Shown here piece after piece: positions 1-64,000 of a stretch of DNA of 64,000 bases; positions within the stretch are counted from its first letter, which is position 1, and the number at the start of each line of letters is the position of its first letter. Source of the stretch: Alistipes sp. UBA940. Its GTDB lineage: Bacteria; Bacteroidota; Bacteroidia; Bacteroidales; Rikenellaceae. The translations under genes and the position numbers were made by a program. The stretch covers positions 41,021 to 105,020 of the forward strand of contig DBDE01000043.1 in NCBI GenBank assembly GCA_002293425.1, read 5' to 3'. A model generated the notes under the pieces. That model was not told the origin of the DNA. It did no database searches and saw only the letters and a list, made by a program, of their open reading frames with translations.

Positions 1-1688
1 TTCAGATCGGAGTAGGCGTACGAATTGTCCATCTCGACCTCCGAAACCGACGTGGTCACCTTGTCCTTCTGCTGCCGACCATAGCCCACATCGACGCTCT
101 TCTTCTTGGTCGTGATCAGGATCACTCCGTCCTTAGCCGCGCGGCCGTACTTCTTCTTTGCCGCTTCGTCTTTCAGCACCGCGATCGACTCCACATCGCC
201 CACATCCAGGTCGTCGATGCTCTTCACTTTGCGCCCGTCGACCACATACAGCACCTGTTCGCCCGTCTGCGGAATCTCAAAGCCTTCGGTAACAGCCGGC
301 GGCATATCCAGGTCGCCGTCGCCCTTCAACACAAAGTCGACAGGAAGAACGTAAAATACCCGCGCCGGGTCACCCTTTATCGTCCCGGGGGTCCATCTGG
401 GCGAGTCGCTCACAACCCTCACGGCCTCCCTGGCCAGCAACTCGTCCGGCGAAGCAAGCACCTCGACATTGGTCAACGAGCCGTCCCTTTCGATAACGAA
501 TTTCAACACCACCTTGCCCTGGATGTCCTTCTCCACAGCCTCCGCCGGATAAACCACCCGCGAAAGCACCCAATTGCGGAAACTCACTATATCGCCACCC
601 TCGAATTTGGGCATCACCTCCACCATCGCCGACGGCTCATCGCTCTGAGGCTGTTGCTCGATAGCGATCTCCACCGTCTCATCGACCGACACTCTTTCGA
701 CCACCTCGATGTCGTCGCTCTTCACAACATTGACAACCTCGCCCGCAAGCCCGTCGACATCGGCAACAATCACCCGTTCGACAACCTCGGGTTCGACCGT
801 CGGCGTCTCATAAACCATCTCAGGAGCCTTGTCGGTAAACCCGAAAAGCATCAACGCCCCCGCAACCAAAGGCACCACTCCCAGCACCCTCGTTGCACTT
901 AACCTGCTGTGTTTCAAATTCTTACGCATCATCTCAAAACGTTTTTTAGTTAAACTGTGTGCCAAACCAACCGAAATCTCCGGAATCACTCCGAACACCT
1001 GGCGAAAAATCAAAGGTAAATAATCGTCCACCGACAACCCGCTCCGCAAAACATCGCTGTCCGCCTCGAACTCGTGAACCTCCGTCAACAACCGCAGCAT
1101 CCACCACGCTGCCGGATTCCACCATACCACCGCCACAAGCAACTGCATCCCCACCCTCTCCACCGAATGGCGATGACGAACGTGGCTCTGCTCGTGCGTC
1201 ACGATCCGCCCCATCTCCTCGCCCGTCGTCGTCTCAGGAACATAAATGGTGCCGAAAAACGAGAACGGCGCACCGACCCGCGAACTGACCACAAGCCTCG
1301 AATCATCCGTCCTCCTCACCCCGCCCCTTCTCATACGTCGAATGGCGAACGCCTGCCAAACCATCGTCCCCAAAACCGCCATCACACCGATCCCGTAAAC
1401 GCTCCAAAGACCCACCCCGAGCCAATCCACCTGCGATTCCGGAACCGCAACCACCGGAACGAACGTCTCGTCGACAGGCGCGGCTGTAATATAAGGAATG
1501 GTGACCGGCTCCGTCGCCCAAACCGGAATGCGCAACGCCGGAACGACCATCGAAACAACCAACGTCGAAACCAAAAACATCCGCGCAACCCGAAACGACA
1601 CACGGCCATAAAGCACCGTCCGATAGAACACCGCAAAAACCGCTCCACAAGCCACTGCACCCCAAATGTAATCTACGAACGAATCCAT
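1..1688 (-). CDS. BlaR1-like M56 peptidase signal transducer fused to TonB C-terminal-like and plug-like regions (3' end runs off the left edge)
   Basis: Absent from the ORF track because it has no stop inside the window. My own translation from the ATG at 1688 gives MDSFVDYIWGAVACGAVFAVFYRTVLYGRV... It contains HEQSHVRHRH (the HExxH motif of M56/BlaR1 sensors). It then has MPKFEGGDIVSFRNWV...GKVVLKFVIERDGSLTNVEV (TonB C-terminal fold) and VLKDEAAKKKYGRAAKDGVILITTKK (receptor plug-like). The start overlaps the stop of the BlaI-like gene by 16 nt. Confidence 0.75.
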   Translation of the reverse strand, partial: MDSFVDYIWGAVACGAVFAVFYRTVLYGRVSFRVARMFLVSTLVVSMVVPALRIPVWATEPVTIPYITAAPVDETFVPVVAVPESQVDWLGVGLWSVYGIGVMAVLGTMVWQAFAIRRMRRGGVRRTDDSRLVVSSRVGAPFSFFGTIYVPETTTGEEMGRIVTHEQSHVRHRHSVERVGMQLLVAVVWWNPAAWWMLRLLTEVHEFEADSDVLRSGLSVDDYLPLIFRQVFGVIPEISVGLAHSLTKKRFEMMRKNLKHSRLSATRVLGVVPLVAGALMLFGFTDKAPEMVYETPTVEPEVVERVIVADVDGLAGEVVNVVKSDDIEVVERVSVDETVEIAIEQQPQSDEPSAMVEVMPKFEGGDIVSFRNWVLSRVVYPAEAVEKDIQGKVVLKFVIERDGSLTNVEVLASPDELLAREAVRVVSDSPRWTPGTIKGDPARVFYVLPVDFVLKGDGDLDMPPAVTEGFEIPQTGEQVLYVVDGRKVKSIDDLDVGDVESIAVLKDEAAKKKYGRAAKDGVILITTKKKSVDVGYGRQQKDKVTTSVSEVEMDNSYAYSDL

Positions 1689-2092
1689 AACCGCGTTTTT
1701 TTAGAGTTTTCGGAGGTCGCCTCTTCGTTCTTCGCATCCTCCAAAATTCCCATAATGGCGTCGAAATCGGCCATCGAAATGCTCTCGTTCTGTGCAAAAA
1801 ACGACATCATCTGCACCACCGACCCACCGAAGAAATTGCCCAAAACATTGTTCATCACGCGTCCTGCGTACGTCTCCCGAGCCACTTTGGGCCGAAATTC
1901 GTGGGTCCGGCCGACCACATTGCGACCGACAAAGCCCTTCTTTTCGAGAATCTTGAGCACCGTCGCCACGGTGGTATAAGCCGGTCGGGGCTCCGTCATA
2001 GCGTCTAAAATATCGTGGACCGTCATTCCATTGCCTTCCCACAGGATCTTCATAACGTCCATCTCCGCCCGTGTCAATTCCTTGATATCCAT
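1673..2092 (-). CDS. BlaI/MecI/CopY family transcriptional repressor
   Basis: 139-aa ORF. MDIKELTRAEMDVMKILWEGNGMTVHDILDAM...AYTTVATVLKILEKKGFV is the typical winged-helix N-terminus of this family. It lies directly upstream of, and overlaps, an M56 sensor gene. Confidence 0.85.
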   Translation of the reverse strand: MDIKELTRAEMDVMKILWEGNGMTVHDILDAMTEPRPAYTTVATVLKILEKKGFVGRNVVGRTHEFRPKVARETYAGRVMNNVLGNFFGGSVVQMMSFFAQNESISMADFDAIMGILEDAKNEEATSENSKKTRLWIRS

Positions 2093-2099
2093 AACAACT

Positions 2100-2147
2100 A
2101 CTAAACTTTTAGTTTTGCTACTACAAATATAGTACTAAGTTTTTAGT
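2100..2147. promoter_or_regulatory. Three palindromic boxes immediately upstream of the BlaI-like start; candidate operator
   Basis: The boxes are ACTAAA-CT-TTTAGT (2100-2113), TACTA-N6-TAGTA (2119-2134) and ACTAA-GTTT-TTAGT (2134-2147). All lie in the 81-nt gap between 2092 and 2174. Confidence 0.4.
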
Positions 2148-2173
2148 TTTCAAAATTTTCGCAAAATTTTTTT

Positions 2174-2902
2174 CTACCGACGAGGCGATTGCGGAATCAT
2201 CGGCACCTGAAAATCAACCGGCAAAACATACCAAACCCTAACCGGAATACCCTCAAACATACCCGGCGTCCACTTCGGCGACTGCAAAAGAACCCTCACT
2301 ACCTCCAACGAAAAATCTTCATGCGGCGACGCAATCATCTCCTGCAAAACAACCGATCCGTCGGTCTCGACAAAAAATTTTATCTCCACCTTGCCCATCA
2401 CGTCCCTGTTTCTCATCGTCTGGGGGTACGAAATGTTTCTGCGGACCCAATCGCGAAAAACCGTAATATCGCCGCCCTCGAAAGTAGGCATCACCTCCTT
2501 GCCCTCGCCCGGGCCGAAGAGCTCCAAAGTGCGCTCGCGAGGTCTGACAACGATGCTGTAATAAGACCTCCGGGGCTTTGCGCGCCTGTACGCCGGAGTC
2601 CACTCGGGCGACATTTCGAGCACCCGCGAAATCAAAAACCGCAACTGATCGCTCGCCTGTTCGGGTTCCGCAAAACCAACCACCGCGCCACTCTCATCGA
2701 CCGTGAAACCGACCACAAAAGGCTCCGCATCGCCCATTCCGAGGTTCTCCACACTGGCCGGAAAGTCAATCTTCTCCTTCAGCCACAACTCGAAACCATC
2801 ATCTGCCCCACCCTCGAACAACGCGGGAGAACTCTTCGGCGGACGCGCCCAAAGAGCACACTGCAAAAGCACCAACCCTAAAACTAAAAATATAGTTTTC
2901 AT
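2174..2902 (-). CDS. Secreted protein with two TonB C-terminal-like domains
   Basis: 242 aa with the signal peptide MKTIFLVLGLVLLQCALWA. MPTFEGGDITVFRDWVRRNISYP...GKVEIKFFVETDGSV matches the TonB_C pattern. A weaker first copy is present (FEGGADDGFELWLKEKIDFP). Confidence 0.7.
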   Translation of the reverse strand: MKTIFLVLGLVLLQCALWARPPKSSPALFEGGADDGFELWLKEKIDFPASVENLGMGDAEPFVVGFTVDESGAVVGFAEPEQASDQLRFLISRVLEMSPEWTPAYRRAKPRRSYYSIVVRPRERTLELFGPGEGKEVMPTFEGGDITVFRDWVRRNISYPQTMRNRDVMGKVEIKFFVETDGSVVLQEMIASPHEDFSLEVVRVLLQSPKWTPGMFEGIPVRVWYVLPVDFQVPMIPQSPRR

Positions 2903-2903
2903 A

Positions 2904-4202
2904 CTAAAAAGATAGTTTCTCTACCGCCTCCACCACCTCTTCGGCCGTCGCTTCGGTCGAAAAAATATGTTCCGGCTGAAGGTAAAACAACTCTTTGGCG
3001 AGGCTCGATTTCAGCAATCGCTCGCCCCCGCCCGTGACATTCAGCATCACCAAATCGTCCTTCCCCACCCTCCCCTCAGCCACCGCCCTGACAAGCGATG
3101 CCGTCGCCACAGCCGCCGCCGGATGGATGTCAACCCCCTCAGTATCAATGAATTGCGCCGCCGCACGACGAGCCTGCGCATTAGTCGCAACCATCACATC
3201 GCCCCCCGTGTCCTTCAACGCATCGTACAACCCACCCGCCAATCCCCAAGGCGGCCGGCGATTGCTAAGCACCTTAGCATCAATGATTTCCGCATCCCGC
3301 CGAGCATAAGAGTCCTCATACGGCAACATCATCCGCGAATCGACCCGCCAAGCATCGAACATCGGCACAAAAGGCGCATTCTGCGACACCGCAAGCCGAC
3401 ATTTCTTATCCCCGAAACGCCCATCCTCCAAAAACCGCAAATTGGCCTCCCAAGCCGCAATCGCGCCCGTACCGCTCCCCACGGCCTGAAAATAGTGGTC
3501 CGGAATCTGCCCGATAGTGGTCACGGCACTCAAAAACGTCGTCCCCATACCATCCCGTCGAGCCACATTTTTCGCACCCCCCTCATTGAAAAACCGACGC
3601 GACTTCAACACCAACCCACTCAAATGGATCGCATCGAAATAGTCGCTCCCGCGCTCCGTCGCGATCAACTTAACACACTGATTAACAGGCTCCTGGAACC
3701 ACAGCGCATCCAAATTATCAGCCGGAACACACAACAAAAGCGGGATCCCGTTCTCCGAGCAAACCCGCGCAAAAGCCCGCGCCGTATTCCCCGCACTCGC
3801 CACCACCAGCACCCGCTGTTCGCCCTCCGGAATGCGCCCGCACACCGAAAAGGCCTCCGTCTCCTTGAAAGAACAAGTGCTCATCAAAGCACCCCGCGAC
3901 GGGTTCCAGCCGCTAAAAGTTATCCATAAATTGCTGAGTCCCAGCGTTTTAGCCAACCCCTCGGAGCGATAAGTCACCGGAGCGGCCGATCCGCTCAGCA
4001 TCCGCCACACCGGCAGCCAATCGGCAAACTTATAGAGCCCAAGGCTTTCGTCGCCGAGATGCAACTGCTTTTGGGCATAAACAGCCCGCACCAACGACGG
4101 CGTAGAGCACATTTTGTCCTCCAACATCCAGCCCGAATCCTCGAACCTGCGACCCGTCGCAACACACTCCAACTCGTACTCCGTCGGTTTGAAATCTTTC
4201 AT
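2904..4202 (-). CDS. PLP-dependent threonine-synthase-fold enzyme, cysteate synthase-like
   Basis: 432 aa. The N-terminus is YELECVATGRRFEDSGWMLEDKMCSTPSLVRAVYAQKQL. CSFKETEAFS is a candidate PLP-lysine region. VVASAGNTARAFA and GSGTGAIAAWEA are also present. The resemblance to proteins annotated as cysteate synthase is from memory only. Confidence 0.5.
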   Translation of the reverse strand: MKDFKPTEYELECVATGRRFEDSGWMLEDKMCSTPSLVRAVYAQKQLHLGDESLGLYKFADWLPVWRMLSGSAAPVTYRSEGLAKTLGLSNLWITFSGWNPSRGALMSTCSFKETEAFSVCGRIPEGEQRVLVVASAGNTARAFARVCSENGIPLLLCVPADNLDALWFQEPVNQCVKLIATERGSDYFDAIHLSGLVLKSRRFFNEGGAKNVARRDGMGTTFLSAVTTIGQIPDHYFQAVGSGTGAIAAWEANLRFLEDGRFGDKKCRLAVSQNAPFVPMFDAWRVDSRMMLPYEDSYARRDAEIIDAKVLSNRRPPWGLAGGLYDALKDTGGDVMVATNAQARRAAAQFIDTEGVDIHPAAAVATASLVRAVAEGRVGKDDLVMLNVTGGGERLLKSSLAKELFYLQPEHIFSTEATAEEVVEAVEKLSF

Positions 4203-4244
4203 TTTAAACTATTTTGGCTTTGATTTCCTTATCACACGCTTTTT

Positions 4245-4296
4245 CAGCTCCCCCCACCCCCCCCTCGGGGGGAGCTGACGAGGTCTTCGACCTCGA
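4245..4296. repeat. GC-rich two-hairpin element, copy 1 (intergenic)
   Basis: CAGCTCCCCCC-loop-GGGGGGAGCTG, then ACG, then GAGGTC-TTC-GACCTC. The same architecture occurs at 57423-57470 and 37860-37908. Confidence 0.6.
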
Positions 4297-4301
4297 ATAG
4301 A

Positions 4302-5411
4302 TTATCCCATCCTGTTTTTAAAATCCTCAGGCGCAAACCGGCGAACGACATCCAGCGTCCCGTTCTCACGCAAAATGGCGATAGAGGGGTGTCTGACGCC
4401 ATTAAACATAGTCGTCTTGACCATCGTATAGTGGATCATATCCTCGAAAACCACCCGCTCCCCCACCCTCAACTCGCGCCCGAAATCCCACTCGCCCAGC
4501 CAATCGCCCGCCAAACAACTGCACCCGCCCAGCCGATAACCGCTCCCCTCCACCGCTCCGACAACAGCCGGCATATAGGGCATCTCCAAACAATCGGGCA
4601 TGTGGCAAGCAAACGACACGTCAAGCATAGCAGTCTTCACTCCCCCACTCTCAACCACGTCCTCGACGGTCGAAACCAGCACCCCCGTACGCCACGTGAA
4701 CGCACTCCCGGGCTCCAAAATCACCCTCAAATGCGGGTGCTTATTCTTAAAGGAGCGCAAAGTCTCCACCAACAATTCGACATCGTAACCTTCCTTGGTA
4801 AACAGGTGCCCACCGCCGAAATTCACCCACCGAAGCCGCGGCAAAAACTCGCCGAAACGCCCCTCAAACGCCTCCAAAACACGCACCAAATCCTCCGCAC
4901 CACTCTCGCACAGCACGTGAAAATGCAACCCCTCGATGCCATCGGGCAGATTTTCAAGATGCTCAATCCCCAGCCGCGACCCGGGCAAAGCGGGATTATA
5001 AAGGTCGGTCTCAACGGGCGAATAACCCGGATTGACCCTCAACCCGCACGAAACCCCCGCGGCACGCACCCGAAACCGCTCGTATTGCGAAACAGAATTG
5101 AAAGTGACATGCGAACTGAGAGCCGCAATCTCGTCGAAATCGACATCGGAATAGGTGGGAGCGTAAGTATGAACCCGAGGACCGAAACCCTCGCGAGCCA
5201 ACCGCGCCTCGGCCAGCGACGAAGCAGTCGCGCCATCGGAATGCTGAGCCAAAAGCGGAAACACGTGCCAAAAAGCACAAGCCTTCAACGCCACGATGAC
5301 CTCGACACCGGTAGCCTGCCGAACAAGATCGACCACCTCCAAGTTACACCTCAACGCCCCCTCGTCCAGCACAAAGCACGGCGAAGGTATCTCCACGGCA
5401 GGCAACGTCAT
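4302..5411 (-). CDS. nspC: Carboxynorspermidine/carboxyspermidine decarboxylase
   Basis: 369 aa. PCFVLDEGALRCNLE, VALKACAFWHVFPLL, GLHFHVLCES, NFGGGH and EPGSAF are typical of the NspC branch of alanine-racemase-fold decarboxylases. A saccharopine-dehydrogenase-family partner gene lies nearby. Confidence 0.85.
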   Translation of the reverse strand: MTLPAVEIPSPCFVLDEGALRCNLEVVDLVRQATGVEVIVALKACAFWHVFPLLAQHSDGATASSLAEARLAREGFGPRVHTYAPTYSDVDFDEIAALSSHVTFNSVSQYERFRVRAAGVSCGLRVNPGYSPVETDLYNPALPGSRLGIEHLENLPDGIEGLHFHVLCESGAEDLVRVLEAFEGRFGEFLPRLRWVNFGGGHLFTKEGYDVELLVETLRSFKNKHPHLRVILEPGSAFTWRTGVLVSTVEDVVESGGVKTAMLDVSFACHMPDCLEMPYMPAVVGAVEGSGYRLGGCSCLAGDWLGEWDFGRELRVGERVVFEDMIHYTMVKTTMFNGVRHPSIAILRENGTLDVVRRFAPEDFKNRMG

Positions 5412-5423
5412 CGGGCCCGAAAA

Positions 5424-7019
5424 TTAAGGAGCGGGTTCGGGTTCAGGAACAACTGCCAACGATGTGTCGATGACTTTAACAACGACACCCTGACTTATAA
5501 CAGACTCTCCTATGAACGCAAAAAGCCGAACCTGACTGCCAATAGTATTTGTTCCGTCGCCATCGTGAGCCGCCGTAATCGTAACTTCGGTTCTCTGCTG
5601 ATTATTTGGGGTGATGGTCACCCACGGCTCAGTCGTATATCCTGGGCCGGTCGGATCACTATCCGGATTTTTCTCCGCCCTCCACTCAACCGTCTGCGTC
5701 GCATTGGACGGCTCAAGCTTCACGCTATATGTCGTCGTCTCCTGGCCGCCCTGACCATCGACATACACGGCTTTGTTACCCTCATTAATCCACAATTCCG
5801 TCGCCGGAATCGCCACCTCGACCCTCACGGTATCGGCAATGGCCTTGCCGCCAATAATGCGATTGTTGCCCGCCTCGTCGACCATATAGGCAACCACGTC
5901 GGCCTTGCCATCACCTCCGGCACGAACCGTAATGCTCTGCGGATCGTCCTCATCAGGTTCGATGGTGATAGCGGTAGTGCTGGCCGGAAGCACCTTCCAC
6001 CTCAACCTGTCGGTGGTCCGGGCCGGTTCGACCGTCGCCGTAAAGGTCGCAACCCCGTTGATCAACAACAAACGATAATCGTCATCCCCCTCGTCCTCAT
6101 CATCGCCGTCGTCTATCGAAACGCCGGTCGCCACAACAGGACGCACAGTATAAGTCACCGAAGAATCAACTTTAGTTGTGTCGCTATCGCTGGTCGCCGT
6201 AAAATACACCGTACCAGCACCGACAACCGTCACAACCCCGTCCTCGTCGATAACAGCAACATCATCGTTGCTCGAAACCCACGTCACATCGGGATTAGTG
6301 GCATTGTCAGGCAAAACGGCAACACCGAGAGTGAACGTATCGCCCATCATCAAATTGTTCATCACAACACCCTCGCCCGGAACCGCAACCAAAACATCGA
6401 TGCTCGTCACCGGCGTCATAGCCACCTGAACCACCACCTGGTCGCGCAAATCGCCCAAGGTCGCAACAATCGTCGCCCGTCCATTGCCCACATAACGCAC
6501 CGCCGTAACCTCCGCCGCACCGTCCGAAATCGACCTCACAGTGGCAATATCGGGATGAGAACTCGTCCACACCACCTTCTTATTGGTCGCATCCGACGGG
6601 CGGATAGTGGTGGTGAGGGTAAACGTCTCCCCCGATTCGAAGCCCGACGGCGCGCCCGTCTCATTGATCTCCAAAGAGTTCGCCGGAGTGGGAATAACCG
6701 TCACAGAGCACTGATCGCTGATATTATTGCTCGTCATAGCCGAAATCGTGGCCGTGCCCAGCGCGTGAGCCGTCACAAAACCGTCCTGATCGACCGACAC
6801 GACCGAAGCATTGGAGCTCTTCCACGTCAAAGTGAGATCGGTAGCGTTGGAAGGCACGATCGTAGCCTTAATCTGTTCGCGGCCGCCGACCTGCAAATTG
6901 AGATTGGAGGGCGTAACCTCCACCCCCTCGACAAAAATCAACGAATCAAGCGTCTCAACACAAGAAACCAAACCCGCCAAAACCAATATAAAAAACAATA
7001 ACCGTTTCATATCAATCAA
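5424..7019 (-). CDS. Lipoprotein with repeated bacterial Ig-like (Big_2) domains
   Basis: 531 aa. The lipobox is LAGLVSC. There are repeated units of the form V.V.P.NAT...V.W.SSN..VA.VD..G.V.A...G.A.I.A (TLTWKSSNASVVSVDQDGFVTAHALGTATISA, VVWTSSHPDIATV, VTWVSSNDDVAVIDEDGVVTVVGAGTVYFTA). The start may be the second Met, at 7010. Confidence 0.8.
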   Translation of the reverse strand: MIDMKRLLFFILVLAGLVSCVETLDSLIFVEGVEVTPSNLNLQVGGREQIKATIVPSNATDLTLTWKSSNASVVSVDQDGFVTAHALGTATISAMTSNNISDQCSVTVIPTPANSLEINETGAPSGFESGETFTLTTTIRPSDATNKKVVWTSSHPDIATVRSISDGAAEVTAVRYVGNGRATIVATLGDLRDQVVVQVAMTPVTSIDVLVAVPGEGVVMNNLMMGDTFTLGVAVLPDNATNPDVTWVSSNDDVAVIDEDGVVTVVGAGTVYFTATSDSDTTKVDSSVTYTVRPVVATGVSIDDGDDEDEGDDDYRLLLINGVATFTATVEPARTTDRLRWKVLPASTTAITIEPDEDDPQSITVRAGGDGKADVVAYMVDEAGNNRIIGGKAIADTVRVEVAIPATELWINEGNKAVYVDGQGGQETTTYSVKLEPSNATQTVEWRAEKNPDSDPTGPGYTTEPWVTITPNNQQRTEVTITAAHDGDGTNTIGSQVRLFAFIGESVISQGVVVKVIDTSLAVVPEPEPAP

Positions 7020-7027
7020 AGTTTAAA

Positions 7028-8218
7028 CTAAACCTCCAAATCTCCATCAAAAACCTCCACCCACGGCAACCCCAACGGCCCCAACTCTTTAAGGAACGGA
7101 TCGGGATCGAACTCCTCCACATTGAAAACTCCCGAACCACCCCAAACACCCCGCGCCACAAGCGATGCTCCCAAAGCCGCCGGAACACCCGTCGTATAAC
7201 TCACCGCCTGGGTCCCCGTCTCGCGATACGCCGCCTCGTGATCGCAATTATTATAAATATAGTAAGTGCGCTCCCTGCCATCCTTCACCCCCCTGATCCT
7301 GCACCCGATACTCGTCAATCCCGTATAGTTCTCCCCAAGGCTCTTCGGGTCGGGCAAAACAGCCTTCAGGAACTGTATAGGCACAATCTTCGTACCATTA
7401 TAGTCCACCTCGTCGATGCGCGCCATCCCTATATTCTGTATAACGCGCAAATGGGTCAAATATTCCTGACCGAAAGTCATCCAAAAACGAGCCCGCTTCA
7501 GCGTCGGGAAATTCTTGACCAAACTCTCCAACTCCTCGTGGTAAATAAGGTACGACTCCTTAGGACCAATCTCCGGATAGTCGATGGGTTGATGTATCTC
7601 GTGCGGCTCGGTCTCCACCCAGCGGCCATTCTCCCAATAGCGTCCCTTCTGGGTGACCTCCCTGATATTGATCTCCGGATTGAAATTGGTCGCAAAAGCC
7701 ATTCCGTGGTTGCCCGCATTGCAATCCACAATATCCAAATAGTGAATCTCGTCGAAATAGTGCTTAACGGCATAAGCGGTGAAAATGCTCGTCACCCCGG
7801 GATCGAACCCACAGCCCAACACGGCCGTCAATCCGGCCTCCTCGAAGCGTTTCTTATACGCCCACTGCCACTTATACTCGAACTTGGCCTCGTCCTTGGG
7901 TTCATAATTGGCCGTGTCCAGATAGTTAACCCCGCACTCCAGGCAAGCGTCCATAATGGTCAAATCCTGGTACGGCAACGCGACATTGATGACCAGATCG
8001 GGAGAATATTTCCGAAACAGCGAAACCAACTCCGGCACACTGTCGGCGTCCACCTGCTCGGTTGCGATGCGATTGCCGCCCACCGCACGGGCTATCGCTT
8101 CGGCCTTCGAAACGGTGCGTGAAGCGAGGATAATGTCGGTGAAAACGGGGTCGGCGGCCACTTTATGGGCAACGACTGTGCCGACACCGCCGGCTCCGAT
8201 GATGATAACTTTTGCCAT
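7028..8218 (-). CDS. Saccharopine dehydrogenase family enzyme, carboxynorspermidine synthase (CANSDH)-like
   Basis: The ORF track starts at 8293. I prefer the ATG at 8218 (MAKVIIIGAGGVGTVVAHKVA, a Rossmann GxGxxG at the N-terminus). It lies near nspC. Confidence 0.8.
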   Translation of the reverse strand: MAKVIIIGAGGVGTVVAHKVAADPVFTDIILASRTVSKAEAIARAVGGNRIATEQVDADSVPELVSLFRKYSPDLVINVALPYQDLTIMDACLECGVNYLDTANYEPKDEAKFEYKWQWAYKKRFEEAGLTAVLGCGFDPGVTSIFTAYAVKHYFDEIHYLDIVDCNAGNHGMAFATNFNPEINIREVTQKGRYWENGRWVETEPHEIHQPIDYPEIGPKESYLIYHEELESLVKNFPTLKRARFWMTFGQEYLTHLRVIQNIGMARIDEVDYNGTKIVPIQFLKAVLPDPKSLGENYTGLTSIGCRIRGVKDGRERTYYIYNNCDHEAAYRETGTQAVSYTTGVPAALGASLVARGVWGGSGVFNVEEFDPDPFLKELGPLGLPWVEVFDGDLEV

Positions 8219-8296
8219 TTGATGCGCGCTTTTGAACGCAAAGATAACTATTTTTTGGTTCGATAGAAAAAAGTCGCTACATTTGCACTCCAAAAT

Positions 8297-8369
8297 GATT
8301 CAGTAGCTCAGTTGGTAGAGCACATCCCTTTTAAGGATGGGGTCCTGGGTTCGAGCCCCAGCTGGATCA
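8297..8369 (+). tRNA. tRNA-Lys (anticodon TTT)
   Basis: 73 nt. Acceptor stem GATTCAG/CTGGATC. D arm AGCTCAGTTGGTAGAGC. Anticodon stem CATCC/GGATG with loop CTTTTAA. T arm GGGTTCGAGCCCC. Discriminator A, and no encoded CCA. Confidence 0.9.
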
Positions 8370-8434
8370 CCGAAATAGGCCCATATCAGCTGGCAAATCG
8401 GTATTCATAATCTTTTATAATCCTAAATTACCCA

Positions 8435-9394
8435 ATGAAGAAACTTGTTTTAATAGCAATGTTTGCGGCACTCCCCTTGGTCTGCATGGCCCAAAAAAAG
8501 ATAACAGGGAGTGTGGAAATTATGCCCAACTATCTGTGGCATATGTTCGCCGCATCCAATCTGTGGGACAAGCCCGAAAATCCTTACGGCGATAAATATG
8601 GATATACGATACCGGAGGCCGACAGGCAGTTTCTGTACGACAACAGAGAGCTTATCGCTTGGGGCAACTCACAGGGAGGGATGCTGGCCGGAGGGATGTT
8701 TTTCATCCCACTGCAAAATGAGACCACCATCGAGGAATATGTTGCTTTTCTTGAAGACGCCACGGCTATGGTTCCGGAATCGTTTGTGCCCATTTGCAAG
8801 GAGCTTGTTCGGATAATGAGGGACAATTATCCCCGCTTCGAGCGTGAGGTGTGGCCCCTTTTGGAGCCCGATCTTTTGAAAGCCAAAGATATGATCGAGG
8901 CGCGGTTTTCAGGAACGGATCCGATAGCCCTGTGGGAAGCAAATCTCGGCCTGCCATACCCCGGAGAGAAGAAGGAGCTTGTACTTACCTATGCCAACCA
9001 CGCCGGTCTGCCCTCGGCCAACGATCTCGGGCCTGAGAGGAATAACTTCGGCATCATACCGGACGAGAGGGTTGTAGAGAGTGTCCGTCAGACCGTTCTG
9101 CACGAGATTGGCATATACACAATAATGCCGACCATCAGAAAGTTGCAATCCGACCAATCTCTGCAAAGCGATTTTCTGCAAAGCGGCAATATAGTTTATG
9201 TAGCTTTCGAGACCTTCGCCGAAAAGAGGAAAGACGACATTTTCGGGGGCGAGCGTCGGGTCTTTTTGCCCCAATGGGAGGCCGAATACAAGTGGTTCTA
9301 CGACTACTATCTCAAGCACGACTTCGCCGGAGCAGACCCCGAGACATTGCTACGGAGTGCTATCGCCGAATTTGTCGCTAATTTTGCAGGATGA
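8435..9394 (+). CDS. Hypothetical secreted protein
   Basis: 319 aa with signal peptide MKKLVLIAMFAALPLVCMA. I recognise no domain. Its last 20 nt lie inside the 51-bp repeat. Confidence 0.6.
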   Translation: MKKLVLIAMFAALPLVCMAQKKITGSVEIMPNYLWHMFAASNLWDKPENPYGDKYGYTIPEADRQFLYDNRELIAWGNSQGGMLAGGMFFIPLQNETTIEEYVAFLEDATAMVPESFVPICKELVRIMRDNYPRFEREVWPLLEPDLLKAKDMIEARFSGTDPIALWEANLGLPYPGEKKELVLTYANHAGLPSANDLGPERNNFGIIPDERVVESVRQTVLHEIGIYTIMPTIRKLQSDQSLQSDFLQSGNIVYVAFETFAEKRKDDIFGGERRVFLPQWEAEYKWFYDYYLKHDFAGADPETLLRSAIAEFVANFAG

Positions 9395-9425
9395 AACGTG
9401 AAAATATATTTGCAGCGGCAGCGAT
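9375..9425 (+). repeat. 51-bp direct repeat, copy A
   Basis: TCGCTAATTTTGCAGGATGAAACGTGAAAATATATTTGCAGCGGCAGCGAT is identical to 18185-18235. It contains a perfect TAATTTTG box followed 4 nt later by ATG. Confidence 0.95.
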
Positions 9426-9564
9426 CACCGGCGACCTGCACGTCAAGAGCGACACCCACGTCAGGAACATCCGCGTGGACGAGTACCTCGAAGTGCCGGA
9501 GTTGAAGTACAACCGCATCACCGCAAGACTATCGGGCAGTATGGACGAGTTGCAAAGATATCTA

Positions 9565-10248
9565 TTACAGCAAATTCGTCACGTCATTGACCAATTCGCC
9601 GTCGAACAGGTTCAGGGTTCGGTGGGCATAGGCGGCATCGTGCTGTGAGTGAGTCACCATAATCACGGTGGTTCCCTCCTTGTTGAGTTCGTCGAGAAGC
9701 TCCATCACCTCCTTGCCGTTCTTCGAATCGAGGTTACCCGTCGGCTCATCGGCGAGGATCAATTTGGGGTTGGCGACCACAGCACGGGCGATTGCCACAC
9801 GCTGTTGCTGGCCTCCCGAAAGTTGCTGCGGAAAGTGTTTCGCACGGTGGCTGATGTTCATACGCTTCAGCATATCTTCAACCATTTGCTTGCGGTCGGC
9901 GGCCTTGATTCGAAGATAGATGAGCGGTAGCTCAACGTTCTCGTAAACATTCAACTCATCGATAAGGTTGAAACTCTGGAACACGAACCCGATATTGCCT
10001 TTGCGGAACAGCGTGCGGTCTTTTTCCTTGAAATTTCCAACTTTGTGGCCAAGCAAGGAGTAATTTCCCGATGTGGGGTTGTCGAGCAGGCCGAGAATGT
10101 TCATCAGAGTCGATTTTCCGCAACCCGAGGGTCCCATGATCGCCACGAATTCGCCTTGCTTAACTTCAAATGAGACGCCGTTCAGAGCGACGGTCTCGAT
10201 CTCTTCCGTGCGGAAGATCTTCTTCAGATTTTCAATTTTTAACATCAT
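9565..10248 (-). CDS. ABC transporter ATP-binding protein (MacB/LolD type)
   Basis: 227 aa with Walker [10 protein letters not shown], signature [14 protein letters not shown] and Walker [12 protein letters not shown]. Confidence 0.9.
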
Positions 10249-10265
10249 ATTTATCAGATATTATA

Positions 10266-12608
10266 TTAGCTTTTGATCGCATCAATCGGGTTTGCGTTCG
10301 CGGCGCGCGAGCTTTGCCACAACACCGTGATGAAGGCGGTGACGAATGCGAATGCTCCGGCGGCGATAAATATCCACGGCGAGAGGTCGATGCGGTAGCT
10401 GTAACTCGACAGCCACCACCTCATAACCAACCATATCACAGGCACGGAGAGCACGAAGGCAATGAGCACGAGTTTGAGGAAATTGGACACCAAGCGGCGA
10501 AGTATCTCGCCGCGAGTGGAGCCGAACACCTTGCGGGTGGCAATCTCCGAGGCGCGCTGCTGGATGAAGTACGTGGACATCGCCAGCAGTCCGAGCATCG
10601 ATATTAGTATTGCAATGAGGGTGAATATCACGACGATGGTATAGGTCCTTTGTTGCAAGTCGTAGGTCGCCTTTATCTCGTCTTCGAAGAACTCGCCGGT
10701 GAATTCGAGCTCGGTGAGCCGCTCGTAAACTTCGCGCACATCTGCAAGGGCGGCGTTCGTGTCTCCCTGCACCTTGACCAGAAACTGCCACGGAAAGAGA
10801 GTTCCGTCGGGCATTACGATTATAAACACCGGCGGCATTTGGAATTCGAGCGACGATAGCATCGAGCCCACACGGAAGTTCTTAACAACCCCGAGTACGG
10901 ATATCGGTTCTTCCCTGAAGCCCCTTATCTCAGTATCTCTCTCGTCAAGGCCAAACTCGAACTCTGCGACCTCGTTTATCCAGGCCCCGTTAGCGGACGC
11001 CATGTTGTTGTCCTTCAACACCTCGAAGCCCATCATTCGGAAAAACGTCGAATCGGCACGAAATATTTGGACACTGAGGTTCTTCCCCTCGTACTCGGAG
11101 GTCAAATTGTTGCCGCGGTTGAACGGATGGCCCTGGGCGATCGCCACATCCCTGACCGAGGCCAGTTGCTTCAACTCGTTGCGGAACGTGGTGACCATAT
11201 CCATCGAATGGAAGCCTGTACTCGGGACGTCGATAATGTTCTCGGTGTTATAGCCCAGCGGTGCCGAGATCATGTGGCGTATCTGAAGCAACAAGGTGAT
11301 CGAGGCGGCAATCAGTGAGATCGTGATCACGTTCTGGAAAACGATGAATATCCGGCTGAAGACCATCTTGCTCCGATGGCGGAAACTGCCTTTGACCACG
11401 TCGATGGGTTTATAGCGCGAGATGAATATGGCGGGGATTACTCCCGAAACGACACCCATAACGATGATGAGTGCCAGAGATGCACCCGAGGTCGCCCACG
11501 TCATACCGCCCATAACGTCCAATCGCCTCTGAAGCAGGTCGCCCGCTACATTCTGCAAGGCCACAGCGAGCATAAGCCCCATCGCAAATGCGAATGCGCA
11601 CACCAGCGTGGATTCGAGGATGAACTTGGAGAATATCTCGCCGCGCGAGGCTCCAAGCAGTCGGCGCGAAGCCATCTCTTTGGCACGGAATGCGGTCTGT
11701 GCCACTGTCAGGTTGATGTAGTTGATGATGGCAAATATCAATATCAGCACACCTACCGAGATGAGTATCGCAACGAATGTGAAGTCGCCCTGACGCAGGT
11801 CCTCGCGACTTGTGGATAGCTCCGAGAAATAGAAGTCGTCCAACGGGGTGAGAATCACCTCATTCATCAGTCCCAAATGATAGGGCCAGAAGATCCCTTT
11901 GAAATACTCCTCCATATCGGGTATCTTCGACACCAAATCGGCCCCCGGGTGGGTCATGATAAACATCACGACACCATCCGAGTTATCCATATGATTCTTG
12001 GAGATGGAACCGTTAAAATAGTCCTCCATGTTCTCCAGGTTCATGATAATGTCGATCTCGGGAAACGACGAGTTGTGGAAATCTTCGGCTATGCCCGCCA
12101 CCATCATTGAGATGTCGCCACCGTCGGCAGTGATGGTTTGGCCTAACGGATCGGTGTCGCCGAAAGCCTTGCGGGCAAACCTTTCCGAGACAATGACATC
12201 GGTCTTTGTGCGGAGTATGGCCCCCGGATCGCCCTCTATCATGCGGAAAGAGAACACGTCGTAGAATGTGCTGTCTACCAGCAGTATATCGGCATTGTAG
12301 CGGGTGTCCAACACATCGACCTCGGTGTGTTCCTGTGCCGTGGCGCATATCTTATCGATCTCGGGATAGCGGCTCAACAGGTGGGGTGCGATCCCATAGC
12401 CGGAGCCTATGACAAATTCGGAGCCGAGGGCGTATATCCGGTCGCGGTTCTTCTGGAACTTATCGACCGACAACTCCTGCACGGTGTAAGTCCCAATCAG
12501 AATAACGAACATCAGCGAGATCGAGAGCCCGAAGATGTTGATCGCCGTGTAAAGTTTGTTCCTTGCGAGGAACTTTGAAAAAGACCTGAAATTTAATGGA
12601 TTGACCAT
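10266..12608 (-). CDS. ABC transporter permease (FtsX/MacB-type, duplicated)
   Basis: 780 aa with two FtsX-like C-terminal four-helix modules (EMASRRLLGASRGEIFSKF and EIATRKVFGSTRGEILRRL) separated by large extracytoplasmic regions. Confidence 0.85.
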   Translation of the reverse strand: MVNPLNFRSFSKFLARNKLYTAINIFGLSISLMFVILIGTYTVQELSVDKFQKNRDRIYALGSEFVIGSGYGIAPHLLSRYPEIDKICATAQEHTEVDVLDTRYNADILLVDSTFYDVFSFRMIEGDPGAILRTKTDVIVSERFARKAFGDTDPLGQTITADGGDISMMVAGIAEDFHNSSFPEIDIIMNLENMEDYFNGSISKNHMDNSDGVVMFIMTHPGADLVSKIPDMEEYFKGIFWPYHLGLMNEVILTPLDDFYFSELSTSREDLRQGDFTFVAILISVGVLILIFAIINYINLTVAQTAFRAKEMASRRLLGASRGEIFSKFILESTLVCAFAFAMGLMLAVALQNVAGDLLQRRLDVMGGMTWATSGASLALIIVMGVVSGVIPAIFISRYKPIDVVKGSFRHRSKMVFSRIFIVFQNVITISLIAASITLLLQIRHMISAPLGYNTENIIDVPSTGFHSMDMVTTFRNELKQLASVRDVAIAQGHPFNRGNNLTSEYEGKNLSVQIFRADSTFFRMMGFEVLKDNNMASANGAWINEVAEFEFGLDERDTEIRGFREEPISVLGVVKNFRVGSMLSSLEFQMPPVFIIVMPDGTLFPWQFLVKVQGDTNAALADVREVYERLTELEFTGEFFEDEIKATYDLQQRTYTIVVIFTLIAILISMLGLLAMSTYFIQQRASEIATRKVFGSTRGEILRRLVSNFLKLVLIAFVLSVPVIWLVMRWWLSSYSYRIDLSPWIFIAAGAFAFVTAFITVLWQSSRAANANPIDAIKS

Positions 12609-12622
12609 GTGTTATTTGTTTT

Positions 12623-13912
12623 TTATTTTGTCAATATCAGTATATCGCTGTCCCCGAAGCTGTCGTAGCCTGAAACTATGACTTTTTCGCCGGGTGTGAG
12701 ACCTTCCAGCACCTCATAGTGCTGCGGGTTCTGGCGACCTATGCTAATCGTGCGTTTGTATGCACGGGAGCCGTCGGGCGACAGAACATAGATCCACTTG
12801 CCGCCGGTCTTTTGGTAGAACGAGCCGCGAGGGATCATCACCGCCTCGGTGGGTTGGCCGAGTTGCAGGTTGAGATAATAGGTCTGGCCGCTTCGGATAT
12901 TCTCCGGACGTTCGCCCGTGAAGGTGAAGTCGGCTTTGAACTGTCCGCTGCGTACTTCGGGATAGACCTTGTGAAGCAATACGCCGAAGGCCGTGCCCTG
13001 GCGATCGAAGGTAGCTTCGAGACCCGTCCTAACGCGGTCGATATAGTGTTCGCCCACCTGCGCTTCGATCTTGTAGTCCGACAGATCGTTGATCTGGCCT
13101 ATCTTCTGCCCCATCGTCACCGACTGGCCGAGAACCACGTCCAACAGGCCGAGTTCGCCGTCGATGGGCGATTTGATACGCAGGTTGTCGATACGTTGGC
13201 GGATAAGGGTCATATTGCGCTGCATATTGTCGAGATTGTCCTCCAACTGCTCTATCTGCACCGTTCGGTAAAGGGAATCCTGCTTCTGCCGCTCCATAAC
13301 GAGGTCGCGGCGGGTTACTGAGAGATCGTAATCCTCTTTCGATTCGAGCCATTCCTCGCGCGAGACAAGCTTCTCGCGATATAGCTCCGCGTTCTGCTCA
13401 TATTTTCGCTGCTTGCGTTGCACGTCGAGGTCGAGTTGGGCTTTTTCCTGCCGCAGGTTGAGCCTGTCCTGCTCCATAGCTATCATGGTGTTGCGCAGGA
13501 AGTTCTGTTTCTCGGCAAGCTGCGCCTCGCTGTCGAGTATCTGGAGGTTGAGTTGGTTGTTGCTCAAAACAATGATCACGTCGCCTTTCTTTACCGTAGC
13601 ACCCTCCTCAACGATCCTCTCTTCGACGATACCGCCTTCAAGTGGACTGAGCTGTACGGTCGTGATGGGCTGCACCTGCCCCGACACCCTTATGTAGTCG
13701 TTGAACTCGCCCGACTCCGCCGCGCCGATGGTTACCAGACGCTCTTCGACCCTGAGCGTGGACGAGTTATCACGAAATATCAGCCAGATCACCAAACACA
13801 CGAACAGAGCCCCAGCCAGCCAAGGCCAATTTTTCTTTCTAAGTACGGCCTTCCAGCCCTTCTTCTTTTCGATCTTGCGATCCATCTTTTGCGTTACTTC
13901 TTTGTTGTCCAT
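12623..13912 (-). CDS. HlyD-family periplasmic adaptor subunit
   Basis: 429 aa. It has an N-terminal membrane anchor, a long coiled-coil region (LNLQILDSEAQLAEKQNFLRN...) and lipoyl/beta-barrel motifs (SPLEGGIVEERIVEEGATVKKGDVI, IKSPIDGELG). Confidence 0.85.
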   Translation of the reverse strand: MDNKEVTQKMDRKIEKKKGWKAVLRKKNWPWLAGALFVCLVIWLIFRDNSSTLRVEERLVTIGAAESGEFNDYIRVSGQVQPITTVQLSPLEGGIVEERIVEEGATVKKGDVIIVLSNNQLNLQILDSEAQLAEKQNFLRNTMIAMEQDRLNLRQEKAQLDLDVQRKQRKYEQNAELYREKLVSREEWLESKEDYDLSVTRRDLVMERQKQDSLYRTVQIEQLEDNLDNMQRNMTLIRQRIDNLRIKSPIDGELGLLDVVLGQSVTMGQKIGQINDLSDYKIEAQVGEHYIDRVRTGLEATFDRQGTAFGVLLHKVYPEVRSGQFKADFTFTGERPENIRSGQTYYLNLQLGQPTEAVMIPRGSFYQKTGGKWIYVLSPDGSRAYKRTISIGRQNPQHYEVLEGLTPGEKVIVSGYDSFGDSDILILTK

Positions 13913-13919
13913 ATCTTTT

Positions 13920-15245
13920 TTATAGTCTTATCAAAGGTTCCCCCGCGTAGTATTCCACGAGGCGGCATTTTATCATATATTGCAGATGCGCGTTAAGTTT
14001 TCGCGATTGTGCCTCCAACAGGCGATTGGCGCTGGTTTGCAGGTCGAGGGCGGAAACCATTCCCTGCTCGAATTTCTGCGTGATGGCCTTGTGAGCAAGC
14101 TCCGCAGCCTCGACCGTTTTGGAGGCTTGGATGTACTCCTTGCCGTAGCCCTGCATCTGACGGTAGTTCTGTTCTATCTCGCTCTGGAGCGACCGCTCGA
14201 CCTCCACCACGTTCTGCGCGGCTATGTTCATACTGTTACGGGAGCGTTTCACAGCCGTGTGCCTGCCCAAGGCCCCGAAAATGGGTACGCTGAGCGTCGC
14301 CCCGAAATAATAACCCCGCCTGTTCGCCAACTGTGAGGCGAACGATGGGAGATTCGGCGTTACACGGTCGTGGTAGAACGATGTCGAATAACCGCCACCG
14401 ATGTGGATGCTCGGCCAAAGATTCCCCTTGGTGGCACTGAAGTTCAACTCCCTGTATCGCAGGGCGAGCTGAGCCGATTTCAGGCGTGGGTTGATCTCCA
14501 TAGCCTGCGAAATTACATCGTCCACGGGGGTGTCGAGACCGTTTTGAAATACACGAACCTCGGTATCTATTTCGAGTTCATCGACAACGGGATAGTTCAT
14601 TCTCTCTTTGAGGACGATCATCGCCTGGTCGCGCAGGTTCTCCTGTTGGATGAGGGCGTAGTCGTCCGCCGCCATCTGGGCCTCCAACTGCAACCGCTCT
14701 GCCGCGCTCACTATGCCCAGCTCCTCCTGCTTGCTTCCTTTGCGGTAGTTCTCAGTGCTTGCCGCCAACTGTGCGGCGGCGAATTCGGCGGCCTTCGAGT
14801 AATAGACCACATCGAAATATGCCTGCATAACCTCCAGTGCCACCTCGTCCTTCACCTGCTCGATCTCCTCACGCCCCATTGCCACACTCACACGGGTCGC
14901 CCGATAGGTGTTTATTCTGCTCAGTCCGGCGAACAGCGGCATCTGTGCCGAAAGCGAATAAGTGTTCGAGAAGTTGATATTGGTCGTGTAAGAGTTGGTC
15001 TGGGGGTCGACCGAACGCCCGTGGTTGCTGGTGGCCGACACGTCTCCACTAATCGAGGGGAAGAGCGAAGCAAGAGCCTCGTTGCGGTCCTGACGGTAGT
15101 TATCGTTGGTGTAGTCCTGCTTTTTTACTCTCGTGCTGTTCTCCACGGCATAAGCCATACACTCGTCCAGCATCATCGGAACGGTTTGCGCGGCGGCATC
15201 TGTCAATATTATTGACACCATAATTAACGAATATAGCCTTTTCAT
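13920..15245 (-). CDS. TolC-family outer membrane efflux protein
   Basis: 441 aa with a signal peptide. It has two repeated alpha-helical/beta units typical of TolC (LDECMAYAVENSTRVKK..., LQLEAQMAADDYA..., LDLQTSANRLLEAQSRKLNA). Confidence 0.85.
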   Translation of the reverse strand: MKRLYSLIMVSIILTDAAAQTVPMMLDECMAYAVENSTRVKKQDYTNDNYRQDRNEALASLFPSISGDVSATSNHGRSVDPQTNSYTTNINFSNTYSLSAQMPLFAGLSRINTYRATRVSVAMGREEIEQVKDEVALEVMQAYFDVVYYSKAAEFAAAQLAASTENYRKGSKQEELGIVSAAERLQLEAQMAADDYALIQQENLRDQAMIVLKERMNYPVVDELEIDTEVRVFQNGLDTPVDDVISQAMEINPRLKSAQLALRYRELNFSATKGNLWPSIHIGGGYSTSFYHDRVTPNLPSFASQLANRRGYYFGATLSVPIFGALGRHTAVKRSRNSMNIAAQNVVEVERSLQSEIEQNYRQMQGYGKEYIQASKTVEAAELAHKAITQKFEQGMVSALDLQTSANRLLEAQSRKLNAHLQYMIKCRLVEYYAGEPLIRL

Positions 15246-15280
15246 AGGGTTTAGCAGTTATGTTCATCTATCTGTATAAT

Positions 15281-15300
15281 CACTTACCACGACCGTGCCA
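15281..15300 (-). promoter_or_regulatory. Possible sigma-54 (-24/-12) promoter upstream of the efflux operon
   Basis: The minus strand reads TGGCACGGTCGTGGTAAGTG. The -24 TGGCAC is perfect. The -12 element is TGGTA rather than TTGCA. It lies about 35 nt upstream of the TolC start and next to a sigma-54-dependent regulator gene. Confidence 0.3.
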
Positions 15301-15451
15301 CAAATGGAAAAGCCTGATACAGAGCGTATTACGATTTTTGCACATTGAAAAACTGTCAATATTGTTTACACTAATGTAATTTGTATAGACAAAATGATGT
15401 CCGGCATCGAAAAATAACCTACTTTTGACCCGTAACTTGATTTGATGAGAT

Positions 15452-16804
15452 ATGACAAAGGAAGGTACCATATTGGTTGTAGATGACAACAAAGGCGTTC
15501 TTTCAGCATTGGAACTGCTGCTGAACGGATATTTCGACAAGGTGGTGATGACCTCCACTCCCAACCAGATAGATTTCGCGCTTCGGGATGAGAAACCCGA
15601 CGTGGTGCTGCTCGATATGAACTTCTCGGCTGGCATTAACAACGGCAACGAAGGGTTGTTTTGGCTCAGGCGCATCAAGGAGCAACGTCCCGAAGTCGAG
15701 GTGGTGCTCTTCACCGCCTATGCCGACATCGACCTCGCGGTGAGAGGGATCAAAGAGGGTGCCTTCGATTTTGTATCCAAACCGTGGGACAACGACAAGT
15801 TGTTAACCACGTTGCAGGGAGCCTATAATCTCCGGCGTTCGCGCAAAAGTGTGAAGCATCTCAAGGAGATCAAGCGAGAACTGCTCAACGAATCGACCAT
15901 GTATTGGGGCGAGAGCGAAGCGATGAAGCGGCTGCGGGATACGGTCGAAAAGGTGGCCGACACCGATGCTTATATCCTGATCACCGGCGAGAACGGAACG
16001 GGCAAGGAGATTCTCGCTCGAGAGATACACAAACTCTCCTCGCGAAAGGGCGAGTTGATGGTCGCGGTTGATGTCGGAGCGTTACCCGAATCGCTATTCG
16101 AGAGCGAACTGTTCGGCCATGTGAAAGGATCGTTTACCGACGCCAAGACCGACAGGGCGGGTAAGTTCGAGGTCGCAAACCACGGCACCCTGTTTCTCGA
16201 CGAAATAGGCAATATTCCTCTCCATCTGCAAGCCAAGCTCTTGACCGCCATTCAGAGCGGACAGATCACGCGGGTGGGCAGCAACACCCCCATTCCGGTC
16301 GATATACGGCTTATTAGTGCCACGAACCGCAATGTTCTCGATATGGCCGCTCAGGGCACGTTCCGTGAAGACCTGCTCTACCGTATCAACACCATCCACC
16401 TCGACCTTCCCCCTTTGCGCCAACGCATCGAGGATATTGTGCCCCTGGCCGAAATGTTCCACGCGAAATACGCTGCCAAGTACAACAAACCCGCATCAAG
16501 CTTCAGCCGGGAAGCGAAAAAGATGCTATCGACCTACTCCTGGCCGGGTAATATCCGTGAACTGCAACACACGATCGAGAAGGCGGTCATCCTTTCCGGC
16601 GGCAAGGTGATAGACACCGATACCTTATTGCTCGACACGCGCCGCAGATCGATCGCCGATCCGGGATCGACACTCAGAGAGATTGAGAGAGAGGTCATAC
16701 GCGAGGCTATCGAGCGTCACGGCGGCAACCTGTCGGCGGTGGCCGGGCAGTTGGGCATCACGCGGCAGGCTCTTTATAATAAGATTAAACGCTTCGAGTT
16801 ATGA
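15452..16804 (+). CDS. Sigma-54-dependent response regulator (NtrC family)
   Basis: 450 aa. Receiver domain (ILVVDDNKGV...VVLLDMNF). AAA+ domain (GENGTGKEILAREIH, ESELFGHVKGSFTDA which is the GAFTGA-type sigma-54 contact, and FLDEIGN). C-terminal Fis-type HTH (NLSAVAGQLGITRQALYNKIKRF). Confidence 0.9.
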   Translation: MTKEGTILVVDDNKGVLSALELLLNGYFDKVVMTSTPNQIDFALRDEKPDVVLLDMNFSAGINNGNEGLFWLRRIKEQRPEVEVVLFTAYADIDLAVRGIKEGAFDFVSKPWDNDKLLTTLQGAYNLRRSRKSVKHLKEIKRELLNESTMYWGESEAMKRLRDTVEKVADTDAYILITGENGTGKEILAREIHKLSSRKGELMVAVDVGALPESLFESELFGHVKGSFTDAKTDRAGKFEVANHGTLFLDEIGNIPLHLQAKLLTAIQSGQITRVGSNTPIPVDIRLISATNRNVLDMAAQGTFREDLLYRINTIHLDLPPLRQRIEDIVPLAEMFHAKYAAKYNKPASSFSREAKKMLSTYSWPGNIRELQHTIEKAVILSGGKVIDTDTLLLDTRRRSIADPGSTLREIEREVIREAIERHGGNLSAVAGQLGITRQALYNKIKRFEL

Positions 16805-18105
16805 ATAAGAAGAAACCATTCGTACCGGTTAAACAGATGGTGCTGGCCATTATCGGTCTCGTAATCAGCGTGGCCGCCATTCTACTCCTCATATACTTCG
16901 AGCAATATCATTACACTTGGATAGCATTAGGAGGTATGGTATGGGCGGCGTATCGCATCGTAACCCTCTATATGAAGCCTATCCGTAAGGCGATGTTTCT
17001 GTTCGATGCCATAGACAATAACGATTACACATTCCGTTTCCCTGAGGATATAGCTATCGCCGATGACGCGGCTTACAACAAAATCCTCAACCGCGCCAAG
17101 GAGATTATCAGCAACACAAAACGCGACACACGGGAGAGGGAGAAATACTACGAGCTGCTTATGAACACCGTGCGCACAGGGATCATCGTGGTGAGCGATT
17201 CGGGCGGCGTCTATCAGGTCAATGACGAGGCGCTCCGGATTTTCAGCCTCCACGTGTTCACCCACATCAGTCAGACCCATCCTATCGATCCCGCAATAGC
17301 CGAGGCAATGAACGCAATTGAGCCGGGCGAAAAACGCGGGCTCACCTTCCACAACGAGAAAGGAGAGGTGTCAGTTTCACTCACCGCGTCTGCGGTAACG
17401 CTGAGGGAAAAGCCAATGAAACTCATTGCCATAAACGACATTGACAACGAATTGGCCGAAAAAGAGCTCGAATCGTGGATGAGGCTCATCCGTGTTCTGA
17501 CCCACGAGATTATGAACTCCCTTGCACCCATCACGTCGCTGAGCAATACGCTGATACGCCTCAACAAGGACGGAGTAATAGCAAAGGAGCTCGAAGCCAT
17601 CAACACAACGAGCAAGAACCTCATTTCTTTCGTAGAATCGTACCGCAAGTTCACCAATATCCCCGTCCCAGACAAAAATCCGTTCCTGCTTTTGCCGATA
17701 TTGGAGCGGGCAGTGGCTCTTCAAGAGGTTGGTCACGGAGTAGAAATTTCGCTGTCGGTGGAGCCGGAGGATACGCTCCTATATGCCGACGAAGGCCAGA
17801 TCACGCAGGTCGCCATCAACCTGACAAAAAATGCGGTGGAAGCTGTTGCAGGGCGCGAAAATCCACGCATAGAAATATCCTCCCGCATCGACGAGTCGGA
17901 AAACATTGTAATCAACATAAGCAATAACGGAGGTATCATCCCCGCCGAAATTGCTGAAAACATCTTCACGCCTTTCTTCACGACCAAAAAGGACGGCACG
18001 GGGATAGGCTTGAGTATCTCGCGCCAGATAATGCGGCTTCACGGTGGCTCGCTCCGCCTTACATCGAATACCGACAGCAAGGTTACGTTCAAGCTTGTGT
18101 TATAG
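16801..18105 (+). CDS. Sensor histidine kinase
   Basis: 434 aa with two N-terminal TM helices, H-box LTHEIMNSLAPI, and N and G boxes (NLTKNAVEA, GTGIGLSISRQIMRLHGG). It overlaps the regulator stop by 4 nt. Confidence 0.9.
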   Translation: MNKKKPFVPVKQMVLAIIGLVISVAAILLLIYFEQYHYTWIALGGMVWAAYRIVTLYMKPIRKAMFLFDAIDNNDYTFRFPEDIAIADDAAYNKILNRAKEIISNTKRDTREREKYYELLMNTVRTGIIVVSDSGGVYQVNDEALRIFSLHVFTHISQTHPIDPAIAEAMNAIEPGEKRGLTFHNEKGEVSVSLTASAVTLREKPMKLIAINDIDNELAEKELESWMRLIRVLTHEIMNSLAPITSLSNTLIRLNKDGVIAKELEAINTTSKNLISFVESYRKFTNIPVPDKNPFLLLPILERAVALQEVGHGVEISLSVEPEDTLLYADEGQITQVAINLTKNAVEAVAGRENPRIEISSRIDESENIVINISNNGGIIPAEIAENIFTPFFTTKKDGTGIGLSISRQIMRLHGGSLRLTSNTDSKVTFKLVL

Positions 18106-18184
18106 ATTCCGCCATCCAAATAAAGTAAAAGGTCTTTGCGAAAGTCTCGAACAGGGGTCGCTTTTTTGATTTTCGGGGACAAAA

Positions 18185-18235
18185 TCGCTAATTTTGCAGG
18201 ATGAAACGTGAAAATATATTTGCAGCGGCAGCGAT
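18185..18235 (+). repeat. 51-bp direct repeat, copy B
   Basis: Identical to 9375-9425. It supplies the TAATTTTG box, the ATG and the first 11 codons of the 18201 gene. Confidence 0.95.
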
Positions 18236-18842
18236 GATGCTGACCGCATTCGGATGCGGCACAAAGGAGTTCCAGCCGCAAACCGGCGACCTGCTCTTTC
18301 AAGTAGGATCGACAGGCGATATGACCCAAGCAATTGCACTCTCGACAGGAGACGGGCACGATGTGCCCTACACCCACGTGGCAATAGTCGTGATCGAACC
18401 CGACGGAACTTATGCTCTCGAAGCGTCAGGCAAAAAAGGCGTTGTGATGACACCGCTGGCGGAATTTCTCTCCGGCTCAGCCACCCTGAACGATAGACCC
18501 GTGGTTGCGGTGGGCCGACTGCGCTCACCCGAGCGCAAACATCTGGTCGGGCAAGCAATAAGCCGCGCCAAAACCTTTCTGGGGCAACCGTACGACAACT
18601 CATTCCTGCCCGACAACGAAAAAATGTATTGCAGCGAATTGGTCTGGGAGAGCTTTCGGGACGACAACGGGCCGATTCTCGAAGCCCGTCCGATGAATTT
18701 CCGCGCACCCGACGGCACGATGCCTCCCTATTGGACCGAGCATTTCGCGGCACTCGGCGAGCCGATTCCCGAGGGAGTCCACGGCACCAATCCCGACGAT
18801 ATGTCGCGCGACCAGGCCATTGTCATCGTTCACAGGTACTGA
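18201..18842 (+). CDS. YiiX/YaeF-like permuted papain-fold (NlpC/P60 superfamily) lipoprotein
   Basis: 213 aa with lipobox LTAFGCG. GDLLFQ...HVAIVV...YALEASGKKGVVMTPL...GQPYD..F......MYCSELVWESF matches the permuted Cys/His arrangement of this family. Confidence 0.65.
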   Translation: MKRENIFAAAAMMLTAFGCGTKEFQPQTGDLLFQVGSTGDMTQAIALSTGDGHDVPYTHVAIVVIEPDGTYALEASGKKGVVMTPLAEFLSGSATLNDRPVVAVGRLRSPERKHLVGQAISRAKTFLGQPYDNSFLPDNEKMYCSELVWESFRDDNGPILEARPMNFRAPDGTMPPYWTEHFAALGEPIPEGVHGTNPDDMSRDQAIVIVHRY

Positions 18843-20032
18843 GCGGCATTGCCCGACAAATCCGATTCGATAGAGAATTTGCGATAAGCCGAATCGCGCC
18901 AACCGTGATTATATATCCACTGGTTAGCGTCCAAAATCGACCGCCGAACATTGAAGGTCTTATAGTGGTAAGTTAGCCCCAAATAGGAGTTCACCACGCT
19001 GCGCAACTCCTCCGGCCGACGCGAAAAATATCCGTCGCCCTTAGCCAGCGCACTCTTGAAATTGTTAACCGTCCGGCGAGCAACATATATCCTGTGGGGC
19101 TTAACCACCTTGCCCAAAAACGTCACCCCGCGCCTGACATGTTGCAAATAAACCTTGCGCGGATGTACCCTGATGCCCAAATTGTCGGCCAAATAGGTGC
19201 GTATCTTCTCTATCGCGTCGACCAAAAACTGTTTCGAGGGATGGATGATGAAAAAGTCGTCCACATACCGCCCATAGTGTTCCACCCCCAGCGTGCGCTT
19301 CACAAAATGGTCGAAGTCGTTCAAATAGACATTGCTGAAAAGCTGGCTCGTCAGGTTGCCGATAGGCAGTCCGCAACCCTCGGGCGACGTGAACAAACTT
19401 TTGTCGGGCGGCAACCCGTTCCACTCGCTCATATCGCCCCGAATAAAGCAATCCTTCAACGGATCGTGGTAAATTATCTCTCGCGTGAGATATAACAGCA
19501 GGTCGTAATCTATCGCCTCGCTGAACCGTTGACCTCGCGAATTGCGCCGAGGGGCATATTTAAGCAGCGTGCCAGCCACCATCTCGAACAGCTTCTCGCG
19601 GTCGATGCTCATAAAATAGCCCGACAGGTCGAGCTTCAGCACATAAGCGTCGCGGGTGTAATTGTCCGAGCAACTGCGGATATGGTGATCGAGCCGCTCC
19701 ACGCCATAGCTCGTTCCGCGACCCTTGCGGCACGAATAGCAATCGGCAATGAACGACCGTTCGAAAATTTCGTTGGTATAGTTATAAAACAAGTGATGGA
19801 TGACCCGATCGGCGAACGAAGCGGCAAACACCTCGCGCTTAACGGGTTCCTCGATGATGAAAGCAACCGACCGACCAACCTTATAAGTGCGGTCGCGCAG
19901 GTGTTGGAACAGGCCGTAAATCTTATCTTCCATCTGCAACTCGAACTTGAGCTGGTTGCAGGTGTTGCGCTTATTGCGTCGGGCATCGTAATATGCCTGC
20001 AAGAGATCTTCGAAAAGTTTTTCTTCCGACAT
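18830..20032 (-). CDS. DGR-type reverse transcriptase
   Basis: 400 aa with catalytic YVDDFFII (YxDD). LPIGNLTSQLFSNVYL matches the [ILV]GxxxSQ signature that separates DGR RTs from group II intron and retron RTs. It lies 45 nt downstream of the TR. Confidence 0.9.
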   Translation of the reverse strand: MSEEKLFEDLLQAYYDARRNKRNTCNQLKFELQMEDKIYGLFQHLRDRTYKVGRSVAFIIEEPVKREVFAASFADRVIHHLFYNYTNEIFERSFIADCYSCRKGRGTSYGVERLDHHIRSCSDNYTRDAYVLKLDLSGYFMSIDREKLFEMVAGTLLKYAPRRNSRGQRFSEAIDYDLLLYLTREIIYHDPLKDCFIRGDMSEWNGLPPDKSLFTSPEGCGLPIGNLTSQLFSNVYLNDFDHFVKRTLGVEHYGRYVDDFFIIHPSKQFLVDAIEKIRTYLADNLGIRVHPRKVYLQHVRRGVTFLGKVVKPHRIYVARRTVNNFKSALAKGDGYFSRRPEELRSVVNSYLGLTYHYKTFNVRRSILDANQWIYNHGWRDSAYRKFSIESDLSGNAAQYL

Positions 20033-20077
20033 ATTTAGAAGTTGTTAAAAAAACAGGTGAGGGCGGGGCGACAAATT

Positions 20078-20264
20078 CTGGGCAAGGCAGCGGACGGAAA
20101 AACCGTTCGCATAATTGTTGCGATTCACCGGCCAAACGCCATTCGCGTTGAAGTTCAGGTTGTACCCGTTGGATCCGTCGTAGGGCGTAGAGGCCCAGTA
20201 GTTTCCGTTTGTACCCTGATTGTTCACAACACCCGTGTCCCAAGCACGGTTCCCGGCTGCCGGT
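20078..20264 (-). repeat. DGR template repeat (TR), 187 nt, non-coding
   Basis: Identical to 21491-21677 except at 20251 (T on the + strand, so A on the coding strand) versus 21664 (A on the + strand, so T on the coding strand). In the VR frame it is rich in AAC (Asn) codons. Confidence 0.9.
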
Positions 20265-20491
20265 TGTTAGTGATCGCTCTTCTCTTTGCAGCGGCGGACA
20301 GGATCTTTCACCCGAACGACGAACAAATGACAATCCCATATTTCAGAGTTGTCCATAACTGAAAGCAAAAACCCCCAGTGGATCACTGAATTTATCGTGG
20401 TTACTCTCTCCCAAACGGCACTCGACCGAGGAGACTCCGACCTTAACCCCGCCTTAGCTCACCTGTGTGTTTTTATATATTAAAGTAGTTT

Positions 20492-20872
20492 TCAGGTCAT
20501 TAAAATTTCCTCTTTTGCTTCTTGTTTTTCCAATTTTCGCAACGCCTTTTCCCAAGCCACAAGTTGGCTGGAGATGTTTCCCAGGTGGAGCACGATGCGG
20601 GCCATATTTTTTATCGGCATCTGGTGGAGGTCCCGAAGGAGCCTTACCTTCAACCGGATGGCCTCGACGTGTTCGCGTGCCTGCATCACGTGGGTCACTT
20701 TCTCTTTGTGCGTTTGTGCGCGGTAGATGCACAGTTGCAGTTCGCCGAGCAATTCTTTGAGTCTTTCGCCGATGGTGTACCGATATTCGCGCTTCATCGT
20801 TCGGCACGAGTGATACACCTCGATCACTAATTCACTTGCAGCTTTGAAAACGGGCAGTTGGTCATATTGCAT
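20492..20872 (-). CDS. avd: Four-helix-bundle protein, Avd-like DGR accessory factor
   Basis: 126 aa. MQYDQLPVFKAASELVIEVYHSCRTMKREYRYTIGERL resembles the 23S-rRNA-intervening-sequence/four-helix-bundle family to which DGR Avd proteins belong. It lies between the target gene and the TR. Confidence 0.75.
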   Translation of the reverse strand: MQYDQLPVFKAASELVIEVYHSCRTMKREYRYTIGERLKELLGELQLCIYRAQTHKEKVTHVMQAREHVEAIRLKVRLLRDLHQMPIKNMARIVLHLGNISSQLVAWEKALRKLEKQEAKEEILMT

Positions 20873-21335
20873 ATTCGAGTGTAGTTTTCAATTCCGAGAC
20901 AAACATCATACACTCCATCGGGGTTTTGTTCTCGACATTGAAATCCCTCAGGCGATCGACGAGTTTGTCGGCAAATTCGGTACGCCGGTCGGGCGCAGGT
21001 GCAAATTTAGGTTGTTTTATGTAAAGTGGTGCACCTTTTTTCCAAATTTCGAAATCTTTTTCTACAACTCTTTCGGGTGATTGCAGTACTATCAGCTTCT
21101 CTGTTTTTTCGATAATCGGCGCGGTAATAGCCCTCAGAGCCGAATCGGGAAATCCCAGGGAGGCCATTTCCAGACCAAGTTTCTTGATATATTTTTTTTG
21201 CGCACGGTATGGTTTAATGTGTGTCGAAAACAGATAAGCGGACTTTTCGTATGCTATCCAAAACAGCCGCTCCTTGTGGAGATGAATCCGGTCGGTGTTG
21301 GACTGTTCCATTTCAAAAATATCCTGCTTCATCAT
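20862..21335 (-). CDS. Small MutS-like (MSL-type) DGR accessory ORF
   Basis: 157 aa. The N-terminus (RLFWIAYEKSAYLFS...LGLEMASLGFPDSAL) resembles the mismatch-binding domain I pattern of MutS. The C-terminus (LVDRLRDFNVENKTPMECMMFVSELKTTL) resembles the MutS C-terminal LD..LTP.EAL..L..LK helix. The comparison is by eye only. Confidence 0.45.
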   Translation of the reverse strand: MMKQDIFEMEQSNTDRIHLHKERLFWIAYEKSAYLFSTHIKPYRAQKKYIKKLGLEMASLGFPDSALRAITAPIIEKTEKLIVLQSPERVVEKDFEIWKKGAPLYIKQPKFAPAPDRRTEFADKLVDRLRDFNVENKTPMECMMFVSELKTTLEYAI

Positions 21336-21410
21336 GATATTTCGTTGTTTTTTTGTGTCAAAATTTTTTCTTCGAATTTTTCGACGGAAAAACCGTCGAA
21401 AAATTGTTTG

Positions 21411-21441
21411 AAAAAAGGTCGGGGCTCGGGAAGCCCCGACC
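21411..21441 (-). terminator. Rho-independent terminator-like hairpin after the DGR target gene
   Basis: 10-bp stem GGTCGGGGCT/AGCCCCGACC with loop CGGGA, followed on the minus strand by TTTTTT. Confidence 0.55.
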
Positions 21442-21462
21442 TGATAAAAACAATCATCGGAC

Positions 21463-21483
21463 GAGCGGAAACGAGTTCCGCTC
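21463..21483. other. Hairpin/cruciform-forming inverted repeat just 3' of the VR
   Basis: GAGCGGAA-ACGAG-TTCCGCTC (8-bp stem, 5-nt loop), beginning 4 nt after the target stop codon. It is absent from the equivalent flank of the TR. Confidence 0.6.
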
Positions 21484-21487
21484 TAAA

Positions 21488-23956
21488 TTACTGGGCAAGG
21501 CAGCGGACGGAAAAACCGTTCGCATAATTGTTGCGATTCACCGGCCAAACGCCATTCGCGTTGAAGTTCAGGTTGTACCCGTTGGATCCGTCGTAGGGCG
21601 TAGAGGCCCAGTAGTTTCCGTTTGTACCCTGATTGTTCACAACACCCGTGTCCCAAGCACGGTACCCGGCTGCCGGTAAAACCTGCGTTGTAGGGTTCTG
21701 GAAGCCGTTTTCCACGGGGAATTTAGCCAGGCCCGGGGTTGTAGCCGTACCTGCCACAGGTGTTCCGGTAAAGTCAACACCGCCCACACTCCAGCTCTGA
21801 GGATAGCTGTGTCTCAGGGCCGCGTTGTTGTTGTGCCCCGGAGAGATGGTGTTGGTGTCGCCAACCCAGCCCGGGTTGAAACGCCAGTTGTAGTTGGCCA
21901 CGCCCGGATCGGCTGCCGTTTCTGTGCGCCACGTAGTCCAGTAGGTGTTCGGATTATAGTTTGCCACAGGTGTACCGTTGGTGTTGGGCAACTTGGTGTC
22001 GGTACCGTTCACGAAATAGATATTTTCGTACACCGTCGGCAGGCGCCACTGCTTGTTGTCGATCTTGCCCTTCTTGATGTCGTCGATGGACAATCCGGCC
22101 AGCTTACAGGGGTCGCCCTTGCCCGCCTTGACGTTGTCCAGGTTGTGGTATTCGGGATCCGAAACGTTCAACTTGCCCGCCACGAAGTCGGCGTTCACAT
22201 ACTGCGGAATGGTCAACCAGCCTTCATTGGCAGTACCCGCGGGAACAACGTCCGAAGGGTTGTAAGCGATGTCGGTCGCCGCATCGAATGTGTCACTGGT
22301 GGTCTCGGGAGCGATACCCACGATGCCACCGAACTTAAAGTAAGGCATCTTGTCGATGCTGTTAACATTGGTACCCCACTTGCCCACCTTCAACATACCT
22401 CCGTCCAGATAGAGGATATTGGCCTCGCCACCCGTGAAGCGGCGCACGCGGATTCTCTGGTCGAGGTCGGGATCGTCGTTCGAACGAACGATCACGTCGG
22501 CCTCCATATATTCCAGCGAACCGCCGCCAACAGTCACCTCGAAAGTGTTTTTCCACGTCAAAGCGCGGGTTTCTACCGCAACGGGTTCGAGAGTGGTGGT
22601 GACCGAAATCGGGTTGTCCAGACCGCCCACAATGTATTTCACCTCGACGGTGGTATTGGCATCGTCCGAAGTGGTGGTGAAAATCATATTGGCAGGTTCG
22701 GCACCCGGGCCGTCGAGCACATTGAGTGTACCCAGCAGGTCGTCAGCGTCATTGTCGTCGAGCAACCACTCCACATTCTCATAAGCAGCAGCAACCGCAG
22801 CGGCATCGTCCGGATCGGCAAACACGACCACACTCTGAGCAGCATTTTCGCCGGGCTCGGTGGGAAGGGTGTTGTCCTCGCCATTGTTGTTGGTGTACCA
22901 GTCGTCTTCGATAACCGAGCTCTTGTCCAGACCTGGTTCGAGACGGATGGTATAGCGATGATTGGCCAAAATATCGGTGTCCTCGCTAACCACGACCGGC
23001 AACAGGATAGGCTGGCCGCCCAGCGTACCTTCGACGATGATCTGGGTACCCGTTCCGTCGGCCTTGATGGTGGTCGGATAGAGGTAGAACACGCTCTGAG
23101 CCACCCAACGATAGCCCGCTTCGGGATTCATATCGTCATAGGTCAAACCCGCACCGTTCAACGCTTCATAGTCGTCATAAGTGACGAGCGGATCGATAAC
23201 CGTCGGATCGGCCGAACCGAAGATGGGGCCCAGGGCAGGTGCATCGGCAATGTAAACATTGGTCACCACAAAGATGTCGGACGCCGGAACACCAGCACCG
23301 TGATTGGGATTCTCGATGTCGAAACGCGCCTCACGACGGATCAACTCGCCCGTCTCCACAATCTTTCCGGTCAACACAAGCTCCTTCGAAACCGAGAAGA
23401 GCAGCCTCGTCGTAGCTCCGTCGGGCTTGGCAATGGGCACCAGGCCCGAACCGTTGTCGGGCAGAGCGTCGGTAAGCGAATTGACGAAATCGGCACCCGT
23501 GGGCAACGCACCATCGTCCAACGCATCCTGAATAGCCGGGAACGTACCTTCGGCAAACGCGCCCGACGACTTGCCATTGGCCACGAAATAGAAAGTGTAG
23601 GTCTCGCCTATGCGGCCCGGAGTGTCGATCCAATCCTGGTCGATGACGATGTGGTAGGTCTGACTGCCGCTACCGGCTTCGGTCGCGGTGGGAGCACCGA
23701 TCTCATAGTCGACACCCTCTTCGAGCAACATCACGTCGCCCGTGGCCGCCGCGGCATAAACACGAATGTCCGCAGCGTCGATGTCCCACTCAACGGAGGT
23801 TGCAATGTCGGCCCTGGTAACAAACGGGGCCTGGGGCGTCTTAAAGCTGAAGCTCAACGCCGCCGAATGACCCTCGATCTTCTGGGGGTCTTTGGCACAC
23901 GATACCGCGCCGGCAAACATCAGCGCAGCAAGTGCATATTTCAAAACATTTTTCAT
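21488..23956 (-). CDS. DGR target: fimbrial (type V pilus, tip-adhesin-like) lipoprotein with a C-terminal lectin-fold variable region
   Basis: 822 aa with lipobox FAGAVSC. The N-terminus is paralogous to the upstream fimbrillin gene (FVTRA.IAT..EW, ARFDIENP, FYLYPT). The C-terminus ...GNYWASTPYDGSNGYNLNFNANGVWPVNRNNYANGFSVRCLAQ is the WxS...FSVRC pattern of DGR-diversified C-type-lectin-fold / Fib_succ_major-like domains. Confidence 0.85.
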   Translation of the reverse strand: MKNVLKYALAALMFAGAVSCAKDPQKIEGHSAALSFSFKTPQAPFVTRADIATSVEWDIDAADIRVYAAAATGDVMLLEEGVDYEIGAPTATEAGSGSQTYHIVIDQDWIDTPGRIGETYTFYFVANGKSSGAFAEGTFPAIQDALDDGALPTGADFVNSLTDALPDNGSGLVPIAKPDGATTRLLFSVSKELVLTGKIVETGELIRREARFDIENPNHGAGVPASDIFVVTNVYIADAPALGPIFGSADPTVIDPLVTYDDYEALNGAGLTYDDMNPEAGYRWVAQSVFYLYPTTIKADGTGTQIIVEGTLGGQPILLPVVVSEDTDILANHRYTIRLEPGLDKSSVIEDDWYTNNNGEDNTLPTEPGENAAQSVVVFADPDDAAAVAAAYENVEWLLDDNDADDLLGTLNVLDGPGAEPANMIFTTTSDDANTTVEVKYIVGGLDNPISVTTTLEPVAVETRALTWKNTFEVTVGGGSLEYMEADVIVRSNDDPDLDQRIRVRRFTGGEANILYLDGGMLKVGKWGTNVNSIDKMPYFKFGGIVGIAPETTSDTFDAATDIAYNPSDVVPAGTANEGWLTIPQYVNADFVAGKLNVSDPEYHNLDNVKAGKGDPCKLAGLSIDDIKKGKIDNKQWRLPTVYENIYFVNGTDTKLPNTNGTPVANYNPNTYWTTWRTETAADPGVANYNWRFNPGWVGDTNTISPGHNNNAALRHSYPQSWSVGGVDFTGTPVAGTATTPGLAKFPVENGFQNPTTQVLPAAGYRAWDTGVVNNQGTNGNYWASTPYDGSNGYNLNFNANGVWPVNRNNYANGFSVRCLAQ
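21491..21677 (-). repeat. DGR variable repeat (VR)
   Basis: The last 187 coding nt of the target gene. 186 of 187 positions are identical to the TR. Confidence 0.9.
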
Positions 23957-23992
23957 AATCTGTGTCTATAAATTTGTTGTTTTCTTAGATGT

Positions 23993-25513
23993 TTAGTTGG
24001 CTGCGCGAACAATGCTGATCGTCTTTTTGCCGTTGTCGTCATCCCAGCCGATGAGCTGGAATGTGGCGTCGAGAGCCTCGTCGGTATCGGTTATCACGAA
24101 GCGATACTGATCGGTTGTCTCCTTGGTCGCACGGTCGTACATAGCCGTCTTGGTAACCGCGATAAGTCCATCAGCGTCGCCCGAGAGGATATAGGCCGTA
24201 CCGAACTTCGAGGTCACGTCGATAACGAACTCGCCGTCGGCAACAGCCGTTCCCTGATCAATCGTCCAGGTGAAGGCCAGATCGGTGCTCTCGAAATCGG
24301 CCGCATTTGCGTTGGCGAGCTCGAAAGCGGCACCCAAAGTACCTGTGTAGTCGACACTCGGAGCCTCGTCGTTAACACGCGAACCCGGAGCGGCAGGCAA
24401 AATCTCGCCCGTGTCGTAATCCTGCGAAATGAGGTCGATGCTCATCTTGGTGGTGTTCACGCGCAGAATATATCGGTTGTTGCGCTTGATGTCCTTGTCG
24501 GCCACGATTGGCAAAACCTGCTCTACACCATTGTCGCCCTGACGGCCAAGGATGTAGATCTGGGTTTCGGTCGCCGGATCGTCGCCCAGCTTGGTGGGAT
24601 AGAGATAGAACACCGCCGGAGCCACCGTCTCTTCGGTCAGATTGGTCGAACCCAGCTCGGTGTAATCGCTTGCGCTCAGGCCCGGAAGTTCAACCAGGTC
24701 GTGGAGCTCCACGTCGGTCGCCCAATTGGTCGCATTGGCGTTGCCGAAAACGTAGCCCTTTTGTGCCGCGTTGGAAACCAAAATGCGAGTGATGACAAAC
24801 GCACCCTTCGACTCATCGCCCGGAATATCGTCGTGGTCGCCCTGAGCCTCGGGATTCTCGATGTCGAAACGCGCCACGGCACGCTCCAGCTGGCCACGCA
24901 CCGAGGTGTTGCTCGAAATGGTCACCGGACCCACAACGTCGCTGAACAGCAGGTTCTTAGTGCTGTTGCCGGGAGTCTCGCCGTCCGGATGTTCGATGTC
25001 CTCCATCTGGCCGTCGGTCACGACCAAAGCCTTGGTCAACGCCTGCTTGAAGGTCGCCTCCGAAGCCGAGCTCAGATCGGGCGCACCCTTCATCGACGAG
25101 TTCGCATTGGCCACGAAGTAGAAGGTCACGTCCTTACCCGAGTTGGCAGTCAACCAATCTTCGGCCATGGTGATGGTGTACTTCTGCGAAGAGATCTCGT
25201 CGAAGTCGTCGTTGATCAAGTAGTCTTCGTCCGCTTCCAGCGTTTGGTCGCCGTTCCCAAGACGAAGTTTGCTCATCTGACCCATTTCCTGATCGCCCTG
25301 TCCCTGTTCGGCGATGGCAACATAAACATCGAGGGTCTTCACATTCCACTCGGCATCGGTCGCGATAGTTGCGCGGGTGACGAACGGGTGGTGAGGTTTG
25401 TCGAACGCAATGGTCAGACCGAGTTTCTCCTTAGCCGGAGTGTCTGCCGGATCGTTCGTACACGACGCCAGCCCCACTGCAAGGACTGTCATCAAAATAA
25501 ACAGTTTTTTCAT
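23993..25513 (-). CDS. Fimbrillin-family (FimA/Mfa-like) lipoprotein
   Basis: 506 aa with lipobox VGLASC. It shares N-terminal motifs with the DGR target (HHPFVTRATIATDAEWNVKTLDVYV, ARFDIENPEA, VFYLYPT). Confidence 0.7.
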   Translation of the reverse strand: MKKLFILMTVLAVGLASCTNDPADTPAKEKLGLTIAFDKPHHPFVTRATIATDAEWNVKTLDVYVAIAEQGQGDQEMGQMSKLRLGNGDQTLEADEDYLINDDFDEISSQKYTITMAEDWLTANSGKDVTFYFVANANSSMKGAPDLSSASEATFKQALTKALVVTDGQMEDIEHPDGETPGNSTKNLLFSDVVGPVTISSNTSVRGQLERAVARFDIENPEAQGDHDDIPGDESKGAFVITRILVSNAAQKGYVFGNANATNWATDVELHDLVELPGLSASDYTELGSTNLTEETVAPAVFYLYPTKLGDDPATETQIYILGRQGDNGVEQVLPIVADKDIKRNNRYILRVNTTKMSIDLISQDYDTGEILPAAPGSRVNDEAPSVDYTGTLGAAFELANANAADFESTDLAFTWTIDQGTAVADGEFVIDVTSKFGTAYILSGDADGLIAVTKTAMYDRATKETTDQYRFVITDTDEALDATFQLIGWDDDNGKKTISIVRAAN

Positions 25514-25555
25514 AAAATAAAGTTGTTGGTTAATAAAAAAGTTTATATAAATAAA

Positions 25556-26641
25556 TTAATTCAAGGTTCCTCCTTCGGTCCAGTCGGCGACCGAAAGGCC
25601 GCCCATCGGATTCATTATTATCTTGTCGCCGTCGATCACAATGTCTATTATATAGTCCTGCTTCAGCTCGTGATCGAGGTTATAGCCGAAGTGGGCAAAG
25701 TACTGTCCGAGATCTATCTCGCGCGGCAACACCATCGGGTCGTTCTCGCCCCGCGTACCGTCGGGCGCAAAATAGAGTTTCATAATAAGCGGCGTTGCAT
25801 TCTTCACCCGATAATTGACAAACTGGCCCCAAACCTCGCTGTCGGCGTTCAAATAGGTGGTGTTGCTGTGGTCTATCACGTTGCCCCGCTCGAACTGCGA
25901 GTGGACCAAATGGTGGATCACCCTGTTATCGCTCCACGGATAATCGTCGTGGGCGCGTGTATCGTGTTGCCGAGCCACAAAACTCCCCGCCGGATAGAGC
26001 CACTCGGGCATCAACCTGTACTGCGAAACCACATCCTCCAACACCGCATAGTACGTTCCGCGCTTAGGAACCGGACTATTGCGCCACGTCACACGAAACC
26101 TCACCTGGAAATGGGCATTCACCATATCCACCCTCACACGCGTCGCTCCACCCTCCTCCCTGACCGTGAAAGTGCGATAACCGTGAAACAACTCGCCGCA
26201 CGGACCCCGGGTCCCGTCCTCGAAAGTGTCGGCGTTCTCCAACGTCATCCGCAAATCCTCCCTGTCCGTCATCCCTACCACCGGCAACTGTCCCGTACGC
26301 GCATCCCAAACCGTACTGCAATCACCGTTGCCCACCGCCAGGATCGAATATTTGCCCGCCTCCAACTGCAACTCCGAGTTCATATAATCGGTACACATAT
26401 CATCCGTCACCCGCCGAATGTGATAAAGTTTATCATTCTCGTCGAAAATATACTCGTCGATGAACTTCACCCAATACACAATCTTATTCTCGTCCGTAGT
26501 GTTCTCCTCGTTGTAATCATAGCGAAGCTGCACAGTGTAAGTGCAAATCTCTATCTCGTGCATATCCACGTCGCAACCCGCCAGCAAAGCAAAAAGCAAC
26601 ATCGCCGCTGTCGCCGCAAAATATTTCAAAGATCGTCTCAC
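25556..26641 (-). CDS. FimB/Mfa2-family fimbrial anchor-like lipoprotein
   Basis: 361 aa with a GTG start and lipobox LLAGC. The size and the sequence after the lipobox (YTVQLRYDYNEENTTDENK...) resemble Mfa2-type anchors. It lies between the DUF3868 gene and the fimbrillin gene, and has a GTGA overlap with the upstream gene. Confidence 0.6.
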   Translation of the reverse strand: MRRSLKYFAATAAMLLFALLAGCDVDMHEIEICTYTVQLRYDYNEENTTDENKIVYWVKFIDEYIFDENDKLYHIRRVTDDMCTDYMNSELQLEAGKYSILAVGNGDCSTVWDARTGQLPVVGMTDREDLRMTLENADTFEDGTRGPCGELFHGYRTFTVREEGGATRVRVDMVNAHFQVRFRVTWRNSPVPKRGTYYAVLEDVVSQYRLMPEWLYPAGSFVARQHDTRAHDDYPWSDNRVIHHLVHSQFERGNVIDHSNTTYLNADSEVWGQFVNYRVKNATPLIMKLYFAPDGTRGENDPMVLPREIDLGQYFAHFGYNLDHELKQDYIIDIVIDGDKIIMNPMGGLSVADWTEGGTLN

Positions 26642-27369
26642 TGTCCGCGTCTATTGTTGCGCCGGTACCGCCACACACCCTGTGCCTGCTCCTTGCAACT
26701 CTCGCACCCCTCCGGTACCTCTATTTCGGCCCTCTCCACCGCCTTCACCTGAGGCGCACGCGTCTGCACCTCCCTGACCACATAAACCACCCGCTCGGGA
26801 GGCGTGCCAAACTGCTCTATCAGCCTCGCCGTACTCGCCAACCAACCCTTCGAACAACTCTGGCGATACTCCCTCACCATCAGCATTGCGCCCGCCATCC
26901 ACCCCTGATAAGGCACGCTAAGGCGATAATGCAGATTATAGGAATCTCTTCTCTTAACCTTATCGTAAGTGTAAAAAGGTTCCGGAGCATACTCGTCACT
27001 CAGCAACTCGCGCCGCTTCTCCAACCGCGTCCTTATCGCGCTCGAATAGACCACCGTCGGCAACGCCATCTTCCGATCCGCATTCTCGATGGCAAACTCC
27101 AGCACTATCCGCCCGCCCCTTCGTATATTCACCCCGCTCGCCCGCACATCCACGTCGATCAACAACTCCTTCTCACTCACCCGCGACGAAATATTTGTAA
27201 ACTCGATGCGCTGAACGCTTTGAGCTTCGCAAATGAAAAAATGAAAAAATGAAAAAATGAAAACAAGTAAAAGATTGCCGCGCCTCGCTCTCAATGACGG
27301 CGAACAACAAGTGTCATTGCGAGGAGAACAATGTTCGACGAAGCAATCTATATATCTCGATCTTTTCAT
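26638..27369 (-). CDS. DUF3868-like protein
   Basis: I prefer the ATG at 27369, which forms an ATGA overlap with the DUF3575 stop, over the track start at 27552. RIEFTNISSRVSEKELLIDVDVRASGVNIRRGGRIVLEF resembles DUF3868 proteins, which follow DUF3575 genes in Bacteroidales pilus loci. The N-terminal 30 aa are encoded by repeat-like DNA. Confidence 0.6.
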   Translation of the reverse strand: MKRSRYIDCFVEHCSPRNDTCCSPSLRARRGNLLLVFIFSFFHFFICEAQSVQRIEFTNISSRVSEKELLIDVDVRASGVNIRRGGRIVLEFAIENADRKMALPTVVYSSAIRTRLEKRRELLSDEYAPEPFYTYDKVKRRDSYNLHYRLSVPYQGWMAGAMLMVREYRQSCSKGWLASTARLIEQFGTPPERVVYVVREVQTRAPQVKAVERAEIEVPEGCESCKEQAQGVWRYRRNNRRGQ

Positions 27370-28052
27370 TTTATCATAAATGTGAGCGCAATGCCCGCTT
27401 TCGTGGGGCCGAAATAGTGGCGGTCGCGGCTCGCGGCCAGCTCGTCGCACTCGAAACAGGCGAATTTGTCGTAGTCGATATGCAGGTAACCGCCGCCCAA
27501 AGTGAACTCCATCGCCCACCGACCGCCGCCCAACGGCATATGGTAACCCCAACTGATGCCCGCGCCCATCACGTCGCCCTTATAGCGATGACTGACAAAC
27601 ACGTCGGTCAAAAAGTCGACCTGGCCGATGTTGTACTCGCCATATATCGCGTGCAAGCCCACAAAGTGTCGCTCAAAACGCTGACAAAACCAATATCGGA
27701 ACTCGGGCTGGACAAACCAAATCTGGTTGGTCGACTCTTTTTGGAGCTGAAAAGGATTATACACCACACCCGTATCCATTGTCCAGCGGCGGGCAATTCC
27801 GAACTCAAAACCGGCATTGAGCGTCGTTGTGGCCAGATATAGTGCGTTGGTCTTCACGGCAAACTTGGGCAGGTAGAGCTCGTCCGGGCGCGTTATCTGT
27901 TCGCCCGAAACCAGATAGAGCTCCTGCTTGGGAACCGAACGGTAGGTCACGCGGCGCACCTGAGCAGAGGCCGGAAAGCTCCAGAACCAGCCCAGCATCA
28001 GGGTTGCGAAAATAAGCGAATTAATCGCCCTATTTTTTCGATTTTTTGCCAC
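27366..28052 (-). CDS. DUF3575-like outer-membrane beta-barrel protein
   Basis: 228 aa. FAVKTNALYLATTTLNAGFEFGIARRWTMDTGVVYNPF...EFRYWF...GLHAIYGEYN matches the DUF3575 pattern. It is the first gene of the pilus-like operon. Confidence 0.75.
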   Translation of the reverse strand: MAKNRKNRAINSLIFATLMLGWFWSFPASAQVRRVTYRSVPKQELYLVSGEQITRPDELYLPKFAVKTNALYLATTTLNAGFEFGIARRWTMDTGVVYNPFQLQKESTNQIWFVQPEFRYWFCQRFERHFVGLHAIYGEYNIGQVDFLTDVFVSHRYKGDVMGAGISWGYHMPLGGGRWAMEFTLGGGYLHIDYDKFACFECDELAASRDRHYFGPTKAGIALTFMIK

Positions 28053-28093
28053 GTAACCTACTCTTTATCAACACATTAGATGGTCTCTTCGTT

Positions 28094-28347
28094 ATCTGTC
28101 GCCTAAAAAGCGACAGATGTTTTCACACGGCAAATGTAAAACATATTTTTTTATTTCTACAAATAAATCGTTAAAAAAATAAATATTTTTTGCCTATACA
28201 TACGACGAACGACCCTTGAATTAGGGGCCGTTCTGCGAGCTAATACTCTGGCTACAAGCCACTTATATCGCTAAGATAAACCGTCGTAATATAACTACAC
28301 ATCTGTCGCTTTTAAAGCGACAGATGTTAACGTAAAAGCGACAGATG
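28094..28347. repeat. Cluster of GCGACAGATG / CATCTGTCGC motifs forming two hairpins plus one extra copy
   Basis: ATCTGTCGC at 28094-28102 pairs with GCGACAGATG at 28110-28119. CATCTGTCGC at 28300-28309 pairs with GCGACAGATG at 28317-28326. A further GCGACAGATG lies at 28338-28347, and a related TCGACAGATA at 29571-29580. Confidence 0.8.
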
Positions 28348-28370
28348 GATTTTGAGAGTTTAAGAGTGGT

Positions 28371-28406
28371 GGTAAAAAATAAATCCCACCCTCTAAAAGG
28401 GTGGGA
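28371..28406 (-). terminator. Rho-independent terminator of the recombinase gene
   Basis: 8-bp stem TCCCACCC/GGGTGGGA with loop TCTAAAA, followed on the minus strand by a T-rich run (TTTATTTTTT). It lies 30 nt after the stop at 28436. Confidence 0.65.
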
Positions 28407-28435
28407 AATCGCACTAAAAACCTATAATAAATATA

Positions 28436-29461
28436 CTAAACCCTGACAGAATTGCCCACAGCAACGTCCGGCAACTTCCTCGGCCGACCGCGCGGACGCT
28501 TAGGCGGAGCAACAACAGCATCCGACACCAACCGCGAAGCATCGTCCAACGAATTGAGGTACTCCTTGGTCTTCTTGTGGCTCTGATAGCCCAGCCCCTC
28601 GCTGATCAAGTCGATGGGCAAACCCGCGCTCTGGGCCACCGTAGCCCAGCTGTGACGCGCATCCTGGGTCGAAAAACGCTTATTTATCCCCAACAATTTC
28701 GCCACCCGTTTCAGCCTCTCGTTCTGCAACCTAAGGCCGTTCTCATACTGAAGCATAGGGTTTTTACGCGAATCGACAATCACCGGGAAAAGATACTCGC
28801 TCCCCTCCACCTGCGGCTCGAACCACTCCAAAATGCGCCTCATAGGCTCGTGAACCACAACCTCCACCAACTGCTCCGTCTTGCGCCGAGCATAGCGAAT
28901 AACGTCGCCCTCACGATCGCTCTTTTTCAAAAAAGCCATATCGACAAAGCTCATCCCCCGCGCGTGATAGCAAAACAGAAAAATCGCCAACGCATTCCGC
29001 AAAGCAAGCGGCATCTCGCCCTCGACATCGAACTCCAACGCGGCCAACTGCTGCAACTCGTCCTGCGAAAGAGCCATCTTCTTGACCGTCGCAACACCCG
29101 TATACGTGGTCGAAAATGGGCTCACGGTGCGCTCCGTAACGATTTTTTCGGCCACGGCCTTATTGTAAATCGAGCGCAGCGTCCGCATATAAAACGAGAT
29201 GGAATTGAGGTTCAGCCCCTGCTTTTTGAGATGTTTCTGAAAATCGCCCATCAGGGAAGAATTGATCTGCTCCAGCCTCAAATCTTCGCCGCAAAAGTCG
29301 ACCAACCGCCTCACAGCCGTCCTATACGCCCGCGCGGTCCGGCCGAAACCGTCGTGCTCCAATTCGACAGCCAGCTTCTCGGCATAGCGCACCAAGCTAC
29401 CGCCCACCTGCACGGCAGACCGTAGCTTATCCACGATATCGTTTATTCCGTAATTTCTCAC
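28436..29461 (-). CDS. Tyrosine-type site-specific recombinase/integrase
   Basis: 341 aa. N-terminal SAM-like domain (LMGDFQKHLKKQGLNLNSISFYMRTLRSIYNKA). Catalytic region ...ARHSWATVAQSAG...LGYQSHKKTKEYL (RHxxxT and a terminal Tyr). The C-terminal tail KRPRGRPRK resembles an AT-hook. Confidence 0.85.
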   Translation of the reverse strand: MRNYGINDIVDKLRSAVQVGGSLVRYAEKLAVELEHDGFGRTARAYRTAVRRLVDFCGEDLRLEQINSSLMGDFQKHLKKQGLNLNSISFYMRTLRSIYNKAVAEKIVTERTVSPFSTTYTGVATVKKMALSQDELQQLAALEFDVEGEMPLALRNALAIFLFCYHARGMSFVDMAFLKKSDREGDVIRYARRKTEQLVEVVVHEPMRRILEWFEPQVEGSEYLFPVIVDSRKNPMLQYENGLRLQNERLKRVAKLLGINKRFSTQDARHSWATVAQSAGLPIDLISEGLGYQSHKKTKEYLNSLDDASRLVSDAVVAPPKRPRGRPRKLPDVAVGNSVRV

Positions 29462-29615
29462 AGGGCAAAAACGGGTTAGCGAATTAACGCCGTAAAGATA
29501 CGAATTTTTTGCCGAATTATTGCCTTTTTACTAACATTTTCTAACCGATTCGCTAACCACGCACTCTGAATCGACAGATATTTTTTTATTTGTAAAGTTT
29601 TTGTAACTTCGTATC

Positions 29616-30557
29616 GTGAAAAACGAGATTGACCTTGTATATCTGTGGGTGGACGGTAGCGATCCGGAATGGCTGGCGCGCAAACGTGCGACTACGGGCG
29701 ATTTTCAGCCCAATTCGGAGACCGACGACGTGGCGCGCTGGCTGAGCAACGATGAGCTGAAATATTCGTTTCGTTCGATGGAAAAGTTCGCCCCGTGGGT
29801 GCGCAAGGTGTTTATCGTCACCGACCGTCAGGTACCATCGTGGCTCGATACGGCCAACGAGCGTGTTCGTGTGGTCGACCACAGCGAGATTTTTCCGCCC
29901 GAGGCGTTGCCGTGCTTCAATTCGAGCGTTATAGAGTATTTTTTGCACCGGATCCCGGGCCTTGCGCCGCGGTTTTTGTTTGCCAACGACGATATGTTTT
30001 TCGGCCAGGCGGTGGGTCCGGAGTTCTTTTTCGGCGAGGACGGATGGCCCGTTTTGAGGTTGAAACGAAAGCTGTTCGGAAAGCTTCGTTATGCGGTCAA
30101 ACGTGCGTTGAAGATGGGTTTCGGCCATTACCGGCGGATGGTTTACCGCTCGGCGTGTTTGGTGGAGGAGATCTCGGGGCGGTTTTTTTCGGGCATTCCG
30201 CACCACAACATCGACGCTTATGTGAGGGATGATTATGCGCGGGCGGTGGAGCAGATTTTTGCGGATGAGGTTTGCAAGAGCCAGGTCAATCGCACTCGGG
30301 CGGATGGCGATTTCCACCGTTCGGCCATAGGATTGTGGGCGTTGGCGATCGGGCACGCCCATATGCATTATGTTGCTTCGCGGTCGGAGAGTTTTCGGAT
30401 CCCTGTCCATAAGCCCGATTTTATGGGACTGTACCGTCGTTTTCGGCCGAAGTTGTTTTGTTTGAACGATTCTCAGCACTCTTCGGCGGATGATCGGCGG
30501 CGGATCGTACCGTTTTTGGAAGAGCTGTTCCCCGAGAAGTCATCGTTCGAATTATGA
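29616..30557 (+). CDS. Stealth-family capsular polysaccharide phosphotransferase-like protein
   Basis: 313 aa with a GTG start. DLVYLWVDGSDPEW matches Stealth CR1. NDELKYSFRSMEKFAPWVRKVFIVTDRQVPSWL matches CR2. Confidence 0.8.
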   Translation: MKNEIDLVYLWVDGSDPEWLARKRATTGDFQPNSETDDVARWLSNDELKYSFRSMEKFAPWVRKVFIVTDRQVPSWLDTANERVRVVDHSEIFPPEALPCFNSSVIEYFLHRIPGLAPRFLFANDDMFFGQAVGPEFFFGEDGWPVLRLKRKLFGKLRYAVKRALKMGFGHYRRMVYRSACLVEEISGRFFSGIPHHNIDAYVRDDYARAVEQIFADEVCKSQVNRTRADGDFHRSAIGLWALAIGHAHMHYVASRSESFRIPVHKPDFMGLYRRFRPKLFCLNDSQHSSADDRRRIVPFLEELFPEKSSFEL

Positions 30558-30979
30558 ATAGGGTCATAGCAATCGACTACGGGACAAAACGCACGGGCAT
30601 CGCGGTGACCGACCCGTTGCAGATAATCGCGAGCCCACTGGAAACGGTGCCGACCCACACGCTTTTCGAATGGCTGACAAACTATTTCGGTCGCGAAAAC
30701 GTTAGTGTGGTTGTGGTCGGCCGACCGACGCAGATGGACGGGTCGCCGTCGAGCGTCACGCCCCATATCGACGCCTTTGTCAGGAAATTTTGCACCCTGT
30801 TTCCCGACAAGCGGCTGGTCCGGCACGACGAGCGGTTCACGTCGGTGATGGCCCAACGGGCAATGATCGACGGCGGAGTGAAAAAGATGGCGCGGCGCGA
30901 CAAAGCAATGGTGGACAGGGTCAGCGCGGCGATAATTTTGCAAAGCTATCTGGCAACCGAGAAAAACTTAAATTTATGA
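30554..30979 (+). CDS. ruvX: Holliday junction resolvase-like protein RuvX/YqgF
   Basis: 141 aa with IAIDYGTKRTGIAVTDP, VVVGRPTQMDGS and DERFTSVMA. Confidence 0.9.
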   Translation: MNRVIAIDYGTKRTGIAVTDPLQIIASPLETVPTHTLFEWLTNYFGRENVSVVVVGRPTQMDGSPSSVTPHIDAFVRKFCTLFPDKRLVRHDERFTSVMAQRAMIDGGVKKMARRDKAMVDRVSAAIILQSYLATEKNLNL

Positions 30980-31539
30980 ATATACTTGCAATGACAATTC
31001 TTCCTATCGTGGTTTATGGGTCGCCGGTGTTGCGGGCCGAGAGTGTGGAGATCGACAGCACCTATCCGGCTGTCGATCAATTGATTACAGATATGTTCGC
31101 AACGATGTACGAAGCCGAAGGCGTGGGTCTGGCGGCTCCGCAGGTGGGCAAAAACATTCGTCTCTTCGTGGTCGATCTGTCGGCGTGGGGCGAGGACGAG
31201 CCCGAGCTGGAAGGCTACAAACGGGTGTTTATCAACCCCGAGATCTACGAATATTCGGACGAAACGGGACTATACAGCGAGGGCTGCCTGTCGCTTCCCG
31301 GGCTGAACGAGGATGTTTCGCGGCCGGTAACGATTCGGATGAGGTATCTGGATGAGAATTTCGAGCCCCGCGACTGCGAGTTCACGGGTCGTCCGGCGCG
31401 GGTTATACAGCACGAGTACGACCATCTGGAAGGTATCGTCTACACCGACCGCCTGTCGCCCCTGCGCCGTAGCCTGCTCAAAAGCAAACTATCCAACCTC
31501 ACCAAAGGGAAATACAAAGCGAGTTATCGGACGAAATAA
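30976..31539 (+). CDS. def: Peptide deformylase
   Basis: The ATG at 30976 forms an ATGA overlap with ruvX. GVGLAAPQVG, EGCLSLPG and QHEYDHLEG are the three canonical deformylase motifs. The track's longer ORF from 30790 is not needed. Confidence 0.9.
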   Translation: MNILAMTILPIVVYGSPVLRAESVEIDSTYPAVDQLITDMFATMYEAEGVGLAAPQVGKNIRLFVVDLSAWGEDEPELEGYKRVFINPEIYEYSDETGLYSEGCLSLPGLNEDVSRPVTIRMRYLDENFEPRDCEFTGRPARVIQHEYDHLEGIVYTDRLSPLRRSLLKSKLSNLTKGKYKASYRTK

Positions 31540-31540
31540 G

Positions 31541-31611
31541 TTGAGCTAACAGGATTCGAACCTATACAGGCAGAACCAAAATCTGCAGTGCTACCATTAC
31601 ACCATAGCTCA
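31541..31611 (-). tRNA. tRNA-Gln (anticodon TTG)
   Basis: 71 nt on the minus strand. Acceptor stem TGAGCTA/TAGCTCA. Anticodon stem GCAGA/TCTGC with loop TTTTGGT. T arm ATAGG-TTCGAAT-CCTGT. Confidence 0.85.
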
Positions 31612-31630
31612 ATGGAAGTGCAAAGGTACA

Positions 31631-32716
31631 CTATTTCAGGTAAATATCCAAAAGTTCGTGGGCAGCGACAAACGGGGTGATGCGGTCCTGCAAAACGCGA
31701 CGCCTATACTCGGGCAACAGCTTCTCCACCCGCGGATCGTTATAAAACCCGCTCCGCAACGCATCCTCGATGGTCTCGCGCATCCAATAGCTGTTCTGAA
31801 AATGGCGATTGTCGCGAAAAAAACCGTTCCCCTCCACAAACCCCAAAAACTCCTCCACCCCACCCCAAACATCCTCTAAACCCGTACGCGCACGCGCCGA
31901 ACAAGTGTAAACCCGCGGACGCCAACCGCTCGCCGGAGTGGGAAACAGCATCAACGCATTCTCGAACTGCCGCTTGGCAAGATCGGCGCGCAAAACATTG
32001 TCGCCCTCGGCCTTGGTTATCACCACCGCATCCGCCATCTCCATAATGCCCCGCTTAATGCCCTGCAACTCGTCGCCCGCACCGGCAATCTGAAGCAACA
32101 AAAACATATCGACCATCGAATGCACCACGGTCTCCGACTGCCCAACCCCCACCGTCTCGACAAAAATCACATCATAACCCGCCGCCTCACACAGCACAAT
32201 CGTCTCGCGAGTCTTGCGCGCCACGCCCCCCAGCGAACCCGCCGACGGAGAGGGACGAATGAAAATACGCCGATCGGTCGAAATGCTCTCCATCCGCGTC
32301 TTATCTCCCAAAATCGACCCTCCGCTCCGTTCACTCGACGGGTCGATAGCCAGCACTGCCAACCTGTGTCCCTTATCGGCCACCATACCGCCGATGGCCT
32401 CGATAAATGTCGATTTTCCCGCTCCCGGCACTCCCGTGATACCCACCCTCACCGATCTTCCGGCGTGGGGCAGGCACCGCCCGATTATCTCCTGCGCCTG
32501 CCGCTCGTGGACAGGATTGCTGCTCTCGACCAGCGTGATAGCCTGGCTCAAAACCGAAATATCGCCGCGCAAAATCCCATCTACAAACTGCTCGGTGGTG
32601 AGTTGCGGTCGCCTGCGACGAACATACGAAGGATTGACCACAGGCTGGCCGTCGACTCCCGCCGTGACCTCCAGCGCACTGTCGGGGCGCGTATTTTCAA
32701 AGTGACGATGCTTCAT
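31631..32716 (-). CDS. meaB: MeaB/ArgK-type methylmalonyl-CoA mutase-associated GTPase
   Basis: I prefer the ATG at 32716 (MKHRHFENTR...), which forms an ATGA overlap with the upstream gene. P-loop GVPGAGKST, DPSSERSGGSILGDKTRM and ETVGVGQSE are present. Confidence 0.85.
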   Translation of the reverse strand: MKHRHFENTRPDSALEVTAGVDGQPVVNPSYVRRRRPQLTTEQFVDGILRGDISVLSQAITLVESSNPVHERQAQEIIGRCLPHAGRSVRVGITGVPGAGKSTFIEAIGGMVADKGHRLAVLAIDPSSERSGGSILGDKTRMESISTDRRIFIRPSPSAGSLGGVARKTRETIVLCEAAGYDVIFVETVGVGQSETVVHSMVDMFLLLQIAGAGDELQGIKRGIMEMADAVVITKAEGDNVLRADLAKRQFENALMLFPTPASGWRPRVYTCSARARTGLEDVWGGVEEFLGFVEGNGFFRDNRHFQNSYWMRETIEDALRSGFYNDPRVEKLLPEYRRRVLQDRITPFVAAHELLDIYLK

Positions 32717-33663
32717 AATCCATATTTTCGGTTGAACGCTGCCAAGTCGTCGCCCGTCAACTTCTTTTTCCACCTCTTGTGGCTCCACAGCCACAGCTCG
32801 GGCACGCGACAGATCTCGGCCTCCAGCATCTCGCCATAACGGCGGGTGATCAAGTGGTCCTCGGTGGGGCTCACCCCGTCCCAAATCAGCTCGAAAGTTT
32901 GCTCCCAATGGCCCCGACGCACCTTGCGAACATGCATATAAAAGATAGGCAGCGAGAACTTCCGCGCAATCTTCTCCCCGCCGTGAAAAAACACCGTGGG
33001 ATGGTTGAGGAACGGCACCCACTCGCTGAACGCATCCAACGGAGCATTCTGATCGGAAATCAGCGCAACGCTGAGAGGGCGGCCCTGCAACCCGTCTTTA
33101 TTCGCCAGATAATAACGTATCAGCTCGGTATTCGGAATGGAGTTGATGGCAGGTGCGAACCGATTGCGGATCCGGCGATAATACATATCGAAAACCTTGC
33201 CCTTCAGCGGCTTATAGAGCGACACCATAGCCGCCGAATCGGGCCACAAACCGAACGTACTCAGCATCTCCCAACTGCCATAATGGCCCAACAACGTCAC
33301 CCAATTGCGCGAACCCGCTATCCGGTTGAGTGCGCGCCGATTCTCCTCGGGCCAATCGCAACGCTTCATAAGTTGCCGCCGCGAAATGCTCGCCAAATCG
33401 ACCGCATCGACAAAATACTCCGCCAAATTGGTGTAAAACCTGCGCTCAATGGCTCTCAATTCATCCCGCGATCTATCCGGAAACGAGCTCTCCAAATTGG
33501 AACGCACCACACCCAGCCGATAACGCACAACCCTATAAAGCACAAAAGCCACGAACCGAGCCAACACCCCATAGAGAAACCACAGCGGCAACAGTCCCAC
33601 AAGCCAGCAAACAGAAAAAACAACTATATATAACAATCTACTCATCGCTTCCCCTGACAACAA
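32713..33663 (-). CDS. Lysophospholipid/lipid A (LpxL/HtrB-type) acyltransferase family protein
   Basis: 316 aa with an N-terminal TM helix. LLGHYGSWE is a candidate HX4D/E-like region, and the overall pattern fits the lauroyl acyltransferase family. An alternative start lies at 33645. Confidence 0.7.
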   Translation of the reverse strand: MLSGEAMSRLLYIVVFSVCWLVGLLPLWFLYGVLARFVAFVLYRVVRYRLGVVRSNLESSFPDRSRDELRAIERRFYTNLAEYFVDAVDLASISRRQLMKRCDWPEENRRALNRIAGSRNWVTLLGHYGSWEMLSTFGLWPDSAAMVSLYKPLKGKVFDMYYRRIRNRFAPAINSIPNTELIRYYLANKDGLQGRPLSVALISDQNAPLDAFSEWVPFLNHPTVFFHGGEKIARKFSLPIFYMHVRKVRRGHWEQTFELIWDGVSPTEDHLITRRYGEMLEAEICRVPELWLWSHKRWKKKLTGDDLAAFNRKYGL

Positions 33664-34306
33664 TCACAAACTCCCCTTTCGGCGGATGCTCCCTGAAATG
33701 GCCCACCACATCGACAAGCGCACCCCTCACCGTCTGTTCGAACTTCTTGCTCAGCTCCCGCGACACCGAAACCTGTCTCTGCCCCCCGAACACCTCGGCA
33801 AACTGCTCCAACGTCCTCACCACCCGAAACGGCGACTCATAAAAAACCATCGTTCTCGGCTCCGCAGCCAACATCTGCAACCTCGAACTGCGGCCCTTCT
33901 TAATGGGCAAAAATCCCTCGAAGCAAAACCTCTCCGTCGGGAAACCACTATCCACCAACGCCGGAACAAACGCCGTCGCCCCAGGCAAACACTCCACCTC
34001 GATCCCCGCCGCCAAACACTCCCTGACCAACAAAAACCCGGGATCGGAAATGCCCGGCGTACCCGCATCGCTCACCAACGCAATCTTTCGTCCCGAGGAG
34101 AGCTCCCTCGCAACACCCCCCACCGCCGCGTGTTCGTTGAACTTATGGTGAGAGCGCATCGGCGTGGAAATCTCATAATGGCGCAGCAACACAGCCGTCG
34201 TCCGCGTATCCTCGGCCAGCACCAAATCGACCTCCCGCAACACACGAACAGCCCTCAGAGTAATATCCTCCAAGTTCCCAATCGGCGTCGGAACAAGATA
34301 CAGCAT
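33638..34306 (-). CDS. rsmI: 16S rRNA (cytidine1402-2'-O)-methyltransferase
   Basis: 222 aa with MLYLVPTPIGNLEDITLRAVRVL...LAEDTR and SDAGTPGISDPG. Confidence 0.9.
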   Translation of the reverse strand: MLYLVPTPIGNLEDITLRAVRVLREVDLVLAEDTRTTAVLLRHYEISTPMRSHHKFNEHAAVGGVARELSSGRKIALVSDAGTPGISDPGFLLVRECLAAGIEVECLPGATAFVPALVDSGFPTERFCFEGFLPIKKGRSSRLQMLAAEPRTMVFYESPFRVVRTLEQFAEVFGGQRQVSVSRELSKKFEQTVRGALVDVVGHFREHPPKGEFVIVVRGSDE

Positions 34307-35065
34307 CTAAGCAAACCTCCGTTCCAGCAAATTCATCAACAACATCACCCCCTCGCTGTCGGGGTCGAGCGCAAAATTGTCGTGCAGCCAAATCACGGCA
34401 TCGTCCAACGTCCGGAACCTGTCCAGCTGGTCGATGGTGCGGTCGAACGCCGCCGTGTCGCCCCTAAACATATCGCGAATCATCAAAAAACGGTCGTTCA
34501 GCCCGATGGATTTGCGCAAACTCACCCCGCTCGGCACCACCGGAACACCCGGAACTTCGGCCTTCAACGCATCGCCCAAAGTGTGCTTCGGCTCGGCAAT
34601 AGGCGTATCGTCCCGCAAAGAATCACCCAGAGTCTGCCCTTCGACAGGCTCGGTCTTTGGGGTCGGCCGACTTGCCGGAGCAGAATTTTCGCCATAAAGC
34701 GACTGAATCACCTCCGGCTTCACCACCGGCCGCGGCGTAAACGGCTTAACAGGCTCTTCGACAGGCTTCACCGGCGCAGGATCGAACTCGGGATCGGGTT
34801 CGGCCATCCAAACCGTTTCGAGTTCCTCCTCTTCCTCGGGAACAGGCTGAGGATTTTTTTCGACTTGCGAATGCAAGTCGTCAGTCACCCGCCCCCCTGC
34901 GCGGGGGACTGCACTAAACGTTTCGTCCCCGCTGGCGGCTGACTGACCTGAAAACTTAATCTGTTCGTAAACCTGCCTGAGCAAATCCATCGCCAAATCT
35001 CTCTCCAACTCACCCCCATCGACCAAAACCGCGATGCGATTTAATTTTTCTTGTATGTTTTTCAT
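34307..35065 (-). CDS. Hypothetical protein with a low-complexity Pro/Glu-rich centre and a conserved-looking C-terminal domain
   Basis: 252 aa. I recognise no domain. The central part is encoded by GC-rich hairpin-forming DNA (for example CGACTTGC-GAAT-GCAAGTCG at 34861-34880). Confidence 0.55.
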   Translation of the reverse strand: MKNIQEKLNRIAVLVDGGELERDLAMDLLRQVYEQIKFSGQSAASGDETFSAVPRAGGRVTDDLHSQVEKNPQPVPEEEEELETVWMAEPDPEFDPAPVKPVEEPVKPFTPRPVVKPEVIQSLYGENSAPASRPTPKTEPVEGQTLGDSLRDDTPIAEPKHTLGDALKAEVPGVPVVPSGVSLRKSIGLNDRFLMIRDMFRGDTAAFDRTIDQLDRFRTLDDAVIWLHDNFALDPDSEGVMLLMNLLERRFA

Positions 35066-35085
35066 AGTTGTTGCAAATTTAGTTA

Positions 35086-35093
35086 TAATTTTG
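35086..35093 (+). promoter_or_regulatory. Bacteroidetes -7 promoter box (TAnnTTTG) for lysA
   Basis: TAATTTTG, 27 nt upstream of the lysA ATG. Confidence 0.45.
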
Positions 35094-35120
35094 CACCCCT
35101 AACCCAAAATGTGAACAAAA

Positions 35121-36299
35121 ATGTTGTCGCGTCGGATCAAGGAGAAGCTAAATGACTATCCCACACCGTTTTACCTCTACGATATGGACCTGCTGGGCCA
35201 GACATTAGACGAGATAAAACACCAAGCCGAGCGCGACGGCTACAAAATCCACTATGCGATCAAAGCCAACGGCGACGAAACCATCCTGCGCGAAGTGCTC
35301 AAACGGGGTTTCGGCATCGACTGTGTGAGCGGTCGCGAGCTGGCGTTAGTGCGGCAACTGGGCTTTCCGGCCGAGGGCATCGTCTACGCCGGTGTGGGAA
35401 AGAGCGACCGCGAAATCGAGCTGGGCATCACCGAGGGCATTCGGGCATTCAATTGCGAAAGCCGACAAGAGTTGCAGGTCATAAACGAGCTGGCCGAAAA
35501 GCTGGGTAAGCGTGCTCGGGTGGCCCTGCGCATCAATCCCGACGTCGATCCGCAGACCCATCGCCACATCTCGACGGGGCAAGCCGACAGCAAATTCGGC
35601 ATCTCATACAAAGAGATCGACCTCGTTGCCGACGAGCTGGCGGAGTATGGCAATCTCGATTTTCAGGGCCTGCACTTCCACATCGGATCGCAGATAACCG
35701 ATATGAGGGTGTTCGAGTTCTTCTGCCGGCGGGTCAATTCGCTGGCCGAGTGGTTCGCCGAGCGCGGTTTTCCGGTGGGCTACATCAATATGGGCGGCGG
35801 CCTGGGGGTCAACTACGAGGCTCCCGACTCCGAACCGATGCCCGACTTCGGGGCCTATTTCGACGCTTTCAGGCGCAACCTGCAGCTCCATCCCGCCACG
35901 GAAGTGCACTTCGAGCTGGGTCGGGCGATGGTGGCGCAGTGTGGCGAGCTCATCACGCGGGTGTTGTTCAACAAGCTCAACTCGGCGGGAAACGAGGTGG
36001 TTATCGTCGACGGGAGTATGTCGGAGCTGATACGCCCTGCGCTGTACGACGCCTATCACCGGATCGAGAACCTTTCGGCGCGCGAGGATGGTCTGAGGAG
36101 AAGCTATATCGTGGCGGGGACGGTTTGTGAGTCGAGCGATATTTTTGCCACCGATCGCACTTTGCCGGAGTTGCGGCGGGGCGATCTGGTGGCTATTCAG
36201 AGCGCGGGGGCTTATGGCATCTCGATGGCCTCGACCTATAATATGCACGCCATTCCCGCGAGCGTTTATTTCAGTGAAAAACTAAAAGCTAAAAACTAA
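35121..36299 (+). CDS. lysA: Diaminopimelate decarboxylase
   Basis: 392 aa with TPFYLYD, YAIKAN (PLP lysine), FNCES, GLHFHIGSQ, NMGGGLGV and CESSD. Confidence 0.9.
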   Translation: MLSRRIKEKLNDYPTPFYLYDMDLLGQTLDEIKHQAERDGYKIHYAIKANGDETILREVLKRGFGIDCVSGRELALVRQLGFPAEGIVYAGVGKSDREIELGITEGIRAFNCESRQELQVINELAEKLGKRARVALRINPDVDPQTHRHISTGQADSKFGISYKEIDLVADELAEYGNLDFQGLHFHIGSQITDMRVFEFFCRRVNSLAEWFAERGFPVGYINMGGGLGVNYEAPDSEPMPDFGAYFDAFRRNLQLHPATEVHFELGRAMVAQCGELITRVLFNKLNSAGNEVVIVDGSMSELIRPALYDAYHRIENLSAREDGLRRSYIVAGTVCESSDIFATDRTLPELRRGDLVAIQSAGAYGISMASTYNMHAIPASVYFSEKLKAKN

Positions 36300-36387
36300 A
36301 AACTGGGCTACGCGACGCAAGCTATGCAGGAACGTCATTGCGAGCGGTCCAACTTTTAGTTCTTAGCTTTTAGTTCTTAGTTTTCTA

Positions 36388-37479
36388 TCAGCTTTCCCCG
36401 CCGAACTCCATCAGATAGGCTTTGATAAATTCGTCGAGTTTGCCGTCGAGCACCGCATCGGGATTGGATGTCTGATAGTTGGTGCGATGGTCCTTCACCC
36501 GCCGATCGTCCAACACATAGCTGCGGATCTGGCTGCCCCATTCTATCTTCTTTTTCTGCTTTTCAAGCGCCATTCGCGCCTCCATCTGCTTGTCCAATTC
36601 GCGCTGGTAGAGCTTCGAGCGCAGAATCCTCATCGCATTTTCGCGGTTATTGAGCTGCGAGCGGGTCTCGGAGTTCTCGATAACGATGCCCGACGGAATG
36701 TGCTTCAACCTCACGGCCGTCTCCACCTTGTTGACATTCTGCCCGCCCGCACCCGACGAACGCATCGTGTCCCACTCCAGGTCGGCGGGGTTGATGACGA
36801 TCTCGATGGTGTCGTCCACCGCCGGCGAGACAAAGACCGAGGCGAACGACGTTTGCCGCTTGTTCTGAGCGTTGAATGGCGAGGGCCGCACCAGCCGGTG
36901 CACCCCATTCTCGCTTTTGAGAAATCCGTATGCAAAGTCGCCCTCGAACTCCAGCGTGACCGACTTCACCCCCGCTTCGTCGCCCTCCTGAAAGTCGAGG
37001 GTTTTAACTTTATAGCCGTTCAGTTCGCCCCATCGCAGGTACATTCGGTGCAACATTCCCGCCCAATCGAGGGCTTCGGTGCCGCCCGCTCCGGCGTTGA
37101 TGTCGAGTATTGCGCCCAGTTTGTCCTCCTTGCCCTGCAACATATTGCGCATTTCGAGCTCCTCGACAGCGGCGAGCGCACGAGCGTATTCGGCATCCAA
37201 TTCCTCTTCACTCGCCGCGCCTTCGCGCACGAAGTCGGGCATAATTGCCAGGTCGTCGACGGCAGTGGCGGCAGTGTCGTAGGCGGTCACCCAGCTTTTG
37301 ATGGCGGCGGTGGCTTTGAGGGCCTTTTCGGCTTCGGCCGCGTCGTCCCAAAAATCGGGCGCGAGGCTCTTTTCCTCCTCGATTTTGAGGCGTGCACGCT
37401 TGTCGTCGATGTTGATGTGACGCGCCAGCTCTTCGACGCGGCGGGTTAACTCTTTGATCTGCTCTATTGTAGTTGCCAT
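36388..37479 (-). CDS. prfB: Peptide chain release factor 2 (single uninterrupted frame)
   Basis: Start at the ATG at 37479 ([11 protein letters not shown]...). [18 protein letters not shown] carries the SPF motif of RF2, and [17 protein letters not shown] carries GGQ. Confidence 0.9.
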
Positions 37480-38930
37480 TCGGAACCTCCCTCTTTTTTG
37501 TCCATAACCTTGATCCCCGCCGCGGCCAACCCGTCTCTGATGCGGTCGGACATAGCCCAATCTTTGTTGTTCTTGGCCTCCGCACGCAGTTGGAGCATCA
37601 AATCCATAACCGGAGCGAGCGCACTCTCGTCCGAGGCTTTATCGTTCCTCAACCCGAGGATGTCGAATACCCAGGTGTTCATCACGGTTTTTAATTGCGC
37701 CAAATCTTCGGCTCCGATAGTAGCCGTGCCGTCGTGGATCTGGTTGATGACCCGCACGGCATCGAATAAATGTGAGATAACGATGGGAGTGTTCAGGTCG
37801 TCGTTCATTGCTTCCCTGAACTTCGCCTCCAAGCCAGACGCCTGCAAGGGCTGAGGATTCAGCCCGCCGCTGGGGGGGGCGGCTGGCTGACGCTCTTCTG
37901 ACGAAGAGCGGGACGACAAATTATCCAACGTTTCCACCGCTTTCATCAACCTCTCCAACCCCTTTTCGGCGGCGGCAAGGGCTTCGTGCGAAAAATCGAG
38001 CGTCGAGCGATAGTGCGCCTGCAACATAAAGAAGCGGATCACCATCGGGTCGAAATCTTCCAGCGAAACGGCGTTGCCAAGCGATTTGCCCATCTTCTGG
38101 CCGCCCGTGGTGATCATATTGTTGTGCATCCAGTACTTCGCACCGCCGTCGCCACAGGCAGTGCATTGGGCTATTTCGGCTTCGTGGTGGGGGAACATCA
38201 GGTCGAGCCCCCCTCCGTGAATGTCGAACCGCTTGCCCAAATACTTCTCGCTCATAGCGCTGCACTCCATATGCCAACCCGGAAAACCGTCGCTCCACGG
38301 GCTCGGCCAACGCATAATGTGCTCCGGCGAGGCCTTCTTCCACAGCGCGAAATCGAGCGGAGAACGCTTGTCCGAGCCGCCATCCAGCGCACGGGTCCCC
38401 TCCAACATATCTTCGATCTTCCGCCCCGACAGCTCTCCATAGTTGTGCTCGCGGGAGTATTTCACCACGTCGAAGTAAACCGATCCGCCCGCCTCGTAGG
38501 CATATCCGGCATCCAGAATGTGCTTTATCATCTCGATCTGCTCGATGATATGGCCGCTGGCGAGAGGCTCGATCGAGGGCGGCAGGACGTTCAGCCGCCG
38601 CATCGCGTCGTGATAGGAGTTGGTGTACATCTGCGCCACCTCCATCGGTTCCAGCTTTTCGAGCCGTGCAAGTTTGGCAATTTTGTCCTCGCCCTCGTCG
38701 GCATCGTGTTCCAGATGGCCGACGTCGGTGATGTTGCGCACATAGCGCACGCGGTATCCCAAAAATTTGAGATAACGGAAGAGTATATCGAAAGTTATAG
38801 CCGACCGTGCGTGCCCCAGATGGGGCGGGCCGTAAACCGTCGGGCCGCACACATACATCCCGACGTGACCCGGAACGAGCGGCACAAACTCCTCTTTGCG
38901 GCGCGTTAAAGTATTATACAGGGTAAACAT
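37464..38930 (-). CDS. cysS: Cysteine--tRNA ligase
   Basis: 488 aa with [16 protein letters not shown] (HIGH), KMGKSLGN (KMSKS) and the class I catalytic core. Confidence 0.9.
37860..37908. repeat. GC-rich two-hairpin element, copy 3, in frame inside cysS
   Basis: CAGCCCGCC...GGCGGCTG, then GCTGACG, then CTCTTC-TGAC-GAAGAG. It encodes ...[17 protein letters not shown]... in the linker before the anticodon-binding domain. Confidence 0.55.
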
Positions 38931-38957
38931 TCCGCAAAATTAACTATTTTTGCGGAA
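38931..38957. promoter_or_regulatory. Palindromic divergent promoter pair between cysS and the DUF2723 gene
   Basis: TTCCGCAAAA-TTAACTA-TTTTGCGGAA. Each strand reads TAnnTTTG-CGGA-ATG (TATTTTTG on the + strand, TAATTTTG on the - strand), so the start codon lies 4 nt after the box. Confidence 0.5.
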
Positions 38958-41926
38958 TGAATAACTACAAAAAGCTCAATAACATCACCGGTTGGATTGT
39001 GTTTGTTGTCGCCTTAACAGTCTATCTGACCACCGCCGCTCCGGTTGCCGATTGGTGGGACTGTATGGAGTTCACCGCAACGTCGTATAAGTTAGAGATA
39101 GGCCATCCGCCCGGAGCACCGCTCTTTATGATGATGATGAGGGTGTTCACGATGTTTGCGTCGAGCCCCGAGACGGTGGGTTTTTGGGGCAACGTGATGT
39201 CGTGTGTGATGAGCGCGCTCACCATCCTGTTTATGTTTTGGACGATAAGTCGCCTGGCGCAAAAGTTGGGGGCGGACGGTTTGACGGCCCTTGCTTCGGC
39301 GTTGGTGGGTTCGCTGGCCTATGCTTTTACCGACACTTTCTGGTTTTCGGCGGTGGAGAGCGAGGTGTACGCCACTTCGAGTATGTTCACGGCGTTGGTG
39401 GTGTGGCTGATGATGCGCTGGGAGGAGGTGGCGGACGAGGAGGGGAATGAGCGGTGGCTGGTGCTCATCGCATACGTTATGGGGCTGTCGATCGGGGTGC
39501 ATATCCTCAATTTGCTGACTGTTCCGGCGTTGGTTTTTGTTTACTATTTCCGCAAGGCGACGCGCATCACCTGGCAGGGCGTTGCTGGGGCCGTGGTTGC
39601 CGCGGGGGGAATATTGTTTGCCATCTATAAGGTGATTATGCCGCTCACGGTTTCGATGGGGGCGGGCATCGACCGGATTGCTGTTAACGATCTGGGTTGG
39701 CCGGTCAACAGCGGGATGGCACTGTGGTTGGCAATTTTGTTCACGGCAGTGTTTGCGGGCATTTTCGCGACCCGCCGCAGCGGCAAGAGGTTGTGGAACA
39801 CCGTGTTGTTGTGTACGGCGGTGATATTGATCGGTTATAGCTCTTATGCCAGCGTGGTCATCCGGTCGAGCGTCAATCCGCCGATGAACAGCAACCGTCC
39901 CGACAATCCTTATGCGTTGCAGGAGCTGATGGGACGCACTCAATATGGGCGTATTCCGATAGTTTACGGCCCGATGTTCGACAGTGAGATGGTCGATATG
40001 GACTATGGCTATCGGTGGGAGATGGGCGAGGACGGCAAGTATCACCGGCGCCGATTTATTCGCGACTATGTCTATGGTTCGGGTGAGCAGGTGGCGTTTC
40101 CGCGCCTGTGGGACTTCAACGACGAGAATAACTATCGCGCCTGGCTGGGGCTCGACAAGGACGAAAGCCCAACTTACGGCGACAATCTGAGTTACTTTTT
40201 CGGCCACCAGTTCAATTTTATGTTCTGGCGATATTTTATGTGGAACTTCGTCGGGCGGCAGGACGACGTGCAGGGTCGCGGCGACATAATCCACGGCAAC
40301 TGGCTGAGCGGCATCAAACCCATCGACGCCCTCTACCTCGGTCCGCAGAGCGATTTGCCGAGCGAGATTGCGAACAACAAGGGACGGAACACCTTTTTCT
40401 TTCTTCCTTTCCTGCTCGGGATTTTGGGGCTCATCTACCAGCTGAGCAAGGACAAGCGGGGTTTCACCGTCGTGATGTGGCTGTTCGTGATGATGGGTGT
40501 GGCGCTGGTGGTATACTTCAACGTTCTGCCAACGGCCGTCCGCGAAAGGGACTATATCTATGCCGGAGCTTTCTACGCCTTCTCCATCTGGATAGGACTG
40601 GGGGTGACGTGGGTGAAAGAGATAATTACGAATAGACTACGCGCGCGGGAATTTTCAACTCTTATCGCAACGGTTGTGTGTCTATCCGTTCCGCTGGTTT
40701 TGCTCTCCGAGGGTTGGGACGACCACGACCGCTCGGGGCGCAGGATAGGGCACGACTTCGGGTACAACTTCCTCGTCTCCACTCTGCCCGACGCCATTAT
40801 TATGAACTTCGGCGACAACGACACGTTCCCGTTGTGGTACAATCAGGAGGTTGAAGATGTGCGCCCCGACGTGCGGATAATGAATATGAGTTACGCCGGC
40901 GCCAATTGGTACATCGAGCAGATGCGCCACGCCTATAACAACTCCGAACCCGTTCCGATGTCGATCTCGATGGATGCTTATGCCGACAACGACTTGACCT
41001 ATGTCGAGCCGCTGGTAGATTACGCTTTGGATGTTCGCACGGTTGTCGATTTTGTCTCCGACCGCCACACCGACACCCGTTGGCAGTTGGAGAGCGGTGG
41101 CTGGATCGACTATATCCCTTCGGACGACATCACCATTCCGGTCGATAAGCAGAACGCCATCGACGCGGGCATCGTTCGTGCTGAGGATGCCCACCTGATG
41201 GTCGATTCGATTCGGTTCACCATTCCGACCACCACGGTGCGCAAGGACCAGCTGTTGGTGCTCGACGTATTGGCAAATTTCGATTGGAGCCGCCCGATAT
41301 ACACCACCGCACCCCAGATATTCACCGACCTGGGTTTGGGCGAGTGGTTGCAGGCCGACGGTTGGGCTTATCGGTTGGTGCCGATCCGCACGCCTGCCAA
41401 AGCCGAAACGGGCGAATATGGCCGCATCGACACCGAGCTGACTTACGATTTGTTGATGAACCGCTATAAATATGGCAATGCCAGCAACCCGCGGGTTTAT
41501 GTCGATTACACTTCGTTGGTCAATTTGCGATGGGTTCAGGCGCGAGAGACTTTTGTGAGGCTGGCCAACGAGTTGCTGGAGCAGGGCGATGTGGAGCGTG
41601 CGGTGGAGGTGCTTGATAGGTGTCTTACGGAGTATCCGCCCTCGAAGTTCGATTACGATTTTTGGCCGACCTATTCCATCATCGAGGCCTATTATGGGGC
41701 TGGTGCGATGGAGCGGGGCGATGTTTTGTTGGAGGATTATGCCAATGTTTTGCAGGAGTATATCAAGTATTATGGTCGGTTCGGTGGGTCGAAGTTTAGG
41801 AGTGTGGAGACGGTTTGGATGGATTATGTGAAGTACCTTGGTGCGCTGGAGACGGTGGCCGAGTTTTATGGCCGCACCGCCCAGAAGACCCCCATCACTG
41901 ACTATCTCGACGGGCTGGTGGAGTGA
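38957..41926 (+). CDS. DUF2723-type large polytopic membrane protein (glycosyltransferase-like)
   Basis: 989 aa. It has an N-terminal multi-TM region with DCMEFTATSYKLEIGHPPGAPLFMMMMRVF, as in DUF2723 proteins, and a large C-terminal soluble region. Confidence 0.7.
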   Translation: MNNYKKLNNITGWIVFVVALTVYLTTAAPVADWWDCMEFTATSYKLEIGHPPGAPLFMMMMRVFTMFASSPETVGFWGNVMSCVMSALTILFMFWTISRLAQKLGADGLTALASALVGSLAYAFTDTFWFSAVESEVYATSSMFTALVVWLMMRWEEVADEEGNERWLVLIAYVMGLSIGVHILNLLTVPALVFVYYFRKATRITWQGVAGAVVAAGGILFAIYKVIMPLTVSMGAGIDRIAVNDLGWPVNSGMALWLAILFTAVFAGIFATRRSGKRLWNTVLLCTAVILIGYSSYASVVIRSSVNPPMNSNRPDNPYALQELMGRTQYGRIPIVYGPMFDSEMVDMDYGYRWEMGEDGKYHRRRFIRDYVYGSGEQVAFPRLWDFNDENNYRAWLGLDKDESPTYGDNLSYFFGHQFNFMFWRYFMWNFVGRQDDVQGRGDIIHGNWLSGIKPIDALYLGPQSDLPSEIANNKGRNTFFFLPFLLGILGLIYQLSKDKRGFTVVMWLFVMMGVALVVYFNVLPTAVRERDYIYAGAFYAFSIWIGLGVTWVKEIITNRLRAREFSTLIATVVCLSVPLVLLSEGWDDHDRSGRRIGHDFGYNFLVSTLPDAIIMNFGDNDTFPLWYNQEVEDVRPDVRIMNMSYAGANWYIEQMRHAYNNSEPVPMSISMDAYADNDLTYVEPLVDYALDVRTVVDFVSDRHTDTRWQLESGGWIDYIPSDDITIPVDKQNAIDAGIVRAEDAHLMVDSIRFTIPTTTVRKDQLLVLDVLANFDWSRPIYTTAPQIFTDLGLGEWLQADGWAYRLVPIRTPAKAETGEYGRIDTELTYDLLMNRYKYGNASNPRVYVDYTSLVNLRWVQARETFVRLANELLEQGDVERAVEVLDRCLTEYPPSKFDYDFWPTYSIIEAYYGAGAMERGDVLLEDYANVLQEYIKYYGRFGGSKFRSVETVWMDYVKYLGALETVAEFYGRTAQKTPITDYLDGLVE

Positions 41927-42050
41927 AAAGTGATTTTTTGTTCCGCGTAGCGACGCGAACCACGCTCACGATGCCGAGGTGAGGATGACAATTTTCCATT
42001 TTCAATTTTCAATTGTCAATTTATTTTGTACCTTTGCGTCTCGGTTTTTT

Positions 42051-42134
42051 GCCCAGGTGGTGGAATTGGTAGACACGCCACTTTGAGGGGGTGGTGCCGG
42101 TTACGGTGTGTGAGTTCGAATCTCGTCCTGGGCA
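42051..42134 (+). tRNA. tRNA-Leu (anticodon GAG), type II with long variable arm
   Basis: 84 nt. Acceptor stem GCCCAGG/CCTGGGC. Anticodon stem CCACT/GGTGG with loop TTGAGGG. Long variable arm. T loop TTCGAAT. Confidence 0.8.
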
Positions 42135-42186
42135 CAAAGCAACGAAAGGGGAACAGCGGGTTCCCCTTTCCTCGTTATGATTATCG

Positions 42187-43038
42187 TCATAATCGTTTTA
42201 TCATTTCGAACTGTTTGCCTGCGAGCGGAATACTTAGGGCTTGCAGGAAACCGGCCAAAGTCTCATCTCGGCCAATTTCGGTGTTGATGCACTTTATGCC
42301 GGAAGCACGGTTTTGCCGCAACATTTCTCCGAGCAACGCCGAGCCGATGCCCTGTCGCCGATGGCTTTCCGCAACTGCTATCTGGGTGATGTCGCCCGCC
42401 GCAGGTTCGAAGATCACATAGCCGACGAGCCGGTCGCCGTCGAATGCGCCGAGGGTGATGAAATCCTTGGGAGCGCGTTCGATGGCCTCGAAACTGTTCT
42501 GCCACGACGGAGTGAAGTCCCAAAATTTTTCCGCAATCCCCCGTATTTCCGCAAGTGCGACACTCGCAACTCTCATCCCGACGCTCGGAATGGCCGAGGG
42601 CTGCCCCCTGAAGTAGTTGAACTCGCGGCTAACTTCAAAGCCCAGCCGCCGATAGACCGACACCGCCGCCGTGTTGTGCTGCAACACCTCCAACAGATAT
42701 TGCGCGACCCCCGCCGCCCGCAGATGCGGAAGCGAAGCCTCGAATATCTGCGTGGCGAACCCCTTGCCCCGATGCTCCGGCAGTGTCCCTGTTCCGGTGT
42801 CGTAAGCAGTCGGCACACCGTCGAAAGTCCCGATACCATTCAAAGTGAACCCCGCAATCCGCCCGCCGGAATCGAAAGCCGCAAACGAAAGCGCGGGATC
42901 GAAACCACGCCGCCGAAGCATTGTCCGCAACTCTTTGGGCGAAATTTGAACCTCGTAAGTGGCAAACGCCGCCCCGAAAGCCTCCGCAAGTACATCGAAC
43001 TCGACCCCCGAAAGTGATTTGATCTCCATAACAAACAC
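42187..43038 (-). CDS. GNAT-family N-acetyltransferase (two GNAT-like halves)
   Basis: 283 aa. HRGKGFATQIFE and HRRQGIGSALLGEML are acetyl-CoA-binding motif A (R/Q-x-x-G-x-G/A) occurrences. Confidence 0.75.
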   Translation of the reverse strand: MFVMEIKSLSGVEFDVLAEAFGAAFATYEVQISPKELRTMLRRRGFDPALSFAAFDSGGRIAGFTLNGIGTFDGVPTAYDTGTGTLPEHRGKGFATQIFEASLPHLRAAGVAQYLLEVLQHNTAAVSVYRRLGFEVSREFNYFRGQPSAIPSVGMRVASVALAEIRGIAEKFWDFTPSWQNSFEAIERAPKDFITLGAFDGDRLVGYVIFEPAAGDITQIAVAESHRRQGIGSALLGEMLRQNRASGIKCINTEIGRDETLAGFLQALSIPLAGKQFEMIKRL

Positions 43039-43188
43039 AAAGTTATTTAACTTTTTGAAAGTCTGAAATTTTATCTATTTTTACAACTCGATCTCGCAGG
43101 ATTAACGGGAGGTCTGCCGAGGTGGAAAAATCTTCGCCTCGCTTAATGAGGCAGGAAAAGATGAGTTAAGGCAAAAATATAACCTGAA

Positions 43189-43635
43189 ATGACAACACAA
43201 GAAAAAATAGCATCGACGGCGCCGTGCGGGCTCGATTGCTTCAATTGCGCATCGCACACAGCGAACATCACGCCCGAATATCGCGCACGGGTGGCCGAAC
43301 TATTCGGCGTTGCGCCCGAGGATACGGGTTGCAACGGCGGTTGCCGCGCCGTGAAGGGACATTGTCTGTGGACTAACGGTTTGTGTGCCACTTACGCCTG
43401 CGCGGAATCGAAGGGCGTGGAGTATTGCTTCGAGTGCGACGAGTTTCCGTGTCGCCGATTGGCACCCTCGATCGACAGTGCGGTGCAGAACTATCCCCAC
43501 AACTATAAACTTTTCAACCTGTGCCGGATGAAGGCCGTCGGGGTGGAGAATTGGATCGAGAACGACGCTGATTGGGTGCGCGAGATGTACTCCAAAGGCA
43601 GGTTCGTGGTGGGCGATAGTCCGGTAAAAAAATGA
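43189..43635 (+). CDS. Cys-rich DUF3795-like protein
   Basis: 148 aa with CGLDCFNC...C..GC...C...C..C...CFECDEFPC spacing. Confidence 0.55.
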   Translation: MTTQEKIASTAPCGLDCFNCASHTANITPEYRARVAELFGVAPEDTGCNGGCRAVKGHCLWTNGLCATYACAESKGVEYCFECDEFPCRRLAPSIDSAVQNYPHNYKLFNLCRMKAVGVENWIENDADWVREMYSKGRFVVGDSPVKK

Positions 43636-44117
43636 GACCGACGCTTTATGTCTTCTCCGGTTTGCCGGGGTCGGGAAAATCGGCGTTGGCGCGGTTGCTG
43701 GCGACGGAGCGCGGGGCGGCGTGGTTGCGCATCGACACTATCGAACAGGGATTGAGGGATTTGTGTGGGTTCGAGCCGCAGGGCGAGGGGTACAGGTTGG
43801 CTTATCGCATTGCGGCGGACAATTTGCGGGCGGGTCTGAGCGTTGTTGCCGATTCGTGCAATCCGATCGAGTTGACGCGGCGTGAGTGGGAGGCGGTAGC
43901 GGCCGAAAACGGTGCGATGGCGGTGAATATCGAGGTTGTGTGTTCCGACCGTGAGGAGCATAGGCGGCGGATTGAGGCGCGCGGTTGGCCTGCGTGGAGC
44001 GAGGTCGAAAACCGCGAATATCACCCGTGGAGCCGCGAGCACATCACCATCGACACGGCGGGCCGGACCGCCCGACAGAGTTTTGAAGAGTTAAACCGAA
44101 AAATAGAACAGTTATGA
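43632..44117 (+). CDS. P-loop kinase-like ATPase (AAA_33-type)
   Basis: 161 aa with Walker A GLPGSGKSALAR. ATGA overlaps on both sides. Confidence 0.6.
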   Translation: MRPTLYVFSGLPGSGKSALARLLATERGAAWLRIDTIEQGLRDLCGFEPQGEGYRLAYRIAADNLRAGLSVVADSCNPIELTRREWEAVAAENGAMAVNIEVVCSDREEHRRRIEARGWPAWSEVENREYHPWSREHITIDTAGRTARQSFEELNRKIEQL

Positions 44118-44512
44118 AATTCAACAACGTAAGATTATTGGTGCGGGACTATCGGAAGTGTTTCGATTTCTACGCCCAGAAGCTTGGTTTGGAGCCGCTG
44201 TGGGACATCGAGGAGTGTTACGGCGCGTTCAAGGTGGCCGACGGGATCGAGGGGTTGTCCATCTTTTTGAGCGATTATATGGCCCCGGTGGTCGGGAATG
44301 CTGATGCGCAACAGCCTGTCAGGGGTCGCGATAAGTCGATGGTTTGTTTCGAGGTACCCGACGTGGACGACACCTATCGGACGCTTCGTTCTAAGGGGGT
44401 TGTTTTTGTGAACGAGCCTGTCGATATGCCCGGTTGGGGAATGCGCGTCGTCCATCTGCGTGACCCGGAAGAGAACCTGATCGAGTTGTATACCCCACTG
44501 CAAGCCAATTAG
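44114..44512 (+). CDS. VOC (glyoxalase/bleomycin-resistance) family protein
   Basis: 132 aa with a paired beta-alpha-beta-beta-beta pattern (VRLLVRDYRKCFDFYAQKLGL...FEVPDVDDTYRTLRSKGVVFV...RVVHLRDPEENLIEL). Confidence 0.65.
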   Translation: MKFNNVRLLVRDYRKCFDFYAQKLGLEPLWDIEECYGAFKVADGIEGLSIFLSDYMAPVVGNADAQQPVRGRDKSMVCFEVPDVDDTYRTLRSKGVVFVNEPVDMPGWGMRVVHLRDPEENLIELYTPLQAN

Positions 44513-44514
44513 AA

Positions 44515-44934
44515 ATGAAACAGTTGACAGAATCACTCGAAAAATTGATCGACAAACAAAGCGTTAGCTTTATAAGCTCTGTCGATGAAAATGGCTTTCC
44601 GAACACAAAGGCGATGTTGGCTCCCGTCGAGCGGGAAGGTATCAAAACGTTTTATTGGCATACCAACAGTCCGTCGATGAGAGTAAAGCAATACCGAGCT
44701 AATCCGAAGGCTTGCATCTATTTTTGCGACGAGTTGTCTTTTCGCGGAGTTATGCTTAAAGGAACGATGGAGGTCGTCGATGACCCTGCCGTTAGAAAAG
44801 AGATTTGGAAAGAGGAGTTTTCCATCTACTATGAGGGCGGAATGGATGGCGGTGATTTCATAGTTTTGAAATTTACGGCAGAAACGGGAAGATTGTACGG
44901 TAATTACCATTCGGAAGATTTCGCGATCAAATAA
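44515..44934 (+). CDS. Pyridoxamine 5'-phosphate oxidase-fold (general stress protein 26-like) protein
   Basis: 139 aa with SFISSVDENGFPNTKAM...FYWHTNSPSMRVKQYRANPKACIYF...G.MLKGTMEVV. Confidence 0.6.
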   Translation: MKQLTESLEKLIDKQSVSFISSVDENGFPNTKAMLAPVEREGIKTFYWHTNSPSMRVKQYRANPKACIYFCDELSFRGVMLKGTMEVVDDPAVRKEIWKEEFSIYYEGGMDGGDFIVLKFTAETGRLYGNYHSEDFAIK

Positions 44935-44976
44935 ATATGCTGAACAGATTAATAACTGAATAAAAAACAACAACTA

Positions 44977-45255
44977 ATGGAAACCACACACATTTGTCAA
45001 AGCTGCGGGATGAATATGCGCACCGCAGAGGATTTAGGGACTGATGCCGACGGCACCCAGAACCACGATTATTGCCACTATTGCTATCAGAACGGCGCCT
45101 TCACGCGCGACGTGACGATCGACGAGATGGTGGAAATGAACTTGCAATTCCTCGACCACTGGAATGCCGAGACGGGCAACAATTTCACTGCCGACGAGGC
45201 GCGCCCGATCCTTCGCGAATTCCTGTCAACGCTGAAAAGATGGCGGGAAGAATGA
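44977..45255 (+). CDS. Zinc-ribbon domain protein
   Basis: 92 aa with CQSCGM...CHYC as two CxxC pairs. Confidence 0.5.
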   Translation: METTHICQSCGMNMRTAEDLGTDADGTQNHDYCHYCYQNGAFTRDVTIDEMVEMNLQFLDHWNAETGNNFTADEARPILREFLSTLKRWREE

Positions 45256-45376
45256 CCACGGCGGGGTGGTAGCTTCTGCGTTAGCTTGTTCCGCGTATCT
45301 TGGGCGCCGCGTAGCCACTCGTCTCTCGTCTCTCGTCACTCGTCACTCGTAATTGTTTTGTTTGGTCCATTGCTCT

Positions 45377-45604
45377 TTACGCAGGGCGAATGCACCGGAC
45401 GGAGAAACGAGCGGTCTTAGTGGTATTGCTGGCTGGGATGACTTGCGTGCTTGTGAAGGTCAGGTCGTAGGCGTAGGAGGTATTGGATGGCTCCCGAGTA
45501 GCAGACCAGTAATAACCGGCCGAGCTCTGAAGGGCGCCGCTGCCAAAGCGGCCTGAAGCTGAGAAGATCATATCACCTCGCCTTGCAGCGTAGCGGAAGA
45601 GCAA
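45377..45604 (-). pseudogene. Orphan 3' fragment of a lectin-fold (DGR-target-like / Fib_succ_major-like) gene
   Basis: The 75-aa ORF ends ...AGYYWSATREPSNTSYAYDLTFTSTQVIPASNTTKTARFSVRCIRPA. This aligns with the C-terminus of the DGR target (GNYWASTP...FSVRCLAQ). Its 5' part overlaps the end of miaB in another frame and has no upstream domain. Confidence 0.5.
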
Positions 45605-46881
45605 CCGGTGACGCGGACTCGCAGATAATCGCCCGCGCGATGCTCCGCGCCATCCGCCCCAAAACGCCCGACCACGACAACCTTATTCTGCGACGTACGC
45701 CCAAAAACCCGCTCCGACGACCTCTTCGACACCCCCTCAACCAAAATCTCGAACTCACGCCCCACATCGCGCCGATTCGAAGCCAACGACAACTCATTCT
45801 GCAACCCAATGATCTCGGCCAACCGAGCCGTCTTCACCGCCTCCGCAACATCGTCCGCCATAGTCCGCGCCGCAACAGTGTCCGGCCGCTCGGAGTACTT
45901 AAACATATAAGCAAACTCATACCCAACCTCCCGCATCAACGACAACGTGGCCGCGTGATCCTCAGCCGTCTCGCCGCAAAATCCGGCAATCACATCGGTC
46001 GAAATAGCGCAATCGGGCATCACCCGCCGAATAGCCGCAATACGGTCGAGATACCACTCGCGCGTATATTTCCGGTTCATCAGCTCCAACATACGCGTGC
46101 TGCCGCTCTGCGCCGGAAGGTGAATGGCACGGCAAATATTGGGCGTGGCGGCCATCACCTCCAACAGCCTGTCGGTCAAATCCTTGGGGTGCGACGTGGC
46201 AAACCGAACACGCAAAAGTGGACTCACCGCCGCCACCCGCCGCAAAAGTTCGGGAAAGTCGACCTGTTCAAAAGTGTATGAATTGACATTCTGTCCCAGC
46301 AACGTCACCTCGCGGTAACCGGCCGCAAACAGCTCGCCCACCTCGCGCAAAATGGTCTGCGGATCGCGACTCCGCTCCCGTCCGCGCGTGTAGGGCACCA
46401 CGCAATAAGAGCAAAAATTGTTGCACCCGCGCATAATCGACACAAACGCACTCACACCCCGTTCATCGAGCCTGACAGGCGAAATCTCGGCATAGGTCTC
46501 CTCCTTGCTCAGCTCGGTGTTCACCCCGCCGCCCTGCGCAAGCAATTCCGGCAACGAGCGATAACCGTCGGGGCCCACAACCAGGTCGACCGCCGGACGC
46601 TCAGTCAGGATCTGCTCCCTCAACCGCTCGGCCATACAGCCCAAAATACCCAGCACGGTGCCCTGACGACGCTTTTTCAGCGCGCCCAACTCATCCAGCC
46701 GATGCCACACCCGCTCCTCGGCATTGTCGCGAATGGAGCAGGTGTTGAGCAAAACCACGTCGGCATCGCGCACATCCGAAGCGCGCTCGAAGCCCCCCGT
46801 GCCGCACAAAATCGCCATCACGGTCTCGCTGTCGACCACGTTCATCTGGCACCCGTATGTCTCGATCCAAACTCGTTTCAT
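45568..46881 (-). CDS. miaB: tRNA (i6A37) methylthiotransferase
   Basis: 437 aa with ETYGCQMN (UPF0004 cluster), radical SAM MRGCNNFCSYCVVPYTRG and a C-terminal TRAM domain. Confidence 0.9.
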   Translation of the reverse strand: MKRVWIETYGCQMNVVDSETVMAILCGTGGFERASDVRDADVVLLNTCSIRDNAEERVWHRLDELGALKKRRQGTVLGILGCMAERLREQILTERPAVDLVVGPDGYRSLPELLAQGGGVNTELSKEETYAEISPVRLDERGVSAFVSIMRGCNNFCSYCVVPYTRGRERSRDPQTILREVGELFAAGYREVTLLGQNVNSYTFEQVDFPELLRRVAAVSPLLRVRFATSHPKDLTDRLLEVMAATPNICRAIHLPAQSGSTRMLELMNRKYTREWYLDRIAAIRRVMPDCAISTDVIAGFCGETAEDHAATLSLMREVGYEFAYMFKYSERPDTVAARTMADDVAEAVKTARLAEIIGLQNELSLASNRRDVGREFEILVEGVSKRSSERVFGRTSQNKVVVVGRFGADGAEHRAGDYLRVRVTGCSSATLQGEVI

Positions 46882-46899
46882 TTCCGAACTCGAATAACC

Positions 46900-48156
46900 T
46901 TACAGAGTGGTCAGTCGCAAATTGCGGAACAGCACCTTGATGCCGCCGCCGTCGTGGATTTGCAAAGCCAGGCGACCCTGTTTTTTGGTGAACGCAACGT
47001 CGGTAAAGTCGGTCACCAACTCCCCGTTGAGCCAAACCTGCGCCGTATCGCCCACAACCTTCACCCGCATAGTGTTCCACCCATCCACCAGCTTATCCTC
47101 CGCCGGACGGGTCAACCAACCGCGACCATAGCTCTCGTAAATTCCGCCCGAGTCGTGACCAGCCGGAGCAACCTCCACCTGCCAGCCGTTGACCATCGCG
47201 GGCGGCAAAACTATCGAGCGGAAGAAGAAGCCGCTGTTGCCGTTGGAGAGTTGATTGAACTCGAATGTGGCGTCGAAATCGTCATAATATTCCCTTGTCG
47301 CAAGGTAGCCGTATTGCTTGTCCTCGCCGCTCTCGACAACGATGCACCCATCCTCGACGTAGAACTTTTCGGTGCCGTAGACCACCCAATTATCGAGATC
47401 GGTGCCATTGAACAGCTCCACTTCACGACCGGCTTTGCGCGGCAACTCTTTGATCTTCACATTGCGGAACGAGGCCGGATAGCCGTGGTCCTGCAAGCAA
47501 ATCAAACCCCGATGCGCAAGTCCGTATTCGGGCGCATGGGCCCACTTGCCACTATCGCGGCGGGCAAACCAATCGTCGGTCCACGCCTCATATTCGATGG
47601 TCTTCACCCCGTTGAGCCAATACTCGACGTGGCCGTTGTCGAAGATAATTTCGGACCTGTTCCACTCCCCGGGAGGGTTGATAGTGACGGTCGAGTGGTC
47701 GGGCAAGTACATCGCATAGTCGACCCCCATACTCTGCCAATCGGCCAGCTTTTCGCCTGTCTGCGCTTCATAGCCTTCGACGTCGATGAGCTGATATTCG
47801 GGTCCGGTGATGTACGGAACGGTAAACTCGGGCCGCTCGACAACGTGGTACAGGATGCCGCTGTTGCCGCCCTCTGACAACTTCCAGTCGATGCTGAAGT
47901 GGAAATTCTCATACTCGCGGTCGGTGACGATATAGCCACTCGCGTCGCTGCCACTGCCGTCGGCCTGAATCGCGCCGTCCACCACGTGCCAACCCGTCAA
48001 CCCGACAGCGTTGAAATTGCGCCACCCGTCCAGCGATTGTCCGTCGAACAGCAACTGCCACCCGTCGGCCGTCTCGGCCTCGGTCAACACATTGGTCTTC
48101 TGTCCGCAAGCAGACAAAACTAAAAGTAAAAAACTAAAAACTAAAAACTGTTTCAT
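46900..48156 (-). CDS. Secreted protein with two DUF1080 (3-keto-disaccharide hydrolase-like) domains
   Basis: I prefer the ATG at 48156 (MKQFLVFSFLLLVLSAC lipobox). DGWQLLFDGQSLDGWRNF...GWHVVDGAI and a second FNGTDLDNWVVYG...FYVEDGCI are present, and each domain ends with an IKV/FRN motif. Confidence 0.75.
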   Translation of the reverse strand: MKQFLVFSFLLLVLSACGQKTNVLTEAETADGWQLLFDGQSLDGWRNFNAVGLTGWHVVDGAIQADGSGSDASGYIVTDREYENFHFSIDWKLSEGGNSGILYHVVERPEFTVPYITGPEYQLIDVEGYEAQTGEKLADWQSMGVDYAMYLPDHSTVTINPPGEWNRSEIIFDNGHVEYWLNGVKTIEYEAWTDDWFARRDSGKWAHAPEYGLAHRGLICLQDHGYPASFRNVKIKELPRKAGREVELFNGTDLDNWVVYGTEKFYVEDGCIVVESGEDKQYGYLATREYYDDFDATFEFNQLSNGNSGFFFRSIVLPPAMVNGWQVEVAPAGHDSGGIYESYGRGWLTRPAEDKLVDGWNTMRVKVVGDTAQVWLNGELVTDFTDVAFTKKQGRLALQIHDGGGIKVLFRNLRLTTL

Positions 48157-48191
48157 AATATTTAGATAATTTAGGTAATTTAGGTAATCGG

Positions 48192-48977
48192 CTAACGCGA
48201 CGCTTTTTTCATTTGCGAAGCACTGTTCCATATCTCCCAATTGCGTTCGGCCTGGGCTTCGAGCATCGAACGGCCGTTCAGCGTCCTCGCGCCGCGCCAT
48301 TTCCCCTCGGCCAAAAACGCGGTCAGTGGCGGATTGTAGATCAGATCGTAAAGATAGTGTCCGCTCCCGATCGCCCCATAAGGTATCGGCGGCTTCTCCC
48401 CCACCCGCGGCGACATCCCGAGCGGAGTGGTGTTGACTATCAATTTATGACTATTAACGACCAACGGCGTCAACTCGTCATACTGCGGGCGCGAAACAGT
48501 GCGAAAGTCGATGCCCCTGCTACGCAGAACATAGCACACCGCCGCCGAAGCCCCGCCCGTTCCCAGAACCATTGCCCGTAAGCTCTCGGCCCGACCCCGA
48601 CCCCCCACGGGGCGGGCCGACGGACTTGCAGGCAAGTCCGAAAAAAAACCATCTCCCAACAAACTCCGCAACCCCACCTCGAACCCATAAGCATCGGTGT
48701 TGTAACCCCACAACTCCCCGCCCACGATCTTCACGCAATTCACCGCCCCGATCTGTTGCGCCTCGGGCGAAAGGTGGTCGATGAAACGAACAACCTCCTT
48801 CTTGTAAGGTATCGTCACATTGAACCCTTCCAACTCGCGATTTCGAGCGAGCATATCGGGCAAATCGTCGATAGCCGGAAGCTCAAAATTGAGATACCTC
48901 ACACCGTACTTCTGTTCGAAATAGCCCTTCGAAAAGGAGTGTCCCAACGGATTGCCTATGATTCCCAGTGTTCTCAC
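48192..48977 (-). CDS. aroE: Shikimate dehydrogenase
   Basis: I prefer the GTG at 48977, which forms a GTGA overlap with the upstream gene. (M)RTLGIIGNPLGHSFSKGYF, NVTIPYK, GYNTD and LGTGGASAAV are present. Confidence 0.8.
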   Translation of the reverse strand: MRTLGIIGNPLGHSFSKGYFEQKYGVRYLNFELPAIDDLPDMLARNRELEGFNVTIPYKKEVVRFIDHLSPEAQQIGAVNCVKIVGGELWGYNTDAYGFEVGLRSLLGDGFFSDLPASPSARPVGGRGRAESLRAMVLGTGGASAAVCYVLRSRGIDFRTVSRPQYDELTPLVVNSHKLIVNTTPLGMSPRVGEKPPIPYGAIGSGHYLYDLIYNPPLTAFLAEGKWRGARTLNGRSMLEAQAERNWEIWNSASQMKKASR

Positions 48978-49600
48978 AAAAAATAACGCACCAAAACAAA
49001 TCCGCCCACCAACAGCACCGTAAAACCCAACGCCAGCCAATTGAAATAGCGGTCGATAAAGACCTTGATCGGAGCTCCTAACCGCCAGATCAACCACGCC
49101 TCGACGAAAAACCTCAGGCCCCGCGAAACAATCCCCGCCACAACGAAACCCACCAAATCTATCCCGAACAGCCCCCCCGCAATGGTAAACAACTTAAACG
49201 GGATCGGCGTAAACCCAGCCGTGAAAATTATCCAAAAATCCCACTTGTCGAACAAAGCCTTCACCGTCTCGAACCCCTCGACCGTAAAAATGCCGCGCTC
49301 GAAAAACCAATTGGCCAACCCCGTGTACTCTCCCGCCGCCGTCTGCCACAAAAAGTACCCTATCGCATAACCCCCCAACGCCCCCAAAACCGAAAACAGC
49401 GTACACACAAAGGCGTAAAAAAATGCCCTCTTGGGCCGCCCCAAACAAAGTGCCAACAACAACACATCGGGCGGAACGGGGAAAAACGAGCTCTCCACAA
49501 ACGACAACACCCCCAAAGCCGCCGTCCCCCAGCGCGACTCGCTCCAACCCAAAACCCAATCGTAAAGACGACGCACAAAATTCATTGTGCGAAGATACAA
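48974..49600 (-). CDS. DedA/YqaA-family membrane protein
   Basis: 208 aa with FVESSFFPVPPDVLL, typical of this family. The start may be at 49585. Confidence 0.75.
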   Translation of the reverse strand: MYLRTMNFVRRLYDWVLGWSESRWGTAALGVLSFVESSFFPVPPDVLLLALCLGRPKRAFFYAFVCTLFSVLGALGGYAIGYFLWQTAAGEYTGLANWFFERGIFTVEGFETVKALFDKWDFWIIFTAGFTPIPFKLFTIAGGLFGIDLVGFVVAGIVSRGLRFFVEAWLIWRLGAPIKVFIDRYFNWLALGFTVLLVGGFVLVRYFL

Positions 49601-49608
49601 TATTTTCT

Positions 49609-49616
49609 TAACTTTG
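49609..49616 (+). promoter_or_regulatory. Bacteroidetes -7 promoter box for korAB
   Basis: TAACTTTG, 8 nt upstream of the ATG at 49625. Confidence 0.45.
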
Positions 49617-49624
49617 TGTCCGTT

Positions 49625-51448
49625 ATGGAGAAGATTATCAAAGACGCCGTCGTGCGCTTCTCGGGCGACTCGGGCGACGGAATGCAGCTCACCGGAACAC
49701 TCTTTTCAGACGCCGGAGCACTGAGCGGCCACGGCATTTCCACCTTTCCCGACTATCCGTCGGAGATTCGCGCGCCGCAAGGCACGGTCGCCGGGGTGTC
49801 GGGTTTTCAGGTGCACCTTGGTTCGCGAAAAATGGCCACTCCGGGGGACAAATGCGATGCCCTGGTGGCAATGAACCCCGCGGCATTGAAAGCCAACACG
49901 CGGTGGCTGAAACGCGACTCGACCATCATCGTCGATGCTGATGCCTTTACAGACAAAGAGTTCAGGAAGGCCGGTTTTGTTGACAACGACCCCATTGGGG
50001 AGTTGGGGTTGACGGACTATAACATAGTGATGTGTCATATCACGACGATGACCCGCGATGCGCTCGACGGGCTGGGGTTGGACAACAAAAGTGCCGCCCG
50101 ATGCAAAAATATGTTCGCGCTGGGGATATGCTTATACCTCTACAACATCCCTCTCGACCACACTTTGAGCTATATTTCACGGAAATTCAAGGGCGCGATG
50201 GTGGAGGCCAACTCCCGAGTGTTGAATGCGGGCTATAATTTTGCCGCCAATAACCACCTCTTCGCAAATACCTACGACGTGCCCAAGGCGACGTTGGAAA
50301 AGGGCACATACCGAACCATCAACGGCAACCAGGCGACGGCGTGGGGGCTTATCGCGGCGGCGGAGAAGAGCGGACGCCCATTGTTTTGCGGCTCATACCC
50401 CATCACTCCCGCCACCGTCATACTCGAAGAGCTGGCCAAGAGGCGCGACCTGGGCGTGAAGACCGTTCAGGCCGAGGACGAAATTGCGGGCATCTGCACG
50501 GCGATTGGGGCGGCCTTTGCGGGCAATTTTGCCGTCACCACAACTTCGGGACCGGGCCTGTCGCTCAAAAGCGAAGCGATGGGGCTGGCCGTGATGACCG
50601 AACTGCCGCTGGTTATCGTGGATGTGCAACGGGGCGGACCATCCACGGGTTTGCCGACCAAGACCGAGCAGAGCGACCTGTTGCAGGCACTGTATGGGCG
50701 CAATGGCGAGGCTCCGATGGTGGTCGTTGCCGCTTCGACCCCCAGCGACTGTTTCCACTATGCGTTCTGGGCGGGCAAGATCGCGATGGAGCGAATGACG
50801 CCCGTGCTGCTGCTCACCGACGGTTTCATCGCCAACGGAAGCGAGCCGTGGCGAGTGCCTTCTCTGGGAGATTATCCTTCGATAGCTCCGCCTATCGTCA
50901 GCGAGTTGAAGGACGAGATATACTTTTGCTATGACCGCGACCCCGAAGCTTTTGCCCGCACGTGGGCCATTCCGGGCACAACGGGTTTGGAGCATCGTAT
51001 CGGCGGGTTGGAGAAGGACAAGCGGATAGGCTGTGTGAGCCACGACCCGGCCAACCACGCCGAGATGACGCGACTGAGAGCCGAAAAGGTGGCGAGGGTG
51101 GCCGATTTTCTGCCTGTCCAGGAGTTGCTGGGCGATGCGGAGGGCGACCTGCTCGTGGTCGGATGGGGTGGCACGCGCGGTCATCTGCAAACGGCGGTAG
51201 AGGAGATGTGCGCACGGGGCAAACGTGTTTCGCTGTGCCATTTCAATTGGATAAACCCGTTGCCGCGCGGCGTGGAGGAGATATTCGGGCGGTTCAAACG
51301 GATCGTCGTGTGCGAATTGAATATGGGGCAGTTTGCGGGTTACCTGAGGATGAACCTGCCGCAGTTCACATACGAACAATGTAATAAGGTGCAGGGGTTG
51401 CCTTTTACGGTTGATGAGTTGTGTAAATGTTTTGAGAGTTATGTCTAA
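49625..51448 (+). CDS. korA: 2-oxoacid:ferredoxin oxidoreductase alpha subunit
   Basis: About 607 aa from the ATG at 49625 (MEKIIKDAVVRFSGDSGDGMQLTG...). SYPITPAT and the gamma/alpha fusion architecture are present. Confidence 0.85.
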   Translation: MEKIIKDAVVRFSGDSGDGMQLTGTLFSDAGALSGHGISTFPDYPSEIRAPQGTVAGVSGFQVHLGSRKMATPGDKCDALVAMNPAALKANTRWLKRDSTIIVDADAFTDKEFRKAGFVDNDPIGELGLTDYNIVMCHITTMTRDALDGLGLDNKSAARCKNMFALGICLYLYNIPLDHTLSYISRKFKGAMVEANSRVLNAGYNFAANNHLFANTYDVPKATLEKGTYRTINGNQATAWGLIAAAEKSGRPLFCGSYPITPATVILEELAKRRDLGVKTVQAEDEIAGICTAIGAAFAGNFAVTTTSGPGLSLKSEAMGLAVMTELPLVIVDVQRGGPSTGLPTKTEQSDLLQALYGRNGEAPMVVVAASTPSDCFHYAFWAGKIAMERMTPVLLLTDGFIANGSEPWRVPSLGDYPSIAPPIVSELKDEIYFCYDRDPEAFARTWAIPGTTGLEHRIGGLEKDKRIGCVSHDPANHAEMTRLRAEKVARVADFLPVQELLGDAEGDLLVVGWGGTRGHLQTAVEEMCARGKRVSLCHFNWINPLPRGVEEIFGRFKRIVVCELNMGQFAGYLRMNLPQFTYEQCNKVQGLPFTVDELCKCFESYV

Positions 51449-52451
51449 TTGTATCTATTCCGCCGCCGATTTTCGGAGCGACCAAGAGGTGAAATGGTGT
51501 CCGGGTTGCGGCGACCACGCGGTGCTCAGCTCGATGCAAAACGCGTTGGCACAAATCGCCTCCGAAGACGGTGTCCCGAGAGAGAAATTTGCCGTGGTGA
51601 GTGGCATCGGCTGCTCGTCGCGGTTCCCCTATTATGTGCGCACGTACGGCTTCCACGGCATCCACGGGCGGGCGGCCGCCATCGCAACGGGTGTCAAGGT
51701 GGCCAATCCCGAGCTCAACGTGTGGGTGGCGACGGGCGACGGCGACGCGCTGGCTATCGGCGGCAACCACTTTATCCACGCCGTACGCAGGAATGTGGAT
51801 ATGAGTATGGTGCTGTTCAACAACGAGATCTACGGTCTCACCAAGGGGCAATATTCGCCCACGACCAAGATCGGCAAGGTAACCAAAACCTCGCCGTTCG
51901 GCACGGTCGAAAAGCCGTTCAAGCCGGGCGAACTGGCCATCGGCGCGGGCGGAACCTTCTTTGCCCGCAGCGTCGACGCCGAAGTTAAGTTGACCCAGGA
52001 GTTGCTGGTCGCCGCGGCGCGCCATAGGGGTATGGCGGTGGTGGAGACGCTGGTCAACTGCGTGATATTCAACGACAAAACCCACGCCGCCTATGCGGGC
52101 GACAAAGCCACAAGAGTCGAAAACACCATTGTTCTGCGCCACGGAGAGCGGATGGTGTTCGGTTCGGCGGGCGACAGGGGGCTGGCACTCGACGGGCAGA
52201 GGCTCCGGGTGGTCGATTCCGATTCGCCCGATGTTTTGGTACACGACGCCCACAGTCCCAATCCGATGGTCCATTTCCTGCTGGCGGGTATGTCGTGGCC
52301 CGAGTTTCCGGTCGCGCTGGGCATCATAAGACAGGTCGACGCGCCCACCTATGATGCCGAAGTTGCGCGCCAGGTGGAAGAGGTGCGTTCTGCGGCGACC
52401 CTTTGCGATGTCGATTCGTTGTTGCATTCAGGTTCGGTGTGGGAGGTGTGA
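51441..52451 (+). CDS. korB: 2-oxoacid:ferredoxin oxidoreductase beta subunit
   Basis: Start at the ATG at 51441, overlapping the korA stop. WCPGCGDH is present, with the TPP-binding GDGD...GGNH...NNEIYGLTKGQ. Confidence 0.85.
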   Translation: MSNCIYSAADFRSDQEVKWCPGCGDHAVLSSMQNALAQIASEDGVPREKFAVVSGIGCSSRFPYYVRTYGFHGIHGRAAAIATGVKVANPELNVWVATGDGDALAIGGNHFIHAVRRNVDMSMVLFNNEIYGLTKGQYSPTTKIGKVTKTSPFGTVEKPFKPGELAIGAGGTFFARSVDAEVKLTQELLVAAARHRGMAVVETLVNCVIFNDKTHAAYAGDKATRVENTIVLRHGERMVFGSAGDRGLALDGQRLRVVDSDSPDVLVHDAHSPNPMVHFLLAGMSWPEFPVALGIIRQVDAPTYDAEVARQVEEVRSAATLCDVDSLLHSGSVWEV

Positions 52452-53578
52452 TCGACAGGGCTCTGGCCTGCGAGGATTTAAGGGAAGACGAGGTTCTATG
52501 GCTTCTCACCGAGGCTCCGCTTCATCGGGTTGCCGCGGCGGCGGACGAGGTGAGGCGGCGGGAAGTGGCTGACCCACAGGTGGTTACGTGGCAGATAGAT
52601 CGCAACGTCAACATCACCAACGTGTGTGTTTCGGGCTGCAAGTTCTGCAATTTTCATTGCGCGGCGGGTTCGAAAAAGGCTTATGTTTTGGCTTTGGAGG
52701 AGTATGTTCCTCTCGTCGAACAGACGTTGGCACTCGGCGGCGACCAGTTGTTGCTTCAGGGCGGGCTCCATCCGGCGTTGGGTATCGGGTTTTATGAGGA
52801 ACTTTTCTCGGGGCTTAAACGCCTTTTTTCGCAGTTGCGGCTCCACGCGCTGGGGGCTCCCGAGGTGGCACATATTGCGCGGCTGAGCTCTATTTCGGTG
52901 CGGGAAACGTTGGAACGGCTCCTCGCCGCCGGTCTCGATTCGCTCCCCGGGGCGGGTGCGGAGATACTTGTCGAGAGCGTTCGCCGCCGCATTTCTCCAG
53001 CCAAGCCGACCGCGGCAGAGTGGCTCGACGTGATGCGTGAGGCCCACCGGATGAATATTCCCACCTCGGCCACGATGATGTATGGCCACGTCGAGACTCC
53101 GCGCGACATTGCGGAACATCTGTTGAAAATTCGCGATTTGCAGGCGTCGCGGCCGGCGGGAACTTATGGTTTCGTAGCCTTCATTCCGTGGATTTTCCGC
53201 AGTGCGGGGACTGCTTTGGAACGGGAAATGCTTGCCAATCCTGATCAATTCCCCTCCTTGCTAAGGAGGGGTGGACGCGGAGCGGACGGGGTGGTAGCTC
53301 CGTTAAATTATCTGCGGATCATAGCCGTCAGTCGGCTGGTGCTCAACAACATTGCCAACATTCAGGCGTCGTGGTTGACGGTGGGGGTAGAGACGGCGCA
53401 GATGGCCCTGCATAGCGGGGCGAACGATATGGGATCGATTATGATCGAGGAGCGGGTTGTTTCGTCGGCCGGGGCGCGCAATCGCCTCGACTCCGAGGGT
53501 ATCCAAACCGCTATTCGCACCGCCGGCTTCACTCCCCGCCTGCGCGATCAGCTGTATCGGTTGCGGGGCGAAGAATAG
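52448..53578 (+). CDS. Radical SAM enzyme of the CofH/MqnC/MqnE (futalosine pathway-like) family
   Basis: I prefer the GTG at 52448, which forms a GTGA overlap with korB. NITNVCVSGCKFCNF is the CxxxCxxC cluster, and GGLHP and TMMYGHVET are present. I cannot distinguish MqnC from MqnE by eye. Confidence 0.65.
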   Translation: MIDRALACEDLREDEVLWLLTEAPLHRVAAAADEVRRREVADPQVVTWQIDRNVNITNVCVSGCKFCNFHCAAGSKKAYVLALEEYVPLVEQTLALGGDQLLLQGGLHPALGIGFYEELFSGLKRLFSQLRLHALGAPEVAHIARLSSISVRETLERLLAAGLDSLPGAGAEILVESVRRRISPAKPTAAEWLDVMREAHRMNIPTSATMMYGHVETPRDIAEHLLKIRDLQASRPAGTYGFVAFIPWIFRSAGTALEREMLANPDQFPSLLRRGGRGADGVVAPLNYLRIIAVSRLVLNNIANIQASWLTVGVETAQMALHSGANDMGSIMIEERVVSSAGARNRLDSEGIQTAIRTAGFTPRLRDQLYRLRGEE

Positions 53579-54393
53579 ATCTCGGTGCCGCCATATCGGG
53601 GCTGAGAGAGGTTTTCGGCCGCGCAGATTACGACGCTCGAAACCCCTTTTTCGGCCGCACGAAGTGCATTTTCGACCTTCGGGATCATCCCCCGATCGAC
53701 GATCCCTTGGGTTTTCAGCTCTTCAAATTTCGCTCTGTCGATGGTCGGAATGACTGACGACGGATCGTTCATATCCATCATAACTCCCTGATTTTCAAAG
53801 CAGTAGACCAACTCCACGCCATCTCGTCCTTTGTTTTTAAGCAACTGTTTTACACCGCTATCACGGCAAACTGCCAGTGCAACGGCAAGCGAACTCGCAA
53901 CAGTATCCGCATTAGTGTTGAGCAAGCCGCCGTTCTCGTCCATCGTGATGGGCGCAACGACGAGTGTTAATCCGATGTCGATAAGTTTGTTGATAAGTTC
54001 GACATTCACGCCCACCGGATCGCCCACAAAACCGTAGTCGACCAGCCGTTCGCCAACGTGAACAGGCGGACGTTTTTGCGAAATCATCAGTTTCCCATCC
54101 GCGCCACACAGCCCTATGGCATCGCATTTCAGATTCTGTAATTCACTCACTATCTGCTTGTTAACTCCATTGTACACCATCGTCACGACCCGCAATGTTT
54201 CGCTGTCGGTCACGCGGCGGCCCGCTATCATCTCGGTCTCGATGCCCATCGCGGCGGACATTTCGGTGGCGATTTTTCCACCCCCGTGTACAAGGATTTT
54301 CGGCCCTTCGAGAGCCGCGAAATCGCGCAAAAATGTGCTCAACCTCGTCGAGTTATCAACAATATTGCCCCCTATTTTAACAATTTTCAACAT
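53548..54393 (-). CDS. argB: Acetylglutamate kinase
   Basis: 281 aa with KIGGN, ILVHGGG and NTNADT. The 3' end overlaps the convergent radical SAM gene by 31 nt. Confidence 0.85.
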   Translation of the reverse strand: MLKIVKIGGNIVDNSTRLSTFLRDFAALEGPKILVHGGGKIATEMSAAMGIETEMIAGRRVTDSETLRVVTMVYNGVNKQIVSELQNLKCDAIGLCGADGKLMISQKRPPVHVGERLVDYGFVGDPVGVNVELINKLIDIGLTLVVAPITMDENGGLLNTNADTVASSLAVALAVCRDSGVKQLLKNKGRDGVELVYCFENQGVMMDMNDPSSVIPTIDRAKFEELKTQGIVDRGMIPKVENALRAAEKGVSSVVICAAENLSQPRYGGTEIYSSPRNRYS

Positions 54394-54408
54394 CTTGCCA
54401 ACAAGTTA

Positions 54409-55575
54409 TCAACAAAGCACCTTCCGAATACGTTCGACAGCCTCAAAAGCCTCCTCCTGAGTTATGTTAAGTGCTGGCAGCAAGCGAATTACGCGCCCGC
54501 CCTGCGCCGTGCCGACAAACATCTTCTGCTCGAAAAGAAGTCGCCTCGCAACCCCCTCGAACTCGGGCGCGAGCTCCAGCCCGATCATCAATCCGCGACC
54601 ACGTATCTCACTGATACCCTGCACCTTACGTAGCTCGGTCATCAAATATTCGCCCACCTGCGCCGCGTTTTCGATGAGCCGATCACGCAGCATCACCCGA
54701 GCAACCGCCGTACCCGCAGCCGAGGCAAGTTGATTGCCCCCGAAAGTGGTTCCGAGCATCCCCTTTCGCGGCTCGAAAAATGGCGCAATCGCCAACGCAC
54801 CCATCGGAAAACCGTTGCCGATGCCCTTCGCCATAGTGTATATATCTGCCTGAATATCAGCGTGTTGCGTCGCGAAATAGCGACCTGTTCGACCGCAACC
54901 GCACTGAATTTCGTCGGCAATCCAAACGGCGTTATGTGCGGTACAAAGTCGCCGAACGGCACGCAAAAATTCGTCACTCGCGACCCTGATTCCGGCCACG
55001 CCCTGGATCGCCTCGACTATCACCGCCGCAACCTCCGAACCCTGCTCGGCAAACACACGTTCCAACGCCGCAACATCGTTCAACTCGCTGAATATCACGT
55101 TGTTACACTCGTTCACCGGAGCCACTATCGAGGGATTATCGGTCGCGGCAACGGCCAGCGAAGTGCGTCCGTGGAACGCCCCGCGAACCGACACGATTTT
55201 TCGCCTACCGGTGTGGAACGAAGCCAATTTGAGCGCGTTTTCGTTCGCCTCCGCACCGCTGTTGCACATAAAAAGCTGCCACTCGCCAGCCTCCGAAGAG
55301 CCCGAAAAATCCTCCGAACCAAGCCCAGAAACCTCGCCGAGAGCCTCGGCAAAAGCAGCTTGCCCGCTGATAATCACCGAGTTAGAGTAAAATCCCAACT
55401 GCTCCAACTGCCGCTCGACCGCCTCCACATAGTCCCTCTGAGAGTGCCCGACCGAAATCACCGCGTGGCCACCATACATATCGAGATACCGCTGCCCCGA
55501 CTCGTCCCAAACCCAACTTCCGCGTCCCCCGACAATCGAAAGGTCGTAAACGCTGTAAACATCGAACATTTTCAT
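54409..55575 (-). CDS. argD: Class III aminotransferase (acetylornithine aminotransferase-like)
   Basis: 388 aa with NSGAEANE, DEIQCGCGRTG and MAKGIGNGFP (PLP lysine), in an arg cluster. Confidence 0.8.
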   Translation of the reverse strand: MKMFDVYSVYDLSIVGGRGSWVWDESGQRYLDMYGGHAVISVGHSQRDYVEAVERQLEQLGFYSNSVIISGQAAFAEALGEVSGLGSEDFSGSSEAGEWQLFMCNSGAEANENALKLASFHTGRRKIVSVRGAFHGRTSLAVAATDNPSIVAPVNECNNVIFSELNDVAALERVFAEQGSEVAAVIVEAIQGVAGIRVASDEFLRAVRRLCTAHNAVWIADEIQCGCGRTGRYFATQHADIQADIYTMAKGIGNGFPMGALAIAPFFEPRKGMLGTTFGGNQLASAAGTAVARVMLRDRLIENAAQVGEYLMTELRKVQGISEIRGRGLMIGLELAPEFEGVARRLLFEQKMFVGTAQGGRVIRLLPALNITQEEAFEAVERIRKVLC

Positions 55576-55577
55576 AG

Positions 55578-56555
55578 CTAAAACGCTGAGGCTTTGAGAG
55601 TTAGTCCCATCTTTTCGGGCAAACCCAACATCAAATTCATATTTTGCACCGCCTGTCCGCTCGCGCCCTTCAGCAGATTATCTATCGTGCTGATAATCAA
55701 CACATTATCGCCGTGCCGCGCGACGTGAACAAGACATTTATTGGTATTTACGACCTGCTTCAGATCGGGCGCGCGATCGACAACAATCGTGAAAGCGGCG
55801 TCCCTGTAAAAATCGCGATATATCTCCTTCAACCGCTCTTCCGGCAGCTCGCACCGCGTCCATATCGAGGCGAAAATCCCCCTTGTAAAGGTTCCACGGA
55901 CGGGTACAAAGTCGATCTGACCCTCCCACGAAGGTTGCAGAGATTCTATTGCTTCGCCGATTTCGAGCAGATGTTGGTGTTCGAACTCCTTGTAGGTCGA
56001 CACATTATTTGCGCGCCAACTGAAATGGGTCGACGCGGTCGGCTTCTGCCCGGCACCGGTGGAACCCGTTGTGGCACAGACGTTTATGTCGTCAGTCAGC
56101 ACTCCCGCGGCTGCCAATGGAAGCATCCCGAGCTGCAAACAGGTGGCAAAACAGCCCGGATTTGCAATGCTGTCCGCCTGCCTAATTTGCTCGCGATTGA
56201 GCTCCGGAAGGCCATAGACAAACCTTCGCTCGTCGAGCTGCGAACTGTTCCGCAACCGAAAATCCTGACTAAGGTCGATGATTTTTGTTTCGGCAGGTAA
56301 TTCATTGATTTTCAGCCATTTACGCGCTTCTCCGTGACCCGAACATATAAACAACACATCGACCTCGGAGGTCGGCTCGGCCACAAAACGCAAATCGGTG
56401 TCGCCGACCAGATCGGTGTGCACGTCAATGAGCGGATTACCCGCATTCGACCCGCTCTGCACCCACGCCAAATCGACTCCTAAGTGGTTGATTAACAGCC
56501 TGATAGCCTCTCCGCCGGTATACCCTGCCCCTCCGATTATTCCAACTTTTTTCAT
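55578..56555 (-). CDS. argC: N-acetyl-gamma-glutamyl-phosphate reductase
   Basis: 325 aa with VGIIGGAGYTGGE, ANPGCFAT (catalytic Cys) and DNLLKGASGQAVQNMN. Confidence 0.9.
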   Translation of the reverse strand: MKKVGIIGGAGYTGGEAIRLLINHLGVDLAWVQSGSNAGNPLIDVHTDLVGDTDLRFVAEPTSEVDVLFICSGHGEARKWLKINELPAETKIIDLSQDFRLRNSSQLDERRFVYGLPELNREQIRQADSIANPGCFATCLQLGMLPLAAAGVLTDDINVCATTGSTGAGQKPTASTHFSWRANNVSTYKEFEHQHLLEIGEAIESLQPSWEGQIDFVPVRGTFTRGIFASIWTRCELPEERLKEIYRDFYRDAAFTIVVDRAPDLKQVVNTNKCLVHVARHGDNVLIISTIDNLLKGASGQAVQNMNLMLGLPEKMGLTLKASAF

Positions 56556-57406
56556 AGTCCAAAAATTCTTTTTGCATTTTGTGTCGTCGACTCGTCCACT
56601 TCAGCCTCCGAAACACTCAAAATCGCGGCCACAGCGGCCTGTATGTAGGTTAACCAAGCCGGCTCATTACGCTCTCCGCGGTGCGGAACAGGCGCAAGCC
56701 ACGGCGCATCGGTCTCCAAAACGATGTGTTCGCGCGCCATCTGCGGTAGCAATTCCGGCCACAAATTGCGCTTATATGTCACCGGTCCGCCGACCCCGAA
56801 AACAAAGTCGCCGAGAGCCGTAACTCGCTGATACTCAGCCATTCCGCCGCTAAACGCGTGCATCACACCCCGCAAATTGCGCCCTCGATAACGTTCCAAA
56901 ACCGCCAGCGTTTCCGCCCACGCATCGCGACAATGAACCGCAATCGGCAGATCATATCGCAACGCCAACTCTATCTGCCGCTCGAACGCCTCGGTCTGCT
57001 GCGGCAGAAAATCGTGGCTCCAATGGAGGTCGATGCCCACCTCGCCCACGGCACAAAAACGACCCGTTGCAAGGTGGTCCTCTACAATTTCGAGCTCCTC
57101 ACGCCACCCCTCATTGCCGTTCACCTCCGTCGGATGCACCCCCATCATCGGCCTGCAAGTCGGAACGCCGACGGCGGTTGGGGCAAAATTGTCGTCCGCA
57201 CCCGATTGTTCGCAAGTGAGTGGAGGCCGTTTTTCTTGCGAAGTTTTCGGATACTTACCACACAGCTCCAACAACCTGTCGTGCGTCGCCGAGCTCACCG
57301 CCGGACACAAAATATGGGTCACACCAGCCTGTGAAGCACGTTCGAGCATCTCCGCCCGATCGGCATCATAGTCCTCCAAATAGATATGACCGTGAGTGTC
57401 TATCAT
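56552..57406 (-). CDS. TatD-family metal-dependent hydrolase with an internal insertion
   Basis: 284 aa with MIDTHGHI, GEVGIDLH, AVHCRDA, MHAFSG and ETDAPW. An insert of about 35 aa (KTSQEKRPPLTCEQSGADDNFAPTAVGVPTC) sits over hairpin-forming DNA (57209-57242). Confidence 0.85.
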   Translation of the reverse strand: MIDTHGHIYLEDYDADRAEMLERASQAGVTHILCPAVSSATHDRLLELCGKYPKTSQEKRPPLTCEQSGADDNFAPTAVGVPTCRPMMGVHPTEVNGNEGWREELEIVEDHLATGRFCAVGEVGIDLHWSHDFLPQQTEAFERQIELALRYDLPIAVHCRDAWAETLAVLERYRGRNLRGVMHAFSGGMAEYQRVTALGDFVFGVGGPVTYKRNLWPELLPQMAREHIVLETDAPWLAPVPHRGERNEPAWLTYIQAAVAAILSVSEAEVDESTTQNAKRIFGL

Positions 57407-57422
57407 CGCATATTAACAATTT

Positions 57423-57470
57423 CAGCCCGCCACCCGCCCCTGGCGGGCTGACGAGTTTCTGCGAAACTCG
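57423..57470. repeat. GC-rich two-hairpin element, copy 2 (intergenic)
   Basis: CAGCCCGCC-loop-GGCGGGCTG, then ACG, then GAGTTTC-TGC-GAAACTC. Confidence 0.6.
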
Positions 57471-57607
57471 AAAAAAACCTAATTCTTAATCACCAAATTG
57501 TCGTCAGCGCGGAGCAGATTTTGCATCGACCGCAGTTTTGAGCAAGGGAATAGTACAAAGCGTACAGACCCGAGCGAAAAACAAGAAGATGCGAAAGATG
57601 CCCGCGA

Positions 57608-58708
57608 TCACGACAATTTCTCGTACAGTCCTCCGGGCAACCGCTTAACCCTTCCGGCAAACTCCAGCTCCAACAAAATCGGAGCCAACACGCTGTGACC
57701 CAACGCCGTACGCTCGCCCAAATCGTCCACCGACACAGCATTTCCGCTCTCGAAAAAGGTCAACAAACCCGCCGCATCGCCCGAAATCTGGGCCACCTGA
57801 CGCACCGGACGCGCCCCGATCTCCTCCACATCGATGTCCCACATATGCGCCCGAATCACATCCTCGCCGCTACACACCATTTGTGCCCGATTGCTCTTGA
57901 TCAACCCATTCACCCCCCATGCCACCTCGTCCGTCGCCCGCCCGGGAACCGCCATCACCACCCGATCGTAACCCAAAGCCAGCTCGGCCGTCTCCAGCGC
58001 GCCGCTCTTGTGAGGCGCCTCCACCACCACCGTACCCGCACTCAAACCCGCAATGATGCGGTTGCGCGCGAGGTAAAAATTACCGTTCTGCTTGCTGTTC
58101 GAGTGATATTCGCTCACCAGCGCGCCCCCCTGTTCGACAATCTCGCGCGCAATGCGGCTATGCTGGGCCGGAACAATCTCGGGCAGCGCACCCGGGATCA
58201 CCGCCACCGTGGGCACGCCATAGCGCAACGCCGCACGATGGAAATTGACATCGGCCCCGAACGCCAACCCGCTCACAACACACAAATCCGGCACCCTCTC
58301 GGCCAACTCCCTAACCAACCTGTCGCACATCGTCTGCCCGTAAGTGGACAATTTCCGCGTCCCCAACATCGACACACAACGCCTGCCGAGCACCCCCACA
58401 TCGCCCATCACATAAACCACGTGGGGATAGTCGGCCATCTCGCGCATCATCGGCGGATAGTCCTCATCGGTCGAAGCGACAGCTGTCAGTCCGTGCTTGC
58501 GAACATATTCCAATTCCCGCTCGGCCTGCCGGTGCATCGTCTTCCGGCAAATCTGCTCGGCCAAACTTTCGCGCAACCCCACCCTTGCGAGCTCCCAAGC
58601 CCCAACCTCGTAGATACTGTCGGCCGATCCGAATTCGGCCAGCAGTTGGACGATGTTTATCGGCCCGACGTTGGGTTCCAGCGTGAGAGCTAAATCGTTG
58701 ACGTTCAA
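57608..58708 (-). CDS. dprA: DNA-processing protein DprA
   Basis: 366 aa with VSGLAFGADVNFHRAAL, the Rossmann-like core and a C-terminal winged-helix-like tail. Confidence 0.85.
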   Translation of the reverse strand: MNVNDLALTLEPNVGPINIVQLLAEFGSADSIYEVGAWELARVGLRESLAEQICRKTMHRQAERELEYVRKHGLTAVASTDEDYPPMMREMADYPHVVYVMGDVGVLGRRCVSMLGTRKLSTYGQTMCDRLVRELAERVPDLCVVSGLAFGADVNFHRAALRYGVPTVAVIPGALPEIVPAQHSRIAREIVEQGGALVSEYHSNSKQNGNFYLARNRIIAGLSAGTVVVEAPHKSGALETAELALGYDRVVMAVPGRATDEVAWGVNGLIKSNRAQMVCSGEDVIRAHMWDIDVEEIGARPVRQVAQISGDAAGLLTFFESGNAVSVDDLGERTALGHSVLAPILLELEFAGRVKRLPGGLYEKLS

Positions 58709-58889
58709 TTGTTTGGATCGCGTTTAGTTGAATAAATCAAAAAAAACGACCCCCGGCTGCTAAGCTCCTCAAACTTTGCACATAAGTATTGCTATTGCTC
58801 CACCCTACCGGAGGTCGAAACCACCAGTAGAGCAATACAATACAGTGCCAAATCAAGCTTTTGAGGAGCTTACCGAGTGCAAAGTTAGC

Positions 58890-58921
58890 AAAAAAAAGCC
58901 TCTCCCAAAAACAGGAGAGGC
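58890..58921 (-). terminator. Rho-independent terminator after the SusC/SusD/lipoprotein operon
   Basis: 8-bp stem GCCTCTCC/GGAGAGGC with loop CAAAAACA, followed on the minus strand by TTTTTTTT. Confidence 0.7.
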
Positions 58922-58944
58922 TTCTTCGAAAAAACCAGCTATTC

Positions 58945-59847
58945 TCAGTTCAAATCGATGACATCAATAATAGTCGCACTGCTCTGGAGACCAAAGGCCG
59001 GATCGGACGCATACAAAAACATCGCTGCACGAATGATCCCATTCTCCATCACACCAGCCGCATTAGTCGCCGCAATCTGATCCCGAGTACCGGTCGTAAA
59101 CACACCGTAACCCCAATCAAATCCGAGGCTCTGCTCCGCAATAGTAACCTTAGCAGGATCGCGAGCGTCGATAACAACATAGAACGGCTCGCCGGGCTGC
59201 ATCTCCTCTTCCCATATCTCGGAGATACCCAAAGTCGTCCCCTCGAAGTCTCTCAAAGGGCTATAGGGAGTGATCAAACGGTAAAATCCGTCAATTTCGG
59301 ACTCCTGGTACATAATGTTCCACGTTGCCTGTTCAAGACCGAACAATGCGTTGAAAACCGACCCTGTGTACTTACCGATCTTAATCGCATCCTTCCAAGT
59401 CAGCGGAAGCACGGCATTGAACCTCACCCCGTCCAACCCATAAGGCGTAGTCACCGACTCATCGGTGATGGTAACCAAGACCGGATAATTAACATTAACA
59501 TCCAGCCCATCAGTATTGACAGGAATTTCAATGTCAGCCTCCGTCTCGCCCGCAGCAAAAGTCACACTACCCGTAGACGAAGACAACAAACCTGTCACAC
59601 TCGAACTAAACGACACCGGAACAGTCAAAGTACCATTCCCATCGGTACGGTAGATCTGAAGGGCAACCTTGGAGTCGGCAATATTAATCGCACCGGCAGT
59701 CTGATCGCTAAAATACGCGCGCGAACCATCCACCTCGGGCGAAGGCGAGCGCTTAGCATCGCCAAAATCCGACTTCGAGCACCCAGCCAGCACCAACACC
59801 GACATCAATGCCACCGAAAATATTCTAATCATATTTTTCATATCCAA
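58945..59847 (-). CDS. PUL-associated surface lipoprotein (unknown fold)
   Basis: 300 aa with lipobox VLAGCS. It lies immediately downstream of the SusD-like gene. Confidence 0.6.
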   Translation of the reverse strand: MDMKNMIRIFSVALMSVLVLAGCSKSDFGDAKRSPSPEVDGSRAYFSDQTAGAINIADSKVALQIYRTDGNGTLTVPVSFSSSVTGLLSSSTGSVTFAAGETEADIEIPVNTDGLDVNVNYPVLVTITDESVTTPYGLDGVRFNAVLPLTWKDAIKIGKYTGSVFNALFGLEQATWNIMYQESEIDGFYRLITPYSPLRDFEGTTLGISEIWEEEMQPGEPFYVVIDARDPAKVTIAEQSLGFDWGYGVFTTGTRDQIAATNAAGVMENGIIRAAMFLYASDPAFGLQSSATIIDVIDLN

Positions 59848-59871
59848 AAATCTGTTAAACTAAGTGGTAAA

Positions 59872-61491
59872 TTAATTAACGACACCATCCGTCAAACCTG
59901 CACCATCGCCCTTAACCGGAACATTGGGATTGGCATTGGTGCTGACCTCCAAAGCATCGTTACCATTGATCTCGGTCGAAGGAATCGGCAATACCATCAA
60001 ATCGCTCTCAGCGGCAACATTAAACTGATTAGTCTCAAGGAACGTACTGTAACCATCCCTGGGAACCCTCACCACGTTCTTGTTCAAACGCATAATGTCA
60101 AACCAACCACGACCCTCGCTCCAAAGCTCGATACGACGCTGGAACCAAACTTCGTCCTGGAAATCGGCAGCCGAAGTAGCAACCGAAACATAATCGGAAT
60201 TACGGTTTGCCTTAACCCAGCCCTCCAGAATAGCCTTACCACCAGCCAAATCACCCGACATAGCCAGCCCCTCGGCCTCGATCAAAAGCATCTCCTCACG
60301 ACGCATCATAATCCAGTCCGAAGCATTCTTACCACCATTCACGATGATGTTCTGATAGTCGTGAAACTTAACATTCACATAAGGTTCCCAATTCTGTTTC
60401 TTAGCCATCGGCGTTCCGTCCGGAGCCGTAAGACCATCACTGAGCGGCGACGACAGGTTCTCATCAACCCACCAGCCTTTCCTCACATCGCTCATAGGAA
60501 TAACATCCCACAACGGCTGATTGATCGAACGGCTGGGCTTACCCGTCGCATAACCGTTGCTCAAGTCGAACGAGCACAAAAAGCCAGGCCAGTTGATGAT
60601 ACCCGTCGTAACAACGCGAGAGGTCTCCGGAACCAAAACGGCCCACATAACCGAAGCAATATCGGCACTGTTGAACCCAGGAACCGAAACCGCCTGACGC
60701 GACAACAGCGTCGTATTCGAGTTAGTCTGAGCAGCCTTAGCATCGGCAGCAGCCGCAGCGTAATTGTGCATAGCCAAATTAACACGAGCGCGGATACCAT
60801 AAGCCACAGCCAAGTCGATAAACGACTTGTTAGGCCGAGCGACAGCGTCATCCAACATCTCGATAGCAGCATCCAGATCGTCCATAATCAAATCGTAAAC
60901 CGCCTGAACCGTAGCACGCGGGTTGTTGTTGATCTGGTCGGCCGGAGTATCCTCCGTCACGATAGGCACCCCAGGTTCCGTATCGGGATCGATAATGGCA
61001 TAATTAAGAGCATAAGCCTGAATCAACTCCGAATAGGCCCAAGCACGAGCCGCCAAAGCATAACCATAATAAGCATTGCGCTCCTTGCTCTCAGCGGCAT
61101 TTTTCATAGTACCGATGATAGCATTCGAATTGGCAATATACTTATAATAAGTCGACCAGGGCAGATAAGCAAACGCGCTCGTATAAGTACGGTTCGTATA
61201 TCCCTGAGGTCCGGCCATCTGATTATTGCTCGCAACACACGGAACATCCGGGCCCGCCGCATCCATAATCATATAAACCGACGGTATCCCGAAGTCGAAG
61301 TGATAACCATTATTGTCGACATCGGTAAAATTAAGGATCGCATTAAACCCGTTCATATCGCTACGGATCATCGACGCATCCTTCTGGTTGGCCATCACCG
61401 TGTCGCCCTCCGGATAGGTGTCCAGATCCACGCAGGCAGTAAACACGGCCAGCGCACCTATCGACCAAACTATTCTATTCAAATATTTCAT
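59872..61491 (-). CDS. susD: RagB/SusD-family outer-membrane nutrient-binding lipoprotein
   Basis: 539 aa with lipobox VFTACV and TPR-like helical repeats (RAWAYSELIQAYA, ARVNLAMHNYAAAAADA, RREEMLLIEAEG, ELWSEGRGWFDIMRLN). Confidence 0.85.
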   Translation of the reverse strand: MKYLNRIVWSIGALAVFTACVDLDTYPEGDTVMANQKDASMIRSDMNGFNAILNFTDVDNNGYHFDFGIPSVYMIMDAAGPDVPCVASNNQMAGPQGYTNRTYTSAFAYLPWSTYYKYIANSNAIIGTMKNAAESKERNAYYGYALAARAWAYSELIQAYALNYAIIDPDTEPGVPIVTEDTPADQINNNPRATVQAVYDLIMDDLDAAIEMLDDAVARPNKSFIDLAVAYGIRARVNLAMHNYAAAAADAKAAQTNSNTTLLSRQAVSVPGFNSADIASVMWAVLVPETSRVVTTGIINWPGFLCSFDLSNGYATGKPSRSINQPLWDVIPMSDVRKGWWVDENLSSPLSDGLTAPDGTPMAKKQNWEPYVNVKFHDYQNIIVNGGKNASDWIMMRREEMLLIEAEGLAMSGDLAGGKAILEGWVKANRNSDYVSVATSAADFQDEVWFQRRIELWSEGRGWFDIMRLNKNVVRVPRDGYSTFLETNQFNVAAESDLMVLPIPSTEINGNDALEVSTNANPNVPVKGDGAGLTDGVVN

Positions 61492-61524
61492 ATCTTAATC
61501 GTTTTAATCTGTTAAACCTCTTCG

Positions 61525-64000
61525 TTAGAAACTAACCGTCAAACCACCACTCAAAGTGCGGATCGCGCTGTAAGTATAAGCATCCGTATCGTCCGAAAGA
61601 ACCTGACGCGGGTCGAGACCCTTCCTGGCAGCCATATAACCGAGGTTATCAGCCACAAAGTAAACCCTCAACGAACCGATACCGATCTTATTCGTATACT
61701 TCTTGGGAACAGTATAACCGACCGTGATATTGTTCAAGCTCAGATAGTCACTGCTGATAAGGAAGCGGGTCGACCTGTAATTAGGATACGAGTCGGTCAC
61801 ATTAGCCCTCGGAGTGGTCGTGCTCCTGTTCTGTTCGGTCCACGAACCCAACATGTCCTTGTGCCAGTTATCACCACCACGGCGACCGTTACCCATCAAC
61901 TGTGCGTAAGTGCTGTCATAAACCCGACCGCCCAACTGATAAGCGAACTGAGCCGAAATATCGAATCCGTAAAGATAGATCGTTGTTCCGAAACCACCAT
62001 AGAACGTCGGCATCACATTGCCCGTCTCGCGCAAATCGGCCGCAGCACCATTAGACGTTGTCGACAACCCGATAACCTTGCCATCGGCATCCTTCACGTC
62101 CTGATAGTAAAGTGCCTGACCTGCCTGAACGGCCTCGTTCACATTCCCCGTCGTGGGATCATCCGCCCTGTCTTCCTGAGCAACACCAGCCCATTCGCGA
62201 ATATACATATTGTACATCGACTCACCTGCCTTGCGAATCCAGATGCCATCGACAACAGCTTCGTCCGTCAACGAAATAATCTTGTTCTTCAGGAAAGTAC
62301 CGTTAACATTCACCTCCCAAGAGAAATTCTTCTTCTGGAAAATAGTCCCGTAAAGGTCGATTTCAACCCCGCTGTTACGCATAGCACCCAGGTTCACCGG
62401 AATAGTTGCATAACCCGCCGAGGGAGACACCGGCATATCGTAAAGCAAGTCCACCGTCTTACGGCTAAAGAACTCGACATTACCACCCAAACGACCCTTC
62501 AACAACTCGAACTCGATACCCGCGTTGAAATTGTAAGAGGTCTCCCAAGTAATCTCCGGATTACCCTTATACTCCAACGAGGTTGCAAAGTCACCATCGC
62601 TGTTAGTCAACGCATACTGGTCCATATAAGGATACCAGTTAGGCAACTGGTCGTTACCCTGAACACCCCAGCTAACCTTAGCCTTCAACAGATCCACCCA
62701 CGAAACATCGAAGAAGTCCTCCTTGTTCACGATCCACGCCGCACCCAAGCTACCGAAGTTACCCCAACGATTGTCCGGATGGAAACGCGACGAAGCATCA
62801 CGACGGTACGAGCCCGAGAAATAATACTTCCCGTCATAATCGTACTGAACCCTACCCAAAAAGCCCTGAGTGGCATAGGTGTTCTTCGACGAATAAGAGT
62901 TCTGAGTACCGATACCGTTGTTCAATTCATAAACATTGGGATTGTAAAGCTTGTCCCTCACACCATCCAGATTAGAATCTTCCCTCTTGAAGCTTTCGTA
63001 ACCGGCCAACACATCGAAAGTGTGCTTGCCCCACTTCTTATGATAAGTGGCCAAATACTGCTGGTTAACATAGAAATAGCGTGCACGCTGCTTGTAGATA
63101 TAACCCTTACCGGCAGAAGGACCATAAAGCAAATTGTCCTGGCGGGTATATTCGGTCTGATCGAGGTCGACACCGATATTAGCCTGAACCTTCAACCCAT
63201 CGATAATGGTCGCCTCAGCACCCCAACGGCCGCCGAAAATGTCCATCTTGTACTTAATCATATCCAACTCCAGCGTACCCAAGGCGTTCGAACCGCTCGT
63301 AACACTACGAACCTGATTCACAGTCAAACCGTCACCATAGTCAAAAGCCTTCCTGTTCTGGCTATCGCGCATAATCTTGCCCTCCGCATCGCGAATATAC
63401 ATCGGATAAACCGGAGCCATAGTCACCGCAGGCCAGAACAAACTGCCCGACGACGAACCTTCCTGATTATCCGGAGCATCCTGAATAGAGCTCGTATAAG
63501 ACATATTGGCCGTGAACCTCAACCACTTCTTAGCCTGATAATCGGCCTTCAAACGGGTCGTAAACCGCTCGAACGATGAGTTGGGGACAAAGCCCGTATC
63601 ATCCAAATAACCGCCGCTAACAAAGTAGTTGAACCTCTCGTCCGACCCTGAAACCGACAAATTGTACTCCTGACGCAAGCCTTTCTTCCTGAAAGACTCT
63701 TTGTACCAATCGTCCGGAATATAGTAAAACTCGCCGTCATTATAACCCAACTTCGCATTGGGATTCAATTTTCCATTCATCCCGATCAAGCCCTGACCTT
63801 CCGGAAGAGTATAAACCTTATACCCCGTACCCGAGTTGGTGCCCGAACCGAAAAGACGAGCATTGGTCTGCCTGTTCAACTCTGCAACACTCTGACCAGC
63901 CGTGTTAGGATTGCTCAAATAGCTATTATAAATAGCCTCATACAACTTCTCAAAAAACATCCCGGGATCAGTCATCGACTCATAACGGGGAGTACCACGT
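61525..64000 (-). CDS. susC: SusC/RagA-family TonB-dependent outer-membrane transporter (5' end beyond the right edge)
   Basis: The frame stays open upstream of the track's Met at 63975 (..RGTPRYESMTDPG..). The beta-barrel repeats and the terminal ...RTLSGGLTVSF aromatic residue are typical of SusC-like proteins. Confidence 0.85.
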   Translation of the reverse strand, partial: RGTPRYESMTDPGMFFEKLYEAIYNSYLSNPNTAGQSVAELNRQTNARLFGSGTNSGTGYKVYTLPEGQGLIGMNGKLNPNAKLGYNDGEFYYIPDDWYKESFRKKGLRQEYNLSVSGSDERFNYFVSGGYLDDTGFVPNSSFERFTTRLKADYQAKKWLRFTANMSYTSSIQDAPDNQEGSSSGSLFWPAVTMAPVYPMYIRDAEGKIMRDSQNRKAFDYGDGLTVNQVRSVTSGSNALGTLELDMIKYKMDIFGGRWGAEATIIDGLKVQANIGVDLDQTEYTRQDNLLYGPSAGKGYIYKQRARYFYVNQQYLATYHKKWGKHTFDVLAGYESFKREDSNLDGVRDKLYNPNVYELNNGIGTQNSYSSKNTYATQGFLGRVQYDYDGKYYFSGSYRRDASSRFHPDNRWGNFGSLGAAWIVNKEDFFDVSWVDLLKAKVSWGVQGNDQLPNWYPYMDQYALTNSDGDFATSLEYKGNPEITWETSYNFNAGIEFELLKGRLGGNVEFFSRKTVDLLYDMPVSPSAGYATIPVNLGAMRNSGVEIDLYGTIFQKKNFSWEVNVNGTFLKNKIISLTDEAVVDGIWIRKAGESMYNMYIREWAGVAQEDRADDPTTGNVNEAVQAGQALYYQDVKDADGKVIGLSTTSNGAAADLRETGNVMPTFYGGFGTTIYLYGFDISAQFAYQLGGRVYDSTYAQLMGNGRRGGDNWHKDMLGSWTEQNRSTTTPRANVTDSYPNYRSTRFLISSDYLSLNNITVGYTVPKKYTNKIGIGSLRVYFVADNLGYMAARKGLDPRQVLSDDTDAYTYSAIRTLSGGLTVSF

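Follow-up and report, generated by a model that had tools for sequence, protein, structure and literature searches.

A probable pilus-tip diversity-generating retroelement with an RT-7-like RNA at its template repeat in a termite-gut Bacteroidales bacterium

Background

The 64-kb stretch of DNA analysed here (the window) carries a reverse transcriptase (RT) gene near two 187-nt repeats that are 99.5% identical, one of them non-coding and the other forming the end of a pilin-like gene. Is this a working diversity-generating retroelement (DGR), and why are its repeats nearly the same? We consider it very probably a complete and functional DGR on the chromosome of a termite-gut Bacteroidales bacterium. 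Its kind, the Bacteroides-type pilus-tip DGR, is already well described; the present analysis adds a covarying RT-7-like RNA that abuts the 5' end of the template repeat (TR), and pairing of one segment of this RNA with the TR 3' boundary. The bacterium is uncultured and lives in the termite gut, not the human gut.

Results

Components of the element

Every part lies on the minus strand: a pilin target gene with a 3' variable repeat (VR), an inverted repeat, a terminator, an Msl-type open reading frame, Avd, the structured RNA, the TR and the RT. Re-reading of the sequence bore out the positions that a preliminary description had given for the open reading frames and the repeat, and each DGR component that it listed was verified, one accessory label requiring the qualification given below. 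That this architecture has been described before, in Bacteroides (bioRxiv 10.1101/2024.11.15.621889) and in a DGR survey (PMC5758913), counts in favor of a functional DGR.

The 400-aa RT (18830..20032) contains YVDDF and LPIGNLTSQ, in agreement with the YVDDF and IGNLTSQ motifs first reported for it, and matches Pfam RVT_1 (E 1.7e-14) and the PHROG 1423 reverse transcriptase family (311 bits). Its best solved relative in a PDB search is 8ub7 chain A (328 aa, E 4.4e-32), whose catalytic D215/D216 numbering agrees with Bordetella phage bRT (bioRxiv 10.1101/2023.10.23.563531); the next match is a group II RT (E 1.6e-5), leaving the DGR RT ahead by 27 orders of magnitude. Models for group II, retron, Abi and DRT enzymes all score far below their own cutoffs, the best-scoring named NCBIfam model being a group II RT/maturase at 88 bits (cutoff 300), and the family comparison that had been proposed as a check places the enzyme with DGR RTs and not with any of these classes. 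It is at most 63% identical to any GTDB species representative searched. Among 80 loci that encode RT relatives, 44 carry TR/VR pairs with adenine-specific mismatches: the pairs are 79-207 nt long and have 7-36 mismatches, no fewer than 75% of which fall at adenines in one of the two copies. [quoted passage not shown]

Avd (20492..20872; 126 aa, pI 9.45) is identified by Pfam bAvd (41.5 bits, cutoff 40) and PHROG 3206, 'Avd protein of DGR' (E 3.7e-14), while NCBIfam DivGenRetAVD scores 41 bits, under its cutoff of 80. Overlapping avd by 11 nt is a 157-aa open reading frame (20862..21335), shortened to 149 aa by the alternative ATG at 21311 that gene callers use. The preliminary description called it MutS-like; it is an Msl-type accessory gene, but the MutS label rests on a weak, sub-threshold match to Pfam MutS_I (E 0.014, 16 bits, cutoff 20.6), which 5 of 10 homologues share, and neither sequence search nor fold search found MutS relatives of the 157-aa protein. 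Its family is large (1803 representatives at 50% identity), and homologues adjoin Avd or RT in 18 of the 80 RT-relative loci.

Repeats and their flanks

Repeat search and alignment delimit the non-coding TR (20078..20264), which has 44 adenines, and the VR (21491..21677), which supplies the final 62 target codons. Read in the VR frame, the TR contains 14 AAY codons, and 39 of its 44 adenines fall at codon positions 1-2. Past the repeat end the alignment has an indel of 1 nt, the stop-codon T that the TR lacks, and then 5 further bases match. An inverted repeat with an 8-bp stem and 5-nt loop (21463..21483; folding z -4.1, none of 200 shuffles as stable) starts 7 nt beyond the end of TR/VR homology and has no copy after the TR; it is the counterpart of the GC-rich inverted repeat found downstream of the IMH in known DGRs (PMC5758913). 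The target gene is followed by an intrinsic-terminator-like hairpin with an 11-bp GC stem and T run (21410..21442; -14.3 kcal/mol, z -5.9). The final 28 nt of the VR (21518..21491) are invariant across the three alleles described below, consistent with an IMH-like region.

Target gene and pilus operon

In the target (21488..23956), an 822-aa lipoprotein, a middle region separates the N-terminal pilin module from a C-terminal FISUMP/Lcl_C-type domain. Over its first 370 aa the target shares 32% identity (E 1e-35) with the adjacent Mfa1-family pilin, both proteins have a signal/lipobox Cys and a PFVTRA motif, and the target also weakly matches an NCBIfam FimD tip adhesin model. The C-terminal domain matches Lcl_C (E 1e-5) and, by profile, PDB 8q4e (E 0.0013); 32 of 42 homologues match Fib_succ_major. 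The C-type-lectin fold proposed for it has support only at this family level (FISUMP/Lcl_C); a Foldseek search of the PDB with a moderately confident model (pLDDT 68) did not recover it. A word-indexed protein search found a single whole-target homologue, 36% identical.

The target gene closes a type V pilus operon of the anchor-stalk-tip kind, which begins with a DUF3575 protein (27366..28052; Pfam, 207 bits) and includes an Mfa2-family anchor pilin (25556..26641; 361 aa, Pfam Mfa2 67 bits, cutoff 21.2) and the Mfa1-family pilin, the probable stalk subunit (23993..25513; 506 aa, NCBIfam fim_Mfa1_fam E 2.6e-10, below cutoff). We infer that the target sits at the pilus tip, as in the DGR class that the preliminary description named, and its combination with Avd and Msl matches the Bacteroides DGRs of bioRxiv 10.1101/2024.11.15.621889. 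Housekeeping genes surround the element, and a scan of ~40 larger open reading frames across the window turned up no conjugation or phage genes.

A structured RNA that pairs with the TR boundary

The segment at 20260..20445, which ends at the TR 5' boundary, aligns over the full length of the Rfam RT-7 model (RF03028); it scores 37.8 bits (E 3.8e-6), whereas the gathering score is 116.8. Sub-threshold RT-7 matches also lie between Avd and TR in loci L001, L005, L010, L018, L021, L028 and L029. With R1, a model constructed for this analysis, 12 copies of the element were detected; the proportion of paired cells in them is 96%, as opposed to 72% in shuffles, and compensatory changes occur at 38 of 50 pairs. 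Free-energy folding independently recovered the multi-stem RT-7 layout in five loci. At the junction before helix P2, the strand CGAUAAAUUC (20388..20397) pairs with GAAUUUGUCG (20069..20078), made up of the last TR base and the following 9 nt. Across 7 loci cognate strand pairings beat non-cognate ones, and the helix covaries, as UGUCGGCC/GGCCGACA in L005, AUCAAUCC/GGAUUGGU in L018 and AAUUAGUCC/GGACUGAUU in L028. A probable role for this RNA, and for the helix that it forms with the TR 3' boundary, is to position or bound reverse transcription.

Together these parts suggest the following scheme. A transcript, probably starting after the terminator behind the target gene and also encoding Msl and Avd, would contain the RT-7-like RNA, the TR and a short 3' tail, these boundaries being predicted. 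The RT, presumably with Avd, would reverse-transcribe the TR, misincorporating opposite template adenines; Msl would act as a putative accessory factor. The cDNA would then replace the VR in the final 62 target codons, with its 3' junction in the invariant GC-rich 28 nt beside the VR-specific inverted repeat. Because the adenines occupy AAY codons, up to ~14-20 residues of the C-terminal FISUMP/Lcl_C-type ligand-binding domain could be randomised without creating stop codons. Since the target ends an anchor-stalk-tip operon, the element, if this scheme is true, diversifies the binding specificity of a type V pilus tip.

Variation between three assemblies

Three public assemblies of one termite-gut locus carry three different tip sequences: the window, L081 (ENA ERZ922776, run SRR797685) and L085 (ERZ922779, run SRR797682), all compared as assembly-level sequences, not reads. 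Between L081 and the window 16 positions differ in 13,203 nt, 14 of them inside the VR; between L085 and the window 14 differ in 14,469 nt, all inside the VR; L081 and L085 are separated by 18 VR changes. The three target proteins fall in one 90% cluster. Every VR site that differs from the TR in any version (20/20) is a TR adenine, for which the chance is ~4e-15 if sites fall at random within the repeat, and the TR is unchanged in all three assemblies. The preliminary description held that variation at non-adenine positions in population data would count against a DGR; in these assemblies the repeats vary at TR-adenine positions only, and only in the VR. Adenine-restricted variation thus exists between otherwise near-identical copies of the locus, and we count it as evidence that the element is active.

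The near-identical VR of the window

In the window, TR and VR differ at a single position (TR A20251, VR T21664; N765Y), so that 1 of 44 adenines is changed. This A-to-T mismatch is present as first described but unrepresentative of the locus, the VRs of the other two assemblies carrying 14 and 15 substitutions relative to the TR; the window VR is an outlier, and in the living population TR and VR are probably not so nearly identical.

We lean towards an assembly collapse or consensus, in which graph bubbles from mixed VRs, lying between anchors shared by TR and VR, were resolved to the high-coverage TR allele while the living population has diversified VRs. Besides the substitutions in the two other assemblies of this clone, the one that survives, T21664, is the 5'-most site and common to L085; its distance of 13 nt from the repeat edge would explain why it alone survives. 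Full-length TR/VR pairs of RT relatives show 10-36 mismatches, and if homing changes ~33% of adenines, the rate observed in these alleles, a product with one change or none has a probability of ~5e-7. A Logan contig of SRR797682 spans the whole TR unbroken and ends at 21519, one base before variable site 21520; in a k=31 graph assembly, a TR-identical VR in that read set should prevent such an unbroken crossing with a stop at 21519. Against such a collapse, an NCBI assembly contains precisely this 822-aa product, on a 120,549-nt contig, so that a full assembly yielded the sequence, and the shared anchors are only 24-28 nt, which would call for small-k stages.

A genuine naive allele, either ancestral to the other two by one homing event each or reset from the TR by RecA-type gene conversion, is a possible but rather doubtful alternative. 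The star pattern of differences (14, 14 and 18) suits it, as do the retention of T21664 in L085, expected of a 5' crossover 3' of that site, and the tight repression reported for pilus-type Bacteroides DGRs (bioRxiv 10.1101/2024.11.15.621889). However, the evidence for a collapse also tells against it, no full-length TR/VR pair of relatives has an almost unmutated VR, and the allele would have had to arise by an unusual non-mutagenic event and then become dominant. Collapse onto the TR is probably the likelier origin of the window VR.

An inactive relic, or a plain duplication without templating role next to an RT of another kind (group II intron, retron or defence), is very improbable. The window repeats taken alone would suit a silent or newly duplicated element, and a group II model ranks first among the named NCBIfam models. 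The 88 bits of that model, however, fall far under its cutoff, and the closest structural relative of the RT is that of the phage BPP-1 DGR. Avd, Msl, the AAY-codon design, the VR-specific inverted repeat and adenine-limited variation in the VR only also contradict this reading, and a search of the region found no group II intron RNA domains.

Comparison with known systems

Closest to the DGR favored here are the Bacteroides pilus-tip DGRs (B. fragilis 638R, B. thetaiotaomicron VPI-5482, B. uniformis 8492; Macadangdang et al., bioRxiv 10.1101/2024.11.15.621889), in which the variable protein likewise ends an anchor-stalk type V pilus operon, has an N-terminal signal, lipobox Cys and Arg-containing processing motif, and joins a stalk-like N-terminal module to a C-terminal VR domain with the VR at the extreme C-terminus. 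Both have Avd and Msl, and their TRs contain 30-45 adenines (44 here). The host differs, being an uncultured termite-gut Bacteroidales bacterium, and most such Bacteroides elements lie on ICEs at tRNA-Lys or on prophages, whereas the open reading frames scanned around this one include no ICE or phage genes.

[quoted passage not shown] In both, VR variation is adenine-specific, the 3' segment is GC-rich and invariant, an inverted repeat follows that segment at the VR only, and a duplex joins sequences upstream and downstream of the TR (the 'cPRT Stop' of bioRxiv 10.1101/2023.10.23.563531). Unlike BPP-1, it has an additional Msl gene, a chromosomal rather than phage context, and a FISUMP/Lcl_C target domain (CLec2 class of PMC5758913) in place of Mtd. 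The 140-nt structured, primer-supplying spacer (Sp) downstream of the BPP-1 TR contrasts with a much shorter 45 nt here, where the large structured RNA is instead upstream of the TR and the upstream strand of the bracketing helix lies ~125 nt from the TR, not adjacent to it.

The Legionella pneumophila DGR (LdtA) and other 'category d / CLec2' DGRs (Wu et al. 2018, PMC5758913) resemble it by description in their lipoprotein targets, VRs overlapping DUF1566/Fib_succ_major motifs and MSL together with Avd. Some category d targets bear fimbrial (P_gingi_FimA) N-terminal domains (PMC5758913), but in the present locus the target belongs to a complete type V pilus operon. The RNA is like the RT-7 motif (RF03028; Weinberg et al. 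2017, PMC5737381) in its full-length alignment, its location on the RT strand and its proximity to an RT gene, and unlike it in a score far under the gathering threshold. RT-1 to RT-19 were given no specific function in that paper, except RT-10 in BPP-1; the position of the RT-7-like RNA abutting the TR and its pairing with the TR 3' boundary are observations of the present analysis.

Organization of the element and its repeat pair

Every ORF, repeat and spacer that the preliminary description assigned to the minus strand at 18830-23956 is present exactly as listed. The target gene (23956..21488, 822 aa) ends in the variable repeat, VR, the 187 nt coding copy (21677..21491) that supplies its last 62 codons. 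Downstream on the same strand are a 157 aa Msl-type ORF (21335..20862), an overlapping 126 aa ORF, Avd (20872..20492), the 187 nt non-coding template repeat, TR (20264..20078), and a 400 aa reverse transcriptase (RT) ORF with YVDDF and LPIGNLTSQ motifs (20032..18830); read from the sequence, a 228 nt gap separates avd from TR and a 45 nt spacer separates TR from the RT ORF. The RT gene overlaps by 13 nt, at the 3' ends (18830-18842), a convergent plus-strand gene (18201-18842) for a C92-family (YiiX-like) permuted papain peptidase, leaving no room for a terminator between the two.

TR and VR differ in the window at one position, A20251 in the non-coding copy against T21664 in the coding copy, an Asn to Tyr change; the sole difference is thus at an adenine (1/1) and has the A-to-T direction first reported for it. 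Homology stops at a 1 nt indel, the T of the stop codon being missing from the non-coding copy. TR holds 44 adenines, 39 of them at codon positions 1-2 in the target frame, which has 14 AAY codons, so the VR lies within a protein-coding target with adenines set to vary codons without making stops. A search of the window for a further copy of the repeat or a second VR found none.

The final 28 nt of VR show no variation among three assemblies of the locus. Seven nt past the end of homology at VR there is an inverted repeat (8 bp stem, 5 nt loop, z -4.1), followed by a strong terminator-like hairpin; the TR flank, which diverges from that of VR after the 1 nt indel, has no counterpart of the inverted repeat. 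In the invariant 3' end and the inverted repeat we recognize likely equivalents of the IMH region of known DGRs and of the inverted repeat downstream of it (PMC5758913). No copy of the Bacteroidetes -7 promoter motif (TAnnTTTG) was found in the VR-to-msl or the avd-to-TR interval.

Allelic variation in a natural community

Two other public assemblies cover the locus, both from the termite-gut project (PRJNA193472) that also yielded the window's copy. The first, L081 (ENA ERZ922776, run SRR797685), differs from the window at 16 positions in 13,203 nt, 14 of them inside VR; the second, L085 (ERZ922779, run SRR797682), differs at 14 positions in 14,469 nt, all inside VR. Outside VR, L081 and the window differ in these 13.2 kb only at 13544 and 13553, two sites spaced by 9 nt that both fall in the membrane-fusion (HlyD-type) gene of an efflux operon.

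TR is identical in all three assemblies. The three VR alleles differ from it at 1, 14 and 15 positions and from one another at 14, 14 and 18, with substitutions yielding C, G and T and 12 residues changed in L081. All 20 distinct variable VR sites fall at TR adenines, an outcome with a chance of ~4e-15 if sites were drawn randomly from the 187. Variation at non-adenine positions, which the preliminary description had named as grounds for rejecting a DGR, is therefore not what these data contain. A single 90% identity cluster holds the three target proteins and no other members, and JGI metagenomes, scanned by exact pattern for the 3' junction of VR, returned 0 matches and no further alleles. 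We regard the three alleles as direct evidence, at the level of assembled sequence, that this locus is a DGR with adenine-restricted diversification in a natural community, presumably by RT-dependent cDNA synthesis and retrohoming.

With 1 of 44 adenines changed, the window's VR is an outlier; the full-length TR/VR pairs of relatives have 10-36 mismatches. If each adenine changes with a rate of roughly 33%, as in the two other alleles, the probability that homing yields no more than one change is ~5e-7. The explanation we favour, and consider reasonably probable, is that the VR was collapsed onto TR during assembly. When the population is mixed, each bubble between anchors shared by TR and VR is covered best by the TR allele, and only the 5'-most variable site escapes, because no more than 13 nt separate it from the edge of the repeat. 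This is precisely the site of the surviving substitution, which the window has in common with L085. A Logan contig of SRR797682 crosses the whole TR unbroken and ends at 21519, one base before variable site 21520. Read in terms of how k=31 graph assembly behaves, this break argues against a TR-identical VR in the SRR797682 reads and for heterogeneity at 21520. The competing explanation, a genuine naive allele, strikes us as possible but somewhat doubtful. It would account for the star that the three alleles form with the window at its centre, and for the retention of T21664 by L085, as expected of a 5' crossover downstream of T21664. On the favoured reading of assembly collapse, near-identical TR/VR pairs in metagenome assemblies are to be suspected before being called 'inactive' or 'naive'.

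Reverse transcriptase and accessory proteins

Among solved structures the RT is closest to 8ub7 chain A, to which it aligns in two blocks over residues 6-330 (E 4.4e-32). We take this chain to be the Bordetella phage BPP-1 enzyme, bRT, partly because of its length of 328 aa. Its YMDD aspartates, numbered 215 and 216, also agree with the bRT catalytic residues as named in bioRxiv 10.1101/2023.10.23.563531. In the PDB alignment the motif LPIGNLTSQLFSNVY of the RT is matched with bRT IPIGSLTSQLFANVY. Group II and retron-type RTs come next in the PDB, with matches no stronger than E 1e-5 (best group II 1.6e-5), and NCBIfam group II, retron, Abi and DRT models, as well as PADLOC defence RT models, all score far under their cutoffs; PHROG 1423 (reverse transcriptase) scores 311 bits. 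The RT thus appears to fall in the DGR clade and to stand apart from the group II, retron, Abi and DRT families, as the preliminary description had proposed. RT relatives were drawn from GTDB species representatives (80 loci, RT identity 28-63%), with no representative searched exceeding 63%. A repeat pair is present in 44 of the 80, with 7-36 mismatches, of which at least 75% (typically 85-100%) are adenines in the RT-side copy.

The ORF described as Avd-like bears out that label, passing the Pfam bAvd model (PF22296, 41.5 bits, cutoff 40) and matching the PHROG family 'Avd protein of DGR' at E 3.7e-14; against NCBIfam DivGenRetAVD it scores 41 bits, under the cutoff of 80. It is small and basic (126 aa, pI 9.45). 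PDB sequence searches with Avd and with the 157 aa ORF gave nothing usable.

The 157 aa ORF, initially called MutS-like, holds up as a DGR-cassette accessory: its homologues directly adjoin avd or RT in 18 of the 80 loci of RT relatives. It belongs to a family of about 150-170 aa proteins with 1803 representatives at 50% identity. The likeness to MutS itself is tentative, the match to Pfam MutS_I (E 0.014, 16 bits) being under the 20.6 cutoff; no match of this ORF exceeds a curated threshold. MutS_I is the only Pfam family recurrent among its homologues, matching 5 of 10 members. Profiles of 10 or 134 sequences found no MutS in PDB, hhalign against an approximate sequence of the E. coli MutS N-terminus gave a probability of 0.5%, and Foldseek with a pLDDT 86 model returned no significant match. 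Wu et al. 2018 (PMC5758913) describe MSL as a class of small accessory proteins whose genes accompany avd in DGR cassettes, and the 157 aa ORF seems to fit both that class and the Msl of Bacteroides pilus DGRs.

Target protein and pilus operon

The target begins with a lipoprotein signal, MKNVLKYALAALMFAGAVSC... (…AGAVSC), with a lipobox Cys. Over its first 370 residues the target has 32% identity (E 1e-35) with the neighbouring 506 aa Mfa1-family pilin, with which it shares PFVTRA (residues 43-48), a position where type V pilins are processed and where we predict cleavage. On the same strand, upstream of the target, are a Mfa2-family anchor gene (67 bits against Pfam Mfa2), a small ORF and a DUF3575 gene. 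The target is thus encoded after anchor (Mfa2) and stalk (Mfa1) genes, as would be a type V pilus tip or stalk pilin. No curated pilin model matches the target above its cutoff (FimD_tip_adhes 21 bits, cutoff 170), and a PDB sequence search with the whole target gave nothing usable.

The C-terminal 223 residues retrieve FISUMP/TIGR02145-type proteins. Among 42 aligned homologues of this region, Fib_succ_major is found in 32 and Lcl_C (formerly DUF1566) in 30 at E<=0.01; the target itself matches Lcl_C at E 1e-5 (26 bits, under the 34.9 cutoff), and a C-terminal profile reaches E 0.0013 against 8q4e, the C-terminal domain of Legionella Lcl. A domain of this type would place the target in category d of Wu et al. 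2018 (PMC5758913), whose VRs form the CLec2 class. An AlphaFold (AF2) model of the C-terminal region scores pLDDT 68 as a whole and about 89 over its last 70 aa, across VR. Superposition on solved CLec variable proteins (Mtd, TvpA), a kind of comparison suggested in the preliminary description, was not found by Foldseek, a test limited by the moderate quality of the model: no PDB match had E below 2, and against BFVD only phage FISUMP-domain proteins were matched (E 4e-3 over 62 residues). A C-type-lectin fold for the VR domain is suggested by family membership.

A whole-target homologue search returned two proteins. The only other whole-target homologue, P0014 (801 aa; 36% identity in an alignment that spans 79% of the query), ends an Mfa2-pilin operon in GCA_002293505.1 (locus L086; DBDI01000010.1, 1507-13512). 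There is no DGR beside P0014 in that locus; the neighbouring, convergent gene encodes a protein of >2800 aa with repeated Flg_new_2 and Fib_succ_major domains.

RNA structure around the template repeat

The Rfam RT-7 motif (RF03028) aligns full length between avd and TR (37.8 bits, E 3.8e-6; gathering threshold 116.8 not reached), its last aligned position, 20263, falling one base past the start of TR. Sub-threshold matches occur at the same place in seven relatives (L001, L005, L010, L018, L021, L028, L029; relatives score 40-64 bits), with 3' ends within a few bases of the TR start where TR is defined. A scan of 12 related loci at Rfam gathering thresholds gave no match.

Five RT-7-like sequences fold independently to the same layout: a 5' hairpin, a 7 bp closing helix, and an internal hairpin directly after the 5' strand of that helix. 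The closing helix covaries (AGUGAUC/GAUCACU, GGCAGCC/GGCUGCU, GGCGGCC/GGCCGCU). With a covariance model derived from the window's own sequence, 12 copies were detected. In their alignment 96.2% of cells are paired, against 72.2% in shuffles (0/500 reach it) and 31-52% in slid controls, a figure favoured by the fitting of the alignment to the structure; 38 of 50 pairs carry double-sided changes. A conserved secondary structure, backed by covariation, is thus strongly indicated for the RT-7-like RNA.

Rikenella-type relatives carry several RT-7-like copies upstream of one RT (L006 5915-7744, with four; L002 2368-4492; L004 1679-2750; L008 3524-7919), and the same loci hold many ~190 nt TR-like repeats, only about 65-75% identical to each other and mismatched at all four bases. 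These may be tandem cassettes of RNA element plus TR, i.e. multi-template DGRs. Unrelated to the element studied here, a group II intron D1-D4-6 match (44.8 bits, threshold 49) lies at 5898-6014 of a Cloacimonadota contig (L013), about 3.5 kb downstream of its DGR RT.

Immediately 5' of the closing helix, the junction strand 20397..20388 (CGAUAAAUUC) complements 20078..20069 (GAAUUUGUCG), the last TR base and the next nine. Relatives show covariation of the equivalent strands, UGUCGGCC/GGCCGACA in L005, AUCAAUCC/GGAUUGGU in L018, AAUUAGUCC/GGACUGAUU in L028 and UUUUAAAUCC/GGAUUUGAAG in L010. Cognate pairings in seven loci sum to -70 kcal/mol, against -54.5 ± 5.2 when permuted; about 0.1% of permutations and no derangement reach this value. 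We regard this long-range helix bracketing TR as a real structure, which would hold TR in a closed loop and bound or position reverse transcription.

[quoted passage not shown] A BPP-1-style duplex between 40 nt upstream and 140 nt downstream of TR is no better than shuffles here, the real partner being further upstream. Since this strand is about 125 nt from TR, the published screen (40 nt upstream, 100 nt downstream) would by our inference miss the TR-bracketing duplex of this Bacteroidota lineage.

We tentatively suggest that the RNA architecture of the Msl-containing Bacteroidota DGR lineage could be rearranged relative to BPP-1, with a protein-binding, reaction-bounding scaffold of RT-7 type upstream of TR, a junction strand of this scaffold clamping the TR 3' boundary and so keeping all of TR in a closed loop, and no BPP-1-like downstream spacer needed. 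If true, cDNA priming and termination would be organized differently in these DGRs, and the orphan Rfam motif RT-7 would gain a function. The tie of the RT-7-like RNA to the 5' edge and 3' boundary of TR, by position and covariation, makes this a testable model of Bacteroidota DGR RNA.

Genomic context

Housekeeping genes make up the remainder of the window; they code for cysteinyl-tRNA synthetase, a peptide chain release factor, peptide deformylase, pyruvate:ferredoxin oxidoreductase, efflux pumps and a two-component system. Conjugation or phage genes, as in an ICE or prophage, were sought among roughly 40 larger ORFs of the window and not found, and the GC content of the element is close to that of its surroundings (0.53 and 0.54). 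Judged from its sequence, the element is a 'cellular' DGR by the criteria of the Bacteroides study. A tRNA-Lys gene (8297-8371) lies 10 kb from the DGR, with an ABC/MacB efflux system and a two-component system between them; no integrase or transfer genes were seen beside it. Bacteroides DGR-carrying ICEs insert at tRNA-Lys (bioRxiv 10.1101/2024.11.15.621889).

Upstream of the pilus operon, two 27 nt inverted-repeat arms (28094-28120 and 28299-28325), 93% complementary and 178 nt apart, enclose the only Bacteroidetes-type -7 motif found there, TACATTTG at 28138. A tyrosine recombinase gene (Phage_integrase; 28436-29461, minus strand) immediately adjoins this segment, whose orientation is the same in both assemblies that cover it. 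The 28094-28325 segment looks like a candidate invertible promoter, through which the pilus with the DGR-diversified tip would undergo phase variation.

Comparison with known elements

The class of this element is known and would not surprise a specialist; what recommends this instance is its quality. It is a pilus-tip DGR with clear limits, from a habitat other than the human gut and with no recognizable mobile element around it, and three alleles of an otherwise identical 14 kb locus serve as a natural experiment on adenine-restricted diversification. The caution over collapsed VRs and the model of an RT-7-type RNA bracketing TR add to its worth. Every criterion that can be applied to sequence places it among the Bacteroides pilus-tip DGRs of Macadangdang et al., whose mode of action it appears to share; in the broader scheme of Wu et al. 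2018 it belongs with the CLec2-type DGRs that have Avd and MSL. It differs from the Bacteroides pilus-tip elements in host and habitat, in divergence (RT at most 63% identical) and in having no recognizable mobile element. Compared with BPP-1, its TR-RT spacer is 45 nt rather than 140 nt, and its helix takes the upstream strand from within a large domain 5' of TR, at a distance of about 125 nt from the repeat.

Follow-up and report, generated by a model that had tools for sequence, protein, structure and literature searches.

The near-identity of VR and TR in the window (the whole 64-kb stretch of DNA that was analysed) is probably an assembly chimera or consensus, and most likely represents no biological allele. 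The DGR itself is clearly active, to judge from the sequences compared: near-clonal populations in different samples bear different adenine-mutagenised adhesin heads. It appears to belong to a kind already described, the pilus-tip-adhesin DGRs of Bacteroidales, here in a termite-gut symbiont.

Organization of the DGR and its target operon

By all appearances, this is a canonical and active DGR, encoded on the − strand of a Bacteroidales bacterium, probably Rikenellaceae-like, that lives in the gut of Macrotermes natalensis. Its parts are ordered Mfa2-like anchor, Mfa1-like stalk, candidate tip adhesin target with a C-terminal VR of putative CLec2/DUF1566 type, MutS-like ORF, avd, TR and RT (Table 1). 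The type V pilus operon opens, as far as its genes can be recognised, with the Mfa2-like anchor.

Table 1. Features of the DGR locus, in order along the − strand (window coordinates)
Feature	Position	Strand	Evidence or remark
Mfa2-like pilus anchor gene, 361 aa	25556..26641	−	Pfam Mfa2 PF08842, E=2.5e-18, above cut-off
Mfa1/FimA-like stalk pilin gene, 506 aa	23993..25513	−	NCBIfam fim_Mfa1_fam E=2.6e-10 (below curated cut-off), weak P_gingi_FimA
DGR target gene, 822-aa lipoprotein-type pilus tip adhesin candidate	21488..23956	−	ORF and translation; VR at C-terminus
VR	21491..21677	−	186/187 identical to TR in this assembly; C-terminus of target gene
Sole VR/TR difference	21664	−	Coding strand T in VR, A in TR
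Hairpin/cruciform-type inverted repeat	21463..21483	−	8-bp stem GAGCGGAA/TTCCGCTC, 5-nt loop; 7 nt downstream of VR
Intrinsic-terminator-like hairpin	21416..21442	−	12-bp stem and T6; presumably ends the pilus/target transcript
Second accessory ORF, 157 aa (149 aa from internal ATG), MutS-domain-I-like ('MSL'-type) candidate	20862..21335	−	
avd accessory variability determinant, 126 aa	20492..20872	−	Pfam bAvd PF22296, 41.5 bits, above cut-off; NCBIfam DivGenRetAVD E=1.9e-10
Non-coding leader between avd and TR	20265..20491	−	Holds 5′ arm 20447-20465 of the predicted long-range helix
TR	20078..20264	−	Intergenic; 44 coding-strand adenines; 14 AAY codons in VR frame
3′ arm of long-range helix (CCCCGCCCUCACCUG), then U7, between TR and RT	20047..20068	−	MFE fold
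DGR reverse transcriptase, 400 aa, intact	18830..20032	−	RVT_1 E=1.7e-14; motifs GLPIGNLTSQLFSNVYL and YVDDF

The protein hypermutated by the DGR is a candidate tip adhesin of a Bacteroidales type V pilus. Its N-terminus, MKNVLKYALAALMFAGAVSC, contains a lipoprotein-like ...AGAVSC, as read from the sequence; residues 1–137 give a weak FimD tip-adhesin match, below the curated cut-off, and residues 627–696 a weak match to Lcl_C/DUF1566, also below cut-off. Repeats D2 and D3 mark the N-terminal part of the stalk pilin as a paralogue of the target. At the other end of the protein, the VR terminates in ...GFSVRC; no PDB sequence match was found for a C-type-lectin-fold variable domain, and the AlphaFold model has a pLDDT of 38.6.

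Both elements of the DGR-clade signature, [I/L]GxxxSQ and the YxDD box, are present in the RT (as GLPIGNLTSQ and YVDDF). In 19 of 80 related DGR loci, avd is immediately preceded by a homologue of the MutS-like ORF; the ORF itself gives a weak match to MutS_I (E=0.014; 16 bits against a cut-off of 20.6), which is matched by 7 of the 15 members of its family, and the family profile found no match in the PDB. Wu et al. 2018 (PMC5758913) describe an MSL class of accessory genes, of which it is a candidate member. Within the RNA, positions 20447–20465 are predicted by the MFE fold to pair with 20054–20068, just past the TR, and the closest relative (L007) has the same helix geometry in a different sequence. 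The hairpin downstream of the VR has a DNA fold of −9.3 kcal/mol (z=−3.6), and no counterpart was found after the TR in the DNA fold. Retrohoming of BPP-1 requires an element that this hairpin matches in position and stem (PMC3240598), albeit with a loop here of 5 nt that is not a GRNA tetraloop. By the established DGR mechanism, the TR-containing RNA would be reverse-transcribed by RT–Avd with random incorporation opposite adenines, and the cDNA would replace the VR, guided by the common 3′ end of the repeat and by the hairpin.

The TR/VR pair

Base-by-base comparison confirmed the DGR TR/VR pair that had been described in an initial annotation of this DNA, with 186 of 187 positions identical and a single A-to-T difference; the pair was also recovered independently by a repeat search of the window, and the count of one mismatch survived careful alignment, no further mismatches being found. 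A near-perfect repeat of 187 nt is far beyond chance, and the unusual feature is the near-absence of differences. The lone mismatch is T on the + strand at 20251 versus A at 21664; on the coding (−) strand, AAC in the TR becomes TAC in the VR, giving Tyr765 of the target. The only difference in the window is, therefore, at a TR adenine (1/1); it sits 14 nt inside the 5′ boundary of the repeat, and the allele at this position is that of the SRR797682 assembly. The VR peptide quoted previously agrees with the translation, and its '13 AAC-type Asn codons' are indeed 13 AAY codons, strictly comprising 9 AAC and 4 AAT. The TR is located 45 nt upstream of the RT start, between avd and RT, and no further VR-like copy was found in the 64-kb window.

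The VR ends at the last sense codon (CAG) of the 822-aa ORF, and the TR/VR identity reaches the same point. Both copies of the repeat have the same final 28 nt (GC-rich, ...CCGTCCGCTGCCTTGCCCAG); thus, IMH and IMH* are indistinguishable inside the repeat, as had been correctly noted. The accompanying statement that the copies diverge only in the flank holds in that the first difference falls after CAG, but the flanks (VR, CCCAG-T-AATTT-AGAGCGG; TR, CCCAG-AATTT-GTCGCCCC) are not wholly unrelated, since, past a 1-nt indel that adjoins CAG, another 5 bases match. DGRs with identical IMH and IMH* are known, and in these recognition must reach downstream (Wu et al. 2018, PMC5758913).

As a base rate, 80 RT relatives were retrieved from genome contigs, giving 37 loci with a clean A-biased TR/VR pair and 50 that encode an avd homologue. 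In the 37 loci, TR and VR differ at 10–32 positions (median 19), and none of these pairs has 5 or fewer mismatches.

The VR in other assemblies of the strain

The window was compared over 22.5 kb with two independent assemblies of the same strain, from gut metagenome runs SRR797682 (L005) and SRR797685 (L006) of Macrotermes natalensis, a fungus-farming termite. Of 22,469 positions, L005 and the window disagree at 14, every one at a TR adenine within the VR, with no difference outside it; L006 has 16 differences, of which 14 fall on TR adenines of the VR and 2 are SNPs elsewhere. An origin of L005 and L006 from a different strain is excluded by the flank identity. Each of their VRs has 15 differences from the TR, 15/15 at TR adenines, and the differences include silent GGA>GGG/GGC changes at G780 and G790, which show mutagenesis rather than selection. 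At the protein level, the target clusters at 90% with two other versions, with Y765 and 12 of the 13 Asn codons as the sole sites of difference. The TR is unchanged in all sister contigs, and RT, avd and TR are base-identical between the window and the diversified sister contigs.

There are, therefore, three distinct VR sequences (window, L005 and L006) on otherwise identical flanks, and the dominant allele differs from sample to sample. The diversified VRs are ~92% identical to the TR, with a mismatch every 5–30 nt; TR/VR identical tracts of 26–37 nt persist even in these alleles, and the tracts common to the TR and the diversified alleles include 26 nt at 21663–21638 and 29 nt at 21519–21491. 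Two different VRs on flanks with 0 and 2 SNPs in 22 kb require very recent DGR activity.

Heterogeneity within samples is suggested by where k=31 contigs end. Logan contig L002 (SRR797682) begins at 21519, one nucleotide past the variable position 21520, and L088 (SRR5322546) stops at 21665, one nucleotide before variable 21664; the ends of these contigs at variable VR bases in two samples point to a mixture of alleles in each. A third contig (L004, also SRR5322546) begins at 21550. Indirectly, these observations suggest that diversification is ongoing in the population. Moreover, both L002 and the NCBI metagenome contig L003 cross the entire TR unbroken. Because a k=31 graph would break here at any abundant VR that matched the TR over 173 nt, the unbroken TR contig argues against such an abundant VR in SRR797682, the sample that agrees with the window in having T at 21664 and in both flank SNPs.

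Origin of the template-like VR

The initial annotation called the VR essentially undiversified, and listed an assembly consensus that masks a heterogeneous VR as one of several possible causes. For the organism, the former claim is contradicted by the 14 TR-adenine changes that each of the two same-strain assemblies carries relative to the window; confinement to TR adenines (14/14 in each) is the pattern that it had proposed to look for in other metagenomes. The latter is the reading that we favour, given that the same strain bears heavily adenine-diversified VRs in two assemblies, and the premise of a biological anomaly is probably wrong.

An assembler would have faced many low-coverage VR haplotypes beside one full-coverage TR. 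The variable sites would then have collapsed onto the TR path (through bubble popping, repeat collapse or majority consensus), the true VR base surviving only at 21664, no more than a k-mer away from the unique 5′ flank. In a toy model, a greedy maximum-coverage walk through a de Bruijn graph of a constant TR and mixed VR haplotypes reproduced the window VR with 0 differences, and with the T at 21664 kept, for k=15–27, although this walk only imitates an assembler and breaks ties arbitrarily at equal VR/TR coverage (scenario B). It works even with just L005 and L006 at 60:40, and at k≥31 yields the true dominant haplotype instead; the aforementioned 26-nt and 29-nt tracts are what permits the path switch. 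In Bacteroides DGRs, variable positions most often hold A, so that a majority consensus taken position by position over mixed VRs would also be TR-like. The intact components of the element, namely, the RT motifs, avd and the hairpin after the VR, also count in favour of an assembly artefact. Counted against it are the long unmutated VR stretches that do occur: L004 is a real haplotype with a 31-nt TR-identical tract that spans 7 consecutive TR adenines, all unchanged. Separately, a lone 5′-most difference would also remain if the VR had been replaced biologically, with the crossover on its 5′ side falling between 21664 and 21663.

Short-read metagenome assemblies and MAGs can, in this manner, swap a heterogeneous VR for TR sequence, leaving a pseudo-naive target protein and a TR/VR pair almost without A-mismatches. 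DGR finders that demand several A-to-N mismatches would overlook such a pair, and it can be misread as an inactive or fidelity-altered element.

We consider it unlikely that the naive VR is a real allele that dominates one termite-gut sample. If it were, the DGR or its host would be able to reset a diversified adhesin to the template-encoded, all-Asn ground state, either by TR-to-VR gene conversion or by a switch of RT–Avd(–MSL) to faithful copying of adenines; this would be a regulated erase step, a reset of DGR targets that is so far undescribed in DGR biology.

Frequent mismatches strongly suppress homologous recombination. This bears on the first such route, a RecA-type gene conversion in which the TR was copied over a diversified VR, the tract ending between 21663 and 21664, and the product then came to dominate the sampled gut. 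TR and VR are direct repeats 1.4 kb apart that share sizeable identical tracts even in diversified alleles, the kept 5′ difference suits a conversion tract boundary and, because the prevailing VR allele differs between samples, a rare one might prevail in a single host. Nevertheless, the density of mismatches in diversified VRs, the absence of the naive allele from three other looks at the population, the lack of any near-identical pair among the 37 related DGRs and the unbroken TR contig at k=31 in SRR797682 together leave this route improbable.

Retrohoming with almost no adenine misincorporation, whether by chance or in a faithful state of RT–Avd, is a poorer candidate still. It would account for a lone difference that falls on a TR adenine, and both the unaltered adenines of L004 and the predominance of A at variable positions in Bacteroides DGR products (10.1101/2024.11.15.621889) are in keeping with it. 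The probability of at most one change per event is, however, only 2e-5 at ~50% density (20 sites seen to vary), or 3e-7 for all 44 adenines at the observed density, such that the near error-free homing proposed earlier is very improbable. The fidelity-altered or repressed RT that had also been proposed finds no support: no fidelity mutation is present, as contigs with 15 changes from the TR have base-identical RT, avd and TR. Finally, that the DGR is repressed or inactive, the VR being ancestral and never diversified, is contradicted by the data: laboratory quiescence is on record for some Bacteroides pilus DGRs (10.1101/2024.11.15.621889) and the window on its own shows 1/44 adenines changed, but near-identical sister contigs carry two different VRs with adenine-specific changes, and contig breaks at variable bases indicate ongoing heterogeneity.

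Relationship to known systems

The closest parallels are the Bacteroides DGRs (Bfr/Bth/Bun/Bov/Bfi; Macadangdang et al., 10.1101/2024.11.15.621889), which diversify type V pilus tip adhesins with a median mutational density of ~50% of the available adenines, A being the most frequent base at variable positions. Shared with these are the Bacteroidales host, a candidate pilin-like lipoprotein as target, with the VR in its C-terminal head, an operon with anchor and stalk pilin genes, an AAY-rich TR, the avd–TR–RT core and adenine-specific VR haplotypes that vary among hosts. The present element differs in residing in a termite-gut bacterium rather than human Bacteroides, in an RT that is only ~49–52% identical to the Bacteroides relatives found, in a large target (822 aa) that pilin models match weakly and in the extra MutS-like ORF between target and avd.

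The Legionella pneumophila Corby DGR (lipoprotein LdtA; CLec2/DUF1566-type VR, MSL and avd accessory genes, category 'd'; Wu et al. 2018, PMC5758913) resembles the present locus, which has a lipoprotein-type target with a weak DUF1566/Lcl_C signal, a VR ending in ...GFSVRC and a small MutS-like accessory ORF in addition to avd; category 'd' targets include P_gingi_FimA N-terminal extensions (same source). The Legionella element belongs to another phylum and has a different target N-terminus, and the MutS_I similarity seen here is below the Pfam threshold. With the mechanistic prototype, the DGR of Bordetella phage BPP-1 (mtd–avd–TR–brt), the locus shares the order target–avd–TR–RT, the VR at the target 3′ end, adenine-only substitutions and an 8-bp inverted repeat a few nucleotides past the VR. 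Unlike that system, it is chromosomal/cellular rather than phage-borne, within the repeat its IMH and IMH* are indistinguishable, the hairpin loop differs as described, the TR and the RT start lie only 45 nt apart and there is an extra accessory ORF.

The repeat pair and its locus

The template repeat (TR) and the variable repeat (VR) of this diversity-generating retroelement (DGR) lie at a constant offset of 1413 nt and are identical at 186 of 187 positions. The sole mismatch is a T at 20251 in the TR against an A at 21664 in the VR (+ strand), such that the coding (−) strand reads AAC in the former and TAC in the latter, where it specifies Tyr765 of an 822-aa target ORF with the C-terminus ...NGFSVRCLAQ*. 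The TR has 44 coding-strand adenines, and 13 AAY Asn codons (nine AAC and four AAT) persist in the VR; the initial annotation had described this single difference and the 13 Asn codons accurately. Also borne out is its statement that IMH and IMH* are not distinguishable within the repeat, as has already been noted for some DGRs (PMC5758913): the 28-nt GC-rich end is identical in both copies. A second VR elsewhere was rejected, as the 64-kb window contains no further VR-like copy, even when the non-adenine positions alone are scored.

The locus, in which all genes lie on the − strand, holds a full set of parts for mutagenic retrohoming.

Features of the DGR locus (window positions)
Feature	Position	Strand	Remarks
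Mfa2-like anchor gene	25556-26641	−	Pfam, above cut-off
Mfa1/FimA-like stalk gene	23993-25513	−	
DGR target gene	21488-23956	−	lipoprotein-type N-terminus, VR at end
VR	21491-21677	−	
VR-specific flank	joined to 21520/21519 side of VR		TAATTTAGAGCGG
Inverted repeat	21463-21483	−	8-bp stem, 5-nt loop, 7 nt downstream of VR
Strong terminator-like hairpin	21416-21442	−	
ORF157	20862-21335	−	between target and avd
avd	20492-20872	−	bAvd, above cut-off
Leader	between avd and TR	−	227 nt
TR	20078-20264	−	followed by 45-nt spacer to RT
Helix arms (MFE fold)	20447-20465 / 20054-20068	−	CAGGUGAGCUAAGGCGGGG / CCCCGCCCUCACCUG
U-run	20047-20053	−	
RT	18830-20032	−	intact, 400 aa; IGNLTSQ and YVDDF

The target shows weak similarity to the FimD tip adhesin at its N-terminus and to Lcl_C/DUF1566 ahead of the VR; a PDB sequence search with the target gave no match, and an AlphaFold model of its C-terminal 287 aa has a pLDDT of 38.6. 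Two short direct repeats (23306-23350/24851-24895 and 23564-23596/25094-25126; 80-85% identity) recur at a constant offset of ~1.53-1.55 kb, which shows the target's N-terminal part and the upstream Mfa1-like stalk pilin gene to be paralogous. The inverted repeat downstream of the VR has no counterpart after the TR. Directly after the target terminator, just upstream of the ORF157/avd/TR/RT block, there is a sigma-70-like match, TTGACA-16-TATCAT (11/12; 21334-21361, −), of uncertain relevance given that the Bacteroidota promoter consensus differs. Additionally, the pilus locus begins with a DUF3575 gene, and the 384 nt that separate this gene from a tyrosine recombinase gene (Phage_integrase) contain a palindromic element, ATCTGTCGC...GCGACAGAT, in three copies (28094-28120, 28299-28325 and 28333-28347). 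Two of them form a 27-nt inverted repeat (93%) with copies 178 nt apart, and the arrangement could act as an invertible promoter or an operator of the pilus operon.

Diversified alleles in the same strain

At 90% identity, the target protein clusters with two further versions of 822 aa; Tyr765 and 12 of the 13 Asn codons are the only places at which these differ from it. The two versions are encoded on contigs from assemblies with MEGAHIT-type names, each made from a single run of the Macrotermes natalensis gut metagenome (PRJNA193472; PMC6520439). L005 (the contig from SRR797682) differs from the window at 14 of 22,469 aligned bases, every one of them at a TR adenine within the VR, and L006 (from SRR797685) over the same length at 16, comprising 14 such positions and two SNPs elsewhere. 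Each of the two VRs carries 15 adenine-specific changes relative to the TR; they differ from one another, and both include silent GGA>GGG/GGC changes, a signature of adenine mutagenesis rather than of selection on the protein. Across all three contigs, the sequences of TR, avd and RT agree at every base. Judged from these adenine-diversified VRs on contigs of one strain, the DGR is active in this strain, and the VR of the window is the exception.

The window agrees with the SRR797682 contig at 21664 as well as at the two flank SNPs, which is consistent with an origin in the SRR797682 population, or in a co-assembly dominated by it. A scan of a metagenome contig collection with the VR/TR core, carrying N at every adenine, returned 0 matches, so the strain is missing from that collection; a protein search with the C-terminal peptide of the naive VR (that is, one with hardly any adenine changes) gave no further VR alleles.

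Heterogeneity is also apparent within samples, as k=31 (Logan) contigs stop exactly at variable VR bases. From SRR797682, L002 starts at 21519, one base past the variable 21520, and continues unbroken through ORF157, avd, the entire TR and the RT. From SRR5322546, L088 ends at 21665, one base short of the variable 21664, and L004 starts at 21550 and ends within the TR, at the counterpart of 21521. Such termini indicate at least two VR alleles per sample. Moreover, a TR-identical VR would share the last 31-mers of the TR, and the unbroken TR contig therefore implies that no such VR is abundant in SRR797682.

Origin of the near-undiversified VR

Of the four explanations put forward in the initial annotation, an assembly effect is the one we favour: the near-undiversified VR of the window is probably an artefact. 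The exact tracts that the diversified alleles have in common with the TR measure 26 nt (21663-21638) and 29 nt (21519-21491). At small k, the variable sites would form bubbles in which a full-coverage TR path competes with several VR paths of lower coverage, and 21664, being 14 nt away from the unique 5' flank, would be kept on a VR-specific branch. As a toy model, a greedy maximum-coverage walk was run through a de Bruijn graph built from the locus with a constant TR and mixed VRs (L005:L006 at 60:40; both of these with random haplotypes added; or 20 random ones alone). At k=15-27 the walk returned the window VR with 0 differences, the T at 21664 retained, and at k≥31 it returned the dominant true allele; this demonstrates sufficiency, not proof: the toy breaks ties arbitrarily, and real assemblers behave differently. 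The same outcome would be expected of a per-position majority consensus of a mixed VR, because A is the commonest base at the variable positions of Bacteroides DGR products and ~50% of the available adenines are altered per event (10.1101/2024.11.15.621889). A literature search on TR-into-VR assembly artefacts found nothing relevant. As a methodological warning, pseudo-naive VRs can occur in MAGs.

A genuine reset allele would be of moderate interest if true, but is unlikely. In 37 related DGR loci whose TR/VR pairs are clean and A-biased, the two copies differ by 10-32 mismatches (median 19), and no pair has ≤5. The chance of ≤1 adenine change per homing event is ~2 × 10−5 for the 20 sites seen to vary at 50% each, or 3 × 10−7 for 44 adenines at the observed density. 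RecA-type conversion of the VR by the TR may have occurred, but nothing outside the window speaks for it. RT, avd and TR are identical on the diversified contigs; this contradicts a repressed or fidelity-altered RT, and an inactive RT was rejected on the same grounds.

A model for retrohoming

Direct observation covers the components, the restriction of variation among clonal contigs to adenines, and a hairpin that follows the VR only. By analogy with the established BPP-1 and Bacteroides mechanism, TR RNA would be transcribed, possibly closed by a long-range helix followed by U7, and RT-Avd would make an adenine-mutagenized cDNA from it. Integration would then occur at the 3' end of the VR, at a site set by the identical GC-rich end and the downstream hairpin, and the result would be a variable ligand-binding head on the pilus tip adhesin.

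The helix forms part of the MFE fold and encloses both leader and TR. In L007, the closest relative locus (Alistipes sp. UBA943), a helix of unrelated sequence occurs at the same distances (~179 nt before and 7 nt after the L007 TR, 2370-2565) and is followed by U5; in several other relatives, a segment 166-204 nt upstream pairs with the first bases after the TR. Duplex-energy z-scores against shuffles were not significant for the helix, such that the conserved geometry alone is suggestive; the helix may constitute a conserved closing stem or the 3' end of the DGR RNA.

Related systems

In its testable features of membership the element is a DGR, and it works like one. The best RT match in a genome contig collection, scanned to provide a comparison set only and without the window's own genome, is from Alistipes sp. 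UBA943 (63% identity). The closest known systems are the Bacteroides type V pilus-tip DGRs and the Legionella-type CLec2/MSL lineage; a pilin fold, a CLec fold and MSL homology are putative here. For ORF157, gene callers give either 157 or 149 aa, and in 19 of 80 related DGR loci a homologue stands immediately upstream of avd. The similarity of ORF157 itself to MutS domain I is sub-threshold, and 7 of 15 homologues match that domain; a PDB sequence search with the family profile gave no match. The MSL accessory class goes with avd and CLec2/DUF1566-type VRs, and some of its targets have FimA-like N-termini (Wu et al. 2018; PMC5758913). ORF157 probably belongs to this class.

The naive VR peptide retrieved 18 database 'proteins' (P0008-P0025; 94-190 aa, mostly ~147-152 aa), most of them tagged PF26707/DUF8237, whose aligned parts are Asn-rich, like the translated TRs of other DGRs. 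In the single case verified, P0017 (4001-4444 of the phage contig L091), the ORF lies directly upstream of an RT and carries the A-rich copy of the repeat, whose adenines account for 21 of the 31 mismatches. Spurious TR ORFs may populate protein databases, possibly including PF26707/DUF8237. As an alignment for structure prediction, the 18 ORFs were useless.

Upstream of the RTs in three Rikenella MAGs (L008, L012 and L014), up to about ten VR/TR-like repeats of ~190 nt stand in tandem within 4-5 kb, which suggests arrays of small VR-bearing target genes with one TR for all. Finally, the 136-nt ends (1-136 and 7158-7293) of L083, a 7.3-kb Anaerolineales contig with a DGR, are identical, and it is probably a circular or terminally redundant element.
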